A DNA stretch of 61,491 nucleotides, counting the filler, from Candidatus Fermentibacterota bacterium (lineage in GTDB: Bacteria; JAFGKV01): assembly GCA_016928395.1 (NCBI GenBank). It is 3 parts of 3 records of this genome, joined end to end, with 100 filler letters (N's around TTAATTAATTAA, not from the genome) between each part and the next. Parts side by side here need not be neighbours in the genome. Positions count along the whole stretch, not along the records: positions 28,703 to 48,705 come from JAFGKV010000211.1; 2 more parts are not named here. The stretch is one strand, 5' to 3'. Positions 1 through 61,491 of this stretch are shown here, piece by piece. The position numbers and the translations under genes were made by a program. How positions within the stretch are numbered: position 1 is the stretch's first letter; the number at the start of each line of letters is the position of its first letter. The notes beneath the pieces were generated by a model. It was not told where the DNA came from. It saw nothing but the letters and a program-made list of their open reading frames with translations, and made no database searches.

Positions 1-60
1 CTCCCACGCCATGCCGTCCACCTATTGTACACCACATCAACGGTGATGGCAACAACGAGG

Positions 61-372
61 TCACCGGCGTGACGAGGCAGCCTCTAGTGTACCTGATGGG
101 TGCGCGTTCGGTGATGCTCGCAGAAGGGAATCGAGATACGCCTGCGCCTTCTTGCTGAGGCCCAAGGGGTGAGGCCCGCCACCGGTGAGAAACTCTGAGC
201 ACATGCCAAAAGGCGGGTCTTCTTCGTGGCCGCTGCTGGTCCTGATCCCTTCGCATTCACCTCTGTAGTTGTGCCAGAAGATGGCAACCTCCTCACCGTC
301 CAGGAGGATCATGTACCGGTAGGGACTAAACGGCTCCCGGGGCTCTCTGATCTGTTCTACCGAGTAGTCCAT
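61..372 (-). CDS. Hypothetical protein (~103 aa)
   Basis: Protein-like ORF (MDYSVEQIREPREPFSPYRYMILLDGEEVAIFWHNY...), ATG at 372 preceded by AGGA; no family recognised. Confidence 0.55.
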   Translation of the reverse strand: MDYSVEQIREPREPFSPYRYMILLDGEEVAIFWHNYRGECEGIRTSSGHEEDPPFGMCSEFLTGGGPHPLGLSKKAQAYLDSLLRASPNAHPSGTLEAASSRR

Positions 373-769
373 GGTCCTGTCCAACGATACCCCTTCCGGG
401 CACGCCTAATCCCAGAGCTGCCTGCCTCCGGGTAACTATGGTCAGGCACTGCTCATTGTGTTTCGGAGCTCGGATGTCGCCTCCACCAAGGATCGCGAGG
501 AATGGCGGCGCGACGACATGGAGCCGTAGTCTGCGTTCCGTGCCCCTGCCCTATGATGTCAAATGTCAACGAGCGATGCTTGGTACCCCACTTGTCCCTT
601 GTCCAGGCGAGGCAGGCCCGGAGACCACGGCGTGTAACCGTCGCGTCGTGGCCCTGCACCGCGGGAGGCGGGGGTAGTGCACCGGGGTTGCCACTCCGCC
701 AAACCGCCCGCAGATTCACGCATGATGGCCGCGCCAGTTGCAGCCGCAGGGTATCCGCCGTGGCCTCTC

Positions 770-1174
770 CTACGATCCGGCGTACTCCTCCAGCCCCACC
801 GCGATCTCGGGAAACTCCCTCAGGACCTCTCGATCCACAGTCACCAACGCCACCCCCAGTCCGTGCGCCAGCGCCACAAACTCACAGTCATACGCTGTGC
901 ATCCGCTCCTCGCTGCCAGCCTCAGCACGTCCGATGACACTGCCTCGTATTCCTGCCCCACCATCAGTGCCTGCGCCTCATCCATCACCTGTTCCGCCTC
1001 TTCCACACTCAAGACCCCTCGCCGGATATACTGCGCCAGCACATTCCGAAACTCGCTCCGCCACAGCAGCGGTGCGACCCATTCCGAATCCTTCAGAAAG
1101 GCCCGCTCCGCTTGCTCCGTTCGCTCGCTGCTCAGGTACGCGTAACCGATGATGTTGGTGTCCACCACGATCAT
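770..1174 (-). CDS. vapC: VapC-family PIN-domain toxin
   Basis: MIVVDTN start, SEFRN, AYDCEFVALA and LVTVD acidic PIN motifs; 134 aa; overlaps antitoxin stop (ATGA). Confidence 0.92.
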   Translation of the reverse strand: MIVVDTNIIGYAYLSSERTEQAERAFLKDSEWVAPLLWRSEFRNVLAQYIRRGVLSVEEAEQVMDEAQALMVGQEYEAVSSDVLRLAARSGCTAYDCEFVALAHGLGVALVTVDREVLREFPEIAVGLEEYAGS

Positions 1175-1413
1175 GGACGGCCTGCTATCTTCGCAGCCGT
1201 GAACTCCTCATCGCCAATCACGTGGCCAGCCGTCTTCTCGCGCAGGCGCCGTGCCCTTCCGAGGAGTGCCTCTGGCTCGACCCTACGGACGCGGAGGGTG
1301 CGTTCGACACAGACGATGATCTCGCTGTTCAGGCTGCGCCGATTTGCCTGTGCGGATCGCTTCAGGGAGATGTACAGATCGTTGGGGATGTTCTTGACTG
1401 TGATCGTAGGCAT
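1171..1413 (-). CDS. Ribbon-helix-helix (Arc/FitA-like) antitoxin
   Basis: MPTITVKNIPNDLYISLKRSAQANRRSLNSEII RHH signature; GGAG RBS; directly upstream of PIN toxin. Confidence 0.88.
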   Translation of the reverse strand: MPTITVKNIPNDLYISLKRSAQANRRSLNSEIIVCVERTLRVRRVEPEALLGRARRLREKTAGHVIGDEEFTAAKIAGRP

Positions 1414-1420
1414 CACTCTC

Positions 1421-1475
1421 CTCCATGATGGTTTCGTTATGGAACCATCATGGAGGCGTGTGGCCGAATTGTCAA
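1421..1475 (-). promoter_or_regulatory. Sigma70 promoter and palindromic operator of the TA operon
   Basis: Minus strand TTGACA (1475-1470), 17 bp, CATGAT (1452-1447); perfect 13-bp inverted repeat CTCCATGATGGTT (1421-1433) / AACCATCATGGAG (1443-1455) overlapping the -10. Confidence 0.75.
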
Positions 1476-1819
1476 GTCGCCGAGGCGTCTGACGTGCCGC
1501 GCCGCTACCGCAGTGGGTTCCGGCGCCCAGGTTGTTGGGGGAATCCAGCGGTCTATGGACGAGGGCAAGTGGGAAAGCTGCCGAGAGGACGCCGATAACC
1601 GACACGTATCCGGCCTCACCCCGCACGACTCCCGCTTCCCGTCCACCATCTGCCAGATGCTGTCGATCCGCACATACGGCACCCGCTCCCCCCATGCCCA
1701 CACCGAACTGTCAGGTGGCCAGGTCCACTCCACGAGGCTGTCTGCTCAGTCGCCGGAATTCCTGGATCGTTGACCGCGAGCGGTCCGCGGTCACCCGTGC
1801 ATACCTCGCCCCGCGAGGA

Positions 1820-4078
1820 CTACAGTTGCAGCCCCAGGTAGAAGCCGGGCCAGGCCTTCACCCAGGTGTTCCTGGGGTGTCCATCGTACCAGGTACCCTT
1901 GGCGAAACCCCGGCCGTCATTGAGCCGGGATGTGTACACATTGAACGTGGCGCCACCTACCAGGGACACCGGGCGGAACAGATGCAGCCCCATCCCGATC
2001 CGCGCCGTATGCAGCATGTGGAGCCTGTCGGGCCAGCGCCCGTCATCCAGCACCACCGACGAGAGCGCCTCAACTGTGGCGAAATGCCCACGCACGGGAA
2101 TATGCGCGCCGAGCCCCGCGCCCAGAAGAAGCCGATCCCGGCCCTCGACCCAGTCACCCGCCGCGTGGAGCAGCGAGTACGCATACTGATTGCCCAGCTT
2201 GACGCCGAAACCGAGATCGGGCACGTCTCCGGCCCATAGCGTGAGGTTTCGGCGACCGTCACGGACATAGTTGATCAGGCCGATCGGCGCACCGGAAACG
2301 CTGTTCGCCACATTGATGATACCGACCTGAGTGCCCCGCACCGACCCCGCGACATTCACCAATCCCAGTTGGCAGCCGTTGGCGTGTCCAGCCAGGTTGA
2401 TGAGCGACAGTTGGGCGCCCCTCATGCTGGCAGCGTCATTGAAGGTCAGGGAGAACTGGAAGCCCTCCATGTGCCCGGTGACGAGATTCGCAAGATAGCT
2501 AAACTGAAAGCCCTCGAACTCCCCCCCGGCATAGTTAGCCAGCACCGCAGATTGGAATCCTGAAAAACGCTCCCTGGAGACATTGAAGCCCCAGGCGATC
2601 TGGGCGCCCCTCCCACGCGACGAGAGAACATTTCCCAACCCTCCAAACTGCACGCCGTCCATGGTTCCGCCCGCCCAATTCAGGAATGCCCCGACCTGGC
2701 CGTAGCGAAGCCGGCCATTGACCCTGTTGAACAAGCCCGCCGCCTGGATGCCGTTCACGTCGCCCTCGACAAGGTTCATGCCCTGGGCCACCTGAAGGCC
2801 CGACATGTCGCCCAGGGTCCAGTTGCCCAAGTACCCCAACGCAAGGCCCTTGACACCATAGCTGCGGCCGAGGGTGAGGTGTACGGAGAAAGTGCTGACC
2901 ACACGATCATCATACGGGGTGGCTGTGGACATGCCCGGCCAGAGGCTGGCCAGGAAGCTGCGGTAGAGCACGGGCCGTTGCACCGGATCCGTCACGAGTG
3001 CGGGAGGGGCCGCAGGGCCATCACCCCGGATCGTGGTACGCTCCGAACTCATGAAGGAAAAGCTCTCAGACTCCAGGGCCTTGCGACGCCCGTCACTGAG
3101 CACGACGTCGGTGCCGTAGAATGCGCCGTCTCGTTCCAGAATGACGCGATACTCCCCCGGCTCCATCCCCAACTCGATGACGCGGCCCGGCGGCTTCTGA
3201 AGCTCCACTACCAGAGCTCCGGCGCCATCCCTGACCCGTAACCGCCCCGTCAGCCCCTCGCCAAGTTCCAGTCCAGCCGTGGTGCCCCGGAGATCCGTCA
3301 GCACCAGATCCCCCGCACCGGCCATCTGTATGTCATAGGCCGGATGCTGGGTTCCCCCTTGCGTACCCTCGGTGCGGGCCATGGTCTCGTAGAAGGCGAA
3401 TTGATAGGCCTCGTTGAGAGTAACCCGTTTGTCCTGCGTCATGTCCGCGGCGCCGCGAAGACCCGAGACCAATGCATGGGTAAAGTACGACGCCCCGATC
3501 CGGTCGGACTCCTGGGCTGCTTCGTCATAGGAGCTGGCCGTGAGAAACGCATGCCCTTTCATCTGGGCTGATGCGTCGATGAGAAAGGGCGCCCGGCGCG
3601 CCCCCCCTTTCAGCCGAGTGAGCGCACCGGATGCGCAACTGTCCAAGATGATGACGCGCACGTCCGCCGCCGCCTCATCCACCGCGGCCTTCAGCTCACG
3701 ATAGGAGAGCATCTCTCCGCCCAGCAGCAGCCCGTCTTCATCGGAATGACCGGAGTAGTACACGAACAGCTCGACCCGAGCATGCTCGTTTCGCGCCGCG
3801 TCGATCTGAGTGCCCAGGCAGGACACGGCCTCCAGGAGCGTTGCCGTGTCGGGGTTGAGCAAGAGGTGCTGATCCGCCCGATCTACGCCACCCAGCTCCT
3901 GAAAGACTCTGGCCACGGTCTGAGCATCGCTGGCAGCGTACCGAAGCGGGACACGATCGCTTCCTCCGTCATTCGCACCGGCCACCAGCATGAACCGCTT
4001 GACCGAGAACGTCTCCTGCCCGGCGCTGTCGGCAGATGGAAGCAGAGTCGCGAGAATGAGTATGGCTGCGCCGATCAT
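1820..4078 (-). CDS. Exported caspase-family (peptidase C14-like) protein with C-terminal Gly/Gln/Asn repeats and possible beta-barrel
   Basis: Signal-peptide-like N-terminus; LVAGANDGG..LRYAASDA; YYSGHSD (His) and ILDSCASG (Cys); SYFTHALVSGLRGAAD; repeated GxQ(L/V/F)G..N units; ends FYLGLQL. Confidence 0.85.
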   Translation of the reverse strand: MIGAAILILATLLPSADSAGQETFSVKRFMLVAGANDGGSDRVPLRYAASDAQTVARVFQELGGVDRADQHLLLNPDTATLLEAVSCLGTQIDAARNEHARVELFVYYSGHSDEDGLLLGGEMLSYRELKAAVDEAAADVRVIILDSCASGALTRLKGGARRAPFLIDASAQMKGHAFLTASSYDEAAQESDRIGASYFTHALVSGLRGAADMTQDKRVTLNEAYQFAFYETMARTEGTQGGTQHPAYDIQMAGAGDLVLTDLRGTTAGLELGEGLTGRLRVRDGAGALVVELQKPPGRVIELGMEPGEYRVILERDGAFYGTDVVLSDGRRKALESESFSFMSSERTTIRGDGPAAPPALVTDPVQRPVLYRSFLASLWPGMSTATPYDDRVVSTFSVHLTLGRSYGVKGLALGYLGNWTLGDMSGLQVAQGMNLVEGDVNGIQAAGLFNRVNGRLRYGQVGAFLNWAGGTMDGVQFGGLGNVLSSRGRGAQIAWGFNVSRERFSGFQSAVLANYAGGEFEGFQFSYLANLVTGHMEGFQFSLTFNDAASMRGAQLSLINLAGHANGCQLGLVNVAGSVRGTQVGIINVANSVSGAPIGLINYVRDGRRNLTLWAGDVPDLGFGVKLGNQYAYSLLHAAGDWVEGRDRLLLGAGLGAHIPVRGHFATVEALSSVVLDDGRWPDRLHMLHTARIGMGLHLFRPVSLVGGATFNVYTSRLNDGRGFAKGTWYDGHPRNTWVKAWPGFYLGLQL

Positions 4079-4887
4079 CGGCGAACCTCCTTCTTGTAAA
4101 CCAGCACGGCATGCTGCTGTATCGTTGGTAGAGAGAGCATCCGGTGGGCAGCTTCCCCGGGCGTGCGGGCCAGCTCCTCTGCCGCGCGGAGCACCTCCGT
4201 CACGGAAACCGGCAGCGAATCGCTGACAAAGAAGAAGCGCTCGAATTCGGGCGCATCGTCGATTTCGTAGGCATGCCTGATGGGAGTCTCTCCTTCCTGG
4301 GCCAGCTCCGTGGATGCGCCAGGGGTCTCCGGGAAATGCAGGGTCGTGGCGCCCCTTCCGTCCACCGATACGATCACACCGAACGCACGCCCGGCTGCCA
4401 CATAGCTGAGCTGCAGAATGTCACCACTCTGAACCGCCAAGGTGCTGTCAATCCGGATAACCTGTTTCCCCGCCTTCCGATAGACAGTAAGACGGGGAGA
4501 CATGCCCTTGATCCTGGTACCCTCCAACTCGCCAAGCCCCGGGATGGGGCTCGATACGTCATCGGGAGCACGGAGCACGAACAAGGCCAGGACCGCCGCG
4601 GAGACAACCGGAACAAGGGCAAGAAGCGAGGCCCGGTGCCAGGATCGCGACGGGCTCGCCTTCGCCCGAGACACCCCCGCACGCTTCGCCACTTCTCCTG
4701 CAAACCAACCCGGCGGATACCTTCGCAGAATCTGCTGATTCGAGGAGCGCAGCGCTTCCAGCCTCGCCGCCAGATCCGGATCCGAGGCGATGCGCTGATT
4801 CAGGTCAGCCATCCGGGGTTGGGGCAGCTCACCCATCGCGTACTGCTCGAGGATGTAGTCCGAAACCCTGATTTTGCCGGTCTCCAT
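4075..4887 (-). CDS. Single-pass membrane anti-sigma-like protein with DUF4384-like periplasmic domain
   Basis: N-terminal LEQYAMGEL helix, one TM segment, TRIKG then beta-rich domain (GDILQLSY..SVDGRG..TLHFP..YEIDDAPEFERFFFV); lies between ECF sigma and caspase genes. Confidence 0.7.
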   Translation of the reverse strand: METGKIRVSDYILEQYAMGELPQPRMADLNQRIASDPDLAARLEALRSSNQQILRRYPPGWFAGEVAKRAGVSRAKASPSRSWHRASLLALVPVVSAAVLALFVLRAPDDVSSPIPGLGELEGTRIKGMSPRLTVYRKAGKQVIRIDSTLAVQSGDILQLSYVAAGRAFGVIVSVDGRGATTLHFPETPGASTELAQEGETPIRHAYEIDDAPEFERFFFVSDSLPVSVTEVLRAAEELARTPGEAAHRMLSLPTIQQHAVLVYKKEVRR

Positions 4888-4890
4888 CTG

Positions 4891-5367
4891 TCACACTCCT
4901 TCAAGCTCGAGGGCCCGGGCCCGGAGCGTACGGAGCCGCTTGCGCACGCCCGATACTGATAGACCCACTTCCCGGGCCACTTCCTCCAGCGTCAGCCCAT
5001 CCACCAGATGAAGCACCGCGATCAGGCGGGTGGACGGCTGCTCCCTGCGGAAGATCCTATCCAGGCGAAGCCGGGCAATGACCTGAGCCTCATGATCGGC
5101 AGCGCCCGCGATCCGTTCGAGCAGGGTGTCGGCATCCTCGGGGTGACGTCGCTGGGAGCGCAGGATGTTGAGGCAGGTATTGGTGGCCATGCGCAGCAAC
5201 AGCCCCGACGGCGACTCCTCGGTCAGAGATTGCTGGCGCCGGACAAGTTCAACGAACACGTCCTGAGCCGCTTCCATTGCTCTATCCTCGTCCTTCAGGA
5301 GCTGGCGGCAGCGCCGCACAACCATGGGACCGTAGCGCCGATAGTAGTGTTCGACATCGATGGCCAT
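4891..5367 (-). CDS. ECF RNA polymerase sigma factor
   Basis: Region 2 (EDRAMEAAQDVF..LLRMATNTCLN) and region 4 HTH (GLTLEEVAREVGLSVSGVRKRL); GGAGGT RBS before ATG 5367. Confidence 0.9.
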   Translation of the reverse strand: MAIDVEHYYRRYGPMVVRRCRQLLKDEDRAMEAAQDVFVELVRRQQSLTEESPSGLLLRMATNTCLNILRSQRRHPEDADTLLERIAGAADHEAQVIARLRLDRIFRREQPSTRLIAVLHLVDGLTLEEVAREVGLSVSGVRKRLRTLRARALELEGV

Positions 5368-5534
5368 TCGCACGACCTCCACCGTTCCACTCTGGCCTCA
5401 CTGCCGTCCGGCACCACCGGGGCAGACGGACACATGCCGCAGCCTCATCACCACGCACCGGATCTTCACCGGCGCCCTCCAAGCCTGCCTGGGGCAAAGC
5501 CGAGCCACAAGGCAACCATGGGGGAGACGCCCCG

Positions 5535-6407
5535 TCAAGAGAGTACGCGGACACGGGCTTCCCCCCCTTGTCGCGCGGCACGCAGCCCGCGGTTCATAGG
5601 CCTGGTCACGGATGTCAGTTCGATCACCGGCGCCAGCCTGCGGGAACTCGGCGCCGGCAGCATGTACAAGCCGACTGGTTCGCTGATGTTGCGGAGAGAT
5701 CTGGGGCCGCAGTAGACAGCCTCGCCCGGGAGAACCATCGCCTCGGCGGCCGACTGCGACAGACAGATTCCACCCGGCGGAGCTTCCTTCTCCAACCTGG
5801 CTGCGACATTCACCGTGCTACCCATCAGCTCGCCACCGAGCCAGCGCACTTCGCCGGCGTGGATTCCGATACGGTGGAGAAGCTGCGAGTCGCCGATGGG
5901 GCGGCACGCCATCACTCCTTGAATCGCCTTGGCGCATCGAAGCGCTCGCGACGGGGAATCGAACACCGCCAGGATGCCGTCTCCAACCGTCTTGAGTACC
6001 TTCCCTCCGTGGGCGCAGCATTCCTCGTGAATGAGCCTTAAGTCCGAGGCCATGCTCTTGAGGGCGCCTTCCTCATCGTGATCCGTTGCCGCACTGAAGC
6101 CCACCACATCGGTAAACATCACCGCAGCGTACTGTGTTCTGTAATCCATGAGGGGGAAGGTGGCCGCAGGCGTGGCCTCTTTGGACACGGCGACAGGCAG
6201 GCCGTGAAGGGCATGATGGCCGGCAGGCCATCCCCTCCATCCGTCGGCACACGCAGTGCTCACCTTTCGGGCCACCACGCTGGCCATGATGCCCAGAGCT
6301 AATGTGATGCCTGCGCCGCATACCATCCCCCCGATGAGGTCACCTGCCGAAATGGCGGCGGCGGGGAGGTTCAGTAGACGGAAGGCGATCACAGCAGCGG
6401 TGGACAT
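5535..6407 (-). CDS. Class III adenylate/guanylate cyclase domain protein with N-terminal TM segment
   Basis: MFTDVVGFS, KTVGDG, RIGIHAG, GSTVNVAARLE motifs; GAGGAG RBS before ATG 6407. Confidence 0.85.
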   Translation of the reverse strand: MSTAAVIAFRLLNLPAAAISAGDLIGGMVCGAGITLALGIMASVVARKVSTACADGWRGWPAGHHALHGLPVAVSKEATPAATFPLMDYRTQYAAVMFTDVVGFSAATDHDEEGALKSMASDLRLIHEECCAHGGKVLKTVGDGILAVFDSPSRALRCAKAIQGVMACRPIGDSQLLHRIGIHAGEVRWLGGELMGSTVNVAARLEKEAPPGGICLSQSAAEAMVLPGEAVYCGPRSLRNISEPVGLYMLPAPSSRRLAPVIELTSVTRPMNRGLRAARQGGEARVRVLS

Positions 6408-6621
6408 CTCTCTTCTCCTCGGGAGGCCGGGCTCCATGCACGGCACTCATCCCCTACAACACCGGGGGGCGCACTGTCTGTCACCTCCGCCAGGAGGGAG
6501 AGACCTGCCAGCCTGCCCGGGCTGCGGGGTTGCCCCAACACGAGCATCACCCTAACTTCATCACTCGTCTCTCCTCATCTGACCACCTGCGGTTTCCCCG
6601 TATGCCCGACTGAGGAACCCC

Positions 6622-9600
6622 ATGCCGGACAAGCCCTTCGTCCACCTTCATACTCATTCATGCTACAGCCTGCTCGACGGCGCGATTCGCGTGCCGACTC
6701 TGGTGGACGCAGCCGCAGAAATGGGAATGCCCGCATTGGCGCTGACCGATCACGGCAATATGTTCGGCATCATCGAGTTTCTCGGCGCCTCCGAGAAGGC
6801 GCACATCAAACCCATCGTGGGCTCCGAGGTGTACATGACGGTCGGTCCCAAGGAGGATCGGTCGCAGGGTCAGCGAAACATTCGACACATCGTGCTGCTG
6901 GCCCGCGACGCCGTGGGCTATCATAATCTGATGAAGCTTTCCACAATCGGCTACCTCGATGGCTACTACTATCGCCCCCGGGTGGACCATGGTGACCTGG
7001 AGCGGCACGCAGAGGGCTTGATCGCTCTCTCGGCGTGCCTGAAGGGGGAGATCCCCCAACTGCTCCTGGAAGAACGGTTCGACGAAGCCAAGGCCAGGGC
7101 GCTGTGGTTCCGGGATCGTTTCGGTTCAGATGGGTTCTACCTGGAGGTACAGAATCACGGTATACCGGAAGAGGGTCGCGTCCTGCCCGAGTTGGTGCGA
7201 CTCTCTCAGGAGACGGGGATCTCTCTGGTAGCAACCAATGACGCTCACTACCTGCGCAAGGAGCATGTGGAATCCCACAAGATTCTCTTGGCCATCTCAT
7301 CGGGCAAACCATCGACGCAGGGGGACGAGGGCCTTCGGTTCAGCTCCACGGAGAACTACTTCAAGTCTCCCGAGGAGATGTGGTCGCTCTTCGGGGAGAT
7401 CCCTTCCGCTTTGGAGAACACCATGCGTATCGCCGAGGCATGTCAGTTCTCCCTGCCCAAGGGCACGGCGCACCTGCCGGCCTTCCCCCTCCCGCCCGGA
7501 TTCGACTCGCCCGATGCCTATCTGCGCCACCTGACTCTGGAAGGCGCCCGCCGGATGTCTCCGGGTATGCCTCAGCCCGTGCAGGAACGGCTGGAGCATG
7601 AGCTGGGCGTGATGGCTCAGCTTGGTCTTTCCGGCTACTTCCTGATTGTACAGGATTTCGTTCGCGAAGCCCGAGCCCGGGGCATCCCGGTGGGTCCAGG
7701 GCGTGGATCGGCCGCGTCAAGCCTCGTCTGCTACTACCTGGGCATCACCAAGGTTGATCCGCTGATCCACGGCCTTTCGTTTGAGCGCTTCCTGAACAGC
7801 GAACGGGTAAGCATGCCCGACATCGATCTCGATTTCTGCCAGGAGCGGCGCGAGGAACTCATCCAGTACGCCCTGGCTACCTACGGCAGCGAGTGCGTGG
7901 CCCATATCGCCAGCTTCGGCACCATCAAGGCCAGGGCCGCGGTACGCGATGTGGGCCGGGTGCTGAAGCTCAGCTTTGAAGAGACCGATGTGCTGAGTAA
8001 GATGGTGCGCGAAGGTCCGGATGTGACCCTGGAGAGTGCCCTCCAGGAGAGCCCCCTGCTGCGGCAACGAATCGAAGAGAATCCTCGCTACCAGGAGCTG
8101 TTCACCCACGCCCGGGTGCTGGAAGGCATCGCCCGTCATTCCTCGACGCATCCCGCGGGCCTGGTGATCACGCCGAAGCCTCTGCGAGAGCTGGTACCGC
8201 TGTTCAAGCCCGAACGCGATGCGGGCACCATGGTGACCACCCAGTACGACATGAAGTCTGTGGACAGGATCGGTCTGCTCAAGATCGACTTCCTGGGCCT
8301 TCGCACCGTGACCGTGATCGCCGAGGCCTTGGACTTGATCGAACAGCATCGTGGCACCCGCCTCGATCTCGACTCTCTCGACCTGAAGGATCCCGCCACC
8401 TATGCTCTTCTGAGTCGGGGAGAGACCGCCGGTCTCTTTCAAGTGGAAAGCGCGGGGATGACGAACCTGCTGAAGAGGATGGAGCCCGACTGCTTCAGCC
8501 ACATCGTGGCGGTGAACGCCCTCTTCCGGCCGGGCCCTCTGGAGCTGGGCGCACCCAAGTACGTGGAATGCAAGCACGGCCGGGAGCGGCCTGTGTACGA
8601 TCATCCCGACCTGGAGCCGGTCTTGGCGGAGACATACGGGGTCTTGCTGTACCAGGAACAGGTGATGAAGACCGCGCAGGTGCTGGCTGGCTTCTCCGCG
8701 GGGGAGGCCGACGACGTACGCAAGGCCATGTCCAAGAAACAGCGGGAGACAATCAACGAGTTGAAGGTGAAGTTCGTGGCGGGCGCTGTCCAACGGGGCG
8801 TGGACGCGCGGATCGCGGAGAAGATCTACGAGGAAATCGAGCCGTTCGCGGGATATGCCTTCAACAAGGCCCACGCCACCGCCTACGGTATTCTCATCTA
8901 TCAAACGGCCTATCTGAAGACCCACTACCCGCGGGAGTTCATGGCCGCCAATCTTTCGTCGTTCATGGATCACACGGACCGGCTGCGGCCTCTGGTGGAG
9001 GAGTGTCGGAGACTTGGCATGACCGTGCTCCCCCCCGATGTGAATGCCTCGGACACACGGTTCACCTTGGAGGGCGATGCGCTCCGGTATGGCCTTGGCG
9101 CGGTGAAGAACCTGGGACGACAGGCCGCCGATTCCATCGTGGCGGTCCGGCAGAGAGATGGTGCGTTCACGTCGCTGTTCGACTTTACCCGCAAAGCGGA
9201 TCTGGGCCTTGTGTCACGGCAGGCAGTGGAATCCCTCATCAAGGCTGGCGCCTTCGATACGATCCACGACAATCGGGCAATGCTCTTGGCCGCCGTGGGG
9301 GCGGCCGTTGACGAGGGCAAGCGCCACAAAAGAATCCAGGAGGAAGGGCAGCTCACTCTGTTCGGCGACGAAGGGTTGATGCCCGACGTGATGGACCCTC
9401 CGCTTCCCGCGGTCATACCCTGGGATCATGAAGAGCGGCTGTCCGCGGAACAAGAGGCATTGGGATTTCACTTCTCCGGGCATCCCTTGGACAGATTCCG
9501 ATGGTTGTTCTCGCCCCGCGGTGTGCGCAGACCGGGGGAATGTGCCCATTTAGGCGATGGCGCGTCCGTACTGGTGGGCGGCCAGGTGACCAGGCTGAAG

Positions 9601-10068
9601 CGGGTGCAGCGGGAGGGCAAGACCCCGTTCTCGTTCGCCGACATGGAAGACGAGCAGGGCGGGGCCATCTCGGCGGCTCTGTTCGACGAAATCCATGCAT
9701 CGGCGGAGAGCATGGTTCAGCCGGGCGCCTTGGTGGCGATGCGGGGCAAACTCCGGACACGGAAAGGTGAACTCCAGTTGGTGGTGAGTCGCGTCATACC
9801 TCTTCACGAGGTTGCTGGATTGATCACCGACCTCACGGTGACCCTCGATGCCGCCGATGCCAACCGCGAAGCGTGTTCCACCCTGGAAGCGGTCTTCTCA
9901 GCCCACCCGGGCCCCCGCACGGCTCACATCGAGGTTGCGTTGCCTGATGGGCGCATAGTGGTTGTCTTGCTCCGCAATACCGAGATCCTGCCCAGTGAGG
10001 AGCTGGCGAACTCTTTGACCGATCTTCCCTTCGTGCGCGGAGTGAAATTGGCGGTAGGAGCTGAATGA
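6622..10068 (+). CDS. dnaE: DNA polymerase III alpha subunit
   Basis: FVHLHTHSCYSLLDGA PHP domain, GPGRGSAASSL, MPDIDLDF, GYAFNKAH, C-terminal OB fold. Confidence 0.98.
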   Translation: MPDKPFVHLHTHSCYSLLDGAIRVPTLVDAAAEMGMPALALTDHGNMFGIIEFLGASEKAHIKPIVGSEVYMTVGPKEDRSQGQRNIRHIVLLARDAVGYHNLMKLSTIGYLDGYYYRPRVDHGDLERHAEGLIALSACLKGEIPQLLLEERFDEAKARALWFRDRFGSDGFYLEVQNHGIPEEGRVLPELVRLSQETGISLVATNDAHYLRKEHVESHKILLAISSGKPSTQGDEGLRFSSTENYFKSPEEMWSLFGEIPSALENTMRIAEACQFSLPKGTAHLPAFPLPPGFDSPDAYLRHLTLEGARRMSPGMPQPVQERLEHELGVMAQLGLSGYFLIVQDFVREARARGIPVGPGRGSAASSLVCYYLGITKVDPLIHGLSFERFLNSERVSMPDIDLDFCQERREELIQYALATYGSECVAHIASFGTIKARAAVRDVGRVLKLSFEETDVLSKMVREGPDVTLESALQESPLLRQRIEENPRYQELFTHARVLEGIARHSSTHPAGLVITPKPLRELVPLFKPERDAGTMVTTQYDMKSVDRIGLLKIDFLGLRTVTVIAEALDLIEQHRGTRLDLDSLDLKDPATYALLSRGETAGLFQVESAGMTNLLKRMEPDCFSHIVAVNALFRPGPLELGAPKYVECKHGRERPVYDHPDLEPVLAETYGVLLYQEQVMKTAQVLAGFSAGEADDVRKAMSKKQRETINELKVKFVAGAVQRGVDARIAEKIYEEIEPFAGYAFNKAHATAYGILIYQTAYLKTHYPREFMAANLSSFMDHTDRLRPLVEECRRLGMTVLPPDVNASDTRFTLEGDALRYGLGAVKNLGRQAADSIVAVRQRDGAFTSLFDFTRKADLGLVSRQAVESLIKAGAFDTIHDNRAMLLAAVGAAVDEGKRHKRIQEEGQLTLFGDEGLMPDVMDPPLPAVIPWDHEERLSAEQEALGFHFSGHPLDRFRWLFSPRGVRRPGECAHLGDGASVLVGGQVTRLKRVQREGKTPFSFADMEDEQGGAISAALFDEIHASAESMVQPGALVAMRGKLRTRKGELQLVVSRVIPLHEVAGLITDLTVTLDAADANREACSTLEAVFSAHPGPRTAHIEVALPDGRIVVVLLRNTEILPSEELANSLTDLPFVRGVKLAVGAE

Positions 10069-11042
10069 TGATTCCGACTCAGGTGTTGGACTTCGAGAGA
10101 CCCCTATTCGAGCTTCGACGCAAGATCGAAGAGCTCCGGGGATCGGCCGAAGCCAGTGATGCGGTGACCCGAGAGGTCGACGCCCTGGGCCGACAGCTTC
10201 GCAAGTTGGAGAGGGAAGTGTTCCAGAACCTCACCCCGTGGCAGAAGGTGCTGCTGGCGCGCCATCCCCGCCGCCCTTATGCGCTGGACTATACGGCCTC
10301 CGTATTCTCTTCATTCACAGAACTCCATGGGGACCGTCTCTTTGGCGATGATCAGTCGGTCATCGCGGGGCTTGCCACGCTGGGACAGCGGCCGGTCGTA
10401 GTGGTCGGCCAACAGAAAGGCCGCTCCACCAATGACAAGATCGCTCGAAACTTCGGCATGTCCCACCCGGAAGGCTACCGCAAGGCCATGCGTATGATGG
10501 AACTGGCGGCGCGCTTTTCGAAGCCCCTCATCACCTTCGTTGATACGCCGGGCGCGTACCCCGGCGTGGGCGCAGAAGAGCGCGGCATCGCCGAGGCCAT
10601 CGCGCGCAATCTCAAGATCATGATGGGATTACCCGTTCCGGTGATCGTCGTTGTCATCGGGGAGGGTGGCTCCGGCGGAGCCTTGGGCATCGCCATCGGC
10701 AATGTCGTGCTCATGCTGGAGTACTCCATCTACTCGGTGATCAGTCCGGAAGGATGCGCCGGAATTCTCTTCAAGGACGACCTCAACAACCCGGCTCATG
10801 CGCCGGAGATGGCCAAGAACCTCGGGCTTACCGCTGACGATCTGCTGAGGCTGGGTGTCATCGATGAGATCGTTCCAGAACCGCCGGGAGGTGCTCACGC
10901 CGATCCCTCCGGTGCGGCCTCAGCCATCCGGGAGGCCATCGAGCGCCACCTGGCCGTCCTGGATGAGCTGGGCACCGGAGACCTCATCGCGCAACGGATG
11001 GACAAGTTCGCCCGGATGGGGGTTGTACACAGTGGCAAGTAG
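10065..11042 (+). CDS. accA: Acetyl-CoA carboxylase carboxyltransferase alpha
   Basis: LDFERP, ARHPRRP, ELHGDR, PEGYRKA, DTPGAYPG, GEGGSGGALG, YSVISPEGCA. Confidence 0.98.
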   Translation: MMIPTQVLDFERPLFELRRKIEELRGSAEASDAVTREVDALGRQLRKLEREVFQNLTPWQKVLLARHPRRPYALDYTASVFSSFTELHGDRLFGDDQSVIAGLATLGQRPVVVVGQQKGRSTNDKIARNFGMSHPEGYRKAMRMMELAARFSKPLITFVDTPGAYPGVGAEERGIAEAIARNLKIMMGLPVPVIVVVIGEGGSGGALGIAIGNVVLMLEYSIYSVISPEGCAGILFKDDLNNPAHAPEMAKNLGLTADDLLRLGVIDEIVPEPPGGAHADPSGAASAIREAIERHLAVLDELGTGDLIAQRMDKFARMGVVHSGK

Positions 11043-11673
11043 AAGGACGCAATCCGCCCAGTCTTCACCCCGTAGACCCTCCCGCAGGAGCGCATGGATG
11101 AAGACCGGGGAGACTCTGGTAACCTCGCTGATCCTGGCCTTGCTGGCGAAACAGTTCTTGATCCAGGCGTTTCGGATTCCTTCCGGTTCCATGGAGGACA
11201 CGCTGCTGGTGGGCGACTTCCTCTTCGTCAACAAGGTGCTGTACGGCCCCGAGATCCCGTTCACCAAGGCCCGGCTCCCCGGCCTCCGCCAGCCGCGCGC
11301 CGGCGACATCATCGTGTTTCGCCCACCCCATGTCGACAAGGATTTCATCAAGCGCTGCGTCGCGGTGGCGGGAGATACCATTGTCTACGCCAATAATGTG
11401 CTCTTCGTGAACGGCGAGCGCATCGATGAGCCGTATAAGCATCTCAAGACCAACCCCATGGGGCCCGCCGGGTATCATCGGGACTACCGCGGCGTGGTGC
11501 CACGTGGTCACATCTTCATGATGGGCGACAACCGCAACAACAGTTCCGACTCCCGCTTCTGGGGGCCGCTGCCCCTGAATCGCATCAAAGGCAAGGCACT
11601 GACCATCTACATGTCGGTGGATCTGGGAAAGTGGCGCGTGAGGTTCTCGCGGATCGGCAGCATCATTCGATAG
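11032..11673 (+). CDS. lepB: Signal peptidase I
   Basis: IPSGSMEDTLLVGD (Ser), DFIKRC (Lys), MGDNRNNSSDSRFWG; GTG start at 11032 inferred. Confidence 0.95.
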   Translation: MASRRTQSAQSSPRRPSRRSAWMKTGETLVTSLILALLAKQFLIQAFRIPSGSMEDTLLVGDFLFVNKVLYGPEIPFTKARLPGLRQPRAGDIIVFRPPHVDKDFIKRCVAVAGDTIVYANNVLFVNGERIDEPYKHLKTNPMGPAGYHRDYRGVVPRGHIFMMGDNRNNSSDSRFWGPLPLNRIKGKALTIYMSVDLGKWRVRFSRIGSIIR

Positions 11674-11762
11674 AGTGAGGCAATCCCTCCGGTTGAGCTT
11701 TCCCACGGGGCAAGCCGCGGGGTGTTTCGCCCAAGCACCGTCCGCTTCGCGGTCGCCTGGCG

Positions 11763-12043
11763 TGCCCGAACGAGTCGGGCAATGACGGGGGGAGGCGTGG
11801 AAGTCTCCATATGAACGAGCAGGGCAATGCCCGGGGCCGGAACGTGTGTGAGAAAGCATACCAAGCTCGTACTCGTATTCGTACGTGTCCGTGTACTCGG
11901 ATCCCCGGCTCGTCGACTACGACAACGACAACGATATCGTTACCGACGGCGACCCCGAGTACGTGTCAACCGGCGGCCCAGTCCAAGCTTGGCTGAGAAG
12001 CGACAACTGAGGACTGCGCAGCGCAGCGAAACCCTGAACCCTG
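11763..12043 (+). repeat. Copy of modular intergenic repeat element
   Basis: TGCCCGAACGAGTCGGGCAATGACGGGG shared with 48886 and 58389; GCTCGTCGACTACGACAACGACAACGAT shared with ~54766 and ~58536; ends with CCCTGAACCCTG. Confidence 0.75.
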
Positions 12044-12171
12044 TCCCGGGCGACTGCATACGCGCCACCCGTGAACGGGCTTGCCCTTCCGTTGTCGATA
12101 CTGCATGTTGTCCGAATATGCGTCCGTTCCGCGGTGGAACGCGACCCAATGGCCCATTCACGGAGGGTTCT

Positions 12172-13035
12172 GTGACGCGACTATTGACTGTCCTCGCCAT
12201 GCTCCTGCTGGTGCTTCCCGCGTGTTCCGGCAAGAGTGAGACACCGGACACGGTGGTAATGAACATCGCCAAATCACTGGACGCGGGGCATCCCGAAGCG
12301 ATATGGGATGCGCTTCCCGCAAGCTATCAGGCCGACATTGACAGTGTCCGGATCCTGTTCTCGGCCCGGATGGACAAGGATCTCTATGACAAGGGGTTTA
12401 AGGTATTCGGCAAGCTAGTCAATGTGTTCAAGACCAAAGGCGACTTCATCAAGGGAACGCCCATGGCCCAGGCCATACCCCAGAGTCAGACCGACCCGGC
12501 GACCTGGGATACCATGGTTGCAGGCATGCAGACCTTTGCCACCAGTGAGCTCTCAACACTGGATGGCCTGAAGAAGCTCAACATCCGGCAGTTCCTCAGC
12601 ACCTCGGGATCCGATATCTCCAAGCAGGCCGTGGCGCTGTCGCGGATGGGACCGGGTGAAGGCGCAAAGATCGAGCGCCTGTCGGATATCCAGGTTACAG
12701 TGGTCAAGCAAGAGAAGGACCGCGCTACGCTGTCCATCAAGGCGGGTGATCAGACTGAGGAGCAGGATTGGGTCGTGGTCGAGGACAAATGGGTCCCTGA
12801 GGATCTGGCCACGGGATGGAAAGTGGATGAACTGAAGGATCAAATCCGAGCCATGGTCATCACACCTGAACAGAAGACCCAGGTGCTCATGATCATGGGC
12901 ATGGCGGACGGCGCCTTAGACCAACTTCAGAATGCGGCAACCCAGGAGGAGTTCAACCAGGCGTTGCAGGGAATCATGGGTCCCTTGATGGGCGGCATGA
13001 TGGGCGGCGGCATGATGCAAGAGGACTTCGAGTAG
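12172..13035 (+). CDS. Hypothetical lipoprotein
   Basis: GGAGG RBS, GTG start, lipobox LLLVLPA-C; mainly helical; Met/Gly-rich tail. Confidence 0.75.
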   Translation: MTRLLTVLAMLLLVLPACSGKSETPDTVVMNIAKSLDAGHPEAIWDALPASYQADIDSVRILFSARMDKDLYDKGFKVFGKLVNVFKTKGDFIKGTPMAQAIPQSQTDPATWDTMVAGMQTFATSELSTLDGLKKLNIRQFLSTSGSDISKQAVALSRMGPGEGAKIERLSDIQVTVVKQEKDRATLSIKAGDQTEEQDWVVVEDKWVPEDLATGWKVDELKDQIRAMVITPEQKTQVLMIMGMADGALDQLQNAATQEEFNQALQGIMGPLMGGMMGGGMMQEDFE

Positions 13036-13050
13036 ACCACGAGACGTGCC

Positions 13051-13081
13051 GCGGACCGGCGGGCCACGCCCGCCGGTCCGC
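13051..13081 (+). terminator. GC-rich 14-bp stem hairpin (possible terminator or REP-like palindrome)
   Basis: GCGGACCGGCGGGC-CAC-GCCCGCCGGTCCGC 16 nt after stop; no U tract. Confidence 0.45.
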
Positions 13082-13217
13082 ACTCCATGACAGGGTGTCC
13101 ATCTGAGGATGTCCGTGACACTGGGAACGATGCCGTGATCTCTGAGAAATCGTACGGCCATCGGCCCTGTTCCGCCGACCTGGGGTGTCCTTCGGGCCGG
13201 CAACGCTAGGTAGGTTC

Positions 13218-13895
13218 ATGCGCCGAACTGTGCCGCTCATGATCACCTTCATCGTTGGGCTCACCTTGATTCTGGCGGTCTTCATCCCACCCGAGCCCTT
13301 CGATACGATGAACCGCGAGTTCAGTGTCTACTTCGACATCATCGCCGTGTTCGCTTTTGTGCTGGGCGGCGGCAACCTGCTGCGTCTTCATGGCGATCGC
13401 GTCTATCGTCGCGGCAAGGACTGGAAGTTCAGTATCGTCACGTTGGCGGGTTTCGCGGTGACACTGGTGGTGGGCTTGGGCAAGATCGGCGGGCCTCCCG
13501 GTGTCCGGGGCGATCTGATGGCGCCTGGAACATGGTTCAGGTTCGTGTTTAATGCGGTCTTGACCCCACTTTCGGCCACCATGTTTGCCCTCCTGGCCTT
13601 CTACGTGGCCTCTGCATCGTTCCGCGCCTTCCGCGCCAAGACCCCCGAGGCCACGATTCTGCTCGTATCGGGTTTCATTATCCTCCTTGGGCGCACCTTC
13701 CTGGGGGGAATCCTCACCGGTTGGCTGCCGGATTCGCTGAGCTTCCTCACGATCCCGAATCTGGCCGACTGGATCATGGCCTGGCCCAATACCGCCGGCC
13801 AGAGAGCCATAGTCATCGGCATCGCTCTGGGTGTGACCGCCACCAGCCTCCGCCTCATCCTGGGCATCGAGCGGGGCTATTTAGGCTCGGACTAG
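13218..13895 (+). CDS. Uncharacterised multi-pass membrane protein (cassette gene 1)
   Basis: About 6 hydrophobic segments; ATMFALLAFYVASASFRAFRAK, LRLILGIERGYL. Confidence 0.8.
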   Translation: MRRTVPLMITFIVGLTLILAVFIPPEPFDTMNREFSVYFDIIAVFAFVLGGGNLLRLHGDRVYRRGKDWKFSIVTLAGFAVTLVVGLGKIGGPPGVRGDLMAPGTWFRFVFNAVLTPLSATMFALLAFYVASASFRAFRAKTPEATILLVSGFIILLGRTFLGGILTGWLPDSLSFLTIPNLADWIMAWPNTAGQRAIVIGIALGVTATSLRLILGIERGYLGSD

Positions 13896-13903
13896 AGGCG
13901 GCC

Positions 13904-14758
13904 ATGCGGCTCCTCGCCTTCTTCAAGACCCTGGATCGGCGGTTCATCTTCCTGTTCGTCGGGCTCGCCGTGATCTTCCCATTCTTGCTGGACCTCGACC
14001 TCCCGGAGTACCCTACCGTCATGGTAAAGGCCATCTACAACACGGTGGAGGGTCTTCAGCCTGGATCATTGGTGCTCATGCCCTTTGACTATGATCCATC
14101 CACGGCGCCCGAGCTTGACCCCATGGCGGCTGCCGTCGTGAGGCACTGCCTCAGCCGCGACCTTCGCGTCTGCTTCATGGCGCTGTGGCCCGAAGGTCAG
14201 GGGATGGTGAGCAACCTGATTTCGGGAACGGTCCAACCCGAGTTCCCCGACAAGGTATATGGTCGCGACTATGTGAATCTCGGCTACAAGGCCGGCGGAC
14301 AAGGCCTGATCAACGCGGTGCTGCTGAATATGCGATCCATGTTTACCACCGACGCCGCTGGCGTGCCGGTGGACAGCCTCCCCATCATGATCGGCGTCAC
14401 CAACCTCAAGGATTTTAAGTTCATCATGAACTTCTCGGCAGGAAGACCCGGCAGCAAGGAGTGGATTCAGTTCGCCGGCGATCCTGGCCGGATCCCCGTG
14501 GCCTCGGGATCCACCGCCGTGCAGGCGCCACTGCTGTACCCCTACTATCCCTCGCAGATGGTGGGTTTGATGGGAGGCCTGAAGGGTGCAGCGGAATACG
14601 AGGCAGCTTTGCTGGCCGGATACCCCCGCTTCAAGGACAGCCGGCGCGTGGCCACCGAGCTGATGGTCCCCCAGGCCATGGCGCACTTCGTCATCATGCT
14701 GTTCATCGTCCTGGGAAACATCATCTACTTCGCCGAGCGAAGGGCGGGGAAGCGATGA
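13904..14758 (+). CDS. Uncharacterised membrane protein with large soluble alpha/beta domain (cassette gene 2)
   Basis: N- and C-terminal TM helices flank FDYDP..PEL.PMA, YVNLGYKAG, GLMGGLKGAAEYE; GAGG RBS. Confidence 0.8.
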   Translation: MRLLAFFKTLDRRFIFLFVGLAVIFPFLLDLDLPEYPTVMVKAIYNTVEGLQPGSLVLMPFDYDPSTAPELDPMAAAVVRHCLSRDLRVCFMALWPEGQGMVSNLISGTVQPEFPDKVYGRDYVNLGYKAGGQGLINAVLLNMRSMFTTDAAGVPVDSLPIMIGVTNLKDFKFIMNFSAGRPGSKEWIQFAGDPGRIPVASGSTAVQAPLLYPYYPSQMVGLMGGLKGAAEYEAALLAGYPRFKDSRRVATELMVPQAMAHFVIMLFIVLGNIIYFAERRAGKR

Positions 14759-15438
14759 ATCTGAGCCCTGCTGAGCTGTGGATCGGCGGAATCCTGACCC
14801 TCATGATTTTCAGCTTCCTCTATCGCGACAATCCCTTCTACAAGTTCGCCGAACACCTGTTCGTCGGTGTGTCTGCGGCGTACTGGATGGTCCAGGGGGT
14901 CTGGGGTACGCTCATGCCCAATCTGGTGGCCAAGGTGGCCCCGGGAATGGTGCAGTCATTCATGCCGGAGGCCGCGGGCAAAAACCCCGAGTGGCACTAC
15001 CTTATCGCGGCGTTGTTCGGCGTACTGCTGTTGACCCGCCTCGTTCCTTCCATCGGGTGGTTGTCGCGGTGGTCGCTGGCTTTTGTGGTAGGGTACTCCG
15101 CCGGCACCAACTTCATCCGATACCTTCAGAGCGACTTTATCGCCCAGATCAGAAGCACGATGATCCCTCTTGTCGTCCAGGGGCAGGGCGGCCTTGACCT
15201 GGGCGCCAGTTTCTCCCATCTCGTGCTCATCGTCGGCGTGTTCTGCGGCCTTGTGTATTTCTTCTTTTCCAAGGAACACCACGGCGCCCTGGGCCGCGTG
15301 TCGCGCATCGGGGTGTGGACCCTCATGGTCACGTTCGGCGCCTCCTTCGGCTATACGGTAATGGCTCGCATTTCGCTCCTCCTGGGGAGGTTGCAGGCGC
15401 TCATCATCTGGCTGCGGCTCGTGAGTGGTGGTTCGTGA
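14755..15438 (+). CDS. Uncharacterised multi-pass membrane protein (cassette gene 3)
   Basis: ATGA overlap with gene 2; FSFLYRDNPFYKFAEHLFVG, YFFFSKEH, FGASFGYTVMARISLLLGR. Confidence 0.8.
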   Translation: MNLSPAELWIGGILTLMIFSFLYRDNPFYKFAEHLFVGVSAAYWMVQGVWGTLMPNLVAKVAPGMVQSFMPEAAGKNPEWHYLIAALFGVLLLTRLVPSIGWLSRWSLAFVVGYSAGTNFIRYLQSDFIAQIRSTMIPLVVQGQGGLDLGASFSHLVLIVGVFCGLVYFFFSKEHHGALGRVSRIGVWTLMVTFGASFGYTVMARISLLLGRLQALIIWLRLVSGGS

Positions 15439-15668
15439 GAATGACCTCTCGTGCGCAGGGGGCCAGCCATTCGAAGAACGGACGGATGGAGGGCGGGATG
15501 AATGGAACGATGGAGAGGAGAGAAGCGAAGGTATGGAGGCAAAAACCCCGTCCAGCCCGTCGGGTCATCCATGTCCCGCTCATGCAACCCTGGGAGAGGG
15601 TGAGGAGTGGGTCGGCGGCACCGAAAACGGCACACCGTGAGCAGTAGACCGCACACCGTGAGATCCTC

Positions 15669-16475
15669 GTGAAGACTCCCTCCTATGAGCCACGCCCTAC
15701 GGTAGGCATCGCATCCACGGCGTGGCTGGTGGCGCGCCATACTCCCTTGATGTCCAACCGCAAGGCCATGCTTCCCAGCCTTCTGGTAGCGGTGGCCCCG
15801 ATGGTCATTGCCGCGATCATCGCTCTTCACGGGTCGGCGCCACCGGGGAAAGATGTATTCCTGGGCCTGGTCCACGGGTATTTCGTGCAATTCGCAGTGG
15901 GTGTGCTCATGCTGGGGATTGGTTTGTCCGGGTTCCCGGTCGACGAGGCCCAGGGCACAGTGTCGTACCTCTTCACAAAGCCGATCTCCCGCCTCGGCAT
16001 CCTGCTGGGCAGGTTCCTCTCGGCGGCGGCGGTGGGAGGACTCCTCACCGTCCTCAGTTGTTCAGCCTCGGGCCTGATGGTCGGCGCGCCTTTGGCACTC
16101 ATCGTGAAAACGTGGCCGGCTCTGGTCGCCGCATCCGTGTACTACGGTGTGCTCTTCACCGTCTTGCCCCTCGTGACCACCAAGGCAGCCGCCGTGGGCT
16201 TGGTCTATGTACTGGTATGGGAGTCGGTCATGTCGGTAATTCCCGGCGCTATCCACACCCTTACCGCCACATACTATGTGCGGGCGTTGCTCCCTCGAGC
16301 TGCATTGTTGGACGTAACGCCCGTTGCCTTCCTGTCATTCCTCTCCTCGCCACCCTCGACCTTCAACGCCATTGCCCGGCTCACCGTCACTTGCGCAGTG
16401 GTTGCTATCGCAGGTGCGGCGCTGCTGAACAAGCGGGAATACTCTGCCTCCCGCAGCGCCGACGAGGGAGCCTGA
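15669..16475 (+). CDS. ABC-2 type transporter permease
   Basis: DEAQGTVSYLFTKPISRLGILLGRF motif; ~6 TM segments. Confidence 0.8.
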   Translation: MKTPSYEPRPTVGIASTAWLVARHTPLMSNRKAMLPSLLVAVAPMVIAAIIALHGSAPPGKDVFLGLVHGYFVQFAVGVLMLGIGLSGFPVDEAQGTVSYLFTKPISRLGILLGRFLSAAAVGGLLTVLSCSASGLMVGAPLALIVKTWPALVAASVYYGVLFTVLPLVTTKAAAVGLVYVLVWESVMSVIPGAIHTLTATYYVRALLPRAALLDVTPVAFLSFLSSPPSTFNAIARLTVTCAVVAIAGAALLNKREYSASRSADEGA

Positions 16476-16492
16476 GCTTTCATCCCCCACCG

Positions 16493-17230
16493 GTGAACGC
16501 GGACCGTTGCTCTCTGCGCGCGGTAGTGGAGTATGACGGTACGGGCTACAGGGGATTTCAGCGACTCCCGAGGCTCCCCACGGTGCAGGGGGCCTTGGAG
16601 GCCGCGCTGGAGAAAGTCGTGGGGCCGACGCCCGTTGTAGGTGCGGGCCGAACTGACGCCGGCGTGCATGCCCATGGCCAGGTCATCTCGTTCGCTGCCT
16701 CCTGGCGGCGAGGACTCGAAGAACTGCAGCGCGCCCTCAATGCCCTTCTTCCCCCGGATATTGCCGTGCACGATCTCTGCTGGGCCGATTCCGGCTTCCA
16801 CGCCCGTCACAGTGCCGTGGCTCGATGGTATCGCTATACCATACTCAACCGGGCACAGCGGTCTCCGCTGCTGGGCAGGTTCGCCTATCACGTCCCCCGT
16901 TCTCTGGATCTTTCCTCGTGTGATGCCCTCTGCACTGTGGTTATGGGCACCCACGACTTCGCTGCCTTCGCCTCCAGGCATGCCGGACGAACGGTACGGA
17001 CTGTCCATCATGCCGCCTGCACGCAGCATGGCGACGTGGTAGAGATAGATGTCGTGATCTCAGGTGCGTTCGCGCATCTCGTACGCCGTCTGGTCGGAAC
17101 GCTCATCAGGGTCGGCCAGGGATCGCTGACGCCGAAGACAGCCATGGCGATTGTGGCTTCCCGCGACAGGAGAATGGCCCCCCCTATCGCCCCTGCCCAC
17201 GGTCTCTGCCTCATGGAGGTCTTCTACTGA
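16493..17230 (+). CDS. truA: tRNA pseudouridine(38-40) synthase
   Basis: VEYDGTGYRGFQ, TVQGALE, GAGRTDAGVHA, FHARHSA, HDFAAF, APAHGLCL; start inferred. Confidence 0.95.
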   Translation: MNADRCSLRAVVEYDGTGYRGFQRLPRLPTVQGALEAALEKVVGPTPVVGAGRTDAGVHAHGQVISFAASWRRGLEELQRALNALLPPDIAVHDLCWADSGFHARHSAVARWYRYTILNRAQRSPLLGRFAYHVPRSLDLSSCDALCTVVMGTHDFAAFASRHAGRTVRTVHHAACTQHGDVVEIDVVISGAFAHLVRRLVGTLIRVGQGSLTPKTAMAIVASRDRRMAPPIAPAHGLCLMEVFY

Positions 17231-17273
17231 TGGGCCGCGGCATCGGCTGGCGGCAGGGTGGTTTGGCATTCGA

Positions 17274-18365
17274 ATGAGACGCATCCTGGCCACGGTGATC
17301 CTCACCTTGACAAGCCTCGTTCTCGCTTTGTGCATGGCCGAGGGAGTAGCCCGTGTCATGCATAGCCGTACGCGAGCTGCCCAGTACGGATGCAACCGGC
17401 TCCCCGACGGCACCCCTCTGGCTGAAAGGGCATGGGCCTCGCGGTTTCTGGTGCCCTGGCCGCTGCCCGGCGTCCGTCATGGCTTCGCACCCATGGCCCG
17501 CTGGAAATTCTGCTATCCCGCAGGAAGGCAGCCCTACCTCGACTCGGGTGGGTGTGTGTCCTATGCCACAGGCCCCCATGGCTACAGGGGGCCGGAGGGG
17601 CTATGGCACAAGCCAGAGGGAAGATGCCGAATACTCATCATCGGAGACTCGGTCTCATTCGGCATCGGCGTACCGACGGACAGCCTCTACTCTCGGCATC
17701 TGGAACGCCGACTTCGGCGCAACAGACCGAATCTGGACGTGGTGAACATGGGCGTCATCGGGTACCTGGCGTCCGAAGGTGTGGTGGTCCTGGTGCAGCA
17801 GGGCCTGCGACGAAGCCCGGATCTGGTGGTGTGGCAGCTCCACATCAACGACCTCATCGCCATGGAAGGCTGGGGCCCCCAGCCAATGCGCCTGGGTCTC
17901 CCCGATTCGTGGCGGAAGAGCCTCCGGCTGATTTGGCTCATTGAGCACCGGCTGGCCCTCACCCGACACACCCGCGAGATGAATGGAAAATACGGGGAAA
18001 AGGCCGATCCGGTGATAACGGATCAACGCACCGAGGATTTCGTGCGAGCAGCCAACTGGGCAGGGAAGGTCTTGTTCAATAACGCCCTGTCCTGCGTCGC
18101 CGTGTTGTACCCCTATCCGGATTTTCTGGGCGGCAGATACCCCTTCATGGGCCTTCACCGCATCTTCGAGACCGAATGCCGCAAAGCCGGCATCATCCCT
18201 GTGGATCTGCTCCCCCACCTGCGGCGGCTCTCTCAGGATAAACTCTGGGTCGACGCCAGCGACAATCACCCCAGCGCCCAGGGACACCGTATCATGGCCG
18301 ATGTCCTGTATCAGGTGATCGCCGACCATTTCGGACCTGGGCTGGAACGACTCCAGCCCAGGTAA
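17274..18365 (+). CDS. Membrane-anchored SGNH/GDSL hydrolase
   Basis: IIGDSVSFG, NMGVIGY, HINDL, DNHPSAQGH blocks; N-terminal TM. Confidence 0.85.
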   Translation: MRRILATVILTLTSLVLALCMAEGVARVMHSRTRAAQYGCNRLPDGTPLAERAWASRFLVPWPLPGVRHGFAPMARWKFCYPAGRQPYLDSGGCVSYATGPHGYRGPEGLWHKPEGRCRILIIGDSVSFGIGVPTDSLYSRHLERRLRRNRPNLDVVNMGVIGYLASEGVVVLVQQGLRRSPDLVVWQLHINDLIAMEGWGPQPMRLGLPDSWRKSLRLIWLIEHRLALTRHTREMNGKYGEKADPVITDQRTEDFVRAANWAGKVLFNNALSCVAVLYPYPDFLGGRYPFMGLHRIFETECRKAGIIPVDLLPHLRRLSQDKLWVDASDNHPSAQGHRIMADVLYQVIADHFGPGLERLQPR

Positions 18366-18385
18366 CCTTTCACGTCACGGCCGGA

Positions 18386-19000
18386 TCAGAAGCTGCCGAA
18401 CTTGAACGTGATACTCGATCCGAATCCCGAGAGATCCTTGTTGCCAAGCCCTTGGAGATCCACGTCGGAGACGAACCGGTAGCTGGCGCCCAAGGAGATC
18501 CTGAACGGCTTGGCGACATTCAGTTCCGCATTCAGACCAGGTTCGGTAATGAAGAACCCATCACTGGCAAAAGCCTCGGGGTCTTCGTGGTCCCAACCGC
18601 AGGGCGTGTTCTCAAGGTAGGCAGCCCCGCCTCCTCCGATGAGCGTCTGCAGTGTCACATGCAGGAGCCGGTGAGGTCGCGCCGTGTATTCGAACTCGAG
18701 ACCCAGATACCCCATCTCGAGCCGGTACTCCTCACCGGGCGTTCCCCCGATCTCAACTCCATCGAGCTTCACATTCTGGCTCGCCATGCCGTAGATGCCT
18801 GCGCCGACCACCAATCCGTGATCAATGATCCAGCCACCACGAGCACCGGCAATGACACCAAACTGGTCGGCGATTCGAGTCAACTTGACTACCGGGCCAC
18901 CGAATCCGCCATGGTCGATATCATGGTCATAGAGAGTCTCTGGAGTGAATCCTCCGGGATTCGCGACGACGATGCACAAGGGTACCATGAACCACCACAT
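18386..19000 (-). CDS. Small outer-membrane beta-barrel protein
   Basis: AGGAGG RBS; HGGFGGP, amphipathic strands, ends ITFKFGSF. Confidence 0.75.
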   Translation of the reverse strand: MWWFMVPLCIVVANPGGFTPETLYDHDIDHGGFGGPVVKLTRIADQFGVIAGARGGWIIDHGLVVGAGIYGMASQNVKLDGVEIGGTPGEEYRLEMGYLGLEFEYTARPHRLLHVTLQTLIGGGGAAYLENTPCGWDHEDPEAFASDGFFITEPGLNAELNVAKPFRISLGASYRFVSDVDLQGLGNKDLSGFGSSITFKFGSF

Positions 19001-19386
19001 GTTTCCTCCTTGAGGATGTGCGAAGTTGTCCGCTGCCGCGGGCTCCACCGGCCAACCATGTCCGGCGGCATCACCAAGAGCAACACCGTAGCGACGAGAT
19101 CCTGTCACCGTGATCTACGAATGACAAAGCATCTCTCGCAGCGACACAGAGATAGATGGGAATGGAATGGGAACAAGCATCGCGGAGCGTGCGGTGCAAT
19201 CGCATCTGGCTCGTGGTCCGGGACTTCTGGGAGAGGTGTGTGCGGCGATCATCGCGGTCTGGTGACGTCGAATGACGTTGTGTCTGTGTCAGATACGAGA
19301 AACAGAGCCATCGGCGACGGCGGCGGTGGACCCTCGCCTCCCTCGCGGTGTACTGTGTTCTGTCTGTGTTACTACTCAAGTCGTCA

Positions 19387-19545
19387 GGAGTCAGAATGGG
19401 AGATCCGGCGACGACATTCTCTTGCCCAGGATCTCGACTGCGGCGATGTTTCCGAGTTGAAGACGGTGTTGGTGGAGGTCAGCACACTGCTGGAGGCGTA
19501 TTCACAGGCCATTCAGAATTCTGACTCCAGAATTCTGAATACCTG
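19387..19545 (+). pseudogene. Remnant of a four-helix-bundle (23S rRNA IVP-like) gene within inverted repeat arms
   Basis: Frame from 19421 reads LAQDLDCGDVSELKTVLVEVSTLLEAYSQAIQNSDS, resembling the family C-terminus; 11-bp IR GGAGTCAGAAT (19387-19397) / ATTCTGACTCC (19518-19528); no start or N-terminal part. Confidence 0.6.
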
Positions 19546-19588
19546 CGTAGTCACCTGTCTGTGAAGTATTCTCTCCGGGAGTCACCCA

Positions 19589-22500
19589 ATGACTAGGATT
19601 GTCGGCCACGCAGGTGGCATACTCTGTGTTCTTGTCATGGCATTAGGCGCGACCACCCATCGTGTCTCACAATCGGACAATGAGCTCATCCGACTCATTA
19701 TCGCACCCTCCGTCGATGACAGCGTCTGGTGTGGGTGGATCGGCCTTCCTCCCAAGGCCGAGGTGACGCGGTCCGAGGCCGAAGCCGCGGGAGGGATACG
19801 ACCCGTGCCATGGTCACCTTCCCCGCAGCTCGGAAATACGCCATCGGTGCACGTGGGGCCGGTTGGCCTGCTGCGGTACCATCGGGTCGTACCTGTTCGC
19901 GTCACCCTTGCGTCTCAAACCAAGGATGGCGCACCGGGCCTGCCTGTGGAGGTCGTGGTCTCTTTGTGGCTTCGCGGGGCGTCTCGGGCCGCCCCTCACC
20001 GCCCTGGATTCGACACCCTCCTCCCTGGCCTGGTGGTCAACTGGGACCAGGCTCGAGAGTGGACCGAAGCCGTGGAGGTGCCGGACCCTCCCGAGAAAGT
20101 CCCCGCCCCCAGCGTCAAAGCGCCGATTCGGGACGAGGGGCTCTACCGGCTGACATACGAGGATCTGCATCCGGTGACTCCCGGTTCGGATGAACTGGAC
20201 ACCCGCCGGATCGCCTTGTGGAACCGGGGCGAATTGGTGCCTATCCGGGTGATCAGCGCCACGACAACCTGGCAGCCGGGCGATTGGATCGAATTCTACG
20301 CCCATGGCGCATGGCGGGAGGATCCCCAGGGACGATGGTCTCCCAAAGAGAGCAAGTACACCCGCGACAGCCCCTACTACTTCGTGTGGGATGCCATCGA
20401 TCCGCCCCGCATGCATGACGCCGATGCCGCATCGGAAGGCATGACACCCGCGGCGTTCGGCTGGTGGTTTTCCCACCGGGAGGTTGACAGCTTCCCCTCC
20501 ATCAGCGGGCACCGAGGAGCCATCGACGATGAATGGTACTGGGGAGGGCCGTTCTACCCTGGTGAAGTCGCCAGGTCTTTCAACATCAGCAATCTCTTCC
20601 TCGATGGACCACGAGCTCGAGTCAGGGCGCGATTCATGGCCATCTCCGATGACACCACCGTGGCAATGGACCATGCCGTCACCCTCTTGGTGAACGGCGC
20701 CGCGGTCGGAAGCGCGTCCTGGGGAGGCTACGGCGCACAGATCGTAGACGGTGCGGATGCCGTCCTGCAGGGCGGCCAGAATGAGTTCATCATCCAGTCC
20801 ACCGGCATTTCCATCTCCGGGCTGCAACTTGACTACTTCGCCGTGCTCTACCCCAGGCTCTACAAGGCATCGTCGGGCCAGACCGTGTTCAGCCCCAGCG
20901 CATCCGGCACCCCCGAGTATCAGATTTCGGGTCTGATATCCGGCGTGGCGGTGGACGTCTTCGAAGCGCCCGCCAGTGTCAGGCTCACGCGTTTCTCCAA
21001 TGTGCCGGGCTCTGACGGCACAATTCGCTTCCGCCATGACTTCGCCGACACATCGCGCATCGTGGTGGTCCCCGAAACTGCATGGAAAGGCCCTGCGGAT
21101 CTGGCCGCACCCCTCTCCCCGGTACTGCCCCGCCCGCTCGTGGCAGACCCCTCACGCCGCGCTCAATACCTCATAGTCTACGGCGCCGATGAGTTAGAGG
21201 CCGCGGTGGGGTTTGGAGACTTCCACCTGTCCCGGGGTGAGGCGGCCAGCGCGGATATCGTTTCCGTGGATGATGTGTGGGACGAGTTTTCCTTTGGCAT
21301 GCTGAACCCCCATGGGCTCCGCCACTTTCTCCAATGGGCCCTCGTCAACTGGGCCGATCCGCCCGAATTCGTGCTGCTCTTGGGAGACGGCACTTGGGAC
21401 TACAACGGATACCTGGGCCCGGGCAAGAGCGCCAATATCGTTCCCAGCTTCGGTAACCCGGCATCAGACAACTTCTACGCCAGCCTGAACGACACCTCGT
21501 TCTATCCCGACATCTACCTGGGGCGTATCCCCGCACTCAGCGCCGCCCAGGCCGTTACCGCCCTGGCCAAGGCCCAGGCATACAGCGCATCGCCGGCATT
21601 CGACGCCTGGCGCAAACGGACCCTGTTCATTACCGGAGGCGCAACTGCCAGCGATTTCAGCCTGTACGATTTGTGGGTCAGCCTTCTGTACAATATGTTC
21701 ATCAAGACCCCTCCCTTCCTGGGTGCACTTTCCACCGTAGCCAAGGATGTGGAGGGCTACTGGCCCGGCGTCTACAACAGCACCGTCCGGGCCGCGATCG
21801 ATTCCGGCTGCATCATCGTGAACTTCTTCGGCCACGGCGCAAGCGGCACGTGGGATTACATGCTGGACAGCGAGGATGCCGCTCTGCTGCAGAACGGGAC
21901 CCGAATGCCTTTCATCTTGAGCCCGACCTGCTTCACCGGCGATTTTGCCGACCCCCGCGACACCGTATTCGCGGAGCATTTCCTCCGGCTCGACGACACG
22001 CAGCATGGCGCTATCGGATTCTTTGGCAGCTCAGGCACCTCGTATCTGGCCGAGGGATTCGAGTATGCCTGGGCCATGTTCTCCCAGCTCTTCGGACAGG
22101 GCGATCCGCGGCTGGGACCCGCCACTACCTCCGCGAAGCTTAGCAGTTGGCCCTGGCCAACCCATGTGGACTCCATCATGGCCTCGGTCTACAATCTTCT
22201 GGGAGATCCGCTGCTCGCCTTGGTCTTCCCCACGGAACCCGACCTGCATATCGACGACGCGTCGGTCTCGTTCGCGCCCTCGGAACCGGCGGCCTCGGAC
22301 AGTATCGCCATGCTGCTGTCGGTGACCAATGAGGGCATCGCGTGGCCCTCACCCGTCGTCGCGGAGGTGGAGCGTGAGGGCGCGATTGTCGCATCGGCCT
22401 CGTTCACACCTGATTCGCTGAGTAGCCGCGTGCTCCTGCGGTGGCAGGCGGGGCCTTCGCCGGGGGCCGAGATTCTCCTCGTTCGACTGGATCCCGACGG

Positions 22501-25500
22501 AACCCTGCCGGATCCGGATGCCAGTGACAACGATCTCCAGGTGCATCTCACCTTGCTTCGGCCACGGCCCGAACCCCTCATGCCCACGAACGATGCCATG
22601 GTGCCGGGTCCGAGCGTGGCCCTCATCGCCGCTCCCGTCGGCGACGAGGCGCACTACTTCCAGGTCGCCTCCTCCGACACCTTCGGTGCGGCCATCTTGG
22701 ATTCCTCAACAGCGACCCTGCCCCAGGGAGCCACGGTGGCATGGTCCTGGCAGGCGCCCTCCCAGGGCGCCTTCTGCTGGCGGATCAGAGTCGATGGCGG
22801 GGCCTGGTCGCTTCCCCGATGGTTCACCGTTCGGCCGCCAGAGGAAGGGTGGGCCCAGAGCCAACCCGCCCAGTTCTCGGGCTTGGAGAGGTTCAGGTGC
22901 GAAGCGTCGGCTTTGGGGCTGAGCCTCGAGGAGACCGCCAGCTCCCGCGACTATGCGACCCTCGCGGAGGGAGCGACCGTGAGTGAAAGTGATGTGTCGT
23001 CGTTGAATCCGTCGGCGTGCGGTCCTGAGAACCTCGTCGGCGGTACCACGATCAACACCGACTGGGGAGGCTCATTCTACTTCTCCCGCCTTGATGAGGA
23101 TCAGTGGGCCATTGTTGATCTGGGTCAGGAAAGGATAGTCAAACGACTCGCCAGTGCCCATGAGACTCAGCCTGTCACCAAGCGCGCGGTCTGGTCCTAC
23201 TTCGGCATCGAGAGCTCGACCGATGGGTTCGAATTCACCGACTGGGGCCACACTCCCGACTACACCGACTCAGGCTATGGCGCCTGGATCGCCAGCTATG
23301 TCGCCTACGAGAAGCCCGATCCCATGCCGGTTCGCTATATCCGGTATCGCTACGGCAAGTGCTATCCCTTCGGCCCCGTCTATGAAGGCGCCAGGGTCTA
23401 CGAAGTCTATGCCTTCCCGGCGCAGTACCCTGATTCCGGGTGGGCTCTCTCTCCGACCATCGGTCCGGCAGCCTCCTGGCTGAGCCTCTCCTCCGAAGGC
23501 GCCACCCCGCCGGGCGCCAGCGCGGTCATACGCATTCTCGTGCCGGGAACCGGCGACTCATGGGACATCGCGGGCGCCGCGAACCTGGGGACCGCGGCGG
23601 CGTTGAGCTGGCTGTCTGCCGCCGAACACCCGACGGTCCGGATCCAGGCCTCGTTCCTTAGCCCCGCGCGTGACGTCACCCCGCGCATGACCTCGTGGCA
23701 AGTCGCCTACACGACGATTCCCGACCTGGCAGTCGATCCCGATACTGTGCTGGTCTCTCCGCCGCTTCCCGAACCCGGGGCCAGCGCAACGGTGCAGGTC
23801 CGCATCGTGAATGCGGGATCCGCACCAGTACCGTCGGCTCGGTACCGCGTGGCGGTGGAGGAAGCGGGCCAGGAATCCCGGGTGCTGGAGCAATCATTGA
23901 CCGGCTGGCTGGCGCCGGGTACGGCACAGAGCCTGGAAGTCGCCTGGCAGGCCGTGCCCGGCGTATCCCACTTCACCCTGACGTTGGATCCCTATGATGA
24001 CATCGCCGAAGCCAATGAAGGCAATAACACCGCCTTCGGGGAGGCCCGTGTGCTGGGCAATCTCGCCTGGGGTGATACCGTGATGCTGATGCCGTCGTCG
24101 CCCGCGCCGGGAGAGAGCCTGACCATCTCGGCGACGGCGCACAACGACGGCGTGCTGACACTGGGCCAGACCATGGCGTCAGCCGTGTGGAGCGGCGTAG
24201 TGGACACGGCGTGGGCCCAGGTACCCCCGCTTGCGCCGGGACAGGTCGCGGATCTGCAGTTTCGCACCATGGCGCCCAATCTGCAGGCCGATACGGCGGT
24301 GCTTCTCACCTTGGATCCCGACACCCTTCTCATCGAGGTAAGCCGCGCCGACAATGCGAGGCTCGTGCCGGTGAGCATCACCCAGCTCGCAGATCCCGCC
24401 ATCGCCGCGGCAGTGGCCGATTGTCCGACGCCACCCCTGGGCGATCCCTTTGCCATCATCCTCTCAATTGTCAATTACGGCGGACGGCCCACGGGTGACA
24501 TGGAGGTTGCCCTCTCCCAGATCGGCGGATGGACCGAGCGAATCGCGGTACCCCCGCTGGCGCCGCATGAGAGCACGACGGTATCGGCGCCCTGGCCGAC
24601 GGGCGACGAGACGGCTGTGCTGTCGTTCCTGTTCGTGCTGGACCCTGACTCCCTTGTTGCCGACGGGGATCGGACGAACAACACGGCGGCCTTGGAGGTC
24701 TCGACCCAGAGGGCGCCTGATCTCCTGTGCACGGCCTGGGAGGTGCAGCCTCCCCTGCCGGTTGCCGGAACAGCAGCGACTCTGCTCACGAGCATCAGGA
24801 ATCGCTCCATCGACGTCGCGCCGGGCTTCACGGTTGTCCTGACGGATTCGACCGGGGCCGACACCCATCGCGTACCGGGCCTTGATGGGCAGCGCACCAC
24901 GAATCTCCTTTGGTATCTCTCGCCCAGTGCGCCCGGCGTCATGGGGCTGACCCTCGAGATAGACTCGGACGAGGAGGTCGCCGAGGCGTGCGAGAACAAC
25001 AATGTTCTTTTCGTCGCCGTGAGCATCGCCACCCCGTGGGACTTGGCCGTCACCGAGGCCGACCTGCAGCGGGTCGACCCGTCGCAACCCTTCGTATCGT
25101 GGGACTCCCTTGCCGTGGCCATCACGGTGCACAATGAGGGTGACGAGACCTCGCCGCCGGCACTGGTTGAGTGCTACGATGGTCTCCCGGAGGCATCGGG
25201 GATACTCTGGCGATCATTGCAGACAGACTCCATCGCGCCCCACGCATCCCAGACTCTGGGCGCCTGGTGGCCCTCAGGGACGACTCCGGGGTTCCATGTC
25301 ATGGCCGTCCTGATCGATCCGAAGGAAGAGCTGGCGGAGTGGCACAGATCCAACAACCGTGCCACTCGAACCATCGAGGTCTTGGCGGATACGATTCCAC
25401 CCGAAGTTGAGATCGCGCCGCCGTGGGCCGGGTTCCAGGAAGAGGGCTATCTCACCGTGGAGGACACCCTCCGTGTCCGGGCGTGGGATGCAGCCAGCGG

Positions 25501-25993
25501 CGTCACATCGCTGAGTTTGCTGCTGGACGGCGCACCAGTGACGTGTCCTCCAACGAGCCCTGACACATCCGCCGGTATCCCCGGTATTATGGTACGAACC
25601 CCGGCCCTGGGAATGGCCGGCCCCCACACCCTCACCGCCCGCGCCACAGACCGGGCAGGCATGGCACGCGAAGCAGAGCTCTCCTACACGATTTCCGGAG
25701 GCCTGGTACTGACCGATGTCGCGGCGGTGCCGAGCCCGGCCTCGGGGCCGACGTGGATCACCGCCAAGGTCTCCATGCCGGGAGACCTGCGCATCGGCAT
25801 CTACACCCCATCGGGACGCCTGATCCGGCTCCTAGAGGCATCGGTGGCCCACCCCAGCCGCGCCGGTGCGCAGTGGGATCTCTTGGATCAGGATGGTGAC
25901 CGGGTGGCCAATGGTGTCTACCTTGTGCACATGGTGCTTTGGCGGCTGGATGGGTCAGCGCAGGGCAAGGGATCCTTGGTGGTGAGGAGATGA
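19589..25993 (+). CDS. Large secreted C25 (gingipain-family) cysteine peptidase with CARDB repeats, discoidin-like module and FlgD-Ig/T9SS-like C-terminus
   Basis: FVLLLGDG, DIYLGRIP, NFFGHG (His), SPTCFTG (Cys), YNLLGDP; repeated PDL..N.G..LDP..E..E.NN units; C-terminal WDLLDQDGDRVANGVYLV. Confidence 0.88.
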   Translation: MTRIVGHAGGILCVLVMALGATTHRVSQSDNELIRLIIAPSVDDSVWCGWIGLPPKAEVTRSEAEAAGGIRPVPWSPSPQLGNTPSVHVGPVGLLRYHRVVPVRVTLASQTKDGAPGLPVEVVVSLWLRGASRAAPHRPGFDTLLPGLVVNWDQAREWTEAVEVPDPPEKVPAPSVKAPIRDEGLYRLTYEDLHPVTPGSDELDTRRIALWNRGELVPIRVISATTTWQPGDWIEFYAHGAWREDPQGRWSPKESKYTRDSPYYFVWDAIDPPRMHDADAASEGMTPAAFGWWFSHREVDSFPSISGHRGAIDDEWYWGGPFYPGEVARSFNISNLFLDGPRARVRARFMAISDDTTVAMDHAVTLLVNGAAVGSASWGGYGAQIVDGADAVLQGGQNEFIIQSTGISISGLQLDYFAVLYPRLYKASSGQTVFSPSASGTPEYQISGLISGVAVDVFEAPASVRLTRFSNVPGSDGTIRFRHDFADTSRIVVVPETAWKGPADLAAPLSPVLPRPLVADPSRRAQYLIVYGADELEAAVGFGDFHLSRGEAASADIVSVDDVWDEFSFGMLNPHGLRHFLQWALVNWADPPEFVLLLGDGTWDYNGYLGPGKSANIVPSFGNPASDNFYASLNDTSFYPDIYLGRIPALSAAQAVTALAKAQAYSASPAFDAWRKRTLFITGGATASDFSLYDLWVSLLYNMFIKTPPFLGALSTVAKDVEGYWPGVYNSTVRAAIDSGCIIVNFFGHGASGTWDYMLDSEDAALLQNGTRMPFILSPTCFTGDFADPRDTVFAEHFLRLDDTQHGAIGFFGSSGTSYLAEGFEYAWAMFSQLFGQGDPRLGPATTSAKLSSWPWPTHVDSIMASVYNLLGDPLLALVFPTEPDLHIDDASVSFAPSEPAASDSIAMLLSVTNEGIAWPSPVVAEVEREGAIVASASFTPDSLSSRVLLRWQAGPSPGAEILLVRLDPDGTLPDPDASDNDLQVHLTLLRPRPEPLMPTNDAMVPGPSVALIAAPVGDEAHYFQVASSDTFGAAILDSSTATLPQGATVAWSWQAPSQGAFCWRIRVDGGAWSLPRWFTVRPPEEGWAQSQPAQFSGLERFRCEASALGLSLEETASSRDYATLAEGATVSESDVSSLNPSACGPENLVGGTTINTDWGGSFYFSRLDEDQWAIVDLGQERIVKRLASAHETQPVTKRAVWSYFGIESSTDGFEFTDWGHTPDYTDSGYGAWIASYVAYEKPDPMPVRYIRYRYGKCYPFGPVYEGARVYEVYAFPAQYPDSGWALSPTIGPAASWLSLSSEGATPPGASAVIRILVPGTGDSWDIAGAANLGTAAALSWLSAAEHPTVRIQASFLSPARDVTPRMTSWQVAYTTIPDLAVDPDTVLVSPPLPEPGASATVQVRIVNAGSAPVPSARYRVAVEEAGQESRVLEQSLTGWLAPGTAQSLEVAWQAVPGVSHFTLTLDPYDDIAEANEGNNTAFGEARVLGNLAWGDTVMLMPSSPAPGESLTISATAHNDGVLTLGQTMASAVWSGVVDTAWAQVPPLAPGQVADLQFRTMAPNLQADTAVLLTLDPDTLLIEVSRADNARLVPVSITQLADPAIAAAVADCPTPPLGDPFAIILSIVNYGGRPTGDMEVALSQIGGWTERIAVPPLAPHESTTVSAPWPTGDETAVLSFLFVLDPDSLVADGDRTNNTAALEVSTQRAPDLLCTAWEVQPPLPVAGTAATLLTSIRNRSIDVAPGFTVVLTDSTGADTHRVPGLDGQRTTNLLWYLSPSAPGVMGLTLEIDSDEEVAEACENNNVLFVAVSIATPWDLAVTEADLQRVDPSQPFVSWDSLAVAITVHNEGDETSPPALVECYDGLPEASGILWRSLQTDSIAPHASQTLGAWWPSGTTPGFHVMAVLIDPKEELAEWHRSNNRATRTIEVLADTIPPEVEIAPPWAGFQEEGYLTVEDTLRVRAWDAASGVTSLSLLLDGAPVTCPPTSPDTSAGIPGIMVRTPALGMAGPHTLTARATDRAGMAREAELSYTISGGLVLTDVAAVPSPASGPTWITAKVSMPGDLRIGIYTPSGRLIRLLEASVAHPSRAGAQWDLLDQDGDRVANGVYLVHMVLWRLDGSAQGKGSLVVRR

Positions 25994-26007
25994 AACGAAG
26001 AGGGGAA

Positions 26008-26089
26008 TGATGGACGAATGGACGAATGGATGAATGGACGAATGGACGAATGGATGAATGGACGAATGGACGAATGGATGATTGGATGG
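26008..26089 (+). repeat. Tandem octamer repeat (GAATGGAY) x8 plus degenerate units
   Basis: Units every 8 bp from 26016 to 26079 with a C,C,T higher-order pattern; 14-bp inverted partner at 26268-26281. Confidence 0.9.
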
Positions 26090-26350
26090 GAGGATAGCTC
26101 GCTTCGCGAGCAGGCTCAGGGGTTCAGGGTTCGGATTCAGTCGATCATGGGATGGGCCGTCGACTGCCGCTCCTCCCTTTCGCAAAGAGGTTGGGAGGGT
26201 TTTGCCCTTGGATGAATGGAACGATGGAACGACGAAACGAGCACCGGATCCCCACCCATCCACCCATCCATCCAATCATCCGCCCCTCACCGTGAACCTA
26301 TGACTATTCTACTATTAGAATAGTTCACATCCTGAGGAGTCCACACGACA

Positions 26351-27958
26351 ATGAGCCGAAAGAGCCGGGTCCGAGCCCTGGTAATCACGGAAGAACCCCG
26401 CCATCCGGACCTCACCCCTGTGCCACGACCCTTGATCATGATCACGGCATTCGTCTCCGGCATGGCCGTCATGGTGCTGGAGCTCATGGGCTCCCGGGTC
26501 ATCGGCCCATTCTACGGCGTGAGCCTTTATGTCTGGGCTTCGCTCATTGCGACGGCGCTGGTCGCCCTGTCCCTGGGCTACTGGCTCGGAGGACGCCTGG
26601 CAGACCGCAAGGCGAGCGGAGCCTATCTCTACGGCGGCATTCTCCTGGCCGCAGCGTTCATCTGCCTGGTGCCTGTGCTGCGCAGACCCGTGCTTCAACT
26701 CACCGCGCCCATGGGCGTCAGATTGGGTTCTCTGGCCAGTTCGATCCTCCTCTTCCTTCCTCCCATCGCCTGCCTCGGCATCGTGGCCCCCTATACCGTG
26801 AAGCTGCACTCCCAAAGTCTTGAATCGTTGGGTGGATCGGCAGGGAGTCTCTACGCGATTTCCACCGTGGGCAGCGTGGTGGGAACACTGCTCACAGGGT
26901 TTTTTCTCATCCCTTCCCTCCCCATGGACGCCATCATCCTGGGGCTGGGGGTGGCGCTGGCCTTGATGAGCCTGACCTTCTGGATTCTTCGCCACCGAGG
27001 CCGAGGCATAGCGGCCTCCTTGGTCGTGATAGCGATGGCGATGGGGATTCTCGCCGGCGGCGGCTCGAGCTTCGCTCAGTTGCAGCGCATGGGGATTCGC
27101 ATCCTCCTTGCCAAGGAGACCCCGTATGGCCAGTTGAAGGTCATGGATTCGGGCGGGGTGCGGTACATGCTCGTCAATGGCAGTTTCCAGGGGGAAGCCA
27201 ACCTGGATACCGGGCGGTCCACCGCGCCCTACATCCACCTCTTGGCCGCCGCCTGCCGGGAGTATGCGCCCGACGCAACCCGTGCCCTCTGCATCGGTTT
27301 GGGAGCAGGAAGCCTGCCAAACCTGATTCAGAGGCCCGGAATGGCGGTGGACGCCGTAGAGATTGACAGAACGGTGGTTGACGCGGCCACGCGGTTCTTC
27401 GGCTACATCCCGGCCCAGGGTACCACCTTCGTGGAGGACGGCCGCCGATACGTGGCCACGGCAGATACGGAGTATGACGCTATTCTGCTGGATGCCTTCG
27501 CTTCTGAGGCCATTCCCGAGCACCTCCTCACCGCGGAGGCATTTGCAGAGTACGCGCGGCTGCTGGGGCCTCGCGGGATCCTCGGCATCAATCTCGTGGG
27601 GTTCACCGAAGGCCCTCATCGCCGGGTACCCCTGGCGGTAGTCCGCACCATGGGCAGCGTGTTCGCCCACGTCCAGATCTGGTTCATTCCGCAGGAATCC
27701 TCCCGCGCCTTCGGGAGCATCATCATCATCGCATCGGCCTCACCGCTGCCAGGGATCGATCTGGCCGAATCAACGCGGCAAACCCTGAGAAACCAGGCAT
27801 CGACCGCGAGCGTCGGGCGATTCGACTGGGAAGGCGCCCCGGAGGGGATACTCCTTACCGATCAGCATAACCCTGTTGCAGCATGGAATGCACCGGTGGA
27901 CCTGGCCATCCGCCAACAGGTGCTTCAGTACATGCCCTGGCCCGTATTGATGGGATGA
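26351..27958 (+). CDS. Fused membrane domain / spermidine-synthase-like SAM-fold protein
   Basis: FVSGMAVMVLELMGSR, YAISTVGSVVGT membrane block; LCIGLGAGSL, AVEID, EDGRRY, ILLDAF, LLTDQHNP. Confidence 0.88.
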   Translation: MSRKSRVRALVITEEPRHPDLTPVPRPLIMITAFVSGMAVMVLELMGSRVIGPFYGVSLYVWASLIATALVALSLGYWLGGRLADRKASGAYLYGGILLAAAFICLVPVLRRPVLQLTAPMGVRLGSLASSILLFLPPIACLGIVAPYTVKLHSQSLESLGGSAGSLYAISTVGSVVGTLLTGFFLIPSLPMDAIILGLGVALALMSLTFWILRHRGRGIAASLVVIAMAMGILAGGGSSFAQLQRMGIRILLAKETPYGQLKVMDSGGVRYMLVNGSFQGEANLDTGRSTAPYIHLLAAACREYAPDATRALCIGLGAGSLPNLIQRPGMAVDAVEIDRTVVDAATRFFGYIPAQGTTFVEDGRRYVATADTEYDAILLDAFASEAIPEHLLTAEAFAEYARLLGPRGILGINLVGFTEGPHRRVPLAVVRTMGSVFAHVQIWFIPQESSRAFGSIIIIASASPLPGIDLAESTRQTLRNQASTASVGRFDWEGAPEGILLTDQHNPVAAWNAPVDLAIRQQVLQYMPWPVLMG

Positions 27959-28455
27959 GAAGGCAGATGCGTACGGCACGACGGGCAATGATGGGTGCAG
28001 CGCTAACTGCTGCGCTGCACCTCTCCTGTGCGAGCCCGCCGGAATCGCTCCCTGCCGTGGATTCGACCCCTGTCCCGCAGAACCCTCAGGACCCGGATAT
28101 CCGGCGTGTCCTGGATTCCTACTTTGCCTCATGGTCTGCCGGTGACATGGCTACCTATCGCTCGCTGTTCCACGACAAGGCAGTCATCGTCGCCACTGCC
28201 GGAGGAATCGCTGTCTACTCGTTGGGGGTGGACGAGTTCGTTCGCATGCAGGAGAAGGCCCAGGCCGCCCGCATCCGCACCGAACGCATGACCTCGCTGG
28301 AGGTCAGAGGAGATTCAATGGCGGCAGTGGCCAGGGTGGAGTGGCTCCTCACCGGCGGCCCCCGCGAGATGCGGGGGGTAGACCTGTTCACCCTCATGCG
28401 CGACCACGCCGGGGCCTGGAGGATCACCCACCTCTTGTTCTACGGCACAGACTGA
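27955..28455 (+). CDS. NTF2-like (SnoaL/lumazine-binding-type) protein, probably a lipoprotein
   Basis: LHLS-C lipobox-like; IRRVLDSYFASW..LFHDKA..GVDLFTLMR..WRITHLLF. Confidence 0.7.
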   Translation: MRRQMRTARRAMMGAALTAALHLSCASPPESLPAVDSTPVPQNPQDPDIRRVLDSYFASWSAGDMATYRSLFHDKAVIVATAGGIAVYSLGVDEFVRMQEKAQAARIRTERMTSLEVRGDSMAAVARVEWLLTGGPREMRGVDLFTLMRDHAGAWRITHLLFYGTD

Positions 28456-28523
28456 CAGGAACGATCCCGCATCCAGCGGTGCGGGACCAAGTGCCCTCCC
28501 GCGCGCCACACTCGAAGACTTAG

Positions 28524-28602
28524 TTCGTCGATTACGATTACGACAACGACAGCGATACCGACCCTCTTCCCCGCCACCGGAGGGCGACCAGGGACGGTCG
28601 CC
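28524..28602 (+). repeat. Partial copy of modular intergenic repeat at contig end
   Basis: TCGTCGATTACGATTACGACAACGACAGCGAT and GGGCGACCAGGGACGGTCGCC match 54768-54840. Confidence 0.75.
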
Positions 28603-28702
28603 NNNNNNNNNNNNNNNNNNNNNNNNNNNNNNNNNNNNNNNNNNNNTTAATTAATTAANNNNNNNNNNNNNNNNNNNNNNNNNNNNNNNNNNNNNNNNNN
28701 NN
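28603..28702. other. Artificial contig linker
   Basis: N-run, TTAATTAATTAA (six-frame stop), N-run; 100 bp. Confidence 0.99.
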
Positions 28703-30273
28703 GGCAGCGGATCCTGCGCATCCTCCGCGACAAGCTCGGCACGGCATCATCCGACAGACCTCTGCTGGCGGTGGTGGCCGGCGGTACGAATGTAGGCAAG
28801 AGCACCGTATGCAATCTGCTGGCGGGCATGCAGGTCAGCACCGTTTCGGCCTTGGCGAGAAAGACCAGGTCACCAGTGGTGTGCGGGGCAGCACCCGGCG
28901 ATCGTTCTCTGCTCCCCGGTGTGCGCAGCATGAGGGTGGTTGGGGAAGCAGGGAGTGCTGAGGTCGACGAACCGACCGTATTCATTACCGAGACGCCATT
29001 TCCCCCAACCGGATGCCTTCTCATCGATTCTCCGGATATGGACAGCGACTATCTTCCCAACCAGCTCTGGGCGTGGCGGCTCCTGGATGCCGCGGACGCC
29101 GTGGTTCTGGTGGTAACCCCCGAGAAGTACCACGATGCCGCAGTCAGCGACTTTCTCGTCGAGGCGGCCATGCTTGGTAGGGCGTTGGTTGGGGTGATGA
29201 ACAAGTCGGAAAGCGCGGAAGCCTTTGAGGATTTTGTGCGCATGGTATGGCGACCCGTGGCGGCGGATGCCCCCGTGGTAGAGATCCCCCGTCGGCTCGA
29301 TTTGAGTGGAGAGGGCGCCCCATTGCGGGAGATTGTGGAGGGATGGTGCGCCAGAGCCCGGCAGATCAAGGCGGCGTCTCTGGATGGATCCGCCCGGGTC
29401 CTTGGCAGAGAGCTGGAGGCACTCACGGACCTGGCGGCCCGGGAACAGCGGTGGCTTGCCGAACTCCATGAAGGCATCGGCACGGCACTGGATGAGGCGC
29501 TACATTCCTACCGGCGTCAGATCTCCGGTGAGCGGTTCGAGGAGCTCGATCGCGTGTTCCGGCGCTTGATGCGCGAGTTCCGGATACCGGTAGTCGATGA
29601 TTTCTACGATGGCGTCAGGTCGGTGACCACGATTCTTGCGGGACGGATCAGGGGCCTTCTGGGCGGATCGGGTGATGACAAGAAGGCAGTGCAACGGGAA
29701 CGCGAGCATCAGAGGATTGCCGATGTGTGCCAGGGCCTCGTCGTATCCCTCTCGCGGCAGATGGATGCCGTGCCTCTGGCCCTTCGCTCCCAAAGCGGCC
29801 CGTGGAGGGCGGCAGTTCCCCAGTGTCCGGATCGAGCGCATCTCGGTTCCTTTCTGGCGTCCGCTGAACATGACGTGGAGCGTTGGGTTGCGGACGAGAG
29901 CGCGGCAATAGCTCGAACCATCGGCTCGAAGCCCGGTGTTCGCCGATCCTTGGTGGCGATGAAGTCCAGCCTCCAGATAGGCGCCGGCGTATTGGGAGTC
30001 GTGCTCACCGGTGGGTTGGACATGAGTGACCTTGCCATCGCCCCGGTGGTAGAGCGGTTGACGGCGTTTCTGCTGGAGAGGGGCCTCGGCTACCCCTATT
30101 TCGCACGGAGTCGATCGCGTCTTATGGCGGTACGAACCGAGGCGCTCAAGCGCTACCTGGAGGCATTGGTATCCCCCTTGCGCGCCGCCATTCCTCAATC
30201 TGATCCCGAGCTGGTGCGGCTGCTGCAGCAGGCCGCGACCCAGGTTCCGGGCGCAAGGGAACTACTGCAGTGA
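28703..30273 (+). CDS. Dynamin-like/YfjP-type GTPase 1 (5' truncated by contig edge)
   Basis: G1 GGTNVGKST, G3-like DSPD, G4 NKSE; helical C-terminus with hydrophobic segment; frame open to the contig start. Confidence 0.8.
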
Positions 30274-31910
30274 CCTCCGGCGCTATCACAGGCCTGCCTG
30301 CGCTGGTGGAAAATACAGTGTTTGTCGGGCTGGCATTGGCTTCAAAGCGTGTTTGCACGCTGGCAGAACAGGTCCGGCACGGAATTGACGCTCCTGTCCG
30401 GCCATTTCGGATTCTCCTGGCCGGGGGCACGGGCGTCGGGAAGTCAACCCTGCTGAATGCGCTGGCAGGCCGCGCTATTGCTCCCGCGGGCCAAAGGCGG
30501 CCGACCACCACGGGGTTCACCGTGTATCTCCACGAGCGGGATACTGATCCTTGGCTGCATAGTCTGCCGGGTGTGTCCGTGGTTGTCCATTCCCAAGGAG
30601 GGTTGGAGGGGAAGACCCTCATCGATTCCCCCGATGCCGACAGCGCTGTGACAGAACACCGGGCCATGCTGGAGGAGGCGCTGGCGGTGGCGGACCTGGT
30701 CTTCGTGGTGGTCACGGAGGAGAAGTATCTCTCTTCCGTTGTGCTCGGGCTCATGGCCGCCTACCGGGAAGGCAGAGAGTTTGCCCTTGTGTTCAACAAG
30801 GCGGACAGGATCACCGATAGGGGAGTAGTTGACGATTTCCGGAGGACAGCCGCCTCGGCGGGGTTCGAGGATGCGCCGTTGTTCACCGTGTCTGCCCAGG
30901 CGGCATTCCAGCGGGGAAGCAGTGATCCGGCGACCGGGCAGTTTGAGGAGCTACGCGCCTTCATTGCCGACGGGCTGGATCGCGCTCGGCTGGCCGAGAT
31001 CGCCACATCGAATCTGGCCGAACGGGCGAGTGCGGCCGGGGTCGCCATTCGGTCTGCATTGCCCCCGGCATGGGAAGGCGCGGCAGACGCCTGGCAGCAA
31101 CGGTGTCTTCTGTCTATCGCCGCGCGTTTCGCAGATACCGCGACAACGCTCCGTCGGCGCCTCCTGCGGGAGGACGAGCTGGCAGCAGTCATCACCGCGA
31201 CTCGCGGCTGTGGGTTCGGGGGAGTGTTCGGCTGGTTCTCTGCCCTGGCCTATGCCCTTCGCGGTTTCTTCCCGCCGAGTGCCCGCACTCTGGATGCCGT
31301 GGACCTATCCATTCGGCGTCGCATGGAGGACATCAGCAGAGGGCAAGATCACTCCGATGAGCTGGTGCGGGAGGATTTCTCCGCGGCGGCAGCGGAGTTG
31401 GGCGTCGATCCCGGCGCCGTGCGTGATCTGGTGACGGCCCACCCCGCCCCGGCGACAACTGCAAAGCTGGTGGCGGCCCGGTTGCCGGGGTTGGTTCGGC
31501 GCGAAGCGGAACGTCTCAGTGCTCCTCCGGGGAGGGTGTGGAACCTCGTCGTTAATGTCCCGGTGTGGGTATGGCTTGGGTACTGGGTGTTTCGGACCGT
31601 GACCAAAGTCCTTGAGGGGCTGCCTCCCGAATGGGAGGCGTTCCCTGGCGCGGCGATCGTGGGCGTGATAGTCCTGGGTTTGCAGTGGCCCGTGGTTCAT
31701 CGGATCGTTATGTACAGCGGGCGCCGACGCGCAAAGTCAGTAATCTCCTCAGTGTTGGCGCAGTTGGAGTCGGAGGCCACGGGCCTGCATGCAGCGGCCG
31801 TGGACGCAGTGGAGGGAAGGATACGTCAGGAAATTGACGTCCTTCGCGGTGAGCTCAGTCTTCTTGATGAGCTGTCGATCGGGCGGGCTTGTCACGGCGG
31901 GGAGGGATAA
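30270..31910 (+). CDS. Dynamin-like/YfjP-type GTPase 2
   Basis: G1 GGTGVGKST, G2 RPTT, DSPD, NKAD; two C-terminal TM-like segments; GTGA overlap with GTPase 1. Confidence 0.8.
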   Translation: MTSGAITGLPALVENTVFVGLALASKRVCTLAEQVRHGIDAPVRPFRILLAGGTGVGKSTLLNALAGRAIAPAGQRRPTTTGFTVYLHERDTDPWLHSLPGVSVVVHSQGGLEGKTLIDSPDADSAVTEHRAMLEEALAVADLVFVVVTEEKYLSSVVLGLMAAYREGREFALVFNKADRITDRGVVDDFRRTAASAGFEDAPLFTVSAQAAFQRGSSDPATGQFEELRAFIADGLDRARLAEIATSNLAERASAAGVAIRSALPPAWEGAADAWQQRCLLSIAARFADTATTLRRRLLREDELAAVITATRGCGFGGVFGWFSALAYALRGFFPPSARTLDAVDLSIRRRMEDISRGQDHSDELVREDFSAAAAELGVDPGAVRDLVTAHPAPATTAKLVAARLPGLVRREAERLSAPPGRVWNLVVNVPVWVWLGYWVFRTVTKVLEGLPPEWEAFPGAAIVGVIVLGLQWPVVHRIVMYSGRRRAKSVISSVLAQLESEATGLHAAAVDAVEGRIRQEIDVLRGELSLLDELSIGRACHGGEG

Positions 31911-31919
31911 CCAAGGCTC

Positions 31920-32414
31920 ATGAGCTGGTGGGAAGTCGCATTGCTTGTCCCGCTGGCGGGAGGGGTTCTTCTAGGTATCGCGGGCTCGGTGCTACCGCTG
32001 TTGCCGGGTCCTCCGCTCATTCTTGCCGTGGGGGCCGGGTATGCGTGGGTCACGGGATTCCGCCATCTTGGCTCGACCACTCTTATCGCTTTGGCGGTAT
32101 TGACCGCGGCGTCGATGGTGGTGGACTGGCTTGCAGGGGCTTTGGGCGCAGCCGGCGCGGGCGCATCCCGTCTCGCGGTGATCACTGCGACCGTGTTAGG
32201 GGTAGCGGGTCTGTTCCTTGGGCCATGGTGGGCCGTGGTGGCATTGCCTCTACTTGGTGTGGCGGCCGTCGAACGCATAGCGGGAAGGAGCACTCGTCGT
32301 TCCCTCCGTGCGGCCGCCGGCGTCGGAATAGGCACTGTCGTCTCCGGAATCCTCCGGGTCACGATCTCGGTGGCAATGGGGCTCATCATAGTATTCGGTT
32401 TCCTATCGAGCTGA
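31920..32414 (+). CDS. DUF456-like membrane protein
   Basis: GIAGSVLPLLPGPPLI and DWLAGALGA..AGAS motifs; highly hydrophobic. Confidence 0.75.
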   Translation: MSWWEVALLVPLAGGVLLGIAGSVLPLLPGPPLILAVGAGYAWVTGFRHLGSTTLIALAVLTAASMVVDWLAGALGAAGAGASRLAVITATVLGVAGLFLGPWWAVVALPLLGVAAVERIAGRSTRRSLRAAAGVGIGTVVSGILRVTISVAMGLIIVFGFLSS

Positions 32415-32733
32415 GTTCTGAGGCGACGAGTTCCCCGCCCGGCGGTGCGGCATGTGCTCAGGCGTCCGCGTGCGCGATCGTCTCGCAGGGGTTAGGGTTC
32501 TCCCAGCCGCTTGACCCCGCCCAATTGCGCCTGCTTCTTTGATCTCATCGCGTTTCGACGATCACGCTCACTGTGGGGGAGCGATGGATCTGAATCCTTT
32601 CTGTTCCATTGCACTCACGGGGCACAGGGCGACCCTCGGCACGTCGTGTCTCCCGCAGCGGGATCTACTCCTGAGCGCCTTGCAGCCGAAACGAGGGCAC
32701 GCTATTCGGTATTTCCTGACAGAGGTGATGAGC

Positions 32734-34275
32734 ATGAGTTTCTCTCCGGTCCAAGCTAGTCCGATTACCAATACCCGTATGCGGGATCCCGACCATGTGG
32801 CCGACATCTCCGGCATGTGTGCCGTCTGCACTGCCGACTGCCTCGGTCCTTGCGAGATAGGCCTCTCGGCACTACGCGGTTCGGAAGCCATCCTGCCATT
32901 CTCCGCTGACAAGAACCAGTTCGCCTCGGAGAAGCGTTATCCCCTTGATTTCTCCCACTTCAGCATTAACGGCAGGGTATTCGGTGCGAGGGGGCTTCCG
33001 GCGGATCCCAACGAGGCCACGTACCCGAATGTGGACCTCTCTTCCACGTTCGGCATCACCTGTGCACTCCCTATCAGAGCTCCGTTCATCCTTCCCGCCA
33101 TGGCCAAGTTGGCGTGGAGGGAGTACTTCGCGGGAGCTGCGCTTTCGGGTGTACCTGTCGTTATCGGTGAGGATGTCATCGGCAAGGACCCAGGCCTCGT
33201 CACCGACGGTCACAGGGTTGTGGATGCGCCGCTGATTGCAGAAATGGTCTCTAGCTTTCGGCGTTACCATCGGGGTCTTGGCGACATCGTGCTCCAGGCG
33301 AATTTCGACGATGAGTATCACGGCGTCCTTGAGTATGCAATCGAGCGGCTTGCCGTCAGATCCGTAGAGCTGAAATTCGGGCAGGCCGCCAAGGGAATTC
33401 AGGGCATGGGCCGGGTGCCGAAGATCGAAGATGCGCTTCGATTCAGGGCGCTCGGCTACCTTGTCGTGCCTGACCCGACGGATCCCTCGGTCGCCGAGGC
33501 GTATGTTCGAGGTGTCGGCCCTGTGTTCGAGAAGATCGGCAAGCTGCCGATGTGGAGCCCCGAGGCGCTGGTTCTGCGGGTGGAGGAACTACGGAGGATG
33601 GGTGCGGAGCGTATCTGTTTCAAGACGGGCCCCTTCGACCCCCGGGATATCGCCACGATACTGGATATTGCCTCCGAGACTGGGGTTGATTTGGTGACCC
33701 TCGACGGAGCTGGTGGTGGCACCGGTCACAGCCCAGCGAAGATGATGAACGAATGGGGTATGCCGACCGTGACGTTTGAGTCAATCTCGTGCCGCATCCT
33801 CCATACGCTGAAAAGGGCGGGCAAGCCGCTCCCACCCATCGCGATGGCCGGCGGGTTTGCGACCGAGGATCAGATCTACAAAGGGTTGGCCCTGGGCGCG
33901 CCGTACGTGCGCATGATAGCCATTGGCCGCGCCGCCATGGCCGCCGCGTCCGTGGGGCGTCAGGTGGGGGATGCGTTGCGGAAGGGTGTGGTACCCAAGG
34001 AGTATGCCCGTTTCGGTACCAGCGTAGATGAGGTATTCGCGGACTTCCGCATTCTCAAGGGGGAGTATGGCGAAGAGACTTCGAGTATCCCAACCGGGGC
34101 GCTGGGACTCTATTCGTATCTGAACCGAGTCTCCGCCGGTCTCAAGCAGTTCATGGCACTGAATCGTGAGTTTGCGCTTCGGCATATCAGCCGGGAAGGT
34201 ATCGTTCCCCTCACCGAACTCGCCGCGAAGACAACGGGCCTCTCCACCTATGAGGAACTTCTCAACAGGCGCTGA
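32734..34275 (+). CDS. FMN-binding glutamate synthase family protein (stand-alone synthase domain with N-terminal Cys cluster)
   Basis: SGMCAVCTADCLGPCEIG, ELKFGQAAKG, FKTG, DGAGGGTG, MMNEWG, KGLALGAP, GRAAM; GAGGTG RBS. Confidence 0.85.
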   Translation: MSFSPVQASPITNTRMRDPDHVADISGMCAVCTADCLGPCEIGLSALRGSEAILPFSADKNQFASEKRYPLDFSHFSINGRVFGARGLPADPNEATYPNVDLSSTFGITCALPIRAPFILPAMAKLAWREYFAGAALSGVPVVIGEDVIGKDPGLVTDGHRVVDAPLIAEMVSSFRRYHRGLGDIVLQANFDDEYHGVLEYAIERLAVRSVELKFGQAAKGIQGMGRVPKIEDALRFRALGYLVVPDPTDPSVAEAYVRGVGPVFEKIGKLPMWSPEALVLRVEELRRMGAERICFKTGPFDPRDIATILDIASETGVDLVTLDGAGGGTGHSPAKMMNEWGMPTVTFESISCRILHTLKRAGKPLPPIAMAGGFATEDQIYKGLALGAPYVRMIAIGRAAMAAASVGRQVGDALRKGVVPKEYARFGTSVDEVFADFRILKGEYGEETSSIPTGALGLYSYLNRVSAGLKQFMALNREFALRHISREGIVPLTELAAKTTGLSTYEELLNRR

Positions 34276-34664
34276 AGGAACGAATCACGGTGGAGAACGG
34301 CGCGAGGAGGGCATAGGACAGCCGCCGGTTGTCTGCGGGAGGCAATGCGCAGCCCAGTGGCGGATGCCCTTGCGGGCAGGGTTACTCAACGCATGAACAG
34401 GCCCGACTCGGGTCGATTGGAGGTAACTCCGTACGGTCTGGACGGGGATCGGCACGGATTCTCGGTTTCGTCTACTCGGTACGTCGCACCGTAGGGCGCG
34501 ACCGTATCCACGTCGATTGACGCACTGCGTTCCTCGGGGTTTTCCACTCCGTCGAACTCGCCATCATCGTCCGATTCTCGGCCCACGGGTCGGCCCCGAT
34601 CCCGCGCACGTTTCCTTTCTTCATCCTTAGGCGTGACTGAACCCACGACGGGCTGTCGTAAGAC

Positions 34665-34693
34665 TTGACGAGCGGCGGTATCACTGCTACACT
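34665..34693 (+). promoter_or_regulatory. Candidate sigma70 promoter of the purine operon
   Basis: TTGACG (34665-34670), 17 bp, TACACT (34688-34693), ~190 nt upstream of guaB. Confidence 0.6.
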
Positions 34694-34881
34694 GCCGGTC
34701 CCAAAAGGGCGCGTGGCCCCTGTGCATAGGGGTTCACCTTGACCCTTCCTCAACTTCAGCTCTTGGATCCTTCGAGTGCTATACCGTACAAAGCGTTTGC
34801 CGCTGGCTCGGGGAGCGCCGGGCCGGTGGTGATCAGGGCGGTAAGCAGGCGGGTGAGCCTGCGGGCCCGAAAGTAGGTGAC

Positions 34882-36378
34882 ATGGCAAAGCATATTGAGT
34901 TCGAGCCGTCACGGACTCTGACCGAGTTCCGGCTCCTTCCAGGGTGTACCACCGAGGCGACAACTCTGACCCACGTGAACCTCCAGACCCGTCTTGTACG
35001 GCTGGCCCGGGGCGATGGCTGGATGGGGATCAAGATCCCCCTGGTGGCCGCGGCCATGCAATCGGTATCCGGCGCGCGCATGGGTCTTGAGATGGCCCGG
35101 CTAGGGGGATTGGCCTTCATCTTCGCGTCGCAACCCATCGAGCGTCAGGTGGAGATGGTGCGGAGGATCAAGAACTACAAAGCAGGGTTTGTCACCCCCG
35201 AGACTGTGCCCGCCGACATGCCCATCAGCGAGCTGGCGGAGCTCACCCGCCGGCGCGGGTTCGCGACGTTTCCCGTGCTGGACGCATCAGGGGTGTTTGT
35301 GGGTCTCATCACCCGTAATGATTATGACGCGAACCGCCACGGTCACTTGCCGGTCCGTGACAGGATGATCGCCCGGCCTGCCCTGGCGGTGGGCGGCGTG
35401 TCCCAAGATCTCCGGGAGGCGAACGCCGTCCTCATGGACAGCCACCAGACCGTGCTCCCCATCGTGGATGCCCAGGACGCGGTGCGCTATCTGGTCTTCC
35501 GCAAGGACATCACGGATCATCTGGACAACCCGCTCCAGTTGGTGGACGGCCGAAAACGGCTGATGGCCGCGGCGGCGGTGAATACCCATGACTATGTGGA
35601 CCGGGTCAGCGCCTTGGTGGAAGCCGGTGTGGACGTGATCGCCGTGGATTCCTCCCATGGCCATTCGGTGTTCCAGGAAAGGACGCTGCACTGGATACGC
35701 ACCCACCATCCCGACCTGCCTGTGATTGGCGGCAATGTGATCACGGGGTCCGGGTTCGATTTCCTGGTGGAAGCCGGGGCCTGCGGGGTCAAGGTCGGCA
35801 TGGGCGGCGGTTCCATCTGCATCACCCAGGAGCAGAAGGGAACCGGGCGGGGTTTGGCCACGGCCATCATGAAGGTGGCCGAGGCCAGGGATGCCCATGC
35901 AGAACGCACCGGTAACTACATCCCGATCATCGCCGATGGAGGCATCGTGCATGCCAAGGACATCGTTGTCGCATTAGCGCTTGGCACCGACGTGGTGATG
36001 ATGGGCCGCTACTTCGCGCGTATGGACGAATCTCCCACCGAGAAAGTGACAATCAACAATCGGGTGATGAAACCGTACTGGGGCGAGGGAGCGCAGAGGG
36101 CGAGAGAGTGGAAGGCCGTGCGCTACCACCAGGCGGTCTTTGCCGAAGGCGTCGAAGGATTCGTCGAGTATGCAGGCAAACTGAGGGACAATCTGGACGA
36201 CACGCTGGCGAAGATTCGGGCATCCATGTCAACGTGTGGTGTTGCCACCATCGAGGAACTGCACTCAGGCGCGGAGTTGGAGCTGGTGTCGGCCCTTTCC
36301 ATTCGGGAGGGGCAGGTACACGACATCCACCTTCCTGGTCCCGAGGCGCTCTACGGCTCGACGAAGTGGGGAGACTGA
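34882..36378 (+). CDS. guaB: IMP dehydrogenase (with CBS pair)
   Basis: PLVAAAMQSV, VDSSHG, KVGMGGGSICIT, IIADGG, MMGRYFA, YWGEG, EGVEG. Confidence 0.96.
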   Translation: MAKHIEFEPSRTLTEFRLLPGCTTEATTLTHVNLQTRLVRLARGDGWMGIKIPLVAAAMQSVSGARMGLEMARLGGLAFIFASQPIERQVEMVRRIKNYKAGFVTPETVPADMPISELAELTRRRGFATFPVLDASGVFVGLITRNDYDANRHGHLPVRDRMIARPALAVGGVSQDLREANAVLMDSHQTVLPIVDAQDAVRYLVFRKDITDHLDNPLQLVDGRKRLMAAAAVNTHDYVDRVSALVEAGVDVIAVDSSHGHSVFQERTLHWIRTHHPDLPVIGGNVITGSGFDFLVEAGACGVKVGMGGGSICITQEQKGTGRGLATAIMKVAEARDAHAERTGNYIPIIADGGIVHAKDIVVALALGTDVVMMGRYFARMDESPTEKVTINNRVMKPYWGEGAQRAREWKAVRYHQAVFAEGVEGFVEYAGKLRDNLDDTLAKIRASMSTCGVATIEELHSGAELELVSALSIREGQVHDIHLPGPEALYGSTKWGD

Positions 36379-36379
36379 G

Positions 36380-37597
36380 GTGCCGGTCTACGTAGTGGTG
36401 GGAGCACAGTGGGGGGATGAAGGCAAAGGCAAGGTCTGTGATTTTCTGGCGGGGGCCATGGACCTGGTGGTTCGCTATCAGGGCGGCGCCAACGCGGGCC
36501 ATACCGTGGTGTTCGATGACAGGAAGATCGTTTTGCACCAGATCCCCAGCGGGATACTCTCTCCCCGCGCCCGGTCTGTCATCGGCAACGGGTGCGTGGT
36601 GGATCCCGTGATCCTGGCGTCGGAGATTCGAGAACTGGCTGCGGCGGGAGTGCATGTCGGACCGGAGAATCTCATCGTATCGCAGCATGCCCACCTGGTC
36701 ACGCCCCTGCATCGGTTTTTGGATGAGAAGCAGAACGGCGCCATCGGTACCACGGGCCGCGGGATAGGGCCCTGCTACACCGATAAGGCGCAGCGCAGCG
36801 GCATCCGTCTGGAGAGCCTGATGGATGGTTCATGGAGAGGCCGCATGCGGGAGCATGGGTCACGCCATGAGGATTTCTACCGCGTGGTCTACGGTGTGGG
36901 GTACATCGATGTCGAGGAGTCTATCAGGGCTTTGGAACCGGCAGTGGCGCTGCTGCAGCCTCTCATCGGCGATACCGCTCAGGTGGTTTGCGATGCCGTG
37001 TCCACGGGCGGCAGTATTCTGTTCGAAGGCGCTCAAGGTACCTTCCTGGACCTCGATCACGGGACCTATCCCTACGTGACATCGTCTACCACAACCGTTG
37101 GCGGCGCCATCAGCGGCGGGGGTGTCTATGTGCATTTTGACCGCCGCATCGCGGTGATGAAGGCCTACGCAACCCGAGTGGGAGAGGGGCCGTTTCCCAC
37201 CGAACTTACAGACGAGACTGGCCGAAGACTACGCGAAGTGGGCCGCGAGTATGGCGCTACAACGGGCCGTGCTCGGCGCTGCGGCTGGCTGGACCTGTCC
37301 ATGGGCCGGCGGGCCTGCATGATAAACGGGTTTGACTATGTCGTCCTCACCAAACTTGATTGTCTTTCCGGGCTTCCCGTCCTACGGGCTGCCGTGGGAA
37401 GGGCTTCGGACGGAACGCCCGACTACGTTGACATGGAGGGTTGGGATTCGAGCATTGCCGGCGTCACCTCCTTCCATGAACTGCCCGTTGAGGCCCGGCG
37501 CTATGTTGCATTCATCGAGGAATACCTGTGCGTGCCGGTGGGTATGATCTCCACCGGGCCGAGCCGTAGTGACATCATCATCAGGAAAGAACCATGA
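36380..37597 (+). CDS. purA: Adenylosuccinate synthetase
   Basis: GAQWGDEGKGK, QGGANAGHT, IGTTGRGIGP, EGAQG, GTYPYVTSS, GATTGRARRCGW. Confidence 0.98.
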   Translation: MPVYVVVGAQWGDEGKGKVCDFLAGAMDLVVRYQGGANAGHTVVFDDRKIVLHQIPSGILSPRARSVIGNGCVVDPVILASEIRELAAAGVHVGPENLIVSQHAHLVTPLHRFLDEKQNGAIGTTGRGIGPCYTDKAQRSGIRLESLMDGSWRGRMREHGSRHEDFYRVVYGVGYIDVEESIRALEPAVALLQPLIGDTAQVVCDAVSTGGSILFEGAQGTFLDLDHGTYPYVTSSTTTVGGAISGGGVYVHFDRRIAVMKAYATRVGEGPFPTELTDETGRRLREVGREYGATTGRARRCGWLDLSMGRRACMINGFDYVVLTKLDCLSGLPVLRAAVGRASDGTPDYVDMEGWDSSIAGVTSFHELPVEARRYVAFIEEYLCVPVGMISTGPSRSDIIIRKEP

Positions 37598-38676
37598 CCG
37601 AAATCCCCAGTGGTACCGATATCGATTTGGGAAATATGTGTTCCCGCATTGCCTATGACCACGCCGTACGGACCTTCGCCCATCGCGCCGGTAAACCCGG
37701 CGTGGTATGGTCGGGCTTGGACGGAAGCTTCTCCAATATTCTGCGTTTCGGCGATACGCGTATCGGCATCAGTTCGGACGGAATCGGAACCAAAGTGGAA
37801 GTCGCCGAACGGGTCGGATCGTACAGGACCTTGGGTTTCGACCTGATGGCTATGGTGGTGGACGATCTGGTCTCCAACGGCATTCGTCCCACGACCCTTT
37901 CCAATATTCTGGATGTGGATCACCTGGATCCCCAGGTCGTTGATGAGCTCATGAGCGGTCTCTGTGAGGCCGCGGCGGCCGCAGGGGTGACGGTGAGCGG
38001 AGGCGAGATTGCAGAACTGGGAAGCAGAGTCGTGGGGTGGGGTCACAAGATGCACTTCAACTGGTGCGCCACGGGGATTGGGTATCTCCCGGCGGACACC
38101 GAGCCTGTCGACGGTTCCCGCGTCCGGGTCGGTGATGCGGTGATCGCCTTGAAGAGCCGGGGCTTCCGCAGTAATGGGTTCTCGCGGATTCGTTCGATTA
38201 TGGAGGGTGTCTTCGGCGCATCATGGCATACCTCATGGTTCGATGAGTCACAAACCTGGGGCGAGGTATTGCTCACTCCTTCCTTTATCTACGCACCATG
38301 CGTGGCTGCCTTGCTGGATGAAGGCCACGCAGTCGTAGGTATCGCTCATGTCACCGGCGGCGGCATCCCAGACAACCTCGCCAGACCTTTGAGAGCCGGC
38401 ACATTCGGCGCCAGGCTGACAGAGCCGTATCCCCCGCTGCCAGTCATGCGCAAACTCCAGGAGTTGGGGGAGGTTCCCGAGCCCGAGGCATACCGGCTGT
38501 GGAACATGGGGAACGGGATGCTTCTCATCGTCGGTGCGGGGCATTCGCACGCAACGGTGGAACGCATTCGCGCAGCGGGATATGACGCGCGAATCGCGGG
38601 GACGGTGATTCCAGAACCTGTGATTTCACTGGAGACTGGCGGGCTGTGGCCCCAGACTCTGACATGGCCGGGGTGA
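37594..38676 (+). CDS. purM: AIR synthetase
   Basis: SDGIGTK, AMVVDDL, GGEIAEL, GFRSNGFS, AHVTGGG, WNMGNG. Confidence 0.95.
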   Translation: MTEIPSGTDIDLGNMCSRIAYDHAVRTFAHRAGKPGVVWSGLDGSFSNILRFGDTRIGISSDGIGTKVEVAERVGSYRTLGFDLMAMVVDDLVSNGIRPTTLSNILDVDHLDPQVVDELMSGLCEAAAAAGVTVSGGEIAELGSRVVGWGHKMHFNWCATGIGYLPADTEPVDGSRVRVGDAVIALKSRGFRSNGFSRIRSIMEGVFGASWHTSWFDESQTWGEVLLTPSFIYAPCVAALLDEGHAVVGIAHVTGGGIPDNLARPLRAGTFGARLTEPYPPLPVMRKLQELGEVPEPEAYRLWNMGNGMLLIVGAGHSHATVERIRAAGYDARIAGTVIPEPVISLETGGLWPQTLTWPG

Positions 38677-41600
38677 GTGCGGTGAGATCTGCGAGGTCAG
38701 AACCCGGGTCCACCACTCAGTTTGTTCAGCTCCTGTGGAAGAATGGCGCTCCCGACGCGACGGCGTCACGACTGGCTAGGGAAGCAATCGGTTATCTGCA
38801 TTTGGACACGGGCTCAGTCACATCCAGCAAGGTGTTTGTCTTGGCGCGTCCTCTGGATGACGCCACGCTCAGGTTACTTACCCGGGAAGCCTTGGCTGAC
38901 ACCATGGTGCATGAGGTAGGGATCAACGAGCTGTGGCCCGGCCCGGGCTTTGCCTCATTCATCCGGGTTGCCAAGCTTCCGGGGGTAACGGACGATGAAG
39001 GGATGTCGGCCCAGCGGGCATTGAGTGACCTCTTGAATGCCCAGGTTGACGCCACTCAGTGGATTCATACCGAAGACCTGTTCTACCTGGAGTGTTCTCT
39101 GGCTGACGCTGATCTACTGCGTATCGCGCGGGATGTGGTGGGCAATGAGTTGGTGCACCGGTTTGAAGTCGGTCCTTTGAGTCGGCTAGAACCGCCCGTC
39201 TGCAGCGGGGTGCCTCCAGAGCCGCCGGTGGTGGAGACCGTTCCCTTGGAAGACGATGACGATTGCCTCGAGAAGCTCTCCAAGGAACGGCTGTTGGCGT
39301 TGGACCGTGTTGAGATGCGTGCGATAAGGGATCACTTTTCCGACGCCTTGGTGCAATCCCGCCGCAGGGCCCAAGGGCTTGGGGCAGACCCGACGGACTG
39401 TGAGTTGGAGGTGCTGGCGCAGACCTGGTCTGAACACTGCAAGCACAAGGAGTTCAATGCCCTGATCACGTTTTGTGATGTGGACACCGGCGAGGTGCGC
39501 ATGGTGGACTCTTTGTTCGCCACCTACATCAAAGGTGCCACTGCCGTGGTGCAGGAGCGATTGCGTCTCGCGGGTGCCGGATGGCTACTGAGCGTATTTT
39601 CGGACAATGCCGGGGTCGTACGAATCGATGAAGACCGCGTCTTGGCGTGGAAGGTAGAAACCCACAATTCGCCCTCGGCCCTGGATCCCTACGGCGGAGC
39701 CCTGACGGGTATCGTTGGAGTTAATCGTGATCCCATGGGCACCGGTATCGGAGGGGGCAGATGTCTGTTCAACACCGACGTCCTCTGCTTTGGTGATCCC
39801 CGCCACGAGGGTGCGCTGCTGCCGGGCCAGCTTCATCCGAGGCGGGTAATGGCCGGCGTGGTCAAGGGCATCGAAGACGGCGGCAACAAGTCGGGTATTC
39901 CGACGGTGAACGGCGCGGTGGTGTTTGATGAACGGTTCGGGGGCAAGCCCCTGGTCTACTGCGGCACCGCCGCGGTGATGCCGGCGTTCTACCAGGGGCG
40001 CCCTTCCTGGGAAAAGCGGGTCGAGCCCGGCGATCGTATCGTGATGGCTGGGGGGCGCGTCGGTCGAGACGGAATCCATGGCGCCACATTCTCATCCCGA
40101 GAGATCGGCGATGACTCACCTCGCTCCGCGGTGCAGATCGGCAGCCCCATCACGCAGAAGAACCTGGCCGACTTCCTGGAGAAGGCTTGCGTCGAAGGCC
40201 TGGTTCGGTGCTGTACCGACAATGGCGCGGGGGGGCTCTCGTCCTCGGTGGGGGAGTTGGCGCGGCTATGCGGCGGTGCGGTGGTCTCTCTGGAGCACGT
40301 ACCCCTCAAGTACCCGGGTTTGGCCCCGTGGGAGATATTTCTTTCCGAATCGCAGGAGCGCATGACGTTGGTGGTGTCGCCGGACCGGTTACCCCGTCTT
40401 CTGGAACTGGCTGGCCGGTTCGAGGTCGAGGCGACGGACATCGGTCGTTTTGAGGCGTCGAACCTCCTGGACGTTCGTCACAAGGACCAGAGGGTTGCGC
40501 TACTGGATATGGACTTCCTTCACAACGGCGTACCACGCAAACACCTGGAGGCACAGTGGGGCAGCCCACAGCGCAGCGAGTTCAGGCTGCCGCTCATCCC
40601 TGACTACGGTGACATCCTCCTTACGCTCATGGGCAGTCTCAACATATGCTCTCGCGAAGGCATTGTGCGCCGATACGACCATGAGGTCAAAGGGCGTACC
40701 GTGGTCAAGCCGCTCATGGGCCCCGGCGGCCACGCCCCTCAGGACGCCGCGGTCCTGCGCCTGGGGTTCGATTCCTTCGCGGGCATTGCCGTGTCCAACG
40801 GGATCATCCCCCGCTACGGTGATATTGACCCGTATCACATGTCGGCAGGGGCATTCGACGAAGCGGTACGCAGCATCATCGCCGTGGGTGGGAGCCTTCC
40901 CGATTCAGAGAGCGGCGAACCATTCTGGTCGGTCAACGACAATTTCTGTGTTCCAGATTCCGTGTACCATCCTGTCACCAACCCCGACGGGAAAGTCAAG
41001 CTGGGCAAGCTGGTGCGTATGTGTGAGGCATTGTACGACATGGCCGTGTTCTACGGCGTTCCCCTGACCTCGGGCAAAGACAGTATGAAGAACGATCTTG
41101 TGCGTCAGGGCACGAAGATCTCCGTGCCGCCCACGGTGCTCTACTCCGCGGTGGCAGGCCTGCCCGATGTCCGGCTGGCGACCACCAGCGAGTTCAAGAG
41201 ACCGGGCGACCGGATCTATGTGGTGGGAAAGACCTATACTGAGCTGGGAGCCTCCGAGTTTCTGCGTCTCTTCGGGGAGGTGGGCGTCTCCGTGCCCTTG
41301 GTACGGAAAGAGGACGCCGTCCGGATCTATCACGCCCTGAGCAATGCCCACCGCCACCGGCTCGTGGCATCATGCCACGATGTGAGTGATGGCGGCCTGG
41401 CCGTTGCGCTGGCCGAATCGGCGCTGGGCTCCTGCCTCGGCATCCGTGTCGACATGGAGGCGGTCCAGAGCGATTTGGACGCGGCTTTGTTCGCCGAGTC
41501 GCACTCGCGCTTCGTGGTGTCGGTGGCGCCGAAGAACTGCCCGATCTTCGAATCCATAATGGATGATGATTGTCAGCTGATAGGGGAGGTGACCGGGTCG

Positions 41601-41699
41601 AATCGTCTTTTGTTTTCCTGGGGAATTGAGCCCATCATTGATCTGGAGCTGGAAGAGGTGGTCCGCCGATGGCGCAGCGGTCTTGAGGGTTTGATATGA
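38673..41699 (+). CDS. purL: FGAM synthase PurL with long N-terminal (PurS-like) extension
   Basis: QTWSEHCKH, DNAG, KVETHNSPS, DGIHGAT, DNGAGG, SESQER, SGKDSM, CHDVSDGGL; start uncertain (38646-38673). Confidence 0.95.
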   Translation: MSAVRSARSEPGSTTQFVQLLWKNGAPDATASRLAREAIGYLHLDTGSVTSSKVFVLARPLDDATLRLLTREALADTMVHEVGINELWPGPGFASFIRVAKLPGVTDDEGMSAQRALSDLLNAQVDATQWIHTEDLFYLECSLADADLLRIARDVVGNELVHRFEVGPLSRLEPPVCSGVPPEPPVVETVPLEDDDDCLEKLSKERLLALDRVEMRAIRDHFSDALVQSRRRAQGLGADPTDCELEVLAQTWSEHCKHKEFNALITFCDVDTGEVRMVDSLFATYIKGATAVVQERLRLAGAGWLLSVFSDNAGVVRIDEDRVLAWKVETHNSPSALDPYGGALTGIVGVNRDPMGTGIGGGRCLFNTDVLCFGDPRHEGALLPGQLHPRRVMAGVVKGIEDGGNKSGIPTVNGAVVFDERFGGKPLVYCGTAAVMPAFYQGRPSWEKRVEPGDRIVMAGGRVGRDGIHGATFSSREIGDDSPRSAVQIGSPITQKNLADFLEKACVEGLVRCCTDNGAGGLSSSVGELARLCGGAVVSLEHVPLKYPGLAPWEIFLSESQERMTLVVSPDRLPRLLELAGRFEVEATDIGRFEASNLLDVRHKDQRVALLDMDFLHNGVPRKHLEAQWGSPQRSEFRLPLIPDYGDILLTLMGSLNICSREGIVRRYDHEVKGRTVVKPLMGPGGHAPQDAAVLRLGFDSFAGIAVSNGIIPRYGDIDPYHMSAGAFDEAVRSIIAVGGSLPDSESGEPFWSVNDNFCVPDSVYHPVTNPDGKVKLGKLVRMCEALYDMAVFYGVPLTSGKDSMKNDLVRQGTKISVPPTVLYSAVAGLPDVRLATTSEFKRPGDRIYVVGKTYTELGASEFLRLFGEVGVSVPLVRKEDAVRIYHALSNAHRHRLVASCHDVSDGGLAVALAESALGSCLGIRVDMEAVQSDLDAALFAESHSRFVVSVAPKNCPIFESIMDDDCQLIGEVTGSNRLLFSWGIEPIIDLELEEVVRRWRSGLEGLI

Positions 41700-42505
41700 G
41701 CGCCCGTGCTCTGGTTCTCACCGGGTTTGGCATCAACTGCGAAGAGGAGACCGCTGCCGCCTTTCGGCTGGCGGGCGCCGAGGCCGATATTGTGCACCTG
41801 AACGAGATCTTTGACGAGAGCCGTTCGATCAACGAGTTCGATGTGCTGGCTTTGCCGGGAGGTTTCTCCTTCGGCGACGATCTGGGTGCTGGAAAAGCAC
41901 TGGCAAACAAGCTGCTGCACAAACGAACCGCTTCCGGTGTGAGATTCCGGGACGAGATCGAGAGATTCTTGGGTGATGGGAAGTTCATCTTGGGCATATG
42001 CAATGGGTTCCAGATCCTCGTGAAGATGGGGCTCTTGCCCGACACGGCCGGGCGAGGAGAGCAGGAAGTGACACTGACTCTGAACGAGAGGGGCCGATTC
42101 GAGGATCGCTGGTGTCGTTGTGTTGCCTCGATGCCGTGGCGGACCCCGTTTCTTTGGGGCATTTCCGCCATCGAGTTGCCGGTCAGGCATGGCGAGGGTA
42201 AGCTGGTCATTCGCGATGAGGTCGTACGACACGCCATCCTTTCCCAGGGGCTCAACTGCCTGACATACTGCGACGACGCCGGAAGGCCCACAGATGAGTA
42301 CCCGCATAACCCGAATGGCTCCCAGCTGGCATGCGCGGGCCTGACCGACAGCTCGGGGCAGATTCTGGGCATGATGCCGCATCCCGAAGCATACTTGTCT
42401 GTCTACAATCACCCAAACTGGGGAAGCGGGACGTTCGACCAAAGCTCTGAGGCAGGGGAGGGCCTGGCCGTCTTTCGCAATATCGTGGAGCACGTGAATC
42501 GATGA
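41696..42505 (+). CDS. purQ: FGAM synthase glutaminase subunit
   Basis: GFGINCE, PGGFSFGD, GICNGFQ, HGEG, NPNGS, MMPHPE. Confidence 0.96.
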   Translation: MSARALVLTGFGINCEEETAAAFRLAGAEADIVHLNEIFDESRSINEFDVLALPGGFSFGDDLGAGKALANKLLHKRTASGVRFRDEIERFLGDGKFILGICNGFQILVKMGLLPDTAGRGEQEVTLTLNERGRFEDRWCRCVASMPWRTPFLWGISAIELPVRHGEGKLVIRDEVVRHAILSQGLNCLTYCDDAGRPTDEYPHNPNGSQLACAGLTDSSGQILGMMPHPEAYLSVYNHPNWGSGTFDQSSEAGEGLAVFRNIVEHVNR

Positions 42506-44136
42506 CACAGACCGACCATCGCGACGCGCAGCTTATTCCGATACGTCGGGCACTGCTGAGCGTTGCCGACAAGAGGGGCATTGAGGACCTGGCGCGCTGC
42601 CTGGCATCGTTTGGGTGCGAGCTCATCGCCAGCGGTGGCACCCGCGATCATCTGGCGTCTGCAGGCATTCATTCCACTGATGTCTCAGAGCTCACCGGCA
42701 ACCCCAGTGCCTTCGAGGGCCGCATGAAGACGATCTCCTTCTCCTTGGCCTCGGCGTTGTTGTTCGATCGTGATCGTCACGGTGACGAGGCAGAGAGGCT
42801 TGGGATCGTGCCCGTAGACATGGTGGTGTGCTCGTTCTATCCCTTCGCCGAAGCCCGGGCCCGGGGCCTGCCCCTGGAGGAGCTTGTGGAGTTCATCGAC
42901 ATTGGTGGGCCCACCATGGTTCGTGCGGCGGCTAAGAACGCGCGGTACGTGGCGGTGGTGACCGACTGTGCGGACTATCCCCGTCTCCAGGCCGAACTGA
43001 CTCAGCATGAAGGGGCGCTGTCGCTGGAGACGCGGCGCGGTCTCATGCGCGAGGCGTTTGCCCTCACGGCGGACTACGATGCCGCCATCAGCACCGCGCT
43101 GGATGAGAATGCGGGGGCGTCCTCCTTGCGAATCGCAATGGAGCGGGGTCGCCCCGTGCGATACGGCGAGAATCCCCACCAGCGCGCGACAATCTACCGG
43201 ATCCGGGGCGCGACTCATGCGCTGCACGACTGCCCCTTGCTCCACGGCAAGGAACTCTCATACAACAACATGGTGGATCTGCAGCGAGCCTTGGAAGCAG
43301 TCCGCGACCTTCCCCGCCACGGTGTCGCGATCATCAAGCATACCAATCCCTGCGGTCTCGCAGACGCCGAGGATCAGCACCGTGCCTTTGAACTTGCGTG
43401 GGAAGGGGATCCGATTTCCGCCTTCGGCTCGGTGGTGGCCTTTTCGACTCCCCTGAGTCTGGAAACCGCCCAGTTCCTGGAACTGGGCCATCCGGACAAA
43501 GCGAGGCGCAAGTTCATCGAGGTGATCGCAGCTCCAAGGTTTCAGGATGAGGCATTGGTGTACCTGCGCCAACACCGGAACCTCCGGGTGGTGGTGGCCG
43601 ACGCAAAGAGGCTGGATTCCCCCACGGAGATACGGGTTGCCATGAACACGGCTCTACTCCAGGCCACGGACCGTCGGCTGCTGGAGGAACTCACGCCGGT
43701 GGGCGAGTGTAACCGTGACCTGGATCGTCCGCTCATCGAGTTTGGACTGACGGCCGTGCGGCAGCTGGCATCCAATGCCATTGCCGTGGTACACCGGGTG
43801 CCCGATGGGGCCTGCCAGCTGTTGGGCATGGGATGCGGCCAGCCGAACAGAGTCGGCGCCATCGCTCTGGCCCTGACTGCCTGCATGGCGACCCTGGCCC
43901 GCCGGCATCCGGAGCCGGCGGGGTTTGACGCCTTCGTGAGCGAGACACTGGCGTGCGCGGTGCTCACGTCCGATGCCTTCTTCCCCTTCCCAGACAACGT
44001 AGATGCCTGCGCCAGGGGCGGCATCCCAGTGGTGGTGCAGCCCGGCGGATCCATCCGCGATCCGGAGGTCATCCAAAGGGCGCACGAATGCGGCATCACT
44101 ATGGTATTCTCCGGTCTTCGCCACTTCCGGCACTAG
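42502..44136 (+). CDS. purH: AICAR formyltransferase / IMP cyclohydrolase
   Basis: RALLSVADK, IDIGGPTM, RYGENPHQ, SYNN, KHTNPCG, SDAFFPF, QPGGS, RHFRH. Confidence 0.97.
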   Translation: MTQTDHRDAQLIPIRRALLSVADKRGIEDLARCLASFGCELIASGGTRDHLASAGIHSTDVSELTGNPSAFEGRMKTISFSLASALLFDRDRHGDEAERLGIVPVDMVVCSFYPFAEARARGLPLEELVEFIDIGGPTMVRAAAKNARYVAVVTDCADYPRLQAELTQHEGALSLETRRGLMREAFALTADYDAAISTALDENAGASSLRIAMERGRPVRYGENPHQRATIYRIRGATHALHDCPLLHGKELSYNNMVDLQRALEAVRDLPRHGVAIIKHTNPCGLADAEDQHRAFELAWEGDPISAFGSVVAFSTPLSLETAQFLELGHPDKARRKFIEVIAAPRFQDEALVYLRQHRNLRVVVADAKRLDSPTEIRVAMNTALLQATDRRLLEELTPVGECNRDLDRPLIEFGLTAVRQLASNAIAVVHRVPDGACQLLGMGCGQPNRVGAIALALTACMATLARRHPEPAGFDAFVSETLACAVLTSDAFFPFPDNVDACARGGIPVVVQPGGSIRDPEVIQRAHECGITMVFSGLRHFRH

Positions 44137-44180
44137 GCTCTCCAATGAACACACAGGCGTCTTTCCCGGCGAGGTAGGTC

Positions 44181-45578
44181 ATGACTCTCACCCAATTCCG
44201 AAGCCCCCAACTACTGCATGTGCACTCGGGAAAGGTGCGGGAGAGCTTCCGCATCGATGCCTCCACGAGACTCATCGTCACCACCGACCGGGTTTCCGCG
44301 TTTGACCGGGTGCTGGATACGCCCATACCAGACAAAGGCGTGGTGCTGAACGAGCTTTCCGCGTTCTGGTTCGGGAAAACCGCAGACATTGTGGAGAATC
44401 ATTTCATCACGTCGGTGGATTCCCAGGCGATGCTGGTGAGGGAGGTTCTGCCCATCAGAGTCGAGCTGATCGTCCGTGGCTATCTCACGGGTTCCATGTG
44501 GCGTCAGTACGCCCAAGGCGTGCGCCGATTCTCCGGGGTTTCCGTGCCGGATGGGCTGGCGAGGAATGCCCGGTTCGCAGAGCCGCTCCTCACGCCCACC
44601 ACCAAGGAGGAATCTGACCGCGAGATCACGCCCCAGGAGATCGTGGCCTCGGGGCTGGTCAGCGGGGATCTCTCCTCGCAGATGGAGACTGCCGCCTTGA
44701 AGCTGTTCGCCTCAGGGACCGAGTTCCTGCGGGACAGGGGAGTACTTCTGGTGGACACGAAGTATGAGTTCGGCGTGCTGGAGGGCAGGCTGATCCTGAT
44801 CGACGAGATACATACCCCCGATTCCTCGCGCTTCTGGCGTGCCGACTCCTATGAGGCGGATCCCGCGCACCCCTTCAACCTCGACAAGGAGTATATCAGG
44901 GCGTTTCTCCTGGAACAGAAAGCCGCAGCCGGCGTAACGACTTCACTGCCCGCGGAGGTAGTGGATGAGGCCCGCGCCCGCTATGGAAGGATCTACGAGC
45001 TCACGGTTGGGTCCCCGCCCCCCAGGAGTGCAGTCCCGCCGGAACACAGGCTCTACCACAACCTGGTGGCGCACGGCATTATCCGGGACGGATTCGTGGC
45101 CGTGGTCATGGGCTCCCCCAAGGATGCCGATCATGCCCGGCGTCTGGCCTCGGTGCTGGAGGGGTACGGCGTCTCTGTTGATCTGCGGGTGGTATCGGCC
45201 CACAAGAACCCTGAGGACGTGGCGAAGGTCCTTGCCCACTACGCCGACTCCGCCGAGCCCGGCGCCATTATCGCGGTGGCAGGCATGTCCAATGGCCTGG
45301 GTGGGGCCCTGGCGGGCAGTACAACGCTTCCCGTGATCAACTGCCCGCCGTTCAAGGATGGTGTTGACCTTCAGACCAATGTCAATTCGTCGTTGATGAT
45401 GCCCTCCGGCGTGCCGGCTGCCACGGTGATCAGCCCGCAGAACGCCGCCATGGCTGCCCTTCGAAGCCTCAATCTGCCGCGCTTGAAACACGTGTTCCAG
45501 GAAGAGATTGCCGCCACCAAGGCTACGTTGAGGGAGAGCGACAATTCCATAAGGCACGACCGGAAAGCCAGCGCATGA
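44181..45578 (+). CDS. purC: Bifunctional SAICAR synthetase / class II AIR carboxylase (PurC-PurE fusion)
   Basis: N-term GKVRE, TDRVSAFD, TPTTK, DTKYEFG, DEIHTPDSSRFW; C-term (from ~45090) VVMGS, RVVSAHK, AVAGMSNGL, PVINCPP, SSLMMPSG in one uninterrupted frame. Confidence 0.93.
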   Translation: MTLTQFRSPQLLHVHSGKVRESFRIDASTRLIVTTDRVSAFDRVLDTPIPDKGVVLNELSAFWFGKTADIVENHFITSVDSQAMLVREVLPIRVELIVRGYLTGSMWRQYAQGVRRFSGVSVPDGLARNARFAEPLLTPTTKEESDREITPQEIVASGLVSGDLSSQMETAALKLFASGTEFLRDRGVLLVDTKYEFGVLEGRLILIDEIHTPDSSRFWRADSYEADPAHPFNLDKEYIRAFLLEQKAAAGVTTSLPAEVVDEARARYGRIYELTVGSPPPRSAVPPEHRLYHNLVAHGIIRDGFVAVVMGSPKDADHARRLASVLEGYGVSVDLRVVSAHKNPEDVAKVLAHYADSAEPGAIIAVAGMSNGLGGALAGSTTLPVINCPPFKDGVDLQTNVNSSLMMPSGVPAATVISPQNAAMAALRSLNLPRLKHVFQEEIAATKATLRESDNSIRHDRKASA

Positions 45579-45624
45579 CGACGGATCTCCATCACGCAGT
45601 CGCCTGTTCTAGAGGGGAACCGTT

Positions 45625-47031
45625 GTGAAGTGTGAACCGTCAACCGTGAACCCTTTGTTTCCTGGGTCCCGCGCTATCTCCCCGCTGGACGGGCGCTACC
45701 GGGCGAAGACCGGGGGCCTGGCGAAGTACTTCTCTGAATCTGCCCTGATGCGGGCGCGTTGTGACATCGAGTTGCACTATCTGAGGGCCCTGGATGAGAC
45801 AGGTCTGTTCCCGGCCCTCACGGACGAGGAGTCATCCCGCATCCGCCAGGCGATGTCGTCATTCACCGATCATGATTTTGCCCGCATCAAGGAGATCGAG
45901 CGCCAGATCAATCACGATGTGAAAGCCTGCGAGGTCTTTCTCCGGGAACGGCTTGACCTTGCCACGCCAGGCATGATTCACTTCGGGCTGACGTCCGAGG
46001 ATGTGAACAACCTGGCGTATTCCAGGTTACTCTCCCGCTTCTGCAGCGGCGATCTGCTCCCTCTGCTGGTCTCGCTCATCCGGGCGTTGTGCGGGAGAGT
46101 CATCCAGTGGCGCGACATCGCGTTCCCGGCACGGACCCATGGGCAGAAGGCGTCGCCCTCGACTCTGGGCAAGGAGATGGCGGTGTTTGTGGACCGGCTC
46201 CTCCGCCAGCACGGGGCCTTGGCTTCCATGCGTTTCCGGGGCAAGTTCGGGGGCGCCACGGGCACGGGTGCTGCGTGGAGGGCGGCGTTTCCGGAGTTCG
46301 ACTGGCTTGCCTTCTCATCGACATTCGTCGAGGCTCTGGGAATGGAGCCGGCATTGGCCACGACCCAGATTGAAGGTCATGACGAATGGGCGGGCTTCTT
46401 CGCCGCGGTGAGCAGGGTCAACGGGATCGTGCGGGATCTGGACATCGATATCTGGCTGTATGAGACGCTCGGCTACCTTGGTGAGTGCGTCAAGGGAGCC
46501 GAGGTCGGTTCCTCCACCATGCCCCACAAGGTGAATCCCATCAGGTTCGAGAACAGCGAGGGGAATCTCCATATGGCCGATGCCCTGTTGGCCATGCTGA
46601 GTCGCGAGCTCACCCACAGCAGACTTCAGCGCGACCTCTCCGGCAGCACTCTGATGCGAAACATGGGCGTGGCGCTCACCCATACCTATCTGGCATGGCA
46701 GCAAACGCGGGAAGGGCTTGACCGGCTGGAGGTTCGGCAGGCGCGATGCGCCAAAGACCTGGATGAGAGCATCGAACTCCTGGCGGAGCCTCTGCAAAGC
46801 ATACTCCGGGCCGAGGGCATGACCGACGCCTACGATACCGTGCGTCTGTTCGTTCGGGGCCGCGGCATAGACCAACGCGACCTGGAGGAATTCATCCAGT
46901 CGCTGCCCGTGCCAGAGAGGGTGAAGGCACGGCTCAGGAACCTGCGGCCCGGCCTCTACACCGGCTATGCGGGCGAGGTATGCGATCGCGTGTTGGCCGC
47001 CGCCAATGAGGTTATTGGGGAGGTGACATGA
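45625..47031 (+). CDS. purB: Adenylosuccinate lyase
   Basis: ISPLDGRY, NHDVKA, HFGLTSEDVNN, ARTHGQ, GSSTMPHKVNPIRFENSEGN. Confidence 0.97.
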   Translation: MKCEPSTVNPLFPGSRAISPLDGRYRAKTGGLAKYFSESALMRARCDIELHYLRALDETGLFPALTDEESSRIRQAMSSFTDHDFARIKEIERQINHDVKACEVFLRERLDLATPGMIHFGLTSEDVNNLAYSRLLSRFCSGDLLPLLVSLIRALCGRVIQWRDIAFPARTHGQKASPSTLGKEMAVFVDRLLRQHGALASMRFRGKFGGATGTGAAWRAAFPEFDWLAFSSTFVEALGMEPALATTQIEGHDEWAGFFAAVSRVNGIVRDLDIDIWLYETLGYLGECVKGAEVGSSTMPHKVNPIRFENSEGNLHMADALLAMLSRELTHSRLQRDLSGSTLMRNMGVALTHTYLAWQQTREGLDRLEVRQARCAKDLDESIELLAEPLQSILRAEGMTDAYDTVRLFVRGRGIDQRDLEEFIQSLPVPERVKARLRNLRPGLYTGYAGEVCDRVLAAANEVIGEVT

Positions 47032-48266
47032 GGCTTCTGGTCTTAGGATCCGGAGGTAGGGAACACGTCTTGGCGTGGAAGCTGGCCGAGAGCCCCGGCG
47101 CAGAGGTTTTCGTGGCCCCGGGCAATGGCGGCACTCTCCACAATGTGTCTCTCAATCCGAGCGATTTCCCGGCGGTGGAGGATTTCTGCTCCCGTGAGCG
47201 CATCGATCTCTTGGTAGTCGGGCCCGAGGCCCCGCTGACCGCCGGCATCTCCGATCACTTGGAAGGATCGCCAGTCAGGGTCTTCGGCCCCCGCAGCGAC
47301 GGCGCCCGTTTGGAGGGTTCCAAGATCTGGGCCAAGCAGTTCATGGAGCGCCACGGCGTCTCCACGGCTCGGTTCTGGGCCTTCGATCCGGGGGATGACC
47401 CCGGCCCCGTGATTCACGCGCTGCGAGGTGATCTTGTGGTGAAACTGGACGGTCTGGCAGCGGGCAAGGGGGTGATCGTCTGCACCGCGGAAGACCAGGC
47501 ATGGAAGGCATTGGAGGATTTCAGGCGGTCGTTCGGCGACGCGCCCTTCCTCATCGAGCAGAGGCTCACCGGCAGGGAGGCGTCCATCATCGGCATTACC
47601 GATGGTTCGACGATTCGCCTTCTCCAGGCGTCGCAGGATCACAAGCGGGCTCATGAGGGAGAGAGGGGGCCCAATACGGGCGGTATGGGAGCGTATGCCC
47701 CTGCGCGATTCTGCGACCGGCGTCTGATGGGTCTAATACACCGCCGGGTCATTGCACCGACGCTGGAGGGTCTGCGCCGGGAGGGCATCCCCTACTGCGG
47801 CGCCATCTACTTCGGTCTGATGATCACTCCCGACGGCCCCTTCCTCCTGGAGTACAATGTGCGGTTCGGCGATCCCGAGGCTCAGGTGATTCTGCCACCC
47901 TTGGCGGGTGACCTCGCGGTCTTGATGGCGGCCTGTGTGGATGGCAGGCTGAGGGAGACTTCGGTGGCATTTCATCCCGGCTGTCATGTCGGTGTGGTCA
48001 TGGCGTCGAAGGGCTATCCCGGGGCCTGCGAGACCGGGTTCAGGATCACGGGCCTGGACAAGGTTCCCCCGGATGTACGCGTCTTCCATGCAGGTACCCG
48101 CCGGTCACGCGAAGGCGTGGAGACTGCAGGAGGCCGGGTACTGACCGTGGTGGGTCATCACGCCAGGCTGGAAGGAGCCATGGCACAGGCATATCGGGGC
48201 GTGGAGAACATCGGGTTCGAGGGCGCATGGTTCCGTCGCGACATCGGCACCCAGGGGCGTGCATGA
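47028..48266 (+). CDS. purD: GAR synthetase
   Basis: GSGGREH, APGNGG, VGPEAPL, LEGSK, DGLAAGKGV, QDHKR, GPNTGGMG, EYNVRFGDPE. Confidence 0.98.
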   Translation: MRLLVLGSGGREHVLAWKLAESPGAEVFVAPGNGGTLHNVSLNPSDFPAVEDFCSRERIDLLVVGPEAPLTAGISDHLEGSPVRVFGPRSDGARLEGSKIWAKQFMERHGVSTARFWAFDPGDDPGPVIHALRGDLVVKLDGLAAGKGVIVCTAEDQAWKALEDFRRSFGDAPFLIEQRLTGREASIIGITDGSTIRLLQASQDHKRAHEGERGPNTGGMGAYAPARFCDRRLMGLIHRRVIAPTLEGLRREGIPYCGAIYFGLMITPDGPFLLEYNVRFGDPEAQVILPPLAGDLAVLMAACVDGRLRETSVAFHPGCHVGVVMASKGYPGACETGFRITGLDKVPPDVRVFHAGTRRSREGVETAGGRVLTVVGHHARLEGAMAQAYRGVENIGFEGAWFRRDIGTQGRA

Positions 48267-48705
48267 AGAGACGGATCGCTCTTCTCATCTCGGGCCGTGG
48301 CTCCAATATGGAGGCCATTCTCCTGCAGGCTCGCACAGGTGTACTGGCCCATTGTTGCGACCCGGTGGTGGTGGTGTCCAGCAGGCCCCATGCCGCCGGA
48401 ATCGCCGTTGCCCAGGCCTTGGGGGTCAGCACTCGAGTGCTTTCGTCCAAGGGCGTCCATCGCGCACAGTATGACGAAGACCTCATTTCCTTGCTGGAGC
48501 CCTATCGTCTTGACTACCTGGTGTTGGCAGGGTTTATGCGCATCCTCGGCCCCCGGGTGGTGGAGCGCTATCGGGATCGGATTGTGAACATCCATCCGGC
48601 TGATCCGGCGCAGTTCAAAGGCATCGGCGGCTATAGATGGGCCTGGCAGAGTGGATTGAAGGCCACCATGGTGACGGTGCATCTGGTGGACGAAGGCGTG
48701 GATAC
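48263..48705 (+). CDS. purN: GAR transformylase (3' truncated by contig edge)
   Basis: ISGRGSNM, LAGFMRIL, NIHP, TVHLVDEGVD. Confidence 0.93.
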
Positions 48706-48805
48706 NNNNNNNNNNNNNNNNNNNNNNNNNNNNNNNNNNNNNNNNNNNNTTAATTAATTAANNNNNNNNNNNNNNNNNNNNNNNNNNNNNNNNNNNNNNN
48801 NNNNN
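48706..48805. other. Artificial contig linker
   Basis: N-run, TTAATTAATTAA, N-run; 100 bp. Confidence 0.99.
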
Positions 48806-48813
48806 CGGAGGAA

Positions 48814-49134
48814 TGAGGAGCCCGAATGTCATCACCCGGCTTGACCGGGTGATCCAGGACTCGGCCGAGATGCTCCTGCCTGGATTGCCCGAACGAGTCG
48901 GGCAATGACGGGGGAGGTGTGGAAGTTGCACCATGTATCGTCCGGGCACGCCCGGGGCCCCCACTTGTTTGAGAGTCCGCCTTCAAAGGGCTCGTGATGA
49001 ACCGCATCAGGCTGTAGCCCCGTCGCTCTGCGACGTGTCGCCCGGCGCAGAGCGACGGGGCTACAACTCAGCGTACTCTCAACTCCGAAAGACCTGAGTG
49101 CGCCCGCGCCCTCAGAGGCCGCACTGAACCCTGA
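48814..49134 (+). repeat. Copy of modular intergenic element carrying a REP-like doublet
   Basis: 48814-48913 nearly identical to 58317-58416; 19-bp IR GTAGCCCCGTCGCTCTGCG (49014-49032) / CGCAGAGCGACGGGGCTAC (49046-49064); 49110-49134 identical to 55021-55045. Confidence 0.85.
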
Positions 49135-49157
49135 GGACTGGCGAGGCCGTCAGGGCC

Positions 49158-50240
49158 CTAACCCCTGGCGCGGTCCCGCTGGGCCGCCTGGGCGTCAGTG
49201 ATGACGCGCCACGTGTCCTCGAGAGTCTCTGGAACCCGGCTGGCATCGGCCTCGGGCTTGCGCACCAGCGTCAATGCGCCGGTCGGGCAGGTTGTGACGC
49301 ACAGGCCACACCCTATGCAGCGTTCGGCGCTGTACTCAATCTGGCCATCAGCAACCGCAAGGGCCTGCATCTGGCACCGGTCCACGCAGATAAAGCAGCC
49401 GCTGCAGAGCGTGGCCTCGAACTGGGCGAGAAACGAACTCACCACCGCGTCCGCGGGTCGCCGGCGATGCTTCAGACCTTGGAGAATCCCGCAGCAGCAA
49501 CCACAACAGCAACAGATGAAGGCGATCTCCCTGGAGTTGCTCGGCTGCAGCACCAAACCAGCGTCATTGGCAGCCGTGAGGATCTGTCGAACCTCCGCCA
49601 GATCGATCGCCCGTGCCCTCCCGGTACGAACATAGTAGTCAGCCCAGTCACCGAACACCAGGCAGGTTTCCTCTGGCGCATCGCAGCCGCGGCCGCTCAG
49701 CGTGGCCTCCTTGCGGCAGATGCAGTGTGCCACTGCGAAGCGATCCTGGGCAGCCAACAACCCCTCGATGTGGTCGTAGGCCAAGACCTCCCGCTGCGTA
49801 GCAATGCTGGCCTCGACGGGAATGGTACGCATCTGGGGAATGGTCCGGACAGGGGCCCTCCGCTTGAGGGTGCCCCAGTACTCATTCAGATCCCCTATCA
49901 ATGCCCCATCGAGGTTGTTCACCTGGAACTCGTAGATGCCGACCACGAAAGGAGCGGCCTGGTAGAGCACGGAACCCTGCGGTGGTTTCACCGAGAAGAT
50001 CAGCCCTTTCTGGGCCATCTGCTCCAAACGCGGCTCGACTTCAGAGAGCGGCAAGACCACCCGGCGGGCAATCACTGCGGGCTCCGCCCTCTCCAGGGTG
50101 ACGTGGACGGCCAGGGCAGCCTCCTCAGGAGTGAACAGCCTCTTCAGGAGCGGAAGCTCGGCGCCGGTCTTGCTGGGCGGGAATCCGCCGGGAAGGCGAT
50201 CCAGGTGCTCTGCCAATGCGCGGTAGAGATCATCATTCAT
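49158..50240 (-). CDS. 4Fe-4S dicluster domain protein with N-terminal wHTH-like region
   Basis: CSGCFICVDRC and CIGCGLCVTTCP ferredoxin motifs; HCICR, ETCL, ICCCCGCCCG. Confidence 0.88.
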   Translation of the reverse strand: MNDDLYRALAEHLDRLPGGFPPSKTGAELPLLKRLFTPEEAALAVHVTLERAEPAVIARRVVLPLSEVEPRLEQMAQKGLIFSVKPPQGSVLYQAAPFVVGIYEFQVNNLDGALIGDLNEYWGTLKRRAPVRTIPQMRTIPVEASIATQREVLAYDHIEGLLAAQDRFAVAHCICRKEATLSGRGCDAPEETCLVFGDWADYYVRTGRARAIDLAEVRQILTAANDAGLVLQPSNSREIAFICCCCGCCCGILQGLKHRRRPADAVVSSFLAQFEATLCSGCFICVDRCQMQALAVADGQIEYSAERCIGCGLCVTTCPTGALTLVRKPEADASRVPETLEDTWRVITDAQAAQRDRARG

Positions 50241-50388
50241 GGGGGCCTCGTCGGTGGAAGACTGGGAGGGTCATTGTCCAGGAGGTCGGGAAAACCTTCC
50301 TGGCCCGGTGGATGGTTGGCAATCCCGATGCGAAAGCCTCGCGCCGGTCATACACTGGCGCACACCGCCCTCGTCCTTACGCTCCCCA

Positions 50389-53058
50389 TCAGTCGATCAG
50401 CACGAGCACACGCGTGGTGACGAGACTCGGTGTCGAGAGGCGGGCGAGGTAGACGCCGGGGCCGCAGCGCGTCCCGTCGTCGGTGAGTCCGTCCCAGATC
50501 GTGCGGTGGAGGCCGGCGGGGAAGTCGGCGTCAGCAGGCGTTGCGACCAGGTGGCCCGCCAGGTCATGAATCGTGAGAGTCGCTTCGGACGGGTGGGCAA
50601 GATGGAAGCCGAGGACGGTCCGCCCATGAGAAGGGAGGGGGAACGTAGCCAGGTAGGTGGGCAAGAAATCCGCCTCCTCAGACGGCCCGAGGCCCACGCC
50701 AAAGCGCCACGCCGGGCTCAGCAGGCCGCGCTCGGTCCCGTCGAACGCGAAGGCGCGCCACCAGAACACGCCTTGGCCGGGAAGCTGAGGACTCCATGAT
50801 CCCGCGCCGTCTGCCACCTGAATTTCGCCCGAGGCCGCTATGAGCATCGTGAGCAGGGAATCACCGTACAGGAAAAACCCGCATGTCAGGGAGTCGCCAT
50901 CGGGATCGGGACTGACTGCGACCGAAAGAACCGGCAGTACCACTAGGGAGCCGTCGGGGGGGTTGAGGGGAGTCGGCGGCCCCGGCGGCGTGTTGCCCGG
51001 GGTCGGGCCGGCAATCTGCACATCATCGATATGCCACCCGTCGGCAGTGATGGACACGTCGGTCTCGAGACGAAACCGAAGGAGAAAGGAGGTCGACCCC
51101 TGGAATTGATCCAAACCATGGGCAACCTGGCGCCACGGGGCACTCCCGCTGTACTGGGGCCCAAGCTGCCGCCATGCGGCCCCGCCATCGCCGGAGGCTT
51201 CGACAATGCAGTGGTCATATCCCTCCTCGGTGCTGTAGCGATGCCAGAACGAGAGCTCTGCTCCCGGCACCGACGAGAGATCCACCGCATGGGCGAGGCG
51301 AACCGCGGAATCGGCGTAGTTTTCATAGGAGGCACCGGGGGAATCTGTCAGCGAGGTAACAGGTGAGTTCGCGTCTTCCACCGTCAGGCCCCAGGATCCC
51401 TCGGGGACCCAGGCGCCCAAATCACCCTCGAAGTCATCGAAGAAGAGCGCCGGTGGGCGCCCCACCCTAAACCGCACACGTTCCTCGCCCACAAAACCAG
51501 AGGTGTGTGCACGAACTATCATGGTGATGATATGGCCCTGGGGGGCCGAATCGTCAACGCTGAACACGATATCAGAGCACTGCACGGTATCCTGGGCTGC
51601 CAGCCCGGGGATGGCAGCACCGGGAGTATGTAGCAGCACGTAGGCATCATCGGTCGTGAGCGAGATGGTCCCGGGGGAAGCGGAAGCGGTTACCGCCCGA
51701 TTCTCCATGGCGAAGGTCACGCGGATGGTCTCGCCGGGGTCGATTCGCCCGTCGCCATTGCCGCCGCCAATGCCCCAATCCGCCACCGCAAGCCATATCC
51801 CTGCGCTCTGGGACGCGTGGAGCAACGGCGCCCGGCACTCCTCGATCAGAGCGGGCACTTCATGCTCGGCAGGCCAGAAGCCCGAGCCGCCGATTTCAAT
51901 GGTCGACGAGATGATGCGGTTCTTGGCCTCCGTATCTCCGTAGGCATAGTCGGTGGTCATGCCACTACACAGGTACAGCACCTCGGCAGGCTGGGCCACC
52001 GCATAGCCATTGTCGGCGCTGAGCCGGCGCGCCCAAGTGCGCAGGAGATCGTCATCGGGAGCGGGGGCACTGGTGTAGCCCCAGGGGATGAGCGCAGCGC
52101 CGAGAAACGAGTGCATGGAGAGGTGGGTCACGAGTCTGCGGGATACCATGAACGCGATGATGGCTTGGGTCTCAGGCTCCGACGAAGGGGCCGGCCCGCG
52201 ATACACATTGCTGGCCGGATCCGCGGATGACCCGTCGTCCCGGCCCCACTCATAGGAATAGTTGCGGTTGAGGTCGACGCCGAATGTCCCGTTCCCATTG
52301 TCTCGGCGGTTCTTGCGCCACATGCCCCCGCCCTGGGGATTGACCTGTTCGTTGTAGACCATGCCGTCAGGATTGACCACGGGAACAAGGAAGATCTGCC
52401 GCTGGTCCACCACGGCACGTATCTCAGGATCATCGTCGTAGCCAGAGCAGAGAAGACGCGCAAAGTCAAGAATGGTCTCGACAGACATCACCTCCCGCGC
52501 GTGGTGGAGGCCATCGATGAGGATTTCGGGCTCGTCTTCATCGAGGTGTGGGTTGTCGCTTATCTTCAGCGCCCAGATGGGGCGACCCTCGTGGCTAGTG
52601 CCCAAAGAGAACGGCGCGGCGGTGATGGCCGGGCACGCGGCATGCACGCTGTCCAACAAGGCTTTCGCCTCGGCAAGCGTGTGGTAGATCCCCCATGCCG
52701 GGCCGCGGATCCCCGCGGCGTAGCGAGCTTCAAGGTCCTCGATCTCCACGTGGACGGCGTACCCTGACCCACGCAACCGATGTAGGGTGGCCGGATCGGT
52801 TACAATCCAGCAGATGTCTCCCTTCCTACCGATCACATCAATGCCAGAAGTCACCGGCAGCGGATCCGTTGTCTCGATCCGCGCCTGGACATGCCGTGCG
52901 TGCGCGGCGCCGCAGAAGGCAGCTGCACCGAGACTGATCAGCGCCCAGGCGATGGGGAGCGGGCATCGGCCCCAGAAACGAAGCCCGCCGGCCCCGGATG
53001 GACTGCTCAGCCTTCCACCTTGTCCCACGCCTCCGGGATCTCTGCGGGAAACGACCAC
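50389..53058 (-). CDS. Secreted M14 zinc carboxypeptidase (CPT-like) with FlgD-Ig/T9SS-like C-terminus
   Basis: HHARE, NPDG, WRKNRR, GVDLNRNY, MHSF, TIEIG; C-terminal WDGLTDDGTRCGPGVYLARL; true start probably downstream of 53058. Confidence 0.9.
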   Translation of the reverse strand: MVVSRRDPGGVGQGGRLSSPSGAGGLRFWGRCPLPIAWALISLGAAAFCGAAHARHVQARIETTDPLPVTSGIDVIGRKGDICWIVTDPATLHRLRGSGYAVHVEIEDLEARYAAGIRGPAWGIYHTLAEAKALLDSVHAACPAITAAPFSLGTSHEGRPIWALKISDNPHLDEDEPEILIDGLHHAREVMSVETILDFARLLCSGYDDDPEIRAVVDQRQIFLVPVVNPDGMVYNEQVNPQGGGMWRKNRRDNGNGTFGVDLNRNYSYEWGRDDGSSADPASNVYRGPAPSSEPETQAIIAFMVSRRLVTHLSMHSFLGAALIPWGYTSAPAPDDDLLRTWARRLSADNGYAVAQPAEVLYLCSGMTTDYAYGDTEAKNRIISSTIEIGGSGFWPAEHEVPALIEECRAPLLHASQSAGIWLAVADWGIGGGNGDGRIDPGETIRVTFAMENRAVTASASPGTISLTTDDAYVLLHTPGAAIPGLAAQDTVQCSDIVFSVDDSAPQGHIITMIVRAHTSGFVGEERVRFRVGRPPALFFDDFEGDLGAWVPEGSWGLTVEDANSPVTSLTDSPGASYENYADSAVRLAHAVDLSSVPGAELSFWHRYSTEEGYDHCIVEASGDGGAAWRQLGPQYSGSAPWRQVAHGLDQFQGSTSFLLRFRLETDVSITADGWHIDDVQIAGPTPGNTPPGPPTPLNPPDGSLVVLPVLSVAVSPDPDGDSLTCGFFLYGDSLLTMLIAASGEIQVADGAGSWSPQLPGQGVFWWRAFAFDGTERGLLSPAWRFGVGLGPSEEADFLPTYLATFPLPSHGRTVLGFHLAHPSEATLTIHDLAGHLVATPADADFPAGLHRTIWDGLTDDGTRCGPGVYLARLSTPSLVTTRVLVLID

Positions 53059-53831
53059 AAGCGCAGCCTGTTACGATCACCGGCGTACAGCCCACCGCAC
53101 CCAGCCTGGTAGCCGACCCAAGCGCGAAGGGCCACATTGTTGAGGCAGTTCTCCGTGACGATGGTCTTCGTCTTCTTCTCGGGCTCGCTCTCGAGGAGGG
53201 CACGGGCATCGGTGAACCGGCTCTCTGCGGCCAGATGCGCCGGATCTGAATTCAGCTCCGCGAAAGCGATCTGCCGGAAGATCTTGCCCGGCCGATGGGT
53301 GGCATACCATGCATACTCGGCGGGAGTCAGGCTGGAAAGCACGATGAACTCGATGGGCGAGAGCACCATGTAGAGACGGGGCGTACGCGCCACTGAGCCT
53401 CTCGCGCCGATGGCGTGGGCGACCTCGTCGGGCGTCATGTGTTCGTGACACTCATGCGTGGCATACTGCGCAACCTCTCCGCCGGGATTAAGCTCCAAGA
53501 CCTGGCCGCCTGTCTTCACCAGGAAGCAGCGGCGATGGGCATCCAGGGGCGTACAAGAGAATCCATTGTTGGACAGGGCGGTCTTGGTACGTGAACCGGC
53601 CTCCAGTGCCGCCAAAGCATCGTGGGTGTCGCGCTTCGGATCACGCCAGCCACCTTCGTCAAGGTAGGAAAAGAGCGGCATCGCACCCTCGATGGCCAAG
53701 TCAAAGAAAACAGACCTTCCCCTGAAGTACTTGCCGGAGCCCGGGCTCTTATGTCGCGCCAAGCCCTCTATACCCAGACTCGTAGCTACGACGAACCCCT
53801 GTGGGATCGAGAGTACAAGATTCTGTGACAT
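53007..53831 (-). CDS. Hypothetical protein with internal duplication
   Basis: AAGGAG RBS before ATG 53831; two similar halves (GKYFR/GKIFR, RTKT/KTKT). Confidence 0.75.
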   Translation of the reverse strand: MSQNLVLSIPQGFVVATSLGIEGLARHKSPGSGKYFRGRSVFFDLAIEGAMPLFSYLDEGGWRDPKRDTHDALAALEAGSRTKTALSNNGFSCTPLDAHRRCFLVKTGGQVLELNPGGEVAQYATHECHEHMTPDEVAHAIGARGSVARTPRLYMVLSPIEFIVLSSLTPAEYAWYATHRPGKIFRQIAFAELNSDPAHLAAESRFTDARALLESEPEKKTKTIVTENCLNNVALRAWVGYQAGCGGLYAGDRNRLRLWSFPAEIPEAWDKVEG

Positions 53832-53858
53832 GGTGTGCTCCTTTGTGTTCACCGTGAG

Positions 53859-54377
53859 CTATTCTACCCGCACCCCCAGAACGGTGCACTGCACTTCCCC
53901 TTCGTGAACCGGAATCTGGGGGGTCTGGCGGGAAGCGCGCATGGGGTTCTGGGCCAGCGACACTGTGATGAGCCGCTGAGCAGGGCCTAGCTTCCGAACC
54001 TGCGCGAAGCGAAGGGAATGAGTTGCCGAAAGCTCGCCGCCGCGGTAGAAGCGGGCCGATACCGTTGCCCACGCAAGCGAAGGCGGTCTCCCCAGGGCCT
54101 TCTCCGTCTCACGCCACACTGCAATAGCGTCGTCCGAGAGGCTGATGGTGACGCGGATGCTGTCAGGATCAACCCGAAAATCCTCGAATACCAAGCCTGC
54201 GTTCTCCACCAACTCCATCTCCAGGGCGTCAAACGCCCGCTTTGCTTCGGCCCGTTGTGTCATCTGCCGTCCCGCGTCGGGGAGTGTGCTCGCATCCTCC
54301 TTCCTCGAATCACCACCACAAGAAAGCAGGGAGGAGAGCAACACGGCCACGATGGGAAGGCTCACGAGCCTGAACAT
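53859..54377 (-). CDS. Hypothetical lipoprotein
   Basis: AAGGAG RBS; LLSSLLS-C lipobox. Confidence 0.7.
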   Translation of the reverse strand: MFRLVSLPIVAVLLSSLLSCGGDSRKEDASTLPDAGRQMTQRAEAKRAFDALEMELVENAGLVFEDFRVDPDSIRVTISLSDDAIAVWRETEKALGRPPSLAWATVSARFYRGGELSATHSLRFAQVRKLGPAQRLITVSLAQNPMRASRQTPQIPVHEGEVQCTVLGVRVE

Positions 54378-54694
54378 GGCAGACTCCTTTCAACCAGCAT
54401 CTAGATGAACACCCGAGAATATCGAGGATTGAGCATCACAAAGAGAGCAGATATGGCCAAACGCGTCAAGGTTTTCCTCCCCCTCAACTGCCTGGGTGAC
54501 CCATCTGGTGTCCCTATGGGGCATGGGGCGGTGGCACGGGCCCCTGAGATAGTACCCTATGCCAAGATCCGAGGATCAGCCATCATCGACGGGGACTTCC
54601 GGACATCAACCTCATGCCGGCGCGAGCGTCAATTGCTTGCATATCGGCGCAAAGAGGAGGAGCATTGGGATCCAGGACAGTCGGCCTCGCCAGT

Positions 54695-55050
54695 CCGGGC
54701 TTGTTTGAGGGAACATGCAAACCTCATAGACGCACACGTACTCGTACACGCCCTCGACTGCCCCAGCTCGTCGATTACGAGTACGACAACGACAACGATA
54801 GCGACCCCGCGCCGCCGACGGGCGACCAGGGACGATCGCCCCTACCACGGCAACGGTTTCTCGTCGCGCTGGGCGGGCCTGATAGCTGAGGGCCGATAGT
54901 TGACAGCCGATAGCTGACAGCCGATAGCTGACAGCCGATAGCTGACAGCCGATAGCTGACAGCCGAGAGCCAACTGCCGGCCGTACTCTCAACCCTGAGA
55001 ATTCTGAGGGAGCCCGGCGTCCTCAGAGGCCGCACTGAACCCTGAACCCT
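54695..55050 (+). repeat. Copy of modular intergenic element including 14-bp tandem repeat
   Basis: Colinear with 58478-58780; GATAGCTGACAGCC x4 perfect (54909-54964) plus degenerate units; REP-like GGGCGACCAGGGACGATCGCCCCTAC. Confidence 0.85.
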
Positions 55051-55077
55051 ATACCCCGTCCATCGCGAGCGGCCACG

Positions 55078-56955
55078 CTACCGCCCCGGATCAAGGATCA
55101 CGTACAGCGGCAGAGCCAGCGTTCCCCCCAGCTCCTGGGCAAGGCGCTGATTGCGCTTCTTGTCGGGACCGCCATCGGTGTAAAGCCGAACCCGCACGAA
55201 CTTCTTGAACTCCTCCTCCACGGACGAAAGGGTGAACACCTTGTGCTCCATAAGCTTGCAGTTTGTGCACGTGTAGCCCGAGAAATCGATGAATACTGGC
55301 TTGCCACCGCGCCGTGCGAGGTCCAAAGCGGCATCATAGTCTTCCGACCAGGCTTCGGCCTCGGATCGCTCAGGAGGCGGGAGTAGACCGTCCAAAGCCC
55401 CCCACACGGGTCTGTCGCCCAGGCCAAACGCCAAGTGAATCGCCAATGCACACGAGGCCAGCGCCAGGAACATTCTGGGGACACCAACGGAACCGGGCTC
55501 CGGGTCGTCATGGGGCAGACGCAGCTTGTCTAGGAGATAGAGCGCCAGAAACAGGAAGGTTGCCACCCAGATGGTCAGCACGGTGGTGCGACTCAACAGG
55601 TTCCAGCCAAGCACGGCATCGGCATTGGAGAGAAACTTGAACGCCGCAGCAAAGATCAAGAACCCCATGCCCACCTTGATCCGGTTCATCCACCCTCCGG
55701 CATGGGGCAGCGATGCCAGCCAGCCGGGGAAGAGCGCCAAGAGAAAGAATGGGAATGCAAACGAGATGCTGTAAGCCAGCATGCCGATCAACGGCCAGGA
55801 GACCTCTCCCTGCGACGCCGCAACCAGAAGGGCGCCAACAAAGCCCGCCGTACACGTGAACGAGGCCAAGGTGAAGCCCAAAGCCATGAGCAGCACCGTG
55901 ATGATTCGACCGGCTCTCCCCTGGCGGGGGGTCGCACTCATCCCTCCCGATGACACCCGGATCTCGAACATGCCCATCAGATTCAGCGTGAAGAAAATGA
56001 GCACGGCCGCCAGGATCAGGTTCATGAGAGGACTCGATGCTATGTTCTGGACGCCGCCGGCACCGAGCAGTATCGACACTACCAGTCCGATGGCAGTGTA
56101 GGCGAACACGATGCCGCCCGAATACGCGCCAGCCAGCATCACCGACTCGCGTCTGCTGCCCAATGCCATGCGGCTGAAGAAGCTGATGGTAATGGGAATC
56201 ATGGGAAAAACGCAGGGTGTCAGGAGCGAGAGAAGCCCCGCGAGGATGGCGCCGCCCAAGAAGGGTAGAATCCCTGTGCGTGCTTCCGACGCCACGCCCT
56301 GTCGCGACTTCAGGAAGGCAAGGAACCGCTCCTCTGAGGGGTCGTAGCCCACAAAAGTAGCCACCACATTCACGCCACCAGCCTCCTGCGCCGTCGCTTC
56401 GTCCGGTGCGGAGAGATCAAGGGTAATCGGCGGGACGATGGAGGGGAGCGGGGGGGCGACTGATGAGGGGGGCCCCGAAACCGTCAGATTCACCTCGAAG
56501 GGCACCTCTGCGGGAATCCTGCACGATGTCTCGTCGCAGAGCTGGTAGCCAAAGAGGCCCCGCAGCATGCGGGATCCCGGCTCAAGCGCCGGAGACACTC
56601 TTACTGGCAGGCCAAACTCCACTCCTCCTCCGTGCCACGGCACCTCGACCTCAAAGATCTCGTCGTAGTGCATCGTGGGCCGGGGTTCACGGAGAGAACC
56701 GACGGGGGTGAACGACGAGGAGTCTTCCAGCTCCACAGAAGTCGGTAAGCCCGAGAGCTCCGGGGGCCTCACTCCGTATATATGAAACCCTTTCGGAACG
56801 GTGGCCTTCACGACCAAAAGCATCTCGCCCCCCGGTTCGACCTGGGACGGCGTTACCGAAGCGGCAACTAGAACCGATTCCTGGCCGGCAGCGTGCGGCG
56901 CCCCAAGCTGCACTTGGGCCACCACCAAAGCGAGAACGAAGCCCGCCGTAATCAC
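55078..56955 (-). CDS. dsbD: Protein-disulfide reductase DsbD-like
   Basis: N-domain YQLCDETSC; TM domain LLTPCVFPMIP, SFTCTA, GGWMNRIK; thioredoxin FSGYTCTNCK. Confidence 0.9.
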   Translation of the reverse strand: MITAGFVLALVVAQVQLGAPHAAGQESVLVAASVTPSQVEPGGEMLLVVKATVPKGFHIYGVRPPELSGLPTSVELEDSSSFTPVGSLREPRPTMHYDEIFEVEVPWHGGGVEFGLPVRVSPALEPGSRMLRGLFGYQLCDETSCRIPAEVPFEVNLTVSGPPSSVAPPLPSIVPPITLDLSAPDEATAQEAGGVNVVATFVGYDPSEERFLAFLKSRQGVASEARTGILPFLGGAILAGLLSLLTPCVFPMIPITISFFSRMALGSRRESVMLAGAYSGGIVFAYTAIGLVVSILLGAGGVQNIASSPLMNLILAAVLIFFTLNLMGMFEIRVSSGGMSATPRQGRAGRIITVLLMALGFTLASFTCTAGFVGALLVAASQGEVSWPLIGMLAYSISFAFPFFLLALFPGWLASLPHAGGWMNRIKVGMGFLIFAAAFKFLSNADAVLGWNLLSRTTVLTIWVATFLFLALYLLDKLRLPHDDPEPGSVGVPRMFLALASCALAIHLAFGLGDRPVWGALDGLLPPPERSEAEAWSEDYDAALDLARRGGKPVFIDFSGYTCTNCKLMEHKVFTLSSVEEEFKKFVRVRLYTDGGPDKKRNQRLAQELGGTLALPLYVILDPGR

Positions 56956-57290
56956 TCGTCGGATGCCTCGTCGATGAGGCTGTCGATGGCCGAGATGATT
57001 TTGGCCCGGGAAGGAACACCTGACAACTGCTGCACGACCCGGCCCTTGTGCATGAACAGAAGCGTCGGTACGCCGAGAACCCCGTAACGAGCGGCCAAGT
57101 CGGGCTGTTCTCCCACGTCCACATGGCCGACCAGAAGACTTCCGTCATACTCCTTGGTTATCATTTCGACCTGGGGTTCAAGGGTCTTGCACGGCCCGCA
57201 CCAGGCGGCGCCGAAATCAAGAAGCACCGGCGTGGCGTTCTGGATGACTTTCTCGTTGAAGTTTTCGGCGGTAATGTGTTCCATTGGCAT
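56952..57290 (-). CDS. trxA: Thioredoxin
   Basis: DFGAAWCGPCK, GVPTLL; overlaps dsbD start. Confidence 0.93.
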   Translation of the reverse strand: MPMEHITAENFNEKVIQNATPVLLDFGAAWCGPCKTLEPQVEMITKEYDGSLLVGHVDVGEQPDLAARYGVLGVPTLLFMHKGRVVQQLSGVPSRAKIISAIDSLIDEASDE

Positions 57291-57415
57291 TGGATAACTC
57301 CCTCAGGGCTGGAGGCGGGTAGCATTGGCCGGGGGCCTGGGATTGACGGGTCGCGGACGAAAGGCAAACTATGCGTTTCCATTCCCGCCGGTCAAGAGGC
57401 AAAGGAGGGCGCTCC

Positions 57416-58162
57416 ATGATGCGCGATCCGCGGTGGCAGTCGAGCAATCTGAATGCAGTTCTTGGGTGCTGCTGCATCGAGGGAATCACGGTGGGGCCGT
57501 CACCACAATTCCTACGGGAACAGCTTGAGATCTCCGCGTCGACTATGGCCGCCCCCGAGGGGTGGGATGCGGGCATTCGTGACCTGCTGCGAGCCGGCGG
57601 GTTCCGACCCGCGGGCCGGAACAGGCCCGCGCATGAATTCCTGGCTCGCTCCGGCGCTCCACTGGCCAGCATCTCGTCGGTCGTGGACGCCAATAACGTC
57701 ATCTCGCTGCGACGCCGCATTCCGGCCTCGGTGATTGATGCCGCAGTCTGCGGCGAGGAGATTATCATCAGGGAGGGCGTGTCTGGTGAACGATACGTGT
57801 TCAACCGGTCAGGTCAGGAGCTGGATCTTGAAGGGCTTCTGGTAGTCTGCGCCTCGTCCGAATCACCGGTTGCCAGCCCGGTGAAGGACTCGTTGGCGGC
57901 CCATGTGACCGAGAAGACCCAGGCAATCGTCTTCTGCGCGTATGGCAGTCTCCGGTTGATGGAGCCGCCCGCGATGGAGGCTGTGATCGACGACTTCGCC
58001 CGTCTGGCGATACCAGCAGCCGGAGGCCAACTCAGCGCCGCGTGGGTCGTGACGGCCAGCGGACTCGCATGCTGGCGAACAGAAGTCTGTGAACGCCCGG
58101 GCGAAGCAGGGGCATCGTGCAAAGATGTGTGGCGTGCAAGGCGTTCGAAAACAGAGGAGTGA
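57416..58162 (+). CDS. Stand-alone B3/B4 (PheRS-beta-like editing) domain protein
   Basis: AAGGAGG RBS; GFRPAGRNRPAHEFL, VVDANNVISL, SPVKDS. Confidence 0.8.
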   Translation: MMRDPRWQSSNLNAVLGCCCIEGITVGPSPQFLREQLEISASTMAAPEGWDAGIRDLLRAGGFRPAGRNRPAHEFLARSGAPLASISSVVDANNVISLRRRIPASVIDAAVCGEEIIIREGVSGERYVFNRSGQELDLEGLLVVCASSESPVASPVKDSLAAHVTEKTQAIVFCAYGSLRLMEPPAMEAVIDDFARLAIPAAGGQLSAAWVVTASGLACWRTEVCERPGEAGASCKDVWRARRSKTEE

Positions 58163-58316
58163 AGGAGTCCGGCCTGAATCGAAAACCGACAACTAAGCTG
58201 TGACTTCATGCAAAGCCGCCCCAGCATCCAGCGCTACGGGACGGGGCTGACGCTCATCCTCACTGCGAAGCGGTGGTGCGGCGTTCTCACCCAGGGCATG
58301 GAACGAGCGGGTGTGG

Positions 58317-58815
58317 TGAGGAGCACGAAGGACGTCACCCGGTATGACCGGGTGATCCAGAGCTGGGTCCAGATGCTCCTGCCTGGATTGCCCGATCGAG
58401 TCGGGCAATGACGGGGATACGATCAGGAGGCAGTCCGGGCAGCGAAACAGATAACTGCGAACTGTGAACTGTCACCCTGTCTGAGAGAACATGCAAAGCT
58501 GTGATCTCACACACGTGCTCGTGCTCGACTGCCCGGCTCGTCGATTACGACTACGACAACGATACCGACCCCGAGCCCCGCCCCCGGCGGGCGACCTGGG
58601 GTGCATGGACAGAGTAGGAGGGCCTTCAGGCCCGACACGGGCGGCGGTCGGAGTTCCGCCCCTACAATGCCTGCCGTTCCTCGCAGCGCTGGGCGGGCCT
58701 GACAGCTGACAGCCGACAGCCAACAGCCAACCATACTCTCCACCTCGAAAACCTGGGTACAGTCGCATCCAGAGGCCCCAATGACAACTGATGACCGTGA
58801 ACCGTGAACTGTGAG
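58317..58815 (+). repeat. Most complete copy of the modular intergenic element
   Basis: Contains the 48814-type palindrome, TGTCTGAGAG, CTCGTG/CGACTACGA arms, GTAG..CTAC palindromes, GACAGCY heptamers, TACTCTC..CAGAGGCC and GTGAAC heptamers on both sides. Confidence 0.85.
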
Positions 58816-58827
58816 CGGAGCGAGCTC

Positions 58828-59559
58828 CTACCAGATCTCGCGGCGGTCCTTGAGGCTGAAGATGCGCATGCCTCCGGTCTCGCTGCGGGCCACGAGCTCT
58901 GGAGTCTCGTCACCCTCAATGTCTAGCAGGAACAACTCACGCCCAAAGGATTCTCCCAGATCCCATTCCGCCTGGAAGAACACGGTGCTCAAGACGATTC
59001 CCGAGCTGAGGACAATCTCCAGCTCACCGTCGCCATCCACATCGGCCACGAGGCAATCTGTCGCGGTGGTCGCGTCAGCGCTTGTCCACTCCTTGAAGTG
59101 GTTTGCGCCGTCGACGATAACGAGTCGACCACCCGTCAGCAGGAGGATTTCCAACTGGGGATCCTGGTCAACGTTTGCCACCACGAGGGCAGTGATGGAG
59201 GGGTAGGTCTCATCTTGACTCCGCCACAGTGACGCCAAGGTCTCCCCGTCATAGACGGCGAGTTGCCCATCGGAAGTCGCGATTACGATGTCGATGCCGC
59301 CAAGCCCGTCAAGATCCGCCGCCGCCAGGGCGCGCACCGCCGCCGAAACGCCCACCTGCTTCGTCTCACGAAACCCACTGCCTTTGTCATCAAGGCGATG
59401 CAGGCGCCCGCCTTCATCACCGTAGTACAGTGTCACGCGGCCCGAGTCGTCAGCCACCATGGCCATGGGTTCCCATAGCCGGGGTAAACAGTGCGTGTCG
59501 GACGCGGCAGTAAGCGTCAAAGGCAGACTGACAGCGATACAAAGGAAGCCTGCGTTCAT
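58828..59559 (-). CDS. Secreted FG-GAP/VCBS-like repeat protein
   Basis: Signal peptide; ADLDGLGGIDI, ANVDQDPQLEI, ADVDGDGELEI, DIEGDETPEL repeats; GGAGG RBS. Confidence 0.8.
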   Translation of the reverse strand: MNAGFLCIAVSLPLTLTAASDTHCLPRLWEPMAMVADDSGRVTLYYGDEGGRLHRLDDKGSGFRETKQVGVSAAVRALAAADLDGLGGIDIVIATSDGQLAVYDGETLASLWRSQDETYPSITALVVANVDQDPQLEILLLTGGRLVIVDGANHFKEWTSADATTATDCLVADVDGDGELEIVLSSGIVLSTVFFQAEWDLGESFGRELFLLDIEGDETPELVARSETGGMRIFSLKDRREIW

Positions 59560-59641
59560 CTTCCACCTCCGCGTAGAGAAGAATCCCAACTACGTACAAC
59601 AGGTAGAACTCCGGCGACGGCCCTAGTAGACGCCTGCATCG

Positions 59642-59926
59642 TCATGGACGGTTGCGCCTGTAGTGAGCCAGCGTCGCGAGTGAGATTGTCATGATAGAGG
59701 CGGCCGATCCACACACGCCTGCCAGGAGATTGATGCCGCCGGGCGATGGCCCTGGCCCAACCTGCAACGCGTCTGCAAGCCAGCCAAAGAAAAACCCGCT
59801 GACCAATCCAAGGACGATAAGCCCCTTGAGTCCACCGGTCGGTCGCCGGGGCAAAGCCTCTTCGGCGAGCCACCCCAGGACGGCAGTAGCTATGGCCAGC
59901 ACCCCAAAGCCGACCGTGGTGTTCAC
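59642..59926 (-). CDS. Small 3-TM membrane protein (GlsB/YeaQ/YmgE-like)
   Basis: Gly-rich hydrophobic segments (VLGWLA, IVLGLVSGFFFGWL); GTGA coupled to hflX stop. Confidence 0.6.
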   Translation of the reverse strand: MNTTVGFGVLAIATAVLGWLAEEALPRRPTGGLKGLIVLGLVSGFFFGWLADALQVGPGPSPGGINLLAGVCGSAASIMTISLATLAHYRRNRP

Positions 59927-61062
59927 GATGTGGCCCGCACTGAAGCCGATGCCTTCGCCGCATCCGCCGATCTCGAGGTACGCGCGCGCATGAGTTGCAC
60001 AAGATGCAAGAGCCCCTCCCGCGTCAGAGCCGAGACCGCCGCAGCGCCAGGTCCATGCAGCGAAACCAAGGCTTCGGCGCCTTCCGCCAGGCGGTCGATC
60101 TTGTTGAGTACCACTATCCGATCCACATGGGCGGCACCGATCTCCTCCAATGTGGCCGTCACCACACCAAGCCGGCGTTCCATGTCCATGGTGGCAGCAT
60201 CGACTACGACCAGCAACAGGTCGGCTTGGGCCACTTCCTCCAGAGTGGAATGAAAGGCAGCCACCAAGTGATGGGGGAGTCGATCGACAAAGCCCACGGT
60301 GTCGGTGAGTAGGGCATTCACTCCGTCGCCAAGGTGGAGGCGGCGGGTTGTCGGATCGAGGGTCATGAAGGGCTGATCCGCCACCGGCAGTGAGCTCTTG
60401 GTGAGGCCGTTCATGAGGGTTGTCTTGCCGGCATTGGTGTAGCCCACGAGCGATACCCGAAACAAATCCCGTCGCCGCTCACGGACAAGGTGCCGATGGC
60501 GCTCCACCGAACGAAGGCGACCCTTGAGGGCGGCAATGCGCCCACGAACGGTTCGCCGGTCAGTCTCTAGTTGGGTCTCTCCCGGGCCTCTGGTACCGAT
60601 TCCTCCCCCCGTGCGGGAGAGGTGTACCCACATGCGAGTGAGCCGGGGCAGCAGGTACTGATACTGGGCCAGCTCAACTTGGAGTTTTGCCTCGCGGGTG
60701 CGCGCCCGCGCCGCGAAGATGTCGAGGATGACCTCGGTACGGTCTATGACCTTGATACCCATCGCGGCCTCCAGGTTTCGCACCTGGGCCGGCATCAGAT
60801 CCTGATCAACCACCAGGGTATCGGCCTCTGCAGCGTGTGCCTTTGCGGCAAGGTCGCTGACCTTACCCTGACCAAAGAAGTGACCCGCGCCGGGACGGGA
60901 GCGTTTCTGCACTTCCGAACCCACCACCCGGGCGCCGGCTGCGCGCACCAAGCCACCCAGTTCATCCATAGACTGTTCGATCTCCCACGCCGACGATGCC
61001 GGGGAGTATAGCCCGGCGAGGAACGCTTTCTCAAGCTTGCGGTACGGTGCAAGTTCTATCAA
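59923..61062 (-). CDS. hflX: GTPase HflX
   Basis: VILDIFAARA, GGGIGTRGPGETQLE, VGYTNAGKTT, TDTVGF, NKID; TTG start at 61062 with GGAG inferred. Confidence 0.96.
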   Translation of the reverse strand: MIELAPYRKLEKAFLAGLYSPASSAWEIEQSMDELGGLVRAAGARVVGSEVQKRSRPGAGHFFGQGKVSDLAAKAHAAEADTLVVDQDLMPAQVRNLEAAMGIKVIDRTEVILDIFAARARTREAKLQVELAQYQYLLPRLTRMWVHLSRTGGGIGTRGPGETQLETDRRTVRGRIAALKGRLRSVERHRHLVRERRRDLFRVSLVGYTNAGKTTLMNGLTKSSLPVADQPFMTLDPTTRRLHLGDGVNALLTDTVGFVDRLPHHLVAAFHSTLEEVAQADLLLVVVDAATMDMERRLGVVTATLEEIGAAHVDRIVVLNKIDRLAEGAEALVSLHGPGAAAVSALTREGLLHLVQLMRARTSRSADAAKASASVRATS

Positions 61063-61348
61063 GACAGCTCCGATCTCCGGCCGAAGGGACAAGGCAAAGT
61101 ATGCCGGTTCCGGCAAGGAACATCTCGCGATGACCCGCCAAGGTCAAGGCGCCCGAGGGCGACGGATAGGCCGCGCCGACGTTCCAAGGCACCTAAACCA
61201 AGATGCCCGACGGACGTGCTCGCCGTTCGCAGGCGACCTCACTCGCACTGCGGTAATCGTTCGAGTAGGTGACACAGACGGAGTTCCCCACGCCGGCCAT
61301 CGCTCCCGGCAGGGGCTTCGGATTACGGGAGATGGAGGCCGACGCCTG

Positions 61349-61376
61349 ACGGGGAGCGGGAACGCCCGCTCCCCGT
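61349..61376 (-). terminator. 12-bp stem hairpin downstream of the partial terminal gene
   Basis: ACGGGGAGCGGG-AACG-CCCGCTCCCCGT, ~19 nt after stop at 61395; no clear U tract. Confidence 0.5.
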
Positions 61377-61394
61377 TGCGTAGGCCGGTCGAGG

Positions 61395-61491
61395 CTACTG
61401 TTGAATCTCGAAGTCGAACTCACCCGTGGCTGCGGAGGCGGCCGACTCATTGCTCGCCGCATCCACCGCCGTAATCCGATAGAAATAGTTC
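61395..61491 (-). CDS. C-terminal end of a protein with fibronectin type III-like domain (partial)
   Basis: Minus strand reads NYFYRITAVDAASNESAASAATGEFDFEIQQ-stop; not in the ORF track. Confidence 0.7.
   Translation of the reverse strand, partial: NYFYRITAVDAASNESAASAATGEFDFEIQQ

Follow-up and report, generated by a model that had tools for sequence, protein, structure and literature searches.

A bacterial reading frame that joins a SAICAR synthetase (PurC) to a PurE-type carboxylase raises two questions: which carboxylation chemistry the PurE half would carry out, and whether the fusion shares an origin with PAICS, the animal enzyme. Reviews describe bacterial CAIR synthesis as proceeding through PurK and a class I PurE, and direct carboxylation with CO2 as an animal route with Treponema denticola as the prokaryotic example (PMC10484210, PMC10912719, PMC9376930); PurK and PurE have been proposed as antibacterial targets on the strength of this contrast. 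The gene lies in a window of 61.5 kb, by which we mean the whole stretch of DNA that was analysed. We consider it likely, with a probability of roughly 0.8, that it encodes a bifunctional purine-biosynthesis enzyme whose PurE half would follow the CO2 route and whose PurC-PurE fusion is convergent with PAICS. The gene and its two halves were delimited as follows.

44181..45578, + strand: purC-purE(II) fusion gene, one ORF of 465 aa plus stop
44181..45068, + strand: SAICAR synthetase (PurC) half, residues 1-296, assigned to the long yeast/mycobacterial type
45069..45575, + strand: predicted class II PurE (AIR carboxylase, EC 4.1.1.21) half, residues 297-465

In the ORF listing the frame at 44181..45578 opens with ATG, contains 0 internal stops and is preceded by a GAGG 8-11 nt 5' of the start codon. 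Pfam SAICAR_synt (PF01259) covers residues 14-247 (E 7.8e-66) and Pfam AIRC covers residues 306-434 (nt 45096-45482, E 6.5e-35). The ORF listing and Pfam agree with the original prediction, which had placed a single 465-aa ORF with a PurC domain followed by a PurE domain at these coordinates. All the motifs that it had quoted were located in the protein (GYLTGSMW at residue 100, LRVVSAHK at 335, AVAGMSNGLG at 365, PVINCPP at 384 and SSLMMPSG at 403), and the PAICS motifs that it had given match the alignment to human PAICS 2h31 (rvtSAHK, AVAGRSNGLG, PVISCPP, SSLRLPSG). NCBIfam PurC models span residues 2-296. Both halves score below the NCBIfam equivalog cut-offs, the PurC half with 301 bits against 371 for NF009251 and the PurE half with 106 bits against 149.6 for TIGR01162. 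LarB, a PurE-like enzyme of the nickel-pincer cofactor, was considered as another identity and rejected (16.1 bits, the cut-off being 175).

The fusion gene sits within a purine operon at 34882..48757 on the + strand, with the order guaB-purA-purM-purL-purQ-purH-[purC-purE]-purB-purD-purN. The other genes were annotated with NCBIfam.

34882-36378, + strand: guaB
ORF from 36236, ending at 37597, + strand: purA
37594-38676, + strand: purM
38646-41699, + strand: purL
41696-42508, + strand: purQ
42502-44136, + strand: purH
45625-47031, + strand: purB
47028-48266, + strand: purD
48227-48757, + strand: purN

The purN gene is short, and a search for a frameshifted continuation of it came up empty. 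Rfam, riboswitch families included, gave no match in the window, and ARAGORN returned no tRNA there. NCBIfam found no PurK-like ORF in the operon. A six-frame tblastn search with E. coli PurK gave a best E of 2.2, extending the absence of purK, noted earlier for the visible guaB-purN operon, to the whole 61.5-kb window. This absence alone is not diagnostic, because class I PurEs can function without PurK at high CO2 (PMC3261824).

The class of the PurE half was judged on the protein itself, at three motifs in particular.

45195..45206, + strand: S339-A340-H341-K342, predicted catalytic Ser/His plus the class II-specific Lys
45279..45302, + strand: A367-G-M-S-N-G-L-G374 loop, the class II 'AGRSNGLG' with Met for Arg
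45342..45350, + strand: C388-P-P390, the class II 'CPP' motif

By its signature residues, nearest solved relatives and tree placement we assign the PurE half to class II. When 19 class I and 127 class II rows were compared, it carried the class II residue at 4/4 class-separating columns (K342, S370, N371 and C388). The Lys342 column holds R in 19/19 class I rows and K in 114/127 class II rows; S370 and N371 are specific to class II, class I showing A/A in 19/19 rows; and the C388 column holds V in 16/19 class I rows and C in 113/127 class II rows. C388 is also retained in 116 of the 120 best relatives. The catalytic residues common to both classes are kept (G311, S312, D315, S339, A340 and H341), and the role assigned here to H341 and K342 comes from His303/Lys304 of human PAICS as given in PMC9376930. 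The half shares its fold, the catalytic Ser-Ala-His and the Gly-Ser-x-x-Asp with the class I PurE of E. coli, but where class I enzymes have SAHR, AGxAAHL and V-P it has SAHK, AGxSNGL and C-P-P. The SAHK, SNGLG and CPP elements are shared with the PurE half of animal PAICS.

The closest solved structures fall on the same side. Bombyx PAICS (E 3e-28), human PAICS (6e-26) and T. denticola PurE (4e-22) all precede the best class I PurE structures (E 4e-16 to 6e-15). T. denticola PurE (3rg8/3rgg), a characterised bacterial class II enzyme, shares the class II signature and the fold of the fusion's PurE half (TM 0.85-0.86, rmsd 2.4 Å, 34% identity). Unlike the fusion, it consists of PurE alone, in chains of 159 aa, and it belongs to a different class II subclade. 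At locus L029, from a Treponemataceae MAG, purC and a class II purE are adjacent overlapping ORFs rather than one ORF. In a careful tree of 57 rows, a branch with 100/100 support and a length of 1.76 splits 49 class II rows, the fusion included, from 8/8 class I rows. A quick tree of 146 PurE rows agrees, with a class II clade at 100 SH-aLRT. The tree anchors were verified against the PDB (P0139 and P0252 as PAICS, P0198 as T. denticola-like), and architecture labels such as 'PAICS-type' denote PDB matches combined with profile scores. The accompanying Pfam scan covered 147 of 150 proteins, P0268-P0270 being left out. Signature residues and tree placement thus bear out the class II identity proposed at the outset, with the half clustering apart from class I.

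The alternative that survives best, though we consider it improbable, is that the PurE half is an N5-CAIR mutase with class I chemistry that relies on a PurK gene beyond the window, so that the fusion would do no more than co-localise two steps. The visible DNA amounts to only 61.5 kb of the genome, SAHR replaces SAHK in four of the 120 best relatives and also in the fused locus L016, and the arginine of AGRSNGLG is absent from the fusion. These points are set against the class II residue at each discriminating column and the position of the fusion deep within the 100/100 class II clade. Gene neighbourhoods point in the same direction. A contig scan matched at least 597 stretches, from which 80 loci were kept; among the loci listed, purE has a PurK-like ORF within 10 kb at 8/18 SAHR-type loci, class I purE often adjoining purK, and at 0/19 class II loci (Fisher p 0.001, for loci that are not phylogenetically independent). 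T. denticola PurE, which is of the same class, reportedly binds AIR and CO2 and not N5-CAIR, as Tranchimand et al. 2011 are said to have found. On its residues and tree position, AIR and CO2 would thus be the substrates of the fusion's PurE half.

One position of the class II loop departs from the animal enzyme. The residue equivalent to human Arg331 in AGRSNGLG is Met369 in the fusion; the original prediction quoted AGMSNGLG and passed over this change. Arg331 nears the AIR phosphate in a computed model, according to PMC9376930. Among the 120 best relatives the position is occupied by R in 60, L in 52 and M in 5, with A, C and Q once each, and this variability means that the arginine is not a defining feature of the bacterial fusion family. 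A basic residue at 313/314 is found in 32/60 relatives without the loop arginine versus 3/60 with it, and the fusion carries K314. Because the basic residue accompanies the loss of the arginine, the alignment suggests that the phosphate contact has been relocated rather than that the PurE half is decaying.

Decay would nevertheless fit a further alternative, in which a catalytically impaired PurE half acts chiefly as a scaffold on which PurC oligomerises and CAIR comes from another route. Beyond the Met for Arg exchange, its plausibility comes from the predicted self-assembly of the PurE half. In the prediction, four PurE halves come together with an ipSAE of 0.87 (the best of three controls reached 0.00), the runs agreeing in at least 85% of contacts and partner pLDDT being at least 87; the mark used for such assemblies was reached by 20/30 solved pairs and by 1/23 single chains. 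This prediction is a likeness and not a proof, since PurE octamers have already been solved. We regard the scaffold explanation as slightly less probable still than a PurK-dependent mutase. H341, S339, D315 and S312 are invariant in 120/120 of the best relatives and K342 is present in 116/120, the basic residue at 313/314 accompanies the loss of the arginine, and a search of the window with E. coli PurE returned the fusion at E 1e-10 with a sole other, weak match at E 0.40.

The PurC half is classified as a long yeast/mycobacterial-type SAICAR synthetase. Yeast Ade1 and Mycobacterium abscessus PurC (1a48, 3r9r, 6yvq) match residues 1-296 best in both sequence and fold, led by Ade1 1a48 (E 2.7e-55), with fold TM 0.81-0.84, rmsd 2.4-3.1 Å and 34-38% identity; these enzymes are single-domain, whereas the fusion has two domains. 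In yeast, CAIR is made by a PurK-class I PurE protein. The PurC tree places the fusion inside a 74-row long-type clade (100 SH-aLRT). Solved relatives, fold and tree are thus in accord with the yeast-type PurC half anticipated earlier. PMC3261824 lists K11, K13, R94, S100, D175, E179, R199 and R215 as CAIR/ADP contacts of E. coli PurC. The aligned residues in the fusion are K18, R20, R99, S105, D192, E196, R217 and R240, so that 8/8 substrate-contact positions are conserved, one as Lys-to-Arg.

Animal PAICS (human 2h31/6yb8, Bombyx 4ja0) has the same order of PurC followed by class II PurE, and the same two consecutive reactions as are predicted for the fusion. Its PurC domain, however, is of the short type, and the PAICS-type representatives P0139 and P0252 match the PurCs of M. 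jannaschii, C. perfringens and E. coli. In the PurC tree, the long-type clade is set apart from E. coli PurC and 10 PAICS-type PurC domains by a branch with support 100 and length 2.54. The long-type profile gives 21-47 bits for PAICS-type domains and at least 100 for long-type fusions; on the purC of the 80 loci it gives 261-538 bits. In a phmmer comparison that gave a single matching stretch, the fusion's PurC half left the PurC part of PAICS unmatched.

The PurE halves are separated as well. The fusion's PurE clade (12 rows, 100/100) lies within starred clades of 25 and 27 rows that contain no PAICS-type rows, and the main PAICS clade, which takes in 7/8 PAICS-type rows, belongs to a separate starred clade. 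Forcing the two clades together costs 32.5 lnL (p-AU 0.013, in an AU test run on the 57-row careful tree with the tested group named after tree inspection). Because the PurC types differ and the AU test rejects sisterhood of the PurE halves, we interpret the fusion as convergent, having arisen independently of animal PAICS; the separate PurC and PurE trees and the AU test in this way uphold the earlier view that it is not a PAICS ortholog. The PurC-half and PurE-half trees recover an identical set of fused relatives, which points to one fusion event behind the fusion's clade. That event would have joined a long-type purC to a class II purE lying beside it in a bacterium; unfused adjacent purC and class II purE occur at 7 loci among the loci listed.

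The opposing explanation, a PAICS ortholog transferred horizontally between animals and bacteria already fused, would account for the identical domain order and for PAICS entries being the best full-length fold matches of the fusion (E 2e-29) and the best sequence matches of its PurE half. We consider it very improbable in view of the unmatched PAICS PurC domain and the supported branches that divide both pairs of halves, and the structural models differ too. The AF2 model of the fusion has a mean pLDDT of 90.4 and a pTM of 0.86, and its PurC half fits yeast Ade1, and its PurE half T. denticola PurE, with rmsd 2.4-3.1 Å. The full-length monomer model superposes on PAICS with rmsd of about 23 Å (TM 0.46-0.53), both domains aligning, and the predicted domain arrangement differs from that of PAICS. 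With this rmsd, the monomer model lends no support to a PAICS-like quaternary arrangement or channel.

For a convergent fusion of a long-type PurC and a class II PurE, we propose that the C-terminal domain would carboxylate AIR directly with CO2 to give CAIR, with no need of ATP, of a bicarbonate-dependent PurK or of an N5-CAIR intermediate. The N-terminal domain would then convert CAIR, aspartate and ATP to SAICAR, to be cleaved by PurB, the product of the next gene. Most likely the PurE domains would form the usual octameric core with the PurC domains outside as in PAICS, a layout that could favour hand-over of CAIR between both sites. We infer such an octamer and CAIR channeling for the fusion, and likewise that the organism as a whole may be independent of PurK. 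The fusion represents neither a new reaction nor a new fold.

The fusion is a member of a large uncharacterised bacterial family and not a rarity. The best 120 database relatives all carry both Pfam domains, in 455-500 aa, and the fusion is 53-75% identical to the 119 other cluster representatives over 94-100% of length. Among those listed, the nearest relative shares 75% identity with it, and the nearest with a name, from a Candidatus Eisenbacteria MAG, 67%. Fused genes were found in MAGs labelled Calditrichota, Cloacimonadota, Atribacterota, Bipolaricaulota, Verrucomicrobiota, Bacteroidota and Chlorobiota, and together with the fusion they form one 100-supported clade in both domain trees. 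An artefact of assembly or sequencing, in which a lost stop codon merged two adjacent genes of the kind seen unfused at the 7 loci, is of negligible probability given the fused state of 120/120 best relatives, a single ORF in 11 independent genome records among the loci listed, conserved junction residues (R290, N294, L295, I301, D303 and G304) and a junction (residues 281-310) modelled at block-mean pLDDT 92-97.

Bacterial class II PurE had been taken to be rare, which proved wrong for uncultivated lineages, where the fusion family and stand-alone class II purE are widespread. No description of a prokaryotic PurC-PurE fusion was found in the purine literature searched. A large bacterial family appears to have come independently to both the chemistry and the fusion order called 'animal'. 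If this is true, the known distribution of class II PurE widens, channeling questions gain a second natural PurC-PurE fusion, and the purine synthesis of mostly uncultivated lineages would be tied to CO2 availability.

Besides this clade there are other purC/purE(II) fusions of independent origin, as well as purC and purE(II) genes that lie side by side. They invite a broader, tentative view, which we hold to be rather doubtful: that class II PurE is primarily prokaryotic and was fused to purC several times, the PurE of animal PAICS, which falls in a different starred subclade from the fusion's, being a late nested offshoot. On this view, held with the same reserve, the separate fusions would comprise the fusion's own clade, that of L015/P0174, triple PurN-PurC-PurE fusions and a form with the order reversed to PurE-PurC. 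Were it true, it would reverse the published view of a eukaryotic origin of the prokaryotic class II genes; the bacterial fusion would be a convergent CAIR-channeling machine, and many anaerobic lineages would be spared PurK and one ATP per purine. In databases, members of the family are named PurC, 'AIR carboxylase family protein', 'hypothetical protein' or, wrongly, 'fusion protein PurCD'.

A single plus-strand open reading frame, placed identically by our ORF listing of the window and by the original prediction, encodes the 465-residue fusion examined here:
44181..45578, plus strand, ATG start, GAGG 8-11 nt 5' of the ATG; PurC half (residues 1-296) followed by PurE half (297-465).
Pfam identifies SAICAR_synt at residues 14-247 (E 7.8e-66) and AIRC at residues 306-434 (E 6.5e-35). 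The NCBIfam PurC models span residues 2-296 and the PurE model residues 306-432, both scoring under their equivalog cut-offs. LarB was rejected as an identity for the PurE half, the NCBIfam LarB model scoring just 16 bits.

Compared with solved structures, the PurE half best matched Bombyx PAICS (E 3e-28), human PAICS (6e-26) and Treponema denticola PurE (4e-22), followed by M. jannaschii PurE, an enzyme with SAHR and AGLAAHL (4e-16), and the remaining class I enzymes at 6e-15 or weaker. Across 146 aligned PurE domains we took as class-discriminating those columns that were at least 80% conserved inside each class and differed between classes. There are four (class I/class II): the residue following the catalytic His (R/K), two positions of the 70s loop (A/S and A/N), and the residue preceding the conserved Pro (V/C). 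In all four the window protein agrees with class II (K342, S370, N371 and C388), and the catalytic positions common to both classes are all present. The motifs cited in the original prediction were all found in the fusion, and the PAICS motifs it gave agree with the alignment to human PAICS. In the fused protein of a related locus (L016, 7922-9340), as in 4 of the 120 best relatives, SAHR stands in place of SAHK, yet CPP is kept and these proteins lie within the class II clade; the class lysine is not absolute.

For human PAICS, PMC9376930 describes His303 as the general base, Ser301 as binding the imidazole, Asp277 as binding the ribose, and Lys304, Ser274 and Ser276 as phosphate binders, with Arg331 approaching the phosphate. 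In contrast to the human enzyme, the window has Met369 at the Arg331 position. At this position 60 of the 120 best relatives have R, 52 have L, 5 have M and 3 have another residue. A Lys or Arg at 313/314 occurs in 32 of the 60 relatives without R369 versus 3 of the 60 with it (Fisher p 3e-9, ignoring relatedness), and the window carries K314. Judged from sequence, K314 together with loss of the loop Arg may represent a relocated phosphate contact.

The PurE trees drew on 150 representatives from a PurE-half search of 1.84 billion cluster representatives (2853 matches at E<=1e-3, 463 at <=1e-10 and 13 at <=1e-30), on genome loci (at least 80, among the matches listed) and on E. coli PurE; the 146-row set excludes 29 rows of fragmentary or ambiguous architecture and the frameshifted Hymenobacter locus L010. 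Classes II and I separate with support of 100 in the quick 146-row tree and 100/100 in the careful 57-row tree. The window PurE falls within a 100/100 clade of fused genes exclusively, from MAGs labelled Calditrichota, Cloacimonadota, Atribacterota, Bipolaricaulota, Verrucomicrobiota, Bacteroidota and Chlorobiota, and from two labelled Pseudomonadota, labels that are doubtful. This clade is nested in supported clades of 25 and 27 rows, which also contain Peregrinibacteria class II purE and other fusions and are free of PAICS-type rows. The PAICS-type rows, confirmed against 2h31 (E 1e-154 and 1e-148), have their main clade elsewhere, as a separate supported group. Forcing the window and PAICS clades together cost 32.5 lnL (p-AU 0.013, for a group chosen after viewing the tree).

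The PurC half found its best solved relatives in yeast Ade1 (E 2.7e-55) and M. abscessus PurC, and the search of solved structures returned no match to the PAICS PurC domain; PAICS-type representatives instead match short-type PurCs. In an 85-row PurC tree, a branch of length 2.54 with support of 100 parts 74 long-type (yeast/mycobacterial) rows, including the window, from 10 PAICS-type domains and E. coli PurC, at which a long-branch join was flagged. The fused relatives in the window PurC clade (support 99) are those of its PurE clade, so the halves have moved as one. For E. coli PurC, PMC3261824 names eight residues in contact with substrate; all are conserved in the window, one of them with Lys changed to Arg. 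Structure matches, class columns and both trees bear out that the PurE half is class II and follows a long-type PurC in one protein, and the PurC branch, separate PurE clades and AU test mark the fusion as convergent with PAICS; the original observation holds, and its interpretation was essentially correct.

Stand-alone purC genes of Hymenobacter isolates (L011 and L013; L012 is outside the tree) nest in the fused PurC clade as sister to the fused gene at L004. In L011-L013 (about 9890-11330) purC is followed only by a 127-141-aa ORF with no PurE match, and in the Hymenobacter MAG L010 (9956-11360) the PurE part lies in another frame, reads SAHD and lacks both the SNGL and the CPP motif. The pattern suggests that the PurE half has secondarily decayed or been lost.

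An AF2 model of the fusion from a 37-row alignment had a mean pLDDT of 90.4 and a pTM of 0.86. Foldseek against the PDB placed PAICS first (E 2e-29), but with an rmsd of about 23 Å and TM of 0.46-0.53 over about 460 columns. The PurC half superposes on yeast Ade1 or M. abscessus PurC with TM 0.81-0.84, and the PurE half on T. denticola PurE with TM 0.85-0.86. As the halves superpose well singly and the full length poorly on PAICS, the predicted domain arrangement is unlike that of PAICS. Four PurE halves are predicted to assemble (ipSAE 0.87 versus 0.00 for the best of three controls; shared contacts >=85%, partner pLDDT >=87), a mark reached in calibration by 20 of 30 solved pairs and 1 of 23 single chains. 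Because PurE octamers are already solved, this assembly indicates likeness only.

NCBIfam gives the plus-strand order guaB, purA, purM, purL, purQ, purH, fusion, purB, purD, purN, a run with neither purK nor purF. With tblastn, E. coli PurK (from L081) found nothing PurK-like in the 61.5-kb window (best E 2.2); E. coli PurE found the fusion at 1e-10 and its second-best match at 0.40. Among the loci listed, a PurK-like ORF lies within 8 of 18 SAHR-type loci versus 0 of 19 class II loci, L021 included (Fisher p 0.001, ignoring relatedness of the loci). The fusion is most likely a PurK-independent, CO2-dependent enzyme predicted to convert AIR to SAICAR.

Within the operon, purL (38646-41699) encodes 1017 aa, with about 200 additional N-terminal residues and an FGAR-AT linker domain at 208-268 as in large PurL, yet the glutaminase PurQ is a separate gene; no purS ORF was seen. 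The 176-aa product of purN (48227-48757) is short, matching only positions 2-144/145 of formyltransferase models of 181 and 192 positions, and no continuation was found in other frames. The longest purA ORF shares 143 nt with the end of guaB (36236-36378); since the match to PurA models begins only at residue 52, translation probably starts further downstream.

All 120 best relatives in a 5.8-billion-protein collection contain both domains in 455-500 aa and are 53 to 75% identical to the window, its own entry aside. Among the relatives with a named source are Candidatus Eisenbacteria (67%), Caldithrix, KSB1 and Cloacimonetes; 'fusion protein PurCD', the annotation of some JGI entries, is wrong. 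The 80 genome loci, taken from the matches listed and not a census, include at least 11 with a single fused ORF, at least 7 with a separate purC adjoining class II purE (Peregrinibacteria, Treponemataceae, Thermaceae and Anaerolineae) and at least 18 with SAHR-type purE. SAHK occurs in 128 of the 150 representatives, and the class I pair SAHR and AAHL in only 2. The 138 non-fragment representatives comprise 49 stand-alone proteins, 34 long-PurC fusions, 14 PurN-PurC-PurE, 10 PAICS-type, 9 fusion fragments, 1 reversed PurE-PurC and 21 others. These counts indicate that class II PurE and its purC fusion are widespread outside animals, and they contradict the earlier statement that class II PurE is rare in bacteria.

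The PurN-PurC-PurE(II) triple fusions are about 596-689 aa long and the reversed PurE(II)-PurC protein 525 aa. These fused forms are represented by P0157, P0169, P0180, P0184, P0191, P0193, P0209, P0210, P0217, P0228, P0232, P0240 and P0267, confirmed with Pfam, and by P0253. In an Aggregatilineales MAG (L034, 15318-16949), a 544-aa ORF joins a PurK-like part to class I PurE sequence at residues 380-540, an order known from yeast Ade2. Our literature search, with subscription journals mostly outside its reach, brought up no publication on a fusion of PurC and PurE in prokaryotes; the Archaeoglobus class II-like PurE, which occurs without PurK, has been attributed in the literature to transfer from a eukaryote. 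The fusion is one member of a large bacterial family, visible in databases and apparently undescribed.

Elsewhere, the window encodes three predicted large peptidases, and four co-directional ORFs (28771-34275) lie upstream of guaB:
1820-4078, minus strand, 751-aa caspase-domain protein
19589-25993, 2134-aa Peptidase_C25 protein with CARDB repeats
50389-53058, minus strand, 888-aa M14 carboxypeptidase with FlgD_ig-like C-terminus
within 28771-34275, two GTPase/dynamin-like ORFs of 500 and 546 aa
within 28771-34275, 217-aa ORF with no family match
within 28771-34275, 578-aa ORF with a weak glutamate-synthase-region match
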